The translations under genes were made by a program, and so were the position numbers. From positions 2,130,001 through 2,162,000 of the forward strand of contig NC_003364.1 of NCBI RefSeq assembly GCF_000007225.1: a stretch of DNA of 32,000 nt. The letters are read 5' to 3'. This DNA comes from Pyrobaculum aerophilum str. IM2 (lineage in GTDB: Archaea > Thermoproteota > Thermoprotei > Thermoproteales > Thermoproteaceae). This document shows positions 1 to 32,000 of the stretch, one piece after another; position 1 is the stretch's first letter, and every line of letters begins with the position of its first letter. Below the pieces are notes generated by a model that worked only from the letters and a program-made list of their open reading frames with translations, was not told the DNA's origin and searched no databases.

Positions 1-276
1 AGGGCGGCGCCAGACGCCATAGTTATAACCGGCAGGAAGACGGGAGAGCCCCCGGACCCGGTGGAAATAGCGACGGCGAGAGCCCACACAGACCTCCCAG
101 TTCTGGCGGGCAGCGGGATTTGCTTCAACACCCTAAATCTCTTGAAAATAGTAGACGGGGCCATTATCGGCACGTGTCTTAAGTCAGGCCGGGAGGTGGA
201 TTTAGAAAAAGCCGCGAGGCTGATAAAAGAGGCCAGGCAAGTCTTAAAGCCGAGGAGAGCGCTTGTCTTACGGTAA
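1..276 (+). CDS. BtpA-family TIM-barrel protein, C-terminal part (5' end lies outside the window)
   Basis: Frame 1 is open from base 1. The translation RAAPDAIVITGRKTGEPPDPVEIATARAHTDLPVLAGSGI...DGAIIGTCLK resembles the C-terminal half of BtpA-family proteins. Stop codon at 274-276. Confidence 0.6.
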   Translation, partial: RAAPDAIVITGRKTGEPPDPVEIATARAHTDLPVLAGSGICFNTLNLLKIVDGAIIGTCLKSGREVDLEKAARLIKEARQVLKPRRALVLR

Positions 277-1341
277 AATCTCCCCCTCTTTTACGTCCTG
301 TTCAACTTCTCTATTGGGGCCAATTGAGGCGCCGCGCCCCACGAGAACTTCGTCGCGTATATAGACGCCGTCTGCCACCACGGCCTCGATTACTCTAGTC
401 CATTTCCCAAGGACGACTCCCTCCCCAATTATAGACTTAGCCACGTACGCCCCCGCCTCGGCCACTACGCCGTCCATTAAGACGCTTTCTCGAATTCTCA
501 CGTTAGGCCCCAGCCTGCTGCCGTTTCCAATCACTACGTAGGGGCCTAGGACGCTGCCCGGTCCCACGACGGCGCCCTCGCCTATATAAACAGGGGGGAT
601 TATCTTAACCCCCGGCACTTCTCTGTGGCAATTACACCTCTCCAACGCGGCGAAATTCGCCTTTAAATAATCCCCGTGAGTTCCTATATCAAACCACAGC
701 CCCCTGTGCACGTAGCCGTAAATGTCGAATTTTTGCATTAACTTAGGTATTATGTGCTTGGCTATTTTCAACTCCCCCGAGTTTATATCGGGGAATTGGG
801 CAATGGCCTCGGGCTCAAATATGTAAATACCGGCATTCGCCAAATTGCTCCCCACGGGCTCCTTGGGCTTTTCTACAAACCTCTTAACCCGCTCCCCCTC
901 TAATACTGCTATGCCGAACCTGCCGATCTCCTCAGGGGGCACTTCAATAAGGGCTATTGTCACGGCTCCCCCCATCTTTTTGTGAAAATCCCACATTTCC
1001 CTTATAGATATATCCGTAAACACGTCCCCGTTGGCCACTATAACCGGCCCCCTCAAGCCCAAGCTTTTAATTACATTTACAACCGCCCCGCCGTCTCCCA
1101 AAGGCCTATCCTCCTCGACGACGCGCACTCTGCCGCCCCATTTGGCATTGACGTGATTTCTTATTATATACGATAAGTACCTCGCCGAGATTACAGGCTC
1201 AGCCACCTCGCTTACTTTTTCAATAACCCAGTCAATTACGGGCCTGCCCAAGATGGGAAATAACGGCTTCGGCTTAGTGTAGCTAAGCGGCCTCAGCCTC
1301 GTCGCGAACCCCCCCGCGAGTATAATGCCACACTCAGCCAC
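268..1341 (-). CDS. NDP-sugar pyrophosphorylase (sugar-1-phosphate nucleotidylyltransferase) with C-terminal left-handed beta-helix
   Basis: Nucleotidyltransferase loop GIILAGGFATRLRPLSYTKPKPL, plus C-terminal hexapeptide repeats (IGEGAVVGPGSVLGPYVVIGNGSRLGPNV...). The longest ORF starts at a TTG (1374). The GTG at 1341 gives the usual short N-terminus and removes the overlap with the upstream gene. Confidence 0.85.
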   Translation of the reverse strand: MAECGIILAGGFATRLRPLSYTKPKPLFPILGRPVIDWVIEKVSEVAEPVISARYLSYIIRNHVNAKWGGRVRVVEEDRPLGDGGAVVNVIKSLGLRGPVIVANGDVFTDISIREMWDFHKKMGGAVTIALIEVPPEEIGRFGIAVLEGERVKRFVEKPKEPVGSNLANAGIYIFEPEAIAQFPDINSGELKIAKHIIPKLMQKFDIYGYVHRGLWFDIGTHGDYLKANFAALERCNCHREVPGVKIIPPVYIGEGAVVGPGSVLGPYVVIGNGSRLGPNVRIRESVLMDGVVAEAGAYVAKSIIGEGVVLGKWTRVIEAVVADGVYIRDEVLVGRGASIGPNREVEQDVKEGEILP

Positions 1342-1348
1342 GTCAATT

Positions 1349-2044
1349 TTAGAAGAGGAGATTAATAAATTCAAATGCTGTTATTTCCGCCTCCGCAACG
1401 TCTACCTCTTTTCTCTGCAAGACGTTGCCGCCCTCGCCCATAATGAAAAAAGCCTTTTTACTCCTCGGGGACGAGGCGTTTAGGTAGAATTTCGCCACTA
1501 TGTATCTATTCCCCCTCCTGACGAATATCTCGTAAGGCATTAAGCCCAGCCTGCAAGTGCAGTTGAGATTAAGCTCGCCGCCTCTCTGTAGAACTTTAGC
1601 CGTTGCCCATATTTTTTTAGCCAGCTCGATGTCGGAGGGAACTGCGTTTATGTGAAGCAGAGACCCAGCCCTGGAGGCGCCCACGGCCACTGAGGGGCTT
1701 GCGTCAGTGAGATACAAAGGCTTGTTCCACACAGGCTCCCACGCGCCGAACTCTCTGGCTTTTACGTGGCGTAAAGTCACGGCCCTTTTCGCCAACGGCT
1801 TTAAGCCCTCTAAGTCGAGCACGTAGACTGGCTTGGCCAGGGCCACTCCCTTCACAATAGTGGTGGAAAAAGAGGCAATGGCTAAATGGCCTATTATAAA
1901 TTCGCCGCTTATGCCGGGCTCTGCGGAGTCTATCTCAACCCCTATGTACTCCTCAGCCCTCTTGCCGCTCTCTACTTCTAAATAAAACACCTTGTTTTTC
2001 ACCACGCCTAGAGCCACGACGCAGGGAGTGTCGAATGTGGCCAC
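1349..2044 (-). CDS. hypothetical protein (231 aa), no family recognised
   Basis: Long ORF with balanced amino-acid composition. A TTTTTAAATA TATA-like element on the minus strand (about 2060-2072) lies about 20-28 nt upstream of the ATG at 2044. Confidence 0.55.
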   Translation of the reverse strand: MATFDTPCVVALGVVKNKVFYLEVESGKRAEEYIGVEIDSAEPGISGEFIIGHLAIASFSTTIVKGVALAKPVYVLDLEGLKPLAKRAVTLRHVKAREFGAWEPVWNKPLYLTDASPSVAVGASRAGSLLHINAVPSDIELAKKIWATAKVLQRGGELNLNCTCRLGLMPYEIFVRRGNRYIVAKFYLNASSPRSKKAFFIMGEGGNVLQRKEVDVAEAEITAFEFINLLF

Positions 2045-2118
2045 GTTGTGGAATAGAGAGGTATTTAAAAACCGTGAAATTAAACATTGGGTTCATAAGT
2101 CAACTGTGAGTTAAGTCA

Positions 2119-2325
2119 GTGGATATCCGCATTTTGGCAAAGCTCGTGGCAGCCAGGGTAGGGCAGGACCCCGTTGACCTAGACGAAGTCTTAGAGGCGC
2201 TGGGCGTGGAGATATCATGGCTTGAGAAAATTAAGTTAGTGCAGAGCCTTGAGGGCATAGAGGCAGTTTACCACGCGATATCAGGGAAGATTATATTAAA
2301 GAGGGCTAACGTCGCAAGGGCTTAG
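2119..2325 (+). CDS. small hypothetical protein (68 aa)
   Basis: GTG-initiated ORF in an otherwise unassigned gap, with a weak AAATTAAACATT TATA-like element about 30 nt upstream. No recognisable motif. Confidence 0.3.
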   Translation: MDIRILAKLVAARVGQDPVDLDEVLEALGVEISWLEKIKLVQSLEGIEAVYHAISGKIILKRANVARA

Positions 2326-2354
2326 ACTTTTTTAACTGGGCTTTTTAAAGCCAC

Positions 2355-2807
2355 GTGAGAGTGGTGTACGCCCCGTGGAGGTACAGATACATTAAAAGCG
2401 TGGGTAAAGGCGGTTGCTTTCTCTGCTCAGCGGCAGGAGAGGCCGGTAGAGACGACGAGAACCTCGTGCCGTATAGGGGGAGGCACGTTTTCGCCATCCT
2501 TAACAAATATCCATACACCTGGGGCCACGTCATGGTGGCGCCGTACAGGCACATTTCCCAGTTTGAGGAAATGACGGCGGAGGAGTGGGCGGAGATGATC
2601 GCCTTGGCTAAAAAACTTGCCGAGGCCGTGTCAAAACTCACTGGGTCTAGGGACTTTGTAATAGGCCTTAATATCGGACGCGCCGCTGGGGCCGGGTTGG
2701 AGAGCCACATACATTTACATATTATTCCCAAGGATACAGAGGTAAAGGCCGACGACTTGGAGAAAGAGCTAATTAAACTCACTAGAGAGTTGAGGGCGTT
2801 GTTATGA
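2355..2807 (+). CDS. HIT-family (histidine triad) nucleotide hydrolase/transferase
   Basis: Histidine-triad motif ESHIHLHIIP near the C-terminus, with upstream YPYTWGHVMVAPYRH typical of HIT proteins. Confidence 0.85.
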   Translation: MRVVYAPWRYRYIKSVGKGGCFLCSAAGEAGRDDENLVPYRGRHVFAILNKYPYTWGHVMVAPYRHISQFEEMTAEEWAEMIALAKKLAEAVSKLTGSRDFVIGLNIGRAAGAGLESHIHLHIIPKDTEVKADDLEKELIKLTRELRALL

Positions 2808-3847
2808 TTAAAAGAATTTGTCTAGACCACTTCCGCGGCGTGATTAATAAATGCATAGAGCTCGGCCGCTTTACTCTGGTGCACGGGCCTCCCAACTCGG
2901 GGAAGACCACGTTTTTCGAGGCCCTGGCGTTGTTAATTCAAAGCAGGGGGGAGCAGTGGCTTGCCCTAGAGGGGCCCCTCTTGATTATTCACGAGCCCGA
3001 GGACCTCCACAGCGGCGGCGATTTGACTACGCCGTTTGTCGTGGAGTTCACGGCGGAGTTTGAAGGCGGCGATATAACCTACGGCTATAAGTACGCCACG
3101 GCGACTAATTACGTGGAGCAGTGGGTTGGGAGAGGAGGCCGGCTGTTAGCGAAAATGGCAAAGAGGGGGGAGCGCGGAATTTTGACTTACCCGAAGGAGG
3201 CAGAGCTCTGCGTGGCTCCATACGCTGTAATGAACGAGGATGTGCTCATAACATGTGAGCCTTTAGACGACGAGAGAATTAGGGAGGCTGAGAGGGCGTT
3301 ATTAGAGCTCAGAGTAGGCCTTAAGGATAAATTCTATTTAATCAGCGGGAGGAGACTCGCGGCGTGGAAATACACTTATGAGACGCACGTAGATCTCATG
3401 CCCCTAACAAGCGTGGGGGCCGAGGGGCAGTTCACGCCGCATCACCTCTCGAGAATTTTGACCATGTCCTCTTATGAGGCCGTGAGAGATGCGCTTTATA
3501 ATTACTTAGAAATTGCGGATATTGAAGACGTCAGAGTTGGCCTCGTCAAAACCGGCCGCATAGCTCTATACGTCAAAAAAGGCGGTTTGTGGACAAATGG
3601 ATATAACGCTGGGAATTACACGAAGGCGGTGTTGCCTGTATTGTTGCAAATGCTCCTCGCAAACGAGGGATCCTCAGTATTTATAGACGATGTGGATTTA
3701 GCAGTTCCCAGCGGAAGGGCCGAGGTCCTTTTAAGCGCCTTATTTGAAATCGCCCGTAAAAGGAATTTGCAACTAGTCGCCTCGGCGAAAGAACCCGGCT
3801 TCGCTGAGATCGCTGAGAAGCTCGGCTTTACTATAGCCAAGCTGTGA
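2804..3847 (+). CDS. P-loop ATPase, ABC/RecF-like (AAA_21-type) architecture
   Basis: N-terminal Walker A HGPPNSGKTT and C-terminal Walker B-like SSVFIDDVDLAV. Its ATG overlaps the HIT stop codon (ATGA). Confidence 0.75.
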   Translation: MIKRICLDHFRGVINKCIELGRFTLVHGPPNSGKTTFFEALALLIQSRGEQWLALEGPLLIIHEPEDLHSGGDLTTPFVVEFTAEFEGGDITYGYKYATATNYVEQWVGRGGRLLAKMAKRGERGILTYPKEAELCVAPYAVMNEDVLITCEPLDDERIREAERALLELRVGLKDKFYLISGRRLAAWKYTYETHVDLMPLTSVGAEGQFTPHHLSRILTMSSYEAVRDALYNYLEIADIEDVRVGLVKTGRIALYVKKGGLWTNGYNAGNYTKAVLPVLLQMLLANEGSSVFIDDVDLAVPSGRAEVLLSALFEIARKRNLQLVASAKEPGFAEIAEKLGFTIAKL

Positions 3848-4185
3848 AATTGGTGCTCGACACCTCTGCCCTATTATACATCGTGGAACACAGACTGGAC
3901 ATATGGGAACTCTCAGAACACGAAATTTACATCCCATCGGCGGTGTTGGAGGAGTTAAACGCCTTGAGCAGGAGGAGTAGAAAGGCCAGGGTCGCGCTTC
4001 AGCTCCTTTCCTTGTTAAAATATAAAGTCGTGGAAAGGGGAGGCCCCGCCGACAAAGCAGTGTTAGAAACAGCCGTTGAGGAGGGCGCGGTGTTAATAAC
4101 CGGGGACACGGCGCTGGCCGAGGAGGCGAGGCGCAGGGGGGTTCCTGTTGCGAAATTTCATAAGGGCCAATTGGCCATTTACTAG
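3844..4185 (+). CDS. PIN-domain protein, Fcf1/COG1412-like
   Basis: Motifs VLDTSAL..., IPSAVLEEL..., LITGDTALAEEARRRGVPV match the acidic-residue pattern of PIN domains. The position just upstream of rpo7/spt4 is a gene order I recall as conserved in archaea. Its GTG overlaps the ATPase stop codon (GTGA). Confidence 0.75.
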   Translation: MKLVLDTSALLYIVEHRLDIWELSEHEIYIPSAVLEELNALSRRSRKARVALQLLSLLKYKVVERGGPADKAVLETAVEEGAVLITGDTALAEEARRRGVPVAKFHKGQLAIY

Positions 4186-4235
4186 CGAGGGGCTGTTCAC
4201 ACAGCCTCCGGCTTTTATTGATTGCGCTCCTCCGG

Positions 4236-4252
4236 GGGTTAAGTATATAAAA
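4236..4252 (+). promoter_or_regulatory. BRE/TATA promoter of rpo7-spt4
   Basis: The sequence GGGTTAAGTATATAAAA ends about 20 nt upstream of the in-frame GTG at 4271. This fits a leaderless transcript. Confidence 0.55.
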
Positions 4253-4270
4253 CAATATATACATCTTGCC

Positions 4271-4846
4271 GTGCCCTTCAGATTAGTAGAGGCTGAGGAC
4301 TATGTAAGAGTGCCTCCCACAGAGTTCGGCAAGCCGCTTGAAGACATAGCTTTATCTCAGTTAAAATCCCGATATGAGGGCAAGGTTTTGAGAGAGGTTG
4401 GATACATCGTCGCTGTTTTAAACGTAAAAGTGGGGAGGGAGGGGAAGATAGTTTTCGGCGATGGGGGGACTTACCACAGGGCTGTCTTTACAATGTTGGC
4501 GTTTATGCCCCTAGACGGGGAGGTCGTTGAGGGCGTGGTGGAAAATGCCAGGGAGATGGGCATGTTAGTGAGAATAGGCCCCATTCTCGGCTTTATTAAC
4601 AAAATCCACATAATGGACGACCCTAATATTTTCTTCGACGCAAGTACAAAAAGCTACATTGGGGAAAGGACAAAGAGGAGGGTCTCAGTGGGAGACGTGG
4701 TGCGGGCGCGCATCACTGGCGTGAGCTTCACAACGCCGCGAGAGGGGACGGATCTCCTCATAAGAGTCACGCTTACAATGAGGTCGCCCGGCCTCGGCAA
4801 GCTCGAGTGGGTTAAGGAAAAGAAGCCGGCGGCTAAGAAGGCATGA
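4271..4846 (+). CDS. rpo7: DNA-directed RNA polymerase subunit E' (Rpo7)
   Basis: VPFRLVEAEDYVRVPPTEFGKPLEDIA...GEVVEGVVENAREMGMLVRIGPILGFI matches the Rpo7 N-terminal domain plus S1 fold. The longest ORF (4148) would overlap the PIN gene and run across the promoter, so GTG 4271 is preferred. Confidence 0.85.
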   Translation: MPFRLVEAEDYVRVPPTEFGKPLEDIALSQLKSRYEGKVLREVGYIVAVLNVKVGREGKIVFGDGGTYHRAVFTMLAFMPLDGEVVEGVVENAREMGMLVRIGPILGFINKIHIMDDPNIFFDASTKSYIGERTKRRVSVGDVVRARITGVSFTTPREGTDLLIRVTLTMRSPGLGKLEWVKEKKPAAKKA

Positions 4847-5064
4847 GCACGAGGAAGAGGACTTTAAGCGGCTATAAGGCTTGTAAGCGGTGTAAAACAG
4901 TAATGCCGGAGGATGCCAAACAGTGCCCCAACTGCGGATCTGAGGAGTTTGTTTTCAAGTGGAGGGGCATGATTGTAGTTATTGACCCCCAGAAATCTTG
5001 TATTGCCAAGAGGCTGGGGTTGGAAAAGCCGGGTATTTACGCCTTGGAGCTAGTGGAGGAATAG
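4843..5064 (+). CDS. spt4: transcription elongation factor Spt4 (RpoE'')
   Basis: Zinc ribbon CKRCKTV...CPNCGS followed by WRGMIVVIDPQKSCIAKRLG. ATGA overlap with rpo7. Confidence 0.85.
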   Translation: MSTRKRTLSGYKACKRCKTVMPEDAKQCPNCGSEEFVFKWRGMIVVIDPQKSCIAKRLGLEKPGIYALELVEE

Positions 5065-5426
5065 CACTTCATTACTCTCTCGGCAATTGAAAATAAATAT
5101 TTTCGGTAGTTTTCAAGCTCTCGTAGCAATAGGTCAAATTCCAGGGGCTCTGCATATAAGTCCTCACCTAACACTTCTCTAATCAAGGCTCTGAGAGAGC
5201 CCTTGGCCAGTTTGTCGTACAGCTCTAATATGCGCCGTATTCTTGACTCGAAAATATAGTAGTTATTGACAAGTTCGGCGACGTCTTTCGGCTCTACCCA
5301 CCCGCCGCATTCATACGCTTTTAATAACGCCTCAATAGCCGAGGCCGTAGTTGCGCCTACGGCCTTTCTAAAGGACTTGTTCTGAAGCTTAACCCTGAGG
5401 TGAGCCGCCGCATCTCTCAAGTCCAC
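5037..5426 (-). CDS. hypothetical helical protein (129 aa)
   Basis: ORF with normal composition. It fills the gap between spt4 and alaS. No motif recognised. Confidence 0.5.
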   Translation of the reverse strand: MDLRDAAAHLRVKLQNKSFRKAVGATTASAIEALLKAYECGGWVEPKDVAELVNNYYIFESRIRRILELYDKLAKGSLRALIREVLGEDLYAEPLEFDLLLRELENYRKYLFSIAERVMKCYSSTSSKA

Positions 5427-5470
5427 AGGGGGGAAGACAAAGCTTTTTAAATAACTATCAGTAATTAGGG

Positions 5471-8149
5471 GTGCTGTCGGCGAGAGTTCTGAAAAACACC
5501 GGCTTCCTCCGGAAGCAGTGCCCCCTGTGTAAATCTTACTTCTGGACGCTCCGCCGCGATCAAGAGTACTGCGGAGATCAGCCCTGCGTGCCCTACGGCT
5601 TTATTGGAAACCCGCCGACAAAAATATCGATAGACTCGTTGACAGAGCTAAGGGAGAGGTTTTTGAGATTTTTCGAGAGGCGCGGACACGCCCGTATTAA
5701 GAGATACCCCGTGGTGGCGAGGTGGCGCGACGACGTATATCTAGTCGGCGCTTCTATATACGACTTCCAGCCGTGGGTGACAAGCGGAGCGGTGCCTCCA
5801 CCCGCTAATCCTTTAGTTATATCCCAGCCCTCTATTAGGCTCACCGACGTGGACAAAGTGGGCAGAAGCGGGCGCCACCTCACGGGCTTTGAAATGATGG
5901 CGCACCACGCCTTTAACTACCCCGATAAGTTCATCTACTGGATTGACGAGACGGCTGAATACGCCTACGAGTTCTTCACTAAAGAGCTGGGAATTCCGCC
6001 CGAGGAAATCACGTTTAAAGAGTCTATATGGGAGGGCGGGGGCAACGCCGGCGAGTGTTTTGAGGTTTTAGTTAGGGGGCTGGAGGTGGCCACCCTAGTG
6101 TTCATGCATTACGAGGTGAAAGAGGGGAAATACGTAGAGCTTCCTCTAAAAATCGTCGACACCGGCTACGGACTTGAGCGGATTTACTGGCTAATAAGGG
6201 GAACACCAACGATTTACGATGCGGTGTTCGGCCCCTATTTAGATAAGGCCAGGCGTAGCCTAGGCTTTCCCGAGCCGCCTAGTGAGCTAATGGGCAAGGC
6301 TTCGGTTTACTTCGGCCAGATGGATCCAGAGGTCATAGGCCTTGAAAAGGCGTATGACATAATCGCGGAGAAAATAGGCGTTGACCCCAAGTGGTTGCGC
6401 GAAGTGTTTAAGCCGCAGGAGGCGCTTTACGTCTTGGCGGATCACAGCAGGACCGTCTCGTGGATGATCGCCGATGGGGTAATACCGTCAAACAGCGGCG
6501 CCGGGTATCTCGCCAGGCTGTTATTAAGGCGTATACTAAAGAACTTGAAATTAGTCGGCGTCGAGACTCCCTTAGTGGAGCTGTTTGACATGCACTTAAA
6601 AGAGCTTAAAGCCGATTACCCAGAGGTGTGGGAGGCGAGGAATCTTATTCTCGAACTCGTTGACATTGAGGAGAGGAAGTATAGAGAAATACTCAAATCT
6701 GCGCCCGGCGTAGTTAAAAAGGCCTATGAGGAGGCGAGGAGGAGGGGCCGGGCGGGTTTTGACGCAGAGGACTTAGTCTCGCTTTATGACAGCTTCGGCT
6801 TGCCTCCCGAGATTGTCGCCGAAACGGCGAAAAGCCTAGGCGTTGAGGTGAAAATACCTGACGACTTCTACTCTAGGCTTGCGGCTAGGCACGCCAAGAG
6901 GGAGAAACAGCCGGAGAAGACGTTAGTGGAAATGGCTAAAATCGCCGACCTTCCCAGGACTAGGGAGCTGTTCTACGAGGATCCCTATATGAAGAGCTTT
7001 AAGGCCAAGGTGTTGAGGGTGATTGACGGGAAATACGTCGTTTTAGACCAGACGGCGTTTTACGCGGAGGGCGGAGGCCAGCCCGCCGATATTGGAATAT
7101 TGAAACACGGCGGGGGAGCGGCTAAAGTAGTGGACGTTCAGCGCGTAGGCCACGTCATAGTGCACGTAGTAGAGGGCGAGGCGCCGCCGGAGGGCAGCGA
7201 GGTGGTAGGGGAAATAGACTGGGATAGGAGATACGCCTTAATGAAAATGCACACGGGAACTCACGTGTTAATTCAAAGCATTAGAAGAGTGCTGGGGCCG
7301 CATATATGGCAGGCGGGGGCCCAGAAGGACATTCCCGCGAGCCGTATTGACGTTACTCACTTCAAACTGCCCACGGCAGAGGAGGTGGCGGAGATAGAGA
7401 GGCTTGCTAATTCAGTGGTCCAGGCCAACATGCCGGTACACGTTAAAATTCTGCCGCGTAACGAGGCAGAGGCTAAATACGGCTTTATTCTCTACCAAGG
7501 GGGAGTGGTGCCCGCGAGGGAGATAAGAGTAGTGCAAATTGGGCCGGACGAGGCGCCTTATGACGTGCAAGCTTGCGGAGGAACACATCTCAAATCCACT
7601 GGCGAAATAGGGCTTATCAAAATACAAAAAGTTGAGCGCATAGCCGACGGCGTTGTGCGTTTTATTTTCACCACTGGGCTACACGCGCTGAAGTACGTGC
7701 AAGAGATAGAGCGCCAAGTCGCTGAAGCGGCGTCGCTGGCCGGAGGGAATAGGGATAACCTAGTCGACTCTGTAAGGAGGCTTCTCCAAAGGGCGGAAGA
7801 GGCCGAGAGGAAGGCCCAGCGCTATACAGAGCTCTACGCGGCTGAGTTTGTGAAAAATCTCAAGGCCGAGCCAGTGGGCAAGTACCGGCTGGCCGTGGTT
7901 GAGCTAGAAGACGAAGAGCTGGCTAAAAAAGTGGCGCAAATAGCCACTGGCCGCGACAAAGAGCTAGTGCTTCTCGTCGTAGGGGGCGGCAGAGTTACTG
8001 TATACACTGGCGGAGCGGACGTAGGGCCTATTGTTAAAGCCCTGCGAGAGGTAGGGTTTAGGGGAGGGGGCTCGAGGACTTTTGCACAAGGCGTATATTC
8101 CGGCGACGTTAAAACTCTAATAGATGCCGTGAAGAGGGCGTTGGCATGA
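5471..8149 (+). CDS. alaS: alanyl-tRNA synthetase
   Basis: 892 aa with an archaeal AlaRS N-terminus ([10 protein letters not shown]...CGDQPC), the editing-domain motif HTGTHVL...CGGTH and a C-terminal DHHA1-like region. A TTTTTAAATA TATA lies about 22 nt upstream of the GTG. Confidence 0.97.
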
Positions 8150-8526
8150 TTCCGACTAGCCCGCGGGATCTCGAGAGGGTGTTAAAACGAATGGGCATAA
8201 AAGTAGAGGAGATAGACGCGGCGTATGCAGAGATAAAATTAAAAAACGGCGAGGTTATTAGAATAAACAGCCCCACCGTGGCCCTGGTGAAAATGCCAAA
8301 TAAGCTGTTGTTATACCAAATTCAAGCCCCGGAGAGCGCCGTCCAGAAAGTGGCTCCGCAGACACAGCCCCAGACTGCTGAATATACCCCCAGCGAAGAG
8401 GACATTGCGTTAGTCGCCGAGCAGACGGGCGCGCCGAGGGAGGAAGTAATCAAGGCGTTAATAGAGGCCAAGGGGGATTTAGTACAAGCAGCGATGAAGT
8501 TATTGTCTAAAAAACAACAGAAATAG
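8146..8526 (+). CDS. nac: nascent polypeptide-associated complex protein (NAC) with C-terminal UBA domain
   Basis: NAC beta-barrel region ([28 protein letters not shown]) and a UBA-like tail ([36 protein letters not shown]). ATGA overlap with alaS. Confidence 0.85.
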
Positions 8527-8573
8527 CGTCGCCAGGGCTGATAAAGTTTATATTATACCTTCATCTGGGAGGT

Positions 8574-9116
8574 ATGCCAGTTAGGCCGGCGAGGTGTTAC
8601 AAACGCATTAAAGGCCCTCCATACACTAGAGAGGAGTACATCCACGGCGCCCCCATGATTCAAATTCCTAAGTTCGACATGGGCACAACCAGCGCCGCTG
8701 CGCGGACGGCCTTTACCATGACGGCAAAGCTAGTAGTAGAGGAGAGGGGCCAGATCAGAATGCAGGCGTTAGAGGCAGCGAGGCAAATGGCGTCTAAATA
8801 CTTAACAAAATACGTAGGCGACGCCAATTATTACTTAAGGCTTAACGTCGTCCCCCACCACGTCCTCAGGGAGAATAGAATGTTGGCTATGGCGGGGGCG
8901 GACCGCCTCCAGGAGGGCATGAGGCTAGCCTTCGGCTCCCCGGCCGGGAGGGCCGCCAGGGTGGAGCCCGGACAAGTGCTTTTCTACGCGGAGTTTAAAC
9001 CGGAACACCTCCCCCACATTAAAGAGGCGCTGAGGCGCGCCGCCTCTAAACTGCCGCTACCCACTCGGATTGTTATTGAGCCAAAGGGCAATGGAGGCAA
9101 CAAGACAGTTACATAA
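8574..9116 (+). CDS. rpl10e: 50S ribosomal protein L10e (uL16)
   Basis: MPVRPARCYKRIKGPPYTREEYIHGAP... is the canonical L10e N-terminus. Confidence 0.95.
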   Translation: MPVRPARCYKRIKGPPYTREEYIHGAPMIQIPKFDMGTTSAAARTAFTMTAKLVVEERGQIRMQALEAARQMASKYLTKYVGDANYYLRLNVVPHHVLRENRMLAMAGADRLQEGMRLAFGSPAGRAARVEPGQVLFYAEFKPEHLPHIKEALRRAASKLPLPTRIVIEPKGNGGNKTVT

Positions 9117-9831
9117 AGACAGAATTGAGGCCGCGCTGGTCTTACTAGAACGCGTCCTCAACGGGGCGGTTACATCCCGCCCATCGCTAGTTTTAGAACT
9201 GCAGACGGTGTATAAAGAGAGGGGCATTGAGCCCTTCCGCGGCCTCTCTAAAGAGGGCGTATACGACAAGGAAATAGCAACGGTATATTTAGTCGGCATT
9301 TATGGGGCTGGGGTGTTGGCCCCGGGGGATTTCGACAATGTTTTCTATATAGAAAACCGCGCGTTAGAGGCCGTTGAGATTATCCGCAACACGGGGGAGG
9401 TGCTCACCCCCGAGCTAAAAGAGGCGCTTGTTAAAAAAACGGGGGAGGTCAAGGGGAAGTCCGCGGAGGATAGGGTATTTAGAGTATTAAGGCTTGTCTT
9501 TACCGGCGTGATGTTGGGCTACTACCCAGAAATGCTCTTGGTAAAATCAATAAAGACGTACGAAACTGCGTACCCAGAGCTGGCACAGCGCCTGTTAAAT
9601 TACGCGGCATTTTACAGCGCTTATAAAATAGCCGAGGAAATAGCCCTGGGGAAAATCAGAAGCGCCGAGGGCTTAAAAATCGCCAAATATACTTACTGTT
9701 TGAGGCTGGGCTTTCAGAAATGTAAGCCTGGGGACAAGCTGATTGCAGAAGTGGCACAGGCCGTGTACAAAGTGGACAGGTCCTTATTGGCGAGGCTTTT
9801 CGCAAAGGGGGTATTGCCAAAAATCGGCTAA
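9091..9831 (+). CDS. conserved hypothetical protein (about 246 aa)
   Basis: Long ORF with normal composition. The ATG at 9091 (MEATRQLHK...) is preferred over the TTG at 9070. No catalytic motif recognised. Confidence 0.55.
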   Translation: MEATRQLHKDRIEAALVLLERVLNGAVTSRPSLVLELQTVYKERGIEPFRGLSKEGVYDKEIATVYLVGIYGAGVLAPGDFDNVFYIENRALEAVEIIRNTGEVLTPELKEALVKKTGEVKGKSAEDRVFRVLRLVFTGVMLGYYPEMLLVKSIKTYETAYPELAQRLLNYAAFYSAYKIAEEIALGKIRSAEGLKIAKYTYCLRLGFQKCKPGDKLIAEVAQAVYKVDRSLLARLFAKGVLPKIG

Positions 9832-9834
9832 CTC

Positions 9835-10803
9835 CTATTTTACAAACCCGTAGGCAGTTAAGTTCATATTTTTAAGGGCCTCTAATACGCAGTCTCCCTT
9901 TTCTGTAAAAGAGGCTACAAACGCCTCGAAATGGCCCACGTTAATAATCTTGGCGGGCTTTCCAGAGGGATCGAGCAATACTACTCTCACCGGCATTGGG
10001 GGATCGTTTAAAAAATCATATGGGGGCTTAAATACATAAACATACACCGCCTTCCCCCCGGGCGCCTCCCCGATATACGCCGTCCAATACCCCGTCTCCT
10101 CGCCGTGCGGCTTTAAGGACAAGTGTTTATTTACTAAAAAGGGCACGTAGGCATATACGCAATCCACAGCGCCTATTTCCAACTTCGTCCAAGCCCCGTC
10201 CAGACTCGGCGCGATGTCCGTGATGTTTGTATTAGGCAAGGCGCTTGGCACGGTTATAGTCAACGTCCCGTTGTAATAGAAGCCAACTCCCAACGCCTTG
10301 TATCTAGCCGTGAGATTTATCCCATAATCCCGCTGTAGCCACCAGCTCACGGCCAACTCCCTATAGCCAATAGGCGCCTTATTGGGATCCGCTAAAGCGA
10401 TTTTCACCTTGGCTAAATCCGCCAGATCTCTCAGGGGGGTTCTACACGCCAAGGCCAGTTTAAACCTGCCCAGAGAGAAGACGCCGCGGGGGCCTACCCT
10501 CTCTATATCCCCCCTAAGCTCTATGTCTACAGAAGCATATAGATCAACTCTAGACCCCGCTTGGATCTTCCTAAGCCCCTCCACAGAGCCCACTGACTGA
10601 ATGCCTCCCGTGCTCATGCCGGCTTTGGCCACGGCGTCTTTTATAACCCGTATTAACGTAGGAGCCACGAAGCTTGAGACGTCTCCCACGCAGGCGGCAG
10701 CACGGGGCTGTGAAGCGGGCTTTTGAGTTACAGCGACAATCCACGCTGCGACAATTAAAAGGGCTGATATTAGCACAATTAAGAGGGCTGTTTTCATGCG
10801 CAT
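9835..10803 (-). CDS. ABC transporter substrate-binding protein, molybdate/tungstate (ModA/WtpA-like), N-terminally membrane-anchored
   Basis: N-terminal TM helix, plus ADPNKAPIGYRE, which resembles the oxyanion-binding motif of WtpA/ModA-type binding proteins. Divergent from a ModB-like permease and an ATPase. Confidence 0.65.
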   Translation of the reverse strand: MRMKTALLIVLISALLIVAAWIVAVTQKPASQPRAAACVGDVSSFVAPTLIRVIKDAVAKAGMSTGGIQSVGSVEGLRKIQAGSRVDLYASVDIELRGDIERVGPRGVFSLGRFKLALACRTPLRDLADLAKVKIALADPNKAPIGYRELAVSWWLQRDYGINLTARYKALGVGFYYNGTLTITVPSALPNTNITDIAPSLDGAWTKLEIGAVDCVYAYVPFLVNKHLSLKPHGEETGYWTAYIGEAPGGKAVYVYVFKPPYDFLNDPPMPVRVVLLDPSGKPAKIINVGHFEAFVASFTEKGDCVLEALKNMNLTAYGFVK

Positions 10804-10956
10804 AAGACGACAAAATAAAGAGGCTATAAAAATTCACTTTACAAAAAATAAAAGTAAACAATTAGAAATAAATTAATAATAAATTGGTGTTTAGTAATGT
10901 TTTTAATTATTTAAGATTGAAGAAAAGCCTTTAAGGCGCTGAGACAGTAGGCTCTT
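10804..10956. promoter_or_regulatory. very AT-rich divergent promoter region of the Mo/W-type ABC transporter genes
   Basis: 153-bp gap between divergent starts. TTTTTATAG (minus strand) lies about 26 nt from start 10803. CTTTAAGG lies about 24 nt from start 10957. About 80 bp of A/T-rich DNA sits between them. Confidence 0.6.
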
Positions 10957-11676
10957 ATGGCCGTAGCCGCTGTTATTATACTCTTACTGCTATTAATAAT
11001 ACTGCCTCTGCTTTACGCCGGCCCGTTGCCGCCGGGGTTTACAGAGACGTTGTTAACCACGGCTTTTTTCAGCGGCGTAGCCTCTGTTATATCGCTTCCC
11101 TTTGGGCTGGCGACTGCTCTATGGGGGAGATCCCCTGGCAGGGCGTTTATCTCCCAAGTCTTGTATGTACCAGCCGTCGTCCCCCCCACTTCAGTCGGCG
11201 TCTTACTGCTAAGCGCTGTTATGAGCCCCTCGAAGATATGCTCGGCGGTGGGGCAGAATTGCGACTTTATATCAAACGCCTTATATGCCTTTTTTGTAAA
11301 TAAGCCCGCCGGGGTGTTGTTGGCAATGTTCGTCATGGCGTTACCAGTTTCGTATGTCGTTTTCGACGGGGCGTTGAGAGAAATCAGGGCTGAGGCTTAT
11401 TTCAAGTCCCTAGGCTTTAAGGGGGCCGGTTTGTTGTTGATGATACTGCTCTCCCTGAGGAAGGCTACTATCTCTGCCTTTATATTCTCCTTCCTCAGGG
11501 GCTTCGGCGAGTTGGGAGTGTTGTTAATATTCGCCTCATATCCCCCAACGCTTTCTATATACATATACAACGCCTGGCTTATCTACGGCGTTGGCCCAGC
11601 GGTTACGGCCTCGCTCCTCGCAATGGGAGTAGGGATAGTCTCGGCATATGTAGTGAGGATATGGTTCTCAAAATAA
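10957..11676 (+). CDS. ABC transporter permease (ModB/CysTW-like)
   Basis: Multi-TM protein with LYVPAVVPPTSVGVLLL, resembling the ModB PLVLPPVVxG segment. Confidence 0.75.
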   Translation: MAVAAVIILLLLLIILPLLYAGPLPPGFTETLLTTAFFSGVASVISLPFGLATALWGRSPGRAFISQVLYVPAVVPPTSVGVLLLSAVMSPSKICSAVGQNCDFISNALYAFFVNKPAGVLLAMFVMALPVSYVVFDGALREIRAEAYFKSLGFKGAGLLLMILLSLRKATISAFIFSFLRGFGELGVLLIFASYPPTLSIYIYNAWLIYGVGPAVTASLLAMGVGIVSAYVVRIWFSK

Positions 11677-12320
11677 CAAACCTCAAGGCCCGGAGGGGCG
11701 GGTTTCAGCTATATGTAGAGAGGCTAGAGGTAAACTCCGTGGTGGCGCTTGTGGGGAGAAACGGCAGCGGCAAAACTACTCTACTAGACGCAGTGGCCGG
11801 GCTCATTCCCGCCGAAGGCGCCGTGGAGGCTTGCGGGCGAGAAGTGTCGGCTCTCCCGCCCGAGGAGAGGAAGCTTGTCTACATCCAGGCAACCCCCGTA
11901 GACCTCCCAATGAAGCCGAGGAGGTTTTTACGCCTCGTGGCCTCAAAATGGGGGAAGGGGGAATGGGAGGTGAAGGAGGTTGTGGAGAGGCTGGGAATAG
12001 GGAATCTTCTAAACTCGTCCGGCCTCTCCACTGGGCAGAAACAACTTCTCAACATCGCCGCCGGACTGCTGGCTGAGCCCTGTGCCTTTTTAATGGACGA
12101 GCCCACATCGCATTTAGACTGGTTTAACAAAAGAATAGTGAACGACGTGGTGAAGAAAATCGGCGTCCCAGTCTTATACGTAACCCACGACCCCTTTGAG
12201 GCCTTTTATGTAGGAGACGTGATCTGCTTGATAGAAGGAGGGAGGATCCGGGGGTGCAGGGAGAACACCCCGGCGGATTTCTCAGAGGTGGAGAGGATCG
12301 TCAAGTCTCTCTATTTATAA
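11661..12320 (+). CDS. ABC transporter ATP-binding protein (short, no C-terminal regulatory domain)
   Basis: Walker A GRNGSGKTT, signature LSTGQKQLL, Walker B FLMDEPTSHLD, H-loop YVTHD. Confidence 0.85.
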   Translation: MVLKITNLKARRGGFQLYVERLEVNSVVALVGRNGSGKTTLLDAVAGLIPAEGAVEACGREVSALPPEERKLVYIQATPVDLPMKPRRFLRLVASKWGKGEWEVKEVVERLGIGNLLNSSGLSTGQKQLLNIAAGLLAEPCAFLMDEPTSHLDWFNKRIVNDVVKKIGVPVLYVTHDPFEAFYVGDVICLIEGGRIRGCRENTPADFSEVERIVKSLYL

Positions 12321-12905
12321 ACAACGTGCCGCGAATTTCCTCACAGCCTCTGCGACAGCCTTGACGTGCTCCTCTGTCTTGGGCGAGTGGCCCATGCCCT
12401 GCACCTCCACCACCTCCAGGGGGAAGTTAAATCTGTCGGAGAGGCCGGCGAGAATATCAATATGAGTCCTCGGCACTACGTAATCCTCAGAGCCTCTTAT
12501 GTAAAGCACTGGCGGCATTCCGTTGCCAATAAAACGAGACGGCGAAGTCTGTTCCAATTTACTCCCGAGGGACGCCAAGTCGTTGGCCAGTTTCTTAAGA
12601 TAGGGATCGCTGGACTGGGAGAGGTATTGCAACTGTAGCCTCCTATCCACTGGCGCCGCCACTGCTATAACGCACTTGACAGAACCCGGGTTTTTAGCGG
12701 CTAAGAGCAGGGCGACAGTCCCGCCCATGCTGTGGCCTGCGGCCACTGACACTGGTAGCTCTTTGAGGCCTCTCTCATAGCCGTCCTCTACATCTCTAAT
12801 TGGAGGCGCCACGACTCCAAAGCCCGCCTCCTCTAGGGGCTTTACCAGCCACTCAATGTTTGAGGGCGAGCTTTTATAACCGTGGAATACAATGGCCTTA
12901 GGCAT
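12315..12905 (-). CDS. alpha/beta-hydrolase (esterase/lipase-like)
   Basis: Nucleophile elbow GHSMGG, a late GMGHSP histidine region, and about 196 aa. Confidence 0.8.
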   Translation of the reverse strand: MPKAIVFHGYKSSPSNIEWLVKPLEEAGFGVVAPPIRDVEDGYERGLKELPVSVAAGHSMGGTVALLLAAKNPGSVKCVIAVAAPVDRRLQLQYLSQSSDPYLKKLANDLASLGSKLEQTSPSRFIGNGMPPVLYIRGSEDYVVPRTHIDILAGLSDRFNFPLEVVEVQGMGHSPKTEEHVKAVAEAVRKFAARCL

Positions 12906-12956
12906 GGCGTCAAGTGGGTTGTGCTTTATAAATTTTAGACCCCGTAATTGTTTTAA

Positions 12957-13799
12957 ATGGGAGTAGAAGGGGATGTGATGAAGTTGGAAGTTAAAATCAG
13001 CGGGTTGCCTCGGGACAAGAGGAATATTCTGGTGATGGCCTGCCCAGAGCCTTCCCTCGCAGGGGTAGTTGCCGTCGAGTACCTCATAGACGCGTTAAAA
13101 ATGGAGGAGATAGGCGCCATAAGGATCACAGAAATGCCCCCAGTTATTGCGGTGGTGAACGGAGCCGCCAAGCTCCCCTACAGGATTTTCTACTCCAGAG
13201 AGGCAGGAATAGTGGCAATTAGACAACACGTCCCAATACCTCCACAGATATATGCCGAGTTTATACGTAAAGTTTTAGACTGGGCAGAGGAGAACAAGGT
13301 AAAATTAGTGGTGTGCCTCTCAGCCATGCCAGCTGCGGGCGATAGGGAGAGCGAAAACGTGTATTTCGTCACAGAGGAGGGCTTAGTGGAAAAGTTTAAA
13401 CAATACGGCTTTGAGCCCATAAAGGAGGCGACGGTTGCCGGCCTAGAAGGGGCTTATCTAGACGCCGTATTGGGCAGGGGTATTGACGGCGCGTTGCTCA
13501 TCGCCGAGTCGAAATTACTCACAGCGATTAAAAGATTAGTGGACAGCGGCAAGATCTCCACCCACCGCGACGTGATGTTAATACTCAACGACTTAGTTGG
13601 CCGCGTGGGCCCAGACGTGGGCGCGGCCTTAAAGCTAATAAACGCCGTGGCTAGGCTGGCCGAGACCCAAATAGACACGGCGAAGTTGCAAGAGCACGCT
13701 TCTAAATACGCGTTTTTAATTGAGAAAAATCTCGAGGCACTCTTCAAGCCAGTAGAGGCCGTGGCGGCTCAACGGAGAGAGGTGCCGTTAGTGTTTTAA
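12957..13799 (+). CDS. PAC2-family proteasome assembly chaperone-like protein
   Basis: N-terminal NILVMACPEPSLAGVVAVEYLIDALKMEEIGAI... matches the PAC2/COG1938 pattern. A TTTATAAATTTT TATA lies about 25 nt upstream of the ATG at 12957. Confidence 0.65.
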   Translation: MGVEGDVMKLEVKISGLPRDKRNILVMACPEPSLAGVVAVEYLIDALKMEEIGAIRITEMPPVIAVVNGAAKLPYRIFYSREAGIVAIRQHVPIPPQIYAEFIRKVLDWAEENKVKLVVCLSAMPAAGDRESENVYFVTEEGLVEKFKQYGFEPIKEATVAGLEGAYLDAVLGRGIDGALLIAESKLLTAIKRLVDSGKISTHRDVMLILNDLVGRVGPDVGAALKLINAVARLAETQIDTAKLQEHASKYAFLIEKNLEALFKPVEAVAAQRREVPLVF

Positions 13800-13834
13800 G
13801 AAAAATTTATTAAAGGGGACAAGCCTTTTTCCCC

Positions 13835-14374
13835 ATGCCTAGCTGGAAAGAGCTAGTTTTAGTAAAGGGACACCCAATGCAGAGGATATATATAGAGAAA
13901 GTAGTTGTGAACATAGGCGTCGGCGCCAGCGGCGAGAAGTTAGAAAAAGCGGCTGGACTGTTAAAAGAGCTAACTGGTGCAGAGCCCTCGAGGAGAAGAG
14001 CCAAGAAGTCCATAAAAGACTTTGGAATAAGAAAGGGCGAGCCAATAGGAGTAGCGGTCACCCTCAGGAGAGACCAAGCCGTAAACTTCTTAATGCGGGC
14101 GCTACAGGCGGTGAACAACAGAGTAAAAAAGACCAGTTTTGACGACAGGGGCAACGTTTGTTTTGGAATAAAAGAGCACATCCTGCTCCCCGGGGTGAAA
14201 TACGACCCAGCCGTTGGCATATGGGGCATGGACGTCTGCGTAAAACTCGCCAAGCCGGGGCTAAGAGTACAGCTTAGAAGAAGGCGGAGGAGCAAAGTGG
14301 GGAAAAGGCAATTGGTAACAAAAGAGGAGGCAATTGAATTCTTCCAAAAAGTACTAGGCGTACAAGTAGACTAG
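13835..14374 (+). CDS. rpl5: 50S ribosomal protein L5 (uL5)
   Basis: HPMQRIYIEKVVVNIGVG...IKDFGIRKGEPIGVAVTLR is canonical archaeal L5. A TATA (AAAAATTTATTAAA) lies about 25 nt upstream. Confidence 0.93.
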   Translation: MPSWKELVLVKGHPMQRIYIEKVVVNIGVGASGEKLEKAAGLLKELTGAEPSRRRAKKSIKDFGIRKGEPIGVAVTLRRDQAVNFLMRALQAVNNRVKKTSFDDRGNVCFGIKEHILLPGVKYDPAVGIWGMDVCVKLAKPGLRVQLRRRRRSKVGKRQLVTKEEAIEFFQKVLGVQVD

Positions 14375-14496
14375 TAGCTATTAGGCGTTGAGATCTCACT
14401 CTTCTGGGCGCGTCATTCTACGCGAAGCGACAATAAAGTCAAATAATCGTGTTGTAGGCCACTGTTAAAGTTATAAAACCCCGGGTTGAACGAGAT

Positions 14497-15003
14497 GTGT
14501 TGCTAGTTGCAGTGTCTGACAGCCACGACAACATCGCCGCTATTAAAAAACTAGGCGATGCGTTGAGATCTAGAGGAGTATCGTTAGTAATACACGCAGG
14601 CGACTGGGTATCCCCCTTCACAGCCCGGTTTTTGAGGGAAGCGGTGGGAGAGGGGGTTAGGGTGGTGGGAGTGTGGGGGAACAACGAGGGGGAAAGGCCG
14701 TACTTTTTAGAGGTCGCCAAAAAGTTCAACGTTGAGATCGCGGGAGATGCGGCGGAGTTAGAAGTGGCGGGGAGGAAGATCGCCGTGTACCACGGCACAT
14801 CTCCAGTCTTGCTTAAAGCCTTGGCCGAATCGGGGCTGTACGACATTGTGATATACGGCCACACCCACCAAGCAGTAATAGAGAAAAGGGGGAGGACTCT
14901 CGTCGTAAACCCCGGGGAGTTGTGCGGTTGTCTCACTGGGCGTAGCTCCTACGCCTTAATAAACGTTGAAAAACTGGAGGTGGACTTAATTTATCTCACG
15001 TGA
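14497..15003 (+). CDS. metallophosphoesterase, YfcE/MJ0936 family
   Basis: Motifs VSDSHDN, HAGDW, GNNEGE and GHTH. A GTTAAAGTTATAAAA BRE/TATA lies about 25 nt upstream of the GTG. Confidence 0.85.
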   Translation: MLLVAVSDSHDNIAAIKKLGDALRSRGVSLVIHAGDWVSPFTARFLREAVGEGVRVVGVWGNNEGERPYFLEVAKKFNVEIAGDAAELEVAGRKIAVYHGTSPVLLKALAESGLYDIVIYGHTHQAVIEKRGRTLVVNPGELCGCLTGRSSYALINVEKLEVDLIYLT

Positions 15004-16244
15004 AATGGTCGCCTGATGAGTTAATATCGTTTGTGGCTAAGGTCCTTTACGAAGTCGCGGCCAACGGCCTTACTTTAGACTACGCCTTTCAAAAAGTTAA
15101 GCGGAATTGGCGAAGTCTACAGAGCTTTAAGGTGTTTTACGACGTCTCTTTTGACGCCGTTAGACACTATTACTTTTTAAAATTCGCCGCGTCTAAACTA
15201 TTCGGCTCCTCTGCCATGAAGGCCGTCGCTAAGGCGTGGTTTATATATAGAGCTGATGCGTTGCTTTATAATAAGGACTTAGTGACGCGGTATAAGAAGA
15301 GGCTGTTGAAAAGAGCCTTAGCCCGGCCCGAGGAGGCGTTGGAACAACTAGAGGGGCTTAGAGACAACGCCGTGGAGTACCTCTCGGTGAAATACAGCTA
15401 CCACCCGAAAATTGTCTCAACTCTCCTCTCCCACCTTCCCCAGGGAGAGGTTGAAAGATTGTTGGAGGCTGGGAACGCCACCTGGATCTGGCTGAGGATA
15501 AACACGTTAAAGGCGGATATCGACAAGGCGTTGAGAATTCTAGAGGCTGAGGCCGAGGTAGAGCCACATCCCAAAATCCCCTTTGTCGTGTTGTTAAAAA
15601 ATGCCAAGAGGCCTGTGCAATACTTAGAGGCAGTGAAGCGCTTCTTAGCAATACCGCAAGATCTCGCCTCTATATACGCAGTGCTGTCTCTGAACCCCCA
15701 GCCGGGGGATCGCATAATTGACCTCGCCGCTGCGCCCGGGATGAAGACTAGCCTAATCGCCCAGCTGGCGGAGGGGAGGGCTAAAATAGTGGCTGTGGAC
15801 CTCTCCGCAAAGCGGGTTTCGAGAATGAGGCACTTGCTTAAAAACCTTGGCGCTGGGGGATTTGTAGAGGTAGTCAGGGCGGACTCCCGGGCGTTGAAAA
15901 CTAGGCGTTTTGACAAGGCGCTTTTAGACGCCCCGTGCACTTCCAGCGGCGCCTTTACTAAAGAGCCTGCGGTGAAGATTTACCCCAGGTTGGAGGACGC
16001 CCCGAAGTACAGCAAATTACAAAAGGCGCTTTTAAAAAACGCCTTGTCTCTGGCCAGTGAAGTGGTATACGCCGTCTGTAGCATACTCCCCGAGGAGGGC
16101 GAAGAAGTCGTTACGAGCGTAGGGGCCAAGGCGGAGAAGCCCCTGGGGGATTTGGCCTCCTCTTACAGAGGGGAGGTGGGAGGAAGGACCTTCCCCCACG
16201 TTCACAAGAGCGAGGCCTTTTTCATATCTAGACTCAGGGAATGA
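15000..16244 (+). CDS. RsmB/Nop2/Sun-family RNA cytosine-C5 methyltransferase
   Basis: SAM-binding DLAAAPGMKTS and catalytic LLDAPCTSSGAF motifs. The GTG overlaps the upstream stop codon. Confidence 0.85.
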   Translation: MKWSPDELISFVAKVLYEVAANGLTLDYAFQKVKRNWRSLQSFKVFYDVSFDAVRHYYFLKFAASKLFGSSAMKAVAKAWFIYRADALLYNKDLVTRYKKRLLKRALARPEEALEQLEGLRDNAVEYLSVKYSYHPKIVSTLLSHLPQGEVERLLEAGNATWIWLRINTLKADIDKALRILEAEAEVEPHPKIPFVVLLKNAKRPVQYLEAVKRFLAIPQDLASIYAVLSLNPQPGDRIIDLAAAPGMKTSLIAQLAEGRAKIVAVDLSAKRVSRMRHLLKNLGAGGFVEVVRADSRALKTRRFDKALLDAPCTSSGAFTKEPAVKIYPRLEDAPKYSKLQKALLKNALSLASEVVYAVCSILPEEGEEVVTSVGAKAEKPLGDLASSYRGEVGGRTFPHVHKSEAFFISRLRE

Positions 16245-17373
16245 CCGTGGCGCCGGTGCGTTCAAAATACAGCCGGGCCTCTTCATACACGTCGTCGAGG
16301 ACATAGGCCAGATGGTTGCCGAGGCCCGCCCTCAGCACATCTCTCCCGCGGCCAGTTAATAGCCTCACAGCGACTTGAGTACTACAAGCCTCAACTCTCT
16401 GCGCCTCTATAGTGACGCCCTTGAGGAGGAGGGCTTTTTTCAAATCGCTTGAAACTCTGAGGAGAGTCACCGGCAGGCCCGGCGGCACCTCTACTCTCAA
16501 CGCAGCGGGGGCCCTAGTGGCCATCCGGGGGACGATTGAATACCTCCCAAAGGAAGGCGGCGCTCCGTCGTGAGTTAATAACAACACGTCGTCTCCAACA
16601 GAATTGACGTTACTTATCCAAGAGGGCTTTCCAGACAGTCTTTTTAAAACCACCGCTGAATAGAGGGCCCTCAAATCGCCTTCACACGTAGCAGTGATCC
16701 CCCAGTCGTTAAGAACGGCCAGGGAGATGCACGGAGTCCACTTGCGGAGGCTCACTTTTTCAAAATCAAAACACCAACAACCCAGAGTCAGGCCATCGAC
16801 GTTTTTAGCCGCCTCCCGCAGGGCTTTGGCATATGCCATAATCCTTGCGATTTCCCCCACGCCGAAATCGCTATGTTCCGCCTTTGATAACAAATCCCCA
16901 GCCTCGGCCGCCGCCTCAATCTCTAGGCTTTTTCTATAAACTTCCTCCTCATTTATGGCGACGTCGGGCTTGCCTGGGAGGTCGGAGGCCGCAAGCCATT
17001 TATTGGGAGCGCCCACAAGCGCCAGTCTGGGAGGCTTTTGCAACAACTCCACTACTCTGAGGATTCTCTCCACTCTCCCGGCAGGCGGCGGAGATCCCGG
17101 GGCCTCCAGCTGTATCACCTCTGCGAATTTCCCGCTCTCTCTCAACGCGGCCGTAGCCTCGAGGGCGGCCGGCAAGGAGTTATAATGAGGCCACGCCAGC
17201 AATATGTTGTAATCGCCCGCGTTTGCTAAAATCTCAGGCTCTGACCCGCCGGTTAAGACTAGTATGAAATTAGCCCTTGGCAGAAAGTCCCTGAAGGCCT
17301 CTTCGTAAATACGCCTATACTCCTCGCGCGTTTCGTCGTCCACGTTAGGCGCTGCCGCGACGCGGAGTCCCAT
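16234..17373 (-). CDS. hypothetical protein with resemblance to the fucose/arabinose-isomerase-like (COG2407-type) family
   Basis: TPCISLAVLNDWGITATCEGDLRALYS resembles the ACEGD-containing segment of that family. Otherwise unassigned. It lies 23 nt downstream of the UPF0210 gene on the same strand. Confidence 0.5.
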   Translation of the reverse strand: MGLRVAAAPNVDDETREEYRRIYEEAFRDFLPRANFILVLTGGSEPEILANAGDYNILLAWPHYNSLPAALEATAALRESGKFAEVIQLEAPGSPPPAGRVERILRVVELLQKPPRLALVGAPNKWLAASDLPGKPDVAINEEEVYRKSLEIEAAAEAGDLLSKAEHSDFGVGEIARIMAYAKALREAAKNVDGLTLGCWCFDFEKVSLRKWTPCISLAVLNDWGITATCEGDLRALYSAVVLKRLSGKPSWISNVNSVGDDVLLLTHDGAPPSFGRYSIVPRMATRAPAALRVEVPPGLPVTLLRVSSDLKKALLLKGVTIEAQRVEACSTQVAVRLLTGRGRDVLRAGLGNHLAYVLDDVYEEARLYFERTGATVIP

Positions 17374-17396
17374 ATGTAGAAAAGTTTTCCCATTTA

Positions 17397-18743
17397 TTAG
17401 CCCTTCTTCAGCCTCTCCACGCCGGGCGGCGCGGTGCCGCCTCTTGACATAAGCGGTATTTTAGAATACCGCGATATTTCCATAACGGCAACCTTGCCGT
17501 AAAGCCCGCCCAAGTCGTAATAGTCCCCCGGCTTGCCGCCTGGCACTGGCACTAGCCTAACGCCCAGGGGCTTATCTAAATAAACGGCGAGGGCCATTAC
17601 GTCAGCAATTATCGCGGCCACCACATCTGCGCTGGCATCCCCCGGAATGCCAATCATGTCGAGGCCTGTGTTACACACGGCGGCCATGGCCTTAAGCGTG
17701 TCTAACGTCACAGCCCCCTCGGCGGCTGCCTGTGCCATTACGGCGTCTTCGCTTACGGGTATAAAAGCGCCGCTAAGGCCGCCGATATTAGAGACAGCCA
17801 TAGCCCCGCCTTTTTTCACCGCGTCTACAAATAGTGCCAGGGCGAAGACAGATCCCGGCGAGCCAACTCTCGGGAGCCCCATTGCCTCTAAAATAGCCGC
17901 AACTGAGTCCCCCACCTTAGGGGACGGCGCTACGCTTAAATCCACAGCGCCAAATGGCACGCCCAATTCCTTAGACACCTCCCTCCCCACTAACTCCCCC
18001 AGCCTAGTTATTTTAAAAGCCGCCCTCTTAATAGCGTCGTGCAAAGTCCTGGCGTCAGCCTCTGGCAAATTCCTAACCACGGCCTCCACTACGCCGGGGC
18101 CGCTTACTGCGATATTAATAACTGCGTCTGGAAGGCCGAGGCCGTGGTAGGCTCCCGGCATAAAGGGAACGTCTTCGGGCAGATTTGCCGTCACTGCAAA
18201 TCGGGCTGCGGCGTGAGGCTTTAAGCTGAGGATTATGTCGGCGGATTTCCTAACTGCGTCTAAATTAATCCCCGTCATGGTGGAGGCCACGTTTAAAAAG
18301 CCGGCCAGCCTCGAGGTGCCGTTTAAAGCCTCTGCCAGCCCCTCCATTAAAGCCCTATCCCCACGGGACACGCCGGCGTGTTCAAACGCCGAAAAGCCGC
18401 CCACCATATCCACTCCGTACTTGCCGGCCAAATCGTCGAGAAAATACGCCAGCTCCACGGTCGACTTGGCGTCGCCAATTGGCTCTAGCATTATAGACAC
18501 GGGGGACACGGCGAGTCGCACCGTGACGATCCTCACGCCGAGTCTGGAGGCCACTTTTTCCACAGCCGGCCTCAGCTTTTTTAAATAAGGCTCTAGAAGT
18601 TCTTCAAGCGCTGAGATGGTATCGGATACTCTGTGCCTAATAGCCGGCAGCGTGTTAACGCTGAGAGTCACCGCCCTTATGTCCAGCTCTCTGAAAAGAA
18701 GCATTTCTAAAATTTCGCCTATCTCCTTGGGGTCAAACCTCAT
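17397..18743 (-). CDS. UPF0210 (DUF711) family protein
   Basis: The N-terminus MRFDPKEIGEILEMLLFRELDIRAVTLSVN and the length (448 aa) are typical of UPF0210. ATGA overlap with the upstream ACT gene. Confidence 0.8.
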   Translation of the reverse strand: MRFDPKEIGEILEMLLFRELDIRAVTLSVNTLPAIRHRVSDTISALEELLEPYLKKLRPAVEKVASRLGVRIVTVRLAVSPVSIMLEPIGDAKSTVELAYFLDDLAGKYGVDMVGGFSAFEHAGVSRGDRALMEGLAEALNGTSRLAGFLNVASTMTGINLDAVRKSADIILSLKPHAAARFAVTANLPEDVPFMPGAYHGLGLPDAVINIAVSGPGVVEAVVRNLPEADARTLHDAIKRAAFKITRLGELVGREVSKELGVPFGAVDLSVAPSPKVGDSVAAILEAMGLPRVGSPGSVFALALFVDAVKKGGAMAVSNIGGLSGAFIPVSEDAVMAQAAAEGAVTLDTLKAMAAVCNTGLDMIGIPGDASADVVAAIIADVMALAVYLDKPLGVRLVPVPGGKPGDYYDLGGLYGKVAVMEISRYSKIPLMSRGGTAPPGVERLKKG

Positions 18744-19012
18744 ATCCTCTGCATATACTTAAACACGTCTATGTGATAAACGGCGACCATTACGCCTAGA
18801 CGCTTCCCCTCCTCCTCAAGCTCTCTACGCAGTTGGGAGATGTCCACATCCGCCTTTGAGATGTCCACAATCATAACCATAGAGAATATATTTTGCACTA
18901 CTGTTTGTGAGATATCCACAATATTGACGTTGTGCTTGGCCAGAACCGACGAGATCCCGGCCACAATGCCCACTCTATCGGCCCCCAATACGGACACCAC
19001 TGCGAGCTCCAT
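18740..19012 (-). CDS. ACT-domain protein (UPF0237 type)
   Basis: VVSVLGADRVGIVAGISSVLAKHNVNIVDISQTV is a classic ACT-domain opening. It is paired with UPF0210, as in many genomes. Confidence 0.8.
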   Translation of the reverse strand: MELAVVSVLGADRVGIVAGISSVLAKHNVNIVDISQTVVQNIFSMVMIVDISKADVDISQLRRELEEEGKRLGVMVAVYHIDVFKYMQRI

Positions 19013-19043
19013 AAAACTTCTACTTCAGTAATTTTAAAACATA

Positions 19044-19059
19044 GGGGACAGCTGTCCCC
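19044..19059. promoter_or_regulatory. 16-bp perfect palindrome GGGGACAGCTGTCCCC next to the TATA of the ACT-UPF0210 operon
   Basis: Read directly. The minus-strand TATA GTTTTAAAAT (19031-19040) is about 24 nt from the ATG at 19012, and the palindrome starts 4 bp further upstream. Confidence 0.5.
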
Positions 19060-19188
19060 CGTCTTGTGATTAATTGTGCGAGGGCAGTGCCGATTTGACA
19101 ATTCTATAATTATAATTAAAATGTTTTAATGAGAATTTTTAAAACGCCTGGCCCTATAAAATACATAAACTGTTTATTGACTGCCGCT

Positions 19189-20316
19189 ATGTACTTTCCA
19201 GGTTTAGAGGGAGTGGTAGTTAAGGAGACAAAAATTTGCCATATAGATCTGGAGAACTCCAAGATATACTACAGGGGCTATGACCTAGAGGAATTGGCCC
19301 AGTACTCCACTTTTGAAGAGGTGGCGTACCTCCTCTGGTTTGGCAAACTGCCCGCTGGGGCTGAGCTGGAGAGGTTTAAAGCCGAGCTGATGATGTATAG
19401 AAAGCCGCCGGAGCATGTGGATGAGGCGGTGAAAATTGCGCCTAAAAACGCCGAGCCAATTGACGTTTTGAGAACAGCGGTATCCGCCATGGCTCTGGGC
19501 GAAGATCTTTCCGACAGAAGCCCCGAGGCGGAGCTGGTGCGGGGGTTGAAAATCACGGCGGCTATGCCCTACATAGTGGCGTCTTTTGACAGGCTCAGGA
19601 GGGGGAGCCAGCCGCTACACCCCGGGGAGGCTAAAAGCCACGCAGAGTACTTCTTGTGGGCGCTGAGGGGCGAGAGGCCGGGGGAGAGGGAGGTTAGGGC
19701 GCTGGACGTGATGTTAATTATATACGCCGAACATTCTATGAACAACAGCGCCTTCACCGCAGTGACTGTGGCCTCTACGCTTTCCGATATGTACGCCGCC
19801 ATCACGGCCGCCATCGCCAGCCTAAAGGGCCCGCTACACGGCGGGGCTAACGTAGATGCGGCGAAGATGTTAGAGGAGATCGGAGACGCCAAGAGGGTGG
19901 AAAGCTGGGTTGACCAGCAACTTTCCAGGGGGAGGAGAATACCCGGGTTTGGGCACAGGCTTTACAAAAAGGGGCCCGACCCGCGGCTTAGGGTTTTAAG
20001 AAAATTGGCCCGGGACTTGGCCTCGGAGAAGGGGGATTTCAAATGGGTAGAACTCGCCGAGAGGCTTGAGGAGTACGTGACGGCGCACCTCTCCCAAAAG
20101 GGCATATACCCCAACACTGACTTGTACGCCGCCGTGATATTCAAATATTTGGGTTAGCCCGTGGATATTAACTTGCCCACATTTGCCATTTCAAGAGTCG
20201 CCGGGTGGGTGGCGCACGTGTTGGAGTACAGACAGACAAACCGCTTAATCCGACCCACTGAGAAATACGTGGGGCCAGTGGGCTTGAAATACGTGCCTAT
20301 AAGTCAGCGGAGTTAG
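19189..20316 (+). pseudogene. gltA: citrate synthase interrupted by a single in-frame TAG (20155-20157)
   Basis: MYFPGLEGVVVKETKICHIDLENSKIYYRGY...GFGHRLYK...YPNTDLYAAVIFKYLG*PVDINLPTFAISRVAGWVAHVLEYRQTNRLIRPTEKYVGP. Homology continues in the same frame for 52 codons after the TAG, to a TAG at 20314-20316. A TATA CTATAAAATA lies about 30 nt upstream of ATG 19189. Confidence 0.8.
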
Positions 20317-20354
20317 TTAACTATATACTTAAATATACTGAAAAATTCACAGCC

Positions 20355-21125
20355 ATGAAAATTGCAGTTCTCGTAAAGACAGCGCTTGACACCGGGCAGT
20401 TGAGAATTAGAGACTCCGTAGTGATTGAAGAGACGCCGTTGAAAATCAGCGATATAGACCGTAACGCCGTTGAGGAGGCGGTGAAATTAAAAGGCCAAGA
20501 CAAGGCCTATGCCGTAACTGTGTTAAAGTGGGGGCCTCTTCAGAAAAAAGTCCAAGAGGCTGAGAACGTGTTGCGCGAAGCTCTGGCCATGGGGCTTGAC
20601 GAGGCGTATTTAATAGCTGATGAGAAATTATTAAACGCGAGCCACGTGGCCACGGCCAAGGCCATAGCGGCAGTGGTTAAAAAAATAGGCGCTGATTTAG
20701 TGCTGGCCGGGGAGGCCACTGTGGACAATTACACAGGACAAATCCCTGCGAGAGTGGCGGCGGAGCTGGGCTGGCCTGTCATCACATACGTAAGAGAGTT
20801 GAAAGTTGAGGGGGGAAAAATCATTGCCAAGAGGGATTTAGAAGATCACGTAGAAGTGGTGGAGGCGCCCCTCCCCTCTGTGGTTTCTGTAACTAGGGAA
20901 ATAAACCAGCCCCGAATACCTACTCTCCTGGCGATTAGAGCCGCCATGAAAAAGCCGGTGAATAAGCTCACGCTCGCCGACTTGGGGCTAGACATTGCGC
21001 CCAAAATTTCCGCGGGCTATAAGCCGCTGGTAATACAGAGGAAGAAAATAGTGATTAAAGACGGCACTCCTGAGGAGAAGGCGGAGAAGTTAATTCAATA
21101 CTTGAGGCAGGAAGGGGTGATATGA
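20355..21125 (+). CDS. etfB: electron transfer flavoprotein beta subunit
   Basis: MKIAVLVKTALD...LVLAGEATVDNYTGQIPARVAAELGWPVITYV is typical EtfB. Confidence 0.9.
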   Translation: MKIAVLVKTALDTGQLRIRDSVVIEETPLKISDIDRNAVEEAVKLKGQDKAYAVTVLKWGPLQKKVQEAENVLREALAMGLDEAYLIADEKLLNASHVATAKAIAAVVKKIGADLVLAGEATVDNYTGQIPARVAAELGWPVITYVRELKVEGGKIIAKRDLEDHVEVVEAPLPSVVSVTREINQPRIPTLLAIRAAMKKPVNKLTLADLGLDIAPKISAGYKPLVIQRKKIVIKDGTPEEKAEKLIQYLRQEGVI

Positions 21126-22021
21126 AAGCGCTAGTAGTATACCCAAATAAAGAACTGTTGTACGCTGCCTCTACTCTCGGAGGGGAGGTTGCCGCCTTGG
21201 TGTTCAGCGAGGGGGAGGCCGAGGCGATCAAGGGCAGGGCCCATAAGATATTCGTAACAAGCGTCGACGCCAGAGCGCCAGACGCCGTGGCTGAGGCTGT
21301 TATAAAAACAGCTCAGGGGTATGACGTAATTCTACTGCCCTCTACGAAAAACGGGAAGACCGTGGGGGGAATAGTGGCGCAACGCCTGGGCGCTGAGTTT
21401 ATAACTGACGTCTTATCGCTCAAGGCCGAGGGCAACGTATTAAAGGCGGAGCGGTACGTCTTCGGCAACAAGGCTGTGGCCTCTGTGGAGGTCCCTGCAC
21501 CGGCGGTTGTATCAGTGGCCTCTGGGAGGTTCCAGGGAGAACCCCCGGCAGTTCAGAGCGATGTGGAGAGGATAGAGGTTAGTGCTACGCCTGTCGTTAA
21601 GGTTTTGTCAATAGAGGAGAAGGCCAGAGGCGCGGTTAAATTAGAAGAGGCTGAGATCATTGTGTCAGTGGGGAGGGGCTTTAAGAAAAAAGAGGATCTC
21701 CAAATGGCCTTTGAGCTCGCAAAAATACTAGGAGGCCAAGTGGGGTGTTCGCGCCCAATCGCCGCGGATTTGAAGTGGCTTCCCGAGGAGCATTGGGTAG
21801 GGCTGTCTGGGAAAAAGGTAAAGCCTAAGCTCTACTTAGCCATTGGCATTTCGGGCCAGCCGCAACACATCGCGGGGATTCTTGACAGCAGAATTATCGC
21901 TGCAATTAACAGCGACCCTTCGGCGCCGATATTCCAAAACGCCGACTACGGCGTTGTGGAGGATTTATATAAAATTGTGCCAATATTAATAAAGAAACTT
22001 GCGTCGGTAAAAAAAGTTTAA
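21122..22021 (+). CDS. etfA: electron transfer flavoprotein alpha subunit
   Basis: C-terminal FAD-binding region VSVGRGFKKKEDL...GCSRPIAADLKWLPEEHWVGLSGKKVKPKLYLAIGISGQPQH. ATGA overlap with etfB. Confidence 0.9.
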   Translation: MKALVVYPNKELLYAASTLGGEVAALVFSEGEAEAIKGRAHKIFVTSVDARAPDAVAEAVIKTAQGYDVILLPSTKNGKTVGGIVAQRLGAEFITDVLSLKAEGNVLKAERYVFGNKAVASVEVPAPAVVSVASGRFQGEPPAVQSDVERIEVSATPVVKVLSIEEKARGAVKLEEAEIIVSVGRGFKKKEDLQMAFELAKILGGQVGCSRPIAADLKWLPEEHWVGLSGKKVKPKLYLAIGISGQPQHIAGILDSRIIAAINSDPSAPIFQNADYGVVEDLYKIVPILIKKLASVKKV

Positions 22022-22405
22022 CATTTTTCCCCCCAGCTCTTTTAAGACGTCTCTAATTGACACAACCCCGACGAGTTCGCCCTGTTTGTTCACCACTACG
22101 AGGTGTCTGATGTTGTGCATTGTCATTAGTTTTGCCGCTTTGCGCACGTCTTCATCCTCCTCTATAGTAACCAAGCCAGGCGACATAAATGCCTCCACAG
22201 GCGTGGATAGGGGCATTTTCATAGCCACAGCCCTTACGATATCCCGCTCCGATAAGACGGCAGGGGGCTTTTTCTGCGTGACGGAGTCTATAACTGCCAA
22301 CGCCCCTATGCTCTCTGCCGCGAGCATCTCCGCCGCCTGAATGAGGCTCTCCTTGGGCGTTATAACCACGGCGCTTCTCCTAATTAAGGACTCTACCGGC
22401 TTCAT
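21986..22405 (-). CDS. CBS-domain pair protein (139 aa)
   Basis: Two CBS-like repeats (…GALAVIDSVTQK…SERDIVRAV… and …HNIRHLVVVNKQGELVGVVSIRDVLKEL). Confidence 0.8.
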   Translation of the reverse strand: MKPVESLIRRSAVVITPKESLIQAAEMLAAESIGALAVIDSVTQKKPPAVLSERDIVRAVAMKMPLSTPVEAFMSPGLVTIEEDEDVRKAAKLMTMHNIRHLVVVNKQGELVGVVSIRDVLKELGGKMLNFFYRRKFLY

Positions 22406-22527
22406 TACTCCTCGGGCTTAGGCCACCACACCTTGTCTCCAATAGTTTTCAAAGCCCTGTCCTCAACTAAGTCGCGTATGGAGACAACGCCGCCGAGTGT
22501 GCCGTCATTATTTAAAACAAGCAAGTG
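22405..22527 (-). pseudogene. 5'-truncated remnant of a second CBS-domain gene
   Basis: The minus-strand frame reads (TGA)[43 protein letters not shown]. This is the C-terminal CBS repeat only. Its TAA overlaps the ATG of the intact CBS gene (TAATG). There is no ATG/GTG start (only a TTG) and no N-terminal part. Confidence 0.55.
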
Positions 22528-24213
22528 TCAAATGGGAGAGCTAATAAAGCCGCGCTCATATGGGTTACTCCGTACTGGGAGGCAAGGGTTTTGAGGTATT
22601 GGGATCTGTACAGAGAGGTAAACCGCCTCTCTGTGCTGTTGAGGTCCCTGGGGGTAGAGAAGGGGGATAGAGTGGCTATTTACATGCCCATGATCCCCGA
22701 GGTCATGATCGCCATGTTGGCAGTTAATAGAATAGGGGCTGTCCACACGGTAGTCTTCTCGGGATTCGGCGCGCAGGCATTAGCAGATAGAATTGTGGAC
22801 TCGGGGGCTAAGCTGGTAATTACAGCAGACGGCATGAGGCGGAGGGGGAAAGTGACGCCCTTAAGCCCACGGTGGACGAGGCGTTGAAAATCGCCGGAGA
22901 CGACGTACAAGTATTGGTGTATAGACACGTCGGAGTTGGGGTGAATATGTGGCCCGGGAAAGACCTCTGGTGGCACGAGGAGACGTCTAAAATCCCGCCT
23001 AATACATACGCCGAGCCTGAGTGGGTTGAAGGGAATGCCCCGCTGTTCATTCTCTACACATCGGGGACCACTGGGAAGCCCAAGGGGATATTACACTTCC
23101 ACGGCCAGTATATGGTTTGGATTAAATACGCCTTTAGCCACTTAGTGGGTGCCGAGAAGGAGTTCAAAGACGACATAGTTTTCTTTTCCACTGCTGAAAT
23201 AGGTTGGATATCGGGCCATCACTACGGCGTTCACGGCCCCTTGCTTAACGGACTGACGGTGTTGTGGTATGAGGACGCCCCAGACTATCCGCACCCCGGC
23301 GTGTGGTGGGAGATCGTAGATGCCTACAAGGTGACTCACGTGTTGTTCTCCCCCACTGCCATTAGGCTTTTGATGAAATACGGAGAGGAATGGCCCATGA
23401 GGTATAAACTCACGACGTTAATGGCACTGTACCCTACGGGGGAGGTTTTAAACGAAGAGGCGTACAACTGGATGAGGAAGTATTTATGTAGAGAGAGGCC
23501 CGACTGTCAAATTGCAGATATATGGGGCCAGACAGAGACGGCGTGTTTCGTCACAGCCCCCGGCTCAATGAACTTGGGGGGTTCCGCTAAAGTACGGCTC
23601 AGTGGGCATGCCCTACCCAACCCTAAGGCTAGTTATACTTGACGACGAGGGAAAGGAGTTGCCCCCAGGCCAAAAGGGACATGTAGCCGTCAAGCCCCCG
23701 TTGCCGCCCGACTTTTTACATACCTTATGGAGAGACCCGGAGGGGTATGTGAAAAGCTACTGCAGCCGCTTCCTCGGCTATTATCTCACCGGGGATGTTG
23801 GGTATATAGACGAAGAGGGACATTTACACATATTGGGCAGATCAGACGACGTGATTAAAATAGCTGGCCACCGCCTCTCCACTAGGGAGGTGGAGGACAT
23901 ATTAACGTCTCACCCGGCCGTAGCTGAGGCGTCTCCCCGACCCAGTTAGGGGAGAGGTGCTGGGGGTTTCGTCGTTCCGAAATTAGGCGCTAAGATAACT
24001 GAAGAGGACGTGGTAAAACACCTAAGGTCTACCCTCGGGCCGGTGGCCGTCGTGGGGAAAGTGGCCGTGTTGAACAAATTGCCCAAGACGAGGATTGGGA
24101 AAGTCATGCGGAGAGTTCTAAGGGCTGTGGCCACAGGCCAGCCGCTGGGAGATTTAAGCACGTTAGAAGAGCAGAAGGCGTTAGAGGAGCTAAAGGCCTT
24201 GTTAAATAAGTAG
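22525..24213 (+). pseudogene. acs: acetyl-CoA synthetase (AMP-forming), 5'-truncated and broken by four frameshifts
   Basis: ACS motifs are spread over five frame segments (22525-22887, 22872-23642, 23602-23949, a short patch at 23936-23986, and 24010-24213): KAALIW..., [53 protein letters not shown]. The first roughly 90 residues of a normal ACS are absent. Confidence 0.85.
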
Positions 24214-24813
24214 CTGTACTCTCACCTCCTCCTCCCTTGCCCCGTTTTTGTCCACAATAGCTAAATCTATGCCGCCGCCAGACACGGGGTCTCTCTCTAT
24301 GGCGGCTTTAAGGGCCTGAACCGCGAGTTTTTTGGCCTCTTCCACCGTGATGTCGGGTCTGTAGCCCGTGTCCAATACCGCAACGGCCAGCTTCGCCCCA
24401 GTGCCCAACGCTGCGTAGTTGTCCTCTATTAAACTGCCGAGGGGATCCATTACAATGAGGTGGGGTCCCTCCTCGTCAATGCCGCCCACGAGCACCTCTG
24501 CGAAAAACGGCATGAAACGCCTGCTGAACATTATAACTGACAGCAGTCTAGCCATGGAGTGGGTGGAGGGCTTTCTTTTCATCTCCAGCTCATAAGCCTT
24601 AGCGTTGAGCTTTAAGATCTTGGCGAGAGTCTGCATATCCGCAATAATCCCCGCGGAGGCTATGGCCAGCTTGTCGTCAATTACAAAAACCTTTTTCCCA
24701 GCGGAGCTGAGAGTGTAAAAGCCGTAGGAAACCCTCTTCTCTGCCGCCAGCACAACGCCGTCTTTAGCCTTTATTCCCACGGCAGTTGCGCCGATTTGTA
24801 CCTCTTCGCCCAT
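24202..24813 (-). CDS. psmB: proteasome beta subunit paralogue (Ala at the canonical Thr1 position)
   Basis: [23 protein letters not shown]...GKKVF aligns with the canonical [17 protein letters not shown]...K33 pattern. Confidence 0.9.
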
Positions 24814-24877
24814 AAGAGGGGCTGTACCTTCTGTTTATAAATATTTAAGAGATTTAAAACCGGGCTTAGGGGGTAAC

Positions 24878-25924
24878 ATGGCTGTTAGAATAGACGGCTC
24901 ATACGGCGAGGGGGGCGGGCAGATATTGAGGACTTCCATAGCCCTCTCCGCGTTGCTGGGAAGGCCTGTGGAAATTGTGAACATCAGAGCTAAGAGGGCC
25001 AACCCAGGCCTCCAGCCGCAACACCTCACGGGCGTAAAGGTCGCCGCGCTGTTAACAGACGCGGAAGTAAAAGGCGCCGAGAAGGGGTCCACCCGCCTTT
25101 ATTTTGAGCCCAAGACCTTGAAGTGCGGGAATTTCAGTATCGACATTGGGACCGCCGGGAGTATTTCGCTAATAGTACAAACGCTAGCCCCAATACTGCT
25201 CTACGCGCCCTGTCCAACGCAAATAACAGTAACTGGGGGTACAGACGTGGCTTGGGCGCCTCCCATTGACTACATGAGGTTTGTCTTCACAAAAGTACTA
25301 GAGCGCTTCGGCGCCAAGCTCAGCATAGAGCTAATTCGGCGTGGCCATTACCCAAGGGGAGGGGGGAGGGCAGTGGTCAGGGCTGAGCCGGTGAAAAGGC
25401 TCAAGGCCGTAGAGTCAGAGGAGTTCGGCAACGTGGTTAAAATCTCGGGAATTTCACACGCAGTAAACCTCCCTCCGCACGTCGCAGAGCGCCAAGCAAA
25501 AGCCGCGAGAGAGGAGCTGTCTAAAATGGGACTAGACGCTGATATTGCCATAGAGGTTAGAAACGACGGCTTGGGCCCGGGAAGCGGCGTTGTGATCTGG
25601 GCGGTGTCAGATGCAGGCAATGTTATCGGCGGCGACTCGCTCGGCGAGAGGGGCAAGCCGGCTGAGACAGTGGGGAAGGAGGCGGCTCAGAAATTAATAG
25701 CTGTGCTCAAGACGCGGGCCTCGGTCGACCCCCACATGGCGGATATGGCAGTGTTGTACATGGCTCTGGCAGAGGGGCGGAGCAGAATATCCACATCAGA
25801 GGAGACAATGCACTTAAAGACTAACATGTACATTATCGAGCAGTTCTTGAGGGTAAAATTCAGTACTATGGAAAAAGCCGGAAGATATACAATTGAAGTA
25901 GAGGGCGTTGGCTATAATCGATAA
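24878..25924 (+). CDS. rtcA: RNA 3'-terminal phosphate cyclase
   Basis: [41 protein letters not shown] is the canonical RtcA N-terminus, and HMADM is present downstream. Confidence 0.9.
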
Positions 25925-26823
25925 CGTTGTATCATTAGTGCTATTAAGAATAGGGTTAACATAGGGCTAGACGCTTTGTACATTTTCCACATGGCCTCTT
26001 CCGTTTTTTTAACTGCGGCGTATATGCTTGTGGCTATTGTGGCGGCTACGCCGAGGGCCACTATCGCCCCCCCTGCCCCTCCTCCAAATTGTAAATACAG
26101 CCAGAGGATGTAGGCGGCAGCCGCCGCGTTTATAGCCGATATTACCGCCACTGCCCTCTCTTCTTTTATTAACGCGGGTAACATCGGCACCCCTGCCCTT
26201 TTGTAATCCCCTCTGTATTTAAAAGCTAGGGCCCATATGTGAGAGGGAGTCCAGAGGTATATGGCAAAGGAGATGAGGACGGCGGGGAGGTCCACAGTCC
26301 CCTTGGCCAAGGCGTACCCCCCTAGAAAAACTGCGTTTCCGGCAAAACCCCCTCCGAAAATATTCAGCCAAGTCCTCCTCTTGAGGACAATTGTGTAAAC
26401 CACTGCGTAGAAAAGCCAGCCCAGCAGTACGAAAAGGCCGGGGAGGAGGCCCAGCAGTAAAAAGCCCAGGGAAATCCCCGTTGCTGAAAGGGCGAGGGAG
26501 TAGGCGAGGGCGGCGTTAGGCGTAATTAGCCCGGAGGGAAGAGGCCTTTTAAAAGTCCTCGTCATTAAGGCGTCTATATCCCTCTCCCAGTAGTGATTAA
26601 AAGCAGCAGAGCCCCCAGTGGAGAGAAAAGCCACAGCCAAGAGGGAAAAAAGACGGCTGTCAACGCCGCCCCCGCCGTAAATATAGCCAGCAACAGAGGC
26701 CAAAATAAGGAGCCAAATAACCCGCGGTTTTAATAAAGAGATATAGGGAGACACGAATTTTATATAGTGAGGTAGTGAAAAATATTTATGGAAACTATAA
26801 TGACTTTTTATTTTATAAATCAC
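25912..26823 (-). CDS. ctaB: protohaem IX farnesyltransferase (haem O synthase, UbiA family)
   Basis: [23 protein letters not shown] (UbiA Asp-rich motif) and about 8-9 TM helices. The first 26 codons of the longest ORF are AT-rich and promoter-like. The in-frame GTG at 26745 is an alternative start (278 aa). Confidence 0.88.
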
Positions 26824-26835
26824 GGAAAAAAGAAA

Positions 26836-27453
26836 TTAAGATTGTGACCTTGCCAGTGCCATCTTAAACATTTCAACTAAGGCGGGGACATATTCCGTCG
26901 CCCACTTGTCGCCGTAGGTCTTCTTAAAGGCTTCGGTCTGGGTGAACATAGTTGGTGCGAGGTCTTTATCGCCTTCTGTTAGAAACTTGGCAACGAGCTG
27001 TGCAGCCTTGTCCAAATTGGCGGCGGGGTTTGTTAACCCGTTTTTCTCAAAATATTCTAACATAATGGGGCCGCCAGCAGTGCCCTTCTCAACGCCTACA
27101 TTGCCGAGAAGAGTCTTTGACAAATCCGGGCCTATATTGCCCCCAACCTCAATGCCAGCGCCTTTTACCGTGTGGCACGCATTACATGCCAGCTCTTTAA
27201 ATAACTGAACGCCCTTTTGGGCGAGTTGCTCATTATAGCTTATTTTAATGGAGGGCGTCGGTTGTTGGCCTATAGGCGTTGTGCCCGTGACGGTAACTGG
27301 CTGGCGCGTCGTTGTGACAGGCGATTCTGTTACAGTAGTTGATATCACTTCTGTTTTTGTCCTCACCTCAACGCCCGGCTGATAGGTAAACGCCAATGCG
27401 CCCACGACAATGCCTATTATCGCTATTACTGCGTATACTACATCTTTGCCCAT
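26836..27453 (-). CDS. membrane-anchored monohaem c-type cytochrome
   Basis: N-terminal TM helix (VVYAVIAIIGIVVGALAF), a Thr/Pro/Val-rich linker (TTVTESPVTTTRQPVTVTGTTPIGQQPTPS), and a single CNACH haem-c motif in a roughly 120-aa C-terminal domain. Confidence 0.8.
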   Translation of the reverse strand: MGKDVVYAVIAIIGIVVGALAFTYQPGVEVRTKTEVISTTVTESPVTTTRQPVTVTGTTPIGQQPTPSIKISYNEQLAQKGVQLFKELACNACHTVKGAGIEVGGNIGPDLSKTLLGNVGVEKGTAGGPIMLEYFEKNGLTNPAANLDKAAQLVAKFLTEGDKDLAPTMFTQTEAFKKTYGDKWATEYVPALVEMFKMALARSQS

Positions 27454-27538
27454 GGGGTTCCAAAGCAGGTGTGCACAAAAACAATTTGGTTAACGGGATT
27501 AACACAAAAACTTATGACATATCGGGGGCAGTACGTTC
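27454..27538. promoter_or_regulatory. divergent promoter region between the cytochrome c and nirS genes
   Basis: 85-bp gap containing a 9-bp direct repeat CACAAAAAC (27474-27482 and 27503-27511) and TGGTTAAC (27487-27494). Confidence 0.5.
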
Positions 27539-29176
27539 ATGGCCGAAAAACAAACTTCCTCCAGAAGAGATTTGTTAAAAGCCGCGGCTGTGGCGGGCAT
27601 CGGCTTTGCCATTGGTAGCTGGGCTGTCGCCTTAAGCAGAGGCAAGGCGGTGGTCGAGGTGACTTCACAAAGAGTAGAGGAGGTGAGAGTAAAGCCCCAG
27701 GTGGAGGTCCAGCCGGTGGTACAGCAAGTGGCACAACAACAACCCGCCGGGCCCGTAGCCCCTCAGCACCCGGCGTTTGAAAAGAGAGGCCTCGCCTACT
27801 TAAACCCCGACTATATCCAATCTACTTTGAGAGTGTTAGTGCCAGAAGATCAGCTCCCGCCGAAGCCCACGGCGTTTAACATAAACGACTTAGACTGGAT
27901 AGCTATAATGATTGAGAGCAGATACCACGAGCCTGGCGTAGAGATGGTAGGGGCTTACACTTTCTTAGATATGAAGAATTTCAAGGTATTGAAGAGAGTT
28001 AAAAACGCCGGAGATAGAGTACATGTTGTTAGATTTGGCAGAGAGGAGTGGCCGGAGCATAAGAGGCGGTTTGCCATAGGCATGTCTAGAGACTGCCGGC
28101 TCTCAAAAATAGATCTCTACACAATGCAAATCGTGAGACAGATTAAAATAGGCGTTGATTGTAGAAGCGCCGCGTATGACAAAGACGGTAAGTACATAAT
28201 TGCGGGGAGTAAAGACCCAGGCCACGCCGTAATACTCGACGCAGATACTTTTAAAGTGCTTAAGGTAATTCCCTTCTTGGGGCCCTCTAAATTCTTCCCA
28301 ACGCCAATGATGGGAAGGCAGGGCGCCATCCTCGCCACAGATCTCGGCTACTGGCTCGTCAATGTAAAAGACGCCGAGATGGTTTTAGTAATAGACTATA
28401 GATCTCCCGACTTCCCCATAGTGCACGTGTTCACAAGCTACGACACTAATAGCAAAGGGAGGTCGGTTAAAGTGCAAATAGGTGACAAGACATATGACGT
28501 GACAGGCATTGGCAAAAGCCCCCACGAGTTGAATAAACTTGACAAAGAGGGGCGCTACGTGGCCGTGACAGGCCAAGAGTCAGATACTATTACAATCTTA
28601 GATTTAAAGAATATGGAGATTGTTAACGTCGTTCCCTGCGGCAAAAAGCCGCACCCCGGCCCGGGCACGCTAGTCCCCAATAAATACTTCTTAACTAATG
28701 CCATAGGGGAAGGGGTCATATCTGTGATCAACCTACAGACAATGGACGTGGAAAAGTACATTAAATACCCGAGGGAGTTCCCCGCCGACACTGGCGGCGG
28801 TCTTTATTCAACTCCGCCCCTGCCCGACGGCACAATACCTAAAGGCCTAGCCTGGTTTGACACGTCATTTAACATCAATAAAGGCGTCTTTGCAGTGGAC
28901 ATCCACTTACTCGACGTAGCCACCAGGCCGCCCAAGCCCGCGATCTTCGTCGAGAATAAGCCCGGGAAGTGGGCCATGCACCCAGGCCACACGCCTGATG
29001 GTAGATATGTAATCAGCGCTTTGGAGAGGACAGACTCCGTCTATAAAGTCGATGTTGAAACTGGGGAAATAGTGGACATAATAAGGCTTAAGGAGATAGA
29101 GCCAGTGCAACTTCTAGAAGAGCCCTCGCCCACCGGGATATTCCCGGCGTGGAGAATAAAGGCGCCGTGGTTCTAG
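27539..29176 (+). CDS. nirS: cytochrome d1-domain nitrite reductase (NirS-like, no haem-c domain) with twin-arginine signal
   Basis: Tat motif SRRDLLK plus a hydrophobic region. By manual alignment the d1 beta-propeller motifs match P. aeruginosa NirS: VHVVRF..MSRDCRLSKIDL..IKIGVDCRS, KSPHELNKLDKEGRYV, GKKPHPGPG, SPTGIF. No CxxCH motif occurs anywhere in the 545 aa. Confidence 0.8.
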   Translation: MAEKQTSSRRDLLKAAAVAGIGFAIGSWAVALSRGKAVVEVTSQRVEEVRVKPQVEVQPVVQQVAQQQPAGPVAPQHPAFEKRGLAYLNPDYIQSTLRVLVPEDQLPPKPTAFNINDLDWIAIMIESRYHEPGVEMVGAYTFLDMKNFKVLKRVKNAGDRVHVVRFGREEWPEHKRRFAIGMSRDCRLSKIDLYTMQIVRQIKIGVDCRSAAYDKDGKYIIAGSKDPGHAVILDADTFKVLKVIPFLGPSKFFPTPMMGRQGAILATDLGYWLVNVKDAEMVLVIDYRSPDFPIVHVFTSYDTNSKGRSVKVQIGDKTYDVTGIGKSPHELNKLDKEGRYVAVTGQESDTITILDLKNMEIVNVVPCGKKPHPGPGTLVPNKYFLTNAIGEGVISVINLQTMDVEKYIKYPREFPADTGGGLYSTPPLPDGTIPKGLAWFDTSFNINKGVFAVDIHLLDVATRPPKPAIFVENKPGKWAMHPGHTPDGRYVISALERTDSVYKVDVETGEIVDIIRLKEIEPVQLLEEPSPTGIFPAWRIKAPWF

Positions 29177-29733
29177 GCAAAATATACGTCGTAGGCGCGG
29201 GGCCGGGAGATCCAGAGCTCATAACCCTCAGGGGTTTTTTCCTCCTCCTCTCAGCCGACGCAGTTATTGCCGGCTCGTTAGTGCCCGAGGAATTAGTGGA
29301 TATTATGAGGGAAAAAGTGGTGTATAGAGAGAGGCTGACCAAGGAGAGGCATGAGGAGGCCGTGGCCACCGCCATACGCCTGGCCAAGGAGGGCAAAACC
29401 GTAGTTGTTTTAAAAAACGGGGACCCGGTGCTCTACGGCAGGGGATTTGAGATATGTGAAGAGGCCAATAGAGAGGGCGTGCCCTGTGAAATAGTGCCTG
29501 GGGTTACCTCCCTCACTGCAGCCGCGGCGAAGTATAAAATCCCCATCGGGCGCGGCGGCCGCCCCATTTTGTTAAAAACCGGGAGGAGCTCGGGGGATCC
29601 AGACGTGGTGATATTCATGCCTGAAAACGGCGCTGAAGGCTTAGTGGTGGAGGATTTATACGGCCCGGGGGAGAGGATTTACCAGGGCAAGCCCAGGGGG
29701 CGACCTGCCATTGTCTTCCAGATTAAAGGCTAA
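29149..29733 (+). CDS. short tetrapyrrole (uroporphyrinogen-III/SUMT-like) methyltransferase
   Basis: GKIYVVGAGPGDPELITLRG, LKNGDPVLYGRG and VPGVTSLTAAAA are SUMT/CobA/NirE-type motifs. It is only 188-194 aa. It overlaps the nirS 3' end; the alternative GTG is at 29167. Confidence 0.7.
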   Translation: MENKGAVVLGKIYVVGAGPGDPELITLRGFFLLLSADAVIAGSLVPEELVDIMREKVVYRERLTKERHEEAVATAIRLAKEGKTVVVLKNGDPVLYGRGFEICEEANREGVPCEIVPGVTSLTAAAAKYKIPIGRGGRPILLKTGRSSGDPDVVIFMPENGAEGLVVEDLYGPGERIYQGKPRGRPAIVFQIKG

Positions 29734-30857
29734 GCGGATAATTGCATTAGCCTCCTTTGAGTGTACAGCAAAAACGCCACAATCGCTATGCCTACAAGAG
29801 GCCCGCTTACAACGGCGAGGGACGGCGTGTAGGCGTAGGCGTAGCCCGCCCTTGCCAACATGCCGACGTTTAACAGGAGAAAAGTGACAACCTCAAGTAT
29901 TGGAACTCCTCTTCTAGGTTTTACCACTATTCTTTTCTGCATCTGTGTAGCTATCATGTCAATTAGTATTACGTCTACGCCGAAGACTATATTAAAAATA
30001 AACCCCAAGGCTAAGGCGTGCGTCGCGACGTCCCGCCACAAGGTCGGGGCGCCGAGGAAAAGTATTAACCCCGCCGCCATTAGCCAGAGGTAGGCGGACC
30101 AAATCTTCACGTATGAGAAGAGCTTCTCCGTCCTGGCGTATTGGGCGACGCCTGAGAAAAGTATTGACGCCGTCCCGCTGGCCGCCAGGAGCGCGCCGGC
30201 GGCTTCTACAATTCCAAAAGTCCACATGGCGAAGGAGGCGACGAGCAATAGAAAGGCCAAGACGCCTAGCCGCTCCCTCGCGGGCCTTCTCCCCGTCACT
30301 AATGCGATGTCTCTGGCCATAACGGCGTAAATCATACTCACTGGGAATATCAACATGGCGACGCCCAAATCCCCTCCCCCAATCCACGCCGTTATATACA
30401 GCGCTATAGACGCCGCGAGGGAGGCGACGATTAGATAGTTATAGGCCGAGGGCCTAAACCCCATTTTAGACGGCTTTAGATACGTCCTGGAGTATGTTAT
30501 CAAGACTAGCAACATCGCGAGGTAGGCCGCTGAGGACAGCCACGCGGCCCCCGCAACAGTCCCCGCCAGCAGAGCCCACAACAAGGCGGCGTATAGGGCC
30601 AGCGTAATGCCGCCCGCCTGCCTCCCAGACCACTCCATGGACAGCACGTTTAAAAGCTCGTTCCCTATGAGAGCTGCGAAAAAGCCGGCGATCATTAAAT
30701 AAAAGTGTTGTGTAACTTCAAGCTTAATGGGGAAGCTGGTGCCGGCCCAGCTCCACATAATTCCAATTCCGCCAAGTCCTCCAAGCACTAGCGATATTAA
30801 GCCGGGGGCCATTACGGGTATGACTCTCCTTGGCGTAAACACCTCTCCCATAGCCAT
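29730..30857 (-). CDS. polytopic membrane protein, NnrS-like
   Basis: About 12 predicted TM helices. The His-containing helices TQHFYLMIAGFF and THALALGFIFNIVFGV resemble the conserved His motifs of NnrS. It sits in a denitrification gene context. Confidence 0.5.
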   Translation of the reverse strand: MAMGEVFTPRRVIPVMAPGLISLVLGGLGGIGIMWSWAGTSFPIKLEVTQHFYLMIAGFFAALIGNELLNVLSMEWSGRQAGGITLALYAALLWALLAGTVAGAAWLSSAAYLAMLLVLITYSRTYLKPSKMGFRPSAYNYLIVASLAASIALYITAWIGGGDLGVAMLIFPVSMIYAVMARDIALVTGRRPARERLGVLAFLLLVASFAMWTFGIVEAAGALLAASGTASILFSGVAQYARTEKLFSYVKIWSAYLWLMAAGLILFLGAPTLWRDVATHALALGFIFNIVFGVDVILIDMIATQMQKRIVVKPRRGVPILEVVTFLLLNVGMLARAGYAYAYTPSLAVVSGPLVGIAIVAFLLYTQRRLMQLSA

Positions 30858-31197
30858 GTTCTCGTTATGAAGACAAATACGTGGCAGTTATTCTGATTAA
30901 CTAAAGGGCATAAAAACCGCGGGATGCGGAATTGGCGTAATGCCCTTCTAGGGCGCCCGTTGCAACGCCCCATTTTAATAGCCTTTGTATAAGGCGCGTA
31001 CTTCCCTCTGTACTGATGTGAGGGTGATGATGGTCAAGCATGTGTTGAGATCTGTGCGCGTTTAAACTTGGCGGAGGCCGAGAGATCGGATGTCTGTTAT
31101 CTCTACCCGCTTAATGTTAACATTTGGCGTAAGCTTGCACTTTGTGTTTTTATGTTATTGTGGTTAACCAGAATTTATAACTTAACACCGGCGTAAT
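30830..31197 (+). repeat. array of co-oriented TTGGCGTAA motifs (three exact copies plus one partial)
   Basis: Exact 9-mers at 30830-30838, 30932-30940 and 31124-31132. A cGGCGTAA copy at 31190-31197 lies just before the norB ATG. Confidence 0.7.
31172..31180 (+). promoter_or_regulatory. TATA box of norB
   Basis: AATTTATAA is centred about 29 nt upstream of ATG 31205 and is preceded by TGGTTAACCA at the BRE position. Confidence 0.55.
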
Positions 31198-31204
31198 AGC
31201 GTTC

Positions 31205-32000
31205 ATGAAAAACGGCTGGACTTATTTCGTGCTTGCCGCCACAGTTCTCGTCTACGTTGTGTACATAGCCATGGCGGTGTGGACTTTTTACAACTTGCCC
31301 CCAATACCTGAGAGAGTGGTTACTAAGAGCGGTGAGTTGTTATTCACGGCGCAGGACATAATAGAGGGTAAGACGCTTGCTCAAAAATATGGTCTTTTAG
31401 ACTACGGCTCCTTCCTGGGATTCGGGGGGTATTTCGGCATTGATTACACCGCATATACCATGAAGTTTTTTGTAGATAAAATAGGACAGTTGAAAGGCAC
31501 TGCCCTGGCCTCAGAAATTAAACACCTCATGACGCCGCAGTTCTCTGCAAAAACCTCCTCTCTGTTTGCCCCAGCGGCAGGAGTCGCGGTGGTCAGCGAC
31601 GAGTTCGGCGCGGCTTATAAACAGGCTGTTGACTTCTACAAACAGCTATTTGGGCCTAAGGCTGAGGAGATAGGCCTCAAGCCCAATTTAATCACAGACC
31701 CCGAACACGTCAGGAAGATAGTATCTTTCTTCACCTGGGGCGTTATGATCGCCATGGCTAATTACACGAACGGCTTCCCCTACATGCCTGGCATTCTCAC
31801 GCCTAATATACACGTCACTGTTGCCACTTGGGTCACTTTCTTTATACTACTGCTTGTCATTATGCCGCTGGCGGGGTGGATAATAATTAAATTTATAGAC
31901 TACTGGAAAGAGCCGAGGATAACCGTTGATCTCCCGCCGCCTTCTAAAGAACAGAGGCTTGCCCTGCTCGGGTTTGTTCTGGCAGTGTTGGGCTTGTCCA
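31205..32000 (+). CDS. norB: quinol-dependent nitric oxide reductase (qNOR-type NorB), N-terminal 265 codons; continues beyond the window
   Basis: The frame is open from ATG 31205 to the window end, so it is absent from the ORF track. N-terminal TM helix, then FTAQDIIEGKTLAQKYGLLDYGSFLGFGGYFGIDYTAYT, typical of the qNOR N-terminal extension. No CxxCH motif. Confidence 0.85.
   Translation, partial: MKNGWTYFVLAATVLVYVVYIAMAVWTFYNLPPIPERVVTKSGELLFTAQDIIEGKTLAQKYGLLDYGSFLGFGGYFGIDYTAYTMKFFVDKIGQLKGTALASEIKHLMTPQFSAKTSSLFAPAAGVAVVSDEFGAAYKQAVDFYKQLFGPKAEEIGLKPNLITDPEHVRKIVSFFTWGVMIAMANYTNGFPYMPGILTPNIHVTVATWVTFFILLLVIMPLAGWIIIKFIDYWKEPRITVDLPPPSKEQRLALLGFVLAVLGLS

Follow-up and report, generated by a model that had tools for sequence, protein, structure and literature searches.

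A haem-d1 NirS without haem c and a divergently encoded, membrane-anchored cytochrome c as the probable respiratory nitrite reductase of Pyrobaculum aerophilum

We conclude that a locus of the hyperthermophilic archaeon Pyrobaculum aerophilum probably encodes its respiratory nitrite reductase as two separately encoded proteins on the outside of the cytoplasmic membrane. The catalytic subunit would be a NirS-type haem-d1 beta-propeller, devoid of a haem-c domain and provided with a twin-arginine (Tat) targeting signal, and electrons would reach it from a divergently encoded cytochrome c carried on its own transmembrane anchor and Thr/Pro-rich stalk. The proposed electron path leads from menaquinol through the bc complex and the tethered cytochrome c to haem d1, where nitrite would be reduced to NO. 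Both genes may be driven by the 85 bp between them, acting as one bidirectional promoter region with a palindromic operator at its centre.

The locus is the already known nitrite reductase locus of P. aerophilum, and the arrangement itself is not new. The d1 protein and the cytochrome c are exact matches to AAL65032.1 and AAL65031.1, named in GenBank "nitrite reductase (cytochrome d1), conjectural" and "nitrite reductase (cytochrome C), conjectural", and the split into a haem-d1 catalytic protein and a haem-c donor has been annotated since 2002. A two-subunit enzyme with separate c and d1 subunits was already given by Kletzin et al. 2015 (PMC4429474, citing Feinberg et al. 2008). With sequences identical to those of the annotated enzyme and the same reading as separate c and d1 subunits, the present analysis adds a residue test that separates NirS from NirF and NirN, the anatomy of the Tat signal and stalk in the d1 protein, the paralogous origin of the cytochrome from that of the bc complex and a palindromic operator common to several genes.

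Results

Organization of the locus

The window, the whole stretch of 32,000 nucleotides that was analysed, comes from P. aerophilum IM2. Both divergent ORFs reported in a preliminary description of this DNA were recovered at the same coordinates (Table 1), and the 85-bp gap between them occupies positions 27454-27538. Rfam and tRNA scans of the whole window gave no matches.

Table 1. Features of the nitrite reductase locus. Coordinates refer to the window.
Feature	Coordinates	Strand	Evidence
Haem O synthase (CtaB/CyoE)	25912..26823	-	TIGR01473, 227.8 bits
Membrane-anchored monohaem cytochrome c, 205 aa	26836..27453	-	PF00034, 155c match, synteny
Palindromic element TGGTTAACGGGATTAACAC, candidate shared operator	27487..27505	.	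Conservation and matrix search
d1-only NirS catalytic subunit, 545 aa	27539..29176	+	PF02239, TIGR01409, AlphaFold, Foldseek, residue signature
NirE-like tetrapyrrole C-methyltransferase, 194 aa	29149..29733	+	PF00590, 130.6 bits; exact match to AAL65033.1
Polytopic membrane protein, distantly NnrS-like	29730..30857	-	Sub-cut-off Pfam NnrS match
Quinol-dependent NO reductase gene, 5' part, runs off the window	31205..32000	+	PF22085 NorB_cytochrome_c-like, 84.9 bits

The start of the NirE-like gene overlaps the nirS stop codon. Its product, which matched the P. aeruginosa NirE structures 2ybo/2ybq as well as SUMT/CbiF and has a shortened C-terminal domain, probably carries out the first committed step towards sirohaem and haem d1. 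Seven other Pyrobaculum loci cover that side of nirS, and the gene was found downstream in five of them (L001-L004 and L085, not L005 and L083). None of the Pyrobaculum loci showed homologues of nirJ, nirF, nirN, nirC or nirDLGH over about 10 kb, and this was counted against the nitrite reductase reading.

The NnrS-like protein matched Pfam NnrS with an E value of 5.8e-4, under the cut-off yet spanning the whole profile. Homologues 46-50% identical occur in L001 and L083, and the gene's place beside nirS or nos genes is conserved. In Ruegeria, too, an annotated NnrS stands next to nirS. In the window the haem O synthase gene lies directly downstream of the cytochrome c gene, and its position relative to nirS varies by species; in L003, L005 and L083 it is found downstream of nirS, with a palindrome of its own.

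The d1 protein has a twin-arginine motif and a disordered stalk but no haem-c motif

Translation of the d1 protein gave three Cys and, as had been noticed before, not a single CxxCH in 545 residues, and none of the Pyrobaculum orthologues read contains this motif; the N-terminus is made up of a Tat signal and a disordered stalk instead. Membership in the cytochrome d1 family was borne out by Pfam, where Cytochrom_D1 (PF02239) scored 104.9 bits, well above the cut-off of 25.5. The protein is laid out as a Tat signal with a hydrophobic region (residues 1-33), a Val/Gln/Pro stalk (residues ~34-75) and the haem-d1 propeller (residues ~90-545). Residues 1-75 were predicted to be disordered in the AlphaFold model, in agreement with the low-complexity stalk of the preliminary description, and the remainder formed a confident eight-bladed propeller (pLDDT 84.7).

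The SRRDLLK motif with the 19 uncharged residues that follow it matched TIGR01409 (19.6 bits, cut-off 16.7), and the Pfam TAT_signal profile remained below its cut-off (16.3 vs 22.7). All intact full-length NirS orthologues of Pyrobaculum that were read have the RR motif. The twin-arginine signal proposed earlier is thus confirmed by the TIGR01409 match and conserved in orthologues. The hydrophobic region and the disordered stalk of about 40 residues would probably stay uncleaved as a membrane tether; counted against the tether was an AVALS/RGK site that could be cleaved by signal peptidase, leaving NirS soluble. Literature searches on Tat-dependent NirS and on d1 biosynthesis in Pyrobaculum gave nothing relevant.

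Haem ligands distinguish the propeller from NirF and NirN

The d1 landmarks that had been named by manual alignment all held. H162 (VHVVR) aligned with His182 of P. aeruginosa NirS, the proximal haem-d1 ligand, and was invariant in alignments A1 and A2; H372 (GKKPHPGPG) aligned with His369, and H329 (SPHE) aligned with His327 when intermediate sequences were added. The best PDB sequence match of the protein was cd1 NirS, and its top Foldseek structure matches were NirS as well (6tsi and 1nir). Foldseek barely separated NirS (1.6e-25) from NirN (2.6e-24), and residues were therefore compared with annotated NirS, NirF and NirN, for which the proteins of the Ruegeria plasmid nir cluster served as references. 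The five-residue signature H162/R184/R209/H329/H372 of the window protein reads HRRHH, the NirS pattern of a proximal His, two haem-binding Arg and two distal His, and the corresponding signatures are HRIYH in NirF and HRRDH in NirN. A neighbour-joining tree of d1 domains placed Pyrobaculum on a long isolated branch and was too crude for placing this group, so only distances and the residue signature were used.

A tethered d1-type propeller without haem c next to a small monohaem cytochrome c is also the architecture of NirF and NirC, and the locus could accordingly be read as a maturation couple, in which a NirF- or NirN-like d1-biosynthesis protein is served by a NirC-like redox partner and neither is the nitrite reductase itself. 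The nearly equal Foldseek values would fit such a couple, as would the tetrapyrrole methylase gene co-transcribed with the propeller gene. We nevertheless hold it to be very improbable. At the position equivalent to His327 the window protein has His, as does NirS, where NirF has Tyr and NirN has Asp; at the position of NirF Ile90 it has Arg, as in NirS and NirN; and its PHPGPG motif is identical to that of NirS. The phmmer score likewise favours NirS (67 bits, against 39 for NirF and 36 for NirN). NirF identity was ruled out by the His and Arg in place of the Tyr and Ile of Ruegeria NirF, and NirN identity by the absence of CxxCH together with His instead of Asp. No second d1 propeller of Pyrobaculum was present among the homologues, and the maturation couple would leave a denitrifier without a nitrite reductase. 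The likeness to NirF and NirC lies in the missing haem c of the propeller, its N-terminal membrane attachment and the small monohaem partner; NirC is small and soluble, whereas the window cytochrome is TM-anchored and c2/c550-like. The placement with NirF or NirN and the loss of catalytic histidines that the preliminary description had named as contrary outcomes were thus not observed, and these comparisons support the propeller as a NirS-type catalytic subunit.

The anchored cytochrome c is related to a bc-complex cytochrome

The divergent gene encodes a protein with an N-terminal hydrophobic anchor predicted as a TM helix, a Thr/Pro-rich stalk and a CNACH haem motif. In Pfam, Cytochrom_C (PF00034) scored 22.9 bits against a cut-off of 21.3, confirming the separate membrane-anchored haem-c protein that had been described. 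The haem-binding residues C90, C93 and H94 (C90-x-x-C93-H94) and the distal ligand M169 were invariant in the cytochrome c alignments. The best PDB match was Paracoccus cytochrome c550 (155c), a weak one with an E value of 0.009, and the AlphaFold model was poor (pLDDT 54), so the fold assignment rests on weak sequence matches; by these, the cytochrome is assigned to class I, c2/c550-like.

The closest paralogue is the cytochrome c of the bc operon, with 48% identity (E 9e-41). In a BLASTP comparison with the cytochrome c-d1 protein P0019 only the haem motif was matched (E 0.17). Judged by these sequence relationships, the cytochrome derives from a duplicate of the cytochrome c subunit in the menaquinol-oxidising bc complex. 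An origin as a detached NirS c-domain was rejected on three grounds: no similarity to NirS c-domains, the c550-like character of the protein and its bc paralogue. The idea of a "split" cd1 enzyme therefore stands in part. The c and d1 modules are separate proteins, but the separation is not a split in evolutionary history. The nearest relatives of the d1 protein are cupredoxin fusions, not c fusions.

Membrane-anchored c-type cytochromes such as cytochrome c552 and cy act as electron carriers. The Pyrobaculum protein resembles these and Paracoccus c550 in its class I c2/c550-like domain, N-terminal anchor and flexible linker, and differs from them in that the carrier gene is divergent from a reductase gene and paralogous to the gene of a bc-complex subunit.

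The gene pair and a central palindrome are conserved across Pyrobaculum

The divergent nirS-cytochrome pair was present in every Pyrobaculum locus examined (L001-L005, L081, L083 and L085), and the two genes were always about 85 bp apart. In P. calidifontis the pair adjoins a cytochrome c-Rieske-cytochrome b operon, CcmF, qNOR and nos genes. A palindrome, TGGTTAAC-N3-RTTAAC (also written TGGTTAAC-N3-GTTAACCA), lies in the middle of the gap, exactly 43 bp from both start codons, and is conserved in six Pyrobaculum loci. A matrix trained on loci other than the window recovered the window site as well as P. calidifontis sites upstream of nosZ and of the haem O synthase gene; it gave 7 matches, at 6 distinct sites, whereas shuffles predicted 0.33. 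Weaker copies occur upstream of nor genes, and a degenerate copy precedes the NO reductase gene of the window (31153-31170). The element is a candidate for a shared operator of the divergent promoters, and its recurrence before nosZ, the haem O synthase gene and, more weakly, nor genes suggests that the pair belongs to a denitrification regulon.

The cytochrome may alternatively be a general membrane-bound carrier that serves NosZ, terminal oxidases or other acceptors and merely stands beside nirS. Its kinship with the bc-complex cytochrome is compatible with this role, and so are the recurrence of the operator before nosZ and before the haem O synthase gene, and the position of the latter gene after the cytochrome gene in the window, a position that is, however, not conserved. 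In P. ferrireducens the cytochrome gene was called as two pieces (136 and 64 aa) beside an intact nirS; this reflects either a sequencing error or a cytochrome that is dispensable there, and was counted against the partnership. In the opposite direction, every member of the cytochrome family whose context was read or whose contig was cross-matched adjoins a nirS, and the 85-bp gap with the palindrome at its centre is strictly conserved. The two genes also decay together, both being pseudogenes in P. oguniense TE7, and the nirS-linked cytochromes have in common a specific 10-residue insertion relative to the bc paralogue. We consider a general carrier improbable on balance. The view of the divergent anchored cytochrome as the only nearby haem-c partner of NirS is supported by a pairing that is retained across Pyrobaculum together with its central operator, and the two proteins would be expected to interact physically.

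Export route and the site of haem-d1 insertion

As the preliminary description had stated correctly, haem d1 is inserted outside the cytoplasm in bacteria: the last d1 steps and the insertion into NirS are periplasmic, and bacterial NirS is not a Tat substrate (PMC13168839). The further step, from the Tat signal of the archaeal protein to d1 loading in the cytoplasm, was not supported. A Tat signal is no proof of loading inside, since the neighbouring NosZ of the same island also carries one. NosZ leaves the cytoplasm as an apo-propeller, and its copper is added outside.

Cytoplasmic loading was still weighed as an addition to the two-protein nitrite reductase, which it supplements and does not replace. 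The cytoplasm would be the site where haem d1 is finished and placed in the folded propeller, Tat would then export the holo-protein, and extracytoplasmic NirF, NirC or NirN would not be needed; the last d1 steps would fall to the NirS propeller or to a cytoplasmic paralogue. Consistent with such a route, every intact orthologue retains the Tat motif, and the surroundings of nirS in the Pyrobaculum loci encode neither an exported NirF- or NirN-like propeller nor NirC. Behind a Tat-lipobox cupredoxin-d1 NirS from another archaeal lineage (L048) come two d1-like propellers that lack a visible signal peptide, and two NirJ-like radical SAM enzymes, a gene set that suggests a wholly cytoplasmic d1 pathway there. 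The periplasmic last steps and the non-Tat export of NirS in bacteria offer a plausible reason for a changed export route (PMC13168839). Against it, apart from the case of NosZ, the fast-folding propellers of hyperthermophiles may use Tat for folding reasons alone. Moreover, the nearest crenarchaeal cupredoxin-d1 proteins (Aeropyrum, Acidilobaceae and Thermofilaceae) are held by plain TM anchors that lack RR; by implication, archaea are able to insert d1 outside the cell. Export of the loaded protein is accordingly possible, with the chances somewhat against it. Extended to Pyrobaculum and the other archaea with Tat-targeted d1 proteins, as cytoplasmic d1 completion and insertion followed by Tat export of the holo-enzyme without the NirF, NirC and NirN steps obligatory in bacteria, the proposal appears rather unlikely.

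Discussion

The two-protein nitrite reductase proposed here shares with bacterial cd1 NirS (P. aeruginosa 1NIR and Paracoccus pantotrophus 1QKS) the eight-bladed propeller, the proximal and two distal His, the haem-binding Arg and a linked nirE. It differs from the bacterial enzymes, with which identity is only about 20-27%, in the absence of a fused haem-c domain, in a Tat instead of a Sec-type signal, in a probable membrane tether and in the lack of nirJ, nirF, nirN, nirC and nirDLGH nearby. C1-C2-NirS forms have been described in Chloroflexi (PMC8756737). In other lineages the same propeller is fused to cytochrome c, cupredoxin or cytochrome b5 domains. The Pyrobaculum protein and the cupredoxin-d1 and cytochrome-c/cupredoxin-d1 variants have in common a d1 propeller that bears the NirS signature, combined with an electron-entry module that varies; the module is fused in these variants, whereas it is encoded by a separate gene in Pyrobaculum.

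The locus would mean that a haem-d1 propeller can work with its electron-entry module in trans, which bears on the evolution of denitrification enzymes. The shared palindromic operator provides a concrete start for finding the denitrification regulator of Pyrobaculum, for which a cluster of HTH proteins of approximately 150 aa in the P. calidifontis island offers candidates. If NirS leaves the cytoplasm already loaded, d1 maturation in archaea would proceed without the periplasmic NirF, NirC and NirN steps, and this would amount to a second, topologically inverted biogenesis route for cd1-type nitrite reductase.

Gene pair and prior annotation

Translation of the window recovered two divergent ORFs separated by 85 bp, as placed in the preliminary description, and both products were matched exactly by GenBank entries, as was a third translated window protein (AAL65033.1, uroporphyrin-III C-methyltransferase). 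The split enzyme is an already known system that has been in the annotation since the 2002 genome; the two-subunit nitrite reductase of Pyrobaculum is covered by Kletzin et al. 2015 (PMC4429474), citing Feinberg et al., and Pyrobaculum were the only archaea with a potential cd1 enzyme in the set of Storbeck et al. 2010. No discussion of the Tat signal, the cytochrome origin or the operator was found in the literature searched, a search that key subscription papers lay outside.

Coordinates of the features. Window positions count within the 32,000-nt stretch; L-numbers denote other loci and P-numbers other d1 proteins compared.
Feature	Locus	Position	Strand	Details
Acetyl-CoA synthetase-like gene	window	22522-24153	(+)	at least 3 reading-frame segments
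Cytochrome c gene	window	26836-27453	(-)	205 aa; AAL65031.1 "nitrite reductase (cytochrome C), conjectural"
d1 protein gene (nirS)	window	27539-29176	(+)	545 aa; AAL65032.1 "nitrite reductase (cytochrome d1), conjectural"
NirE-like tetrapyrrole methylase gene	window	29149-29733	(+)	194 aa; start overlaps nirS stop codon
NnrS-like membrane protein gene	window	after methylase gene		distant Pfam similarity
Quinol-dependent NO reductase (qNOR) gene, 5' part	window	31205-32000	(+)	NorB_cytochrome_c-like domain, 84.9 bits; runs past window end
Palindrome copies	window	27487-27505, 31153-31170, 30886-30903		first copy in the 85-bp spacer
Palindrome copies	L083 (Pyrobaculum)	9949-9967, 12201-12219, 16355-16373, 1449-1466		
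Cytochrome c gene and nirS	L005 (P. oguniense TE7)	7300-9614		pseudogenes
Cytochrome c gene	L085 (P. ferrireducens)	9312-9913		two ORFs
TM anchor-cupredoxin-d1 proteins	L006; L007; L008; L010; P0013-P0015, P0106-P0108	5860-7638; 4160-5887; 7488-9281; 1442-3211		crenarchaeal and other; no haem c; NirS signature
NirS, two propellers, two NirJ-like radical SAM genes, hemA, putative NirK-like protein gene	L048 (Ca. Chewarchaeum MAG)	7320-13964 and 15509-16624		

The d1 protein is predicted to be a NirS-type catalytic subunit

The claim of a d1-only protein with a twin-arginine start was borne out. CxxCH is absent from all 545 aa, Pfam Cytochrom_D1 recognized the protein with 104.9 bits, and the N-terminus, SRRDLLK followed by 19 uncharged residues, matched TIGR01409 above the cut-off and Pfam TAT_signal below it. 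AlphaFold, given 69 homologues, produced a model (mean pLDDT 84.7) in which residues 1-75 were disordered and the remainder formed a confident eight-bladed propeller, the closest structures of which were, in order, cd1 NirS, NirN and NirF. The propeller also matched part of the NCBIfam model for L-NosZ, the clade III lactonase-type N2O reductase, at 73.5 bits against a cut-off of 700; the similarity comes from common propeller repeats, and L-NosZ membership was rejected. Several P. aerophilum assemblies contain truncated or split NirS entries (95 + 395, 330, 436 and 486 aa), suggesting strain-level frameshift variation or assembly breaks.

Because Foldseek did not tell NirS and NirN apart for this propeller, its residues were compared with those of the annotated NirS, NirF and NirN from the Ruegeria plasmid cluster nnrS / nirS-nirT-paz-nirE-nirC-nirF-nirDLGH-nirJ-nirN, which were aligned with the window protein and its relatives. 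H162, R184 and H372 are the same in all three references. R209 is shared with NirS and NirN and replaced by Ile in NirF, consistent with the Ile at the equivalent position in the NirF structure paper, and H329 is His in NirS, Tyr in NirF and Asp in NirN. H162, H329 and H372 aligned with P. aeruginosa His182, His327 and His369, and the PHPGPG around H372 is the same as in NirS. The phmmer scores were 67 bits for NirS versus 39 and 36 for NirF and NirN, respectively. The NirS-like residues and the higher NirS score indicate that the propeller is most probably a NirS-type catalytic subunit without a c-domain. A NirF or NirN identity was rejected on H329, R209 and the phmmer scores; the alignment check proposed in the preliminary description showed the catalytic histidines kept in the NirS pattern.

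The c module appears to derive from a bc complex

The divergent neighbour is the membrane-anchored monohaem cytochrome c that had been described, with an N-terminal TM helix, a Thr/Pro-rich stalk, a single C90-x-x-C93-H94 motif and an invariant Met169. Pfam Cytochrom_C recognized it just over the cut-off; its AlphaFold model was poor (pLDDT 54) and left unused. The best PDB matches were Paracoccus cytochrome c550 and c2, and the homologue search returned Pyrobaculum-type sequences only. Against the closest proteins in which c and d1 are fused, the cytochrome resembled their c-domain in the haem motif only. A P. calidifontis paralogue of the nirS-linked cytochrome (48% identity over the haem domain, E 9e-41) sits a few kb off in a cytochrome c-Rieske-cytochrome b operon, in agreement with the PAE3598/PAE1347 relationship in Kletzin et al. 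(PMC4429474). The c550/c2 matches, the lack of NirS c-domain similarity and the bc-operon paralogue argue, at the sequence level, that the bc complex was the source of the c module; an origin by splitting of an ancestral cd1 protein was rejected on these observations.

Conservation of the pair and its neighbourhood

The divergent pair was found in every Pyrobaculum locus retrieved (L001-L005, L081, L083 and L085), with the haem O synthase gene beside it at differing positions. The two genes have decayed together in P. oguniense TE7, where frameshifts or in-frame stops disrupt both and no methylase is present; the central palindrome has survived there. In P. ferrireducens nirS is intact and the cytochrome c call is split into two ORFs (136 + 64 aa) between CxxCH and the Met ligand, which reflects either faulty sequence or genuine decay and is a counter-point to the pairing.

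Residues 10-135 of the methylase correspond to the N-terminal domain found in SUMT, NirE and CbiF, but the C-terminal domain is cut to roughly half its normal length; this short form is kept in other Pyrobaculum species. An annotated NnrS likewise flanks nirS in Ruegeria. No homologues of nirJ, nirF, nirN, nirC or nirDLGH were found in the Pyrobaculum loci examined. The acetyl-CoA synthetase-like gene is intact in P. ferrireducens (635 aa); its broken window copy is either a pseudogene or belongs to the frameshift-prone genes of P. aerophilum.

A candidate denitrification operator

The spacer contains the palindrome TGGTTAAC-N3-(A/G)TTAAC, centred 43 bp from either start codon, and this geometry is retained in other Pyrobaculum loci. 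The palindrome TGGTTAAC-N3-GTTAACCA lies about 33-52 bp 5' of the start codons of cytochrome c/nirS, nosZ and the haem O synthase gene, and the promoter regions of qNOR and nirS can be aligned. In a held-out test, a matrix trained on four other loci only found the site again in the window, P. calidifontis, P. ferrireducens and P. oguniense; in P. calidifontis it also located copies for both nosZ and the haem O synthase gene, at about -51 to -33. In all there were 7 matches at 6 distinct sites versus 0.33 expected from shuffles. With the window sites included, weaker copies appeared between norB and a NarJ-like gene of P. calidifontis and 5' of the window qNOR and NnrS-like genes. The palindrome is a candidate operator of a denitrification regulon in Pyrobaculum. 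A group of small HTH proteins, each about 150 aa, is encoded together in the P. calidifontis island, and the regulator may be among them.

Site of haem d1 insertion

It had also been proposed that haem d1 is loaded in the cytoplasm before Tat export of Pyrobaculum NirS. The conserved Tat signal of the archaeal enzyme is suggestive because bacteria carry out the NirF/NirC and NirN steps, as well as d1 insertion into NirS, in the periplasm (PMC13168839). Comparative support comes from the Ca. Chewarchaeum locus, which encodes a Tat-lipobox cupredoxin-d1 NirS, then two d1-like propellers in which no signal peptide is visible and two NirJ-like enzymes, possibly a d1 pathway that is wholly cytoplasmic and feeds into Tat export. 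A Tat signal is, however, no proof of loading inside, since NosZ of the Pyrobaculum island has one too and NosZ is exported without copper; moreover, the closest crenarchaeal d1 proteins lack the RR motif. Cytoplasmic loading is plausible, unproven and on balance somewhat doubtful. The preliminary observation was real and well read and its interpretation held in part. The Ca. Chewarchaeum contig also encodes a putative NirK-like protein with a Tat-lipobox N-terminus.

Relatives and electron-entry modules

An exhaustive HMMER search placed the Pyrobaculum clade in one 50% cluster, with the next relatives at about 35% identity. A TM anchor (no RR), a cupredoxin and d1 are combined in Aeropyrum, Acidilobaceae and Thermofilaceae; haloarchaeal-type sequences have a Tat-lipobox d1 with or without cupredoxin, candidate-phyla bacteria a multi-TM or cytochrome b5 domain before d1, and Chloroflexi the published c/cupredoxin-d1 forms (PMC8756737). 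Six proteins (P0021, P0112, P0117, P0122, P0127 and P0128) fuse a NirS-signature propeller to an N-terminal multi-TM domain, an unusual electron-entry module, and Pfam assigns a cytochrome b5-like domain to P0021; the related loci are mostly Patescibacteria/CPR MAGs by locus titles. The TM anchor-cupredoxin-d1 proteins would be copper-d1 nitrite reductases, and no description of this archaeal form was found in the literature searched.

The five-residue HRRHH signature (window H162/R184/R209/H329/H372) is common to all these architectures. Whereas other lineages carry N-terminal modules on d1, the electron-entry module of Pyrobaculum is a separate gene. The d1 propeller is evidently a catalytic unit that can be combined with one electron-entry domain or another.
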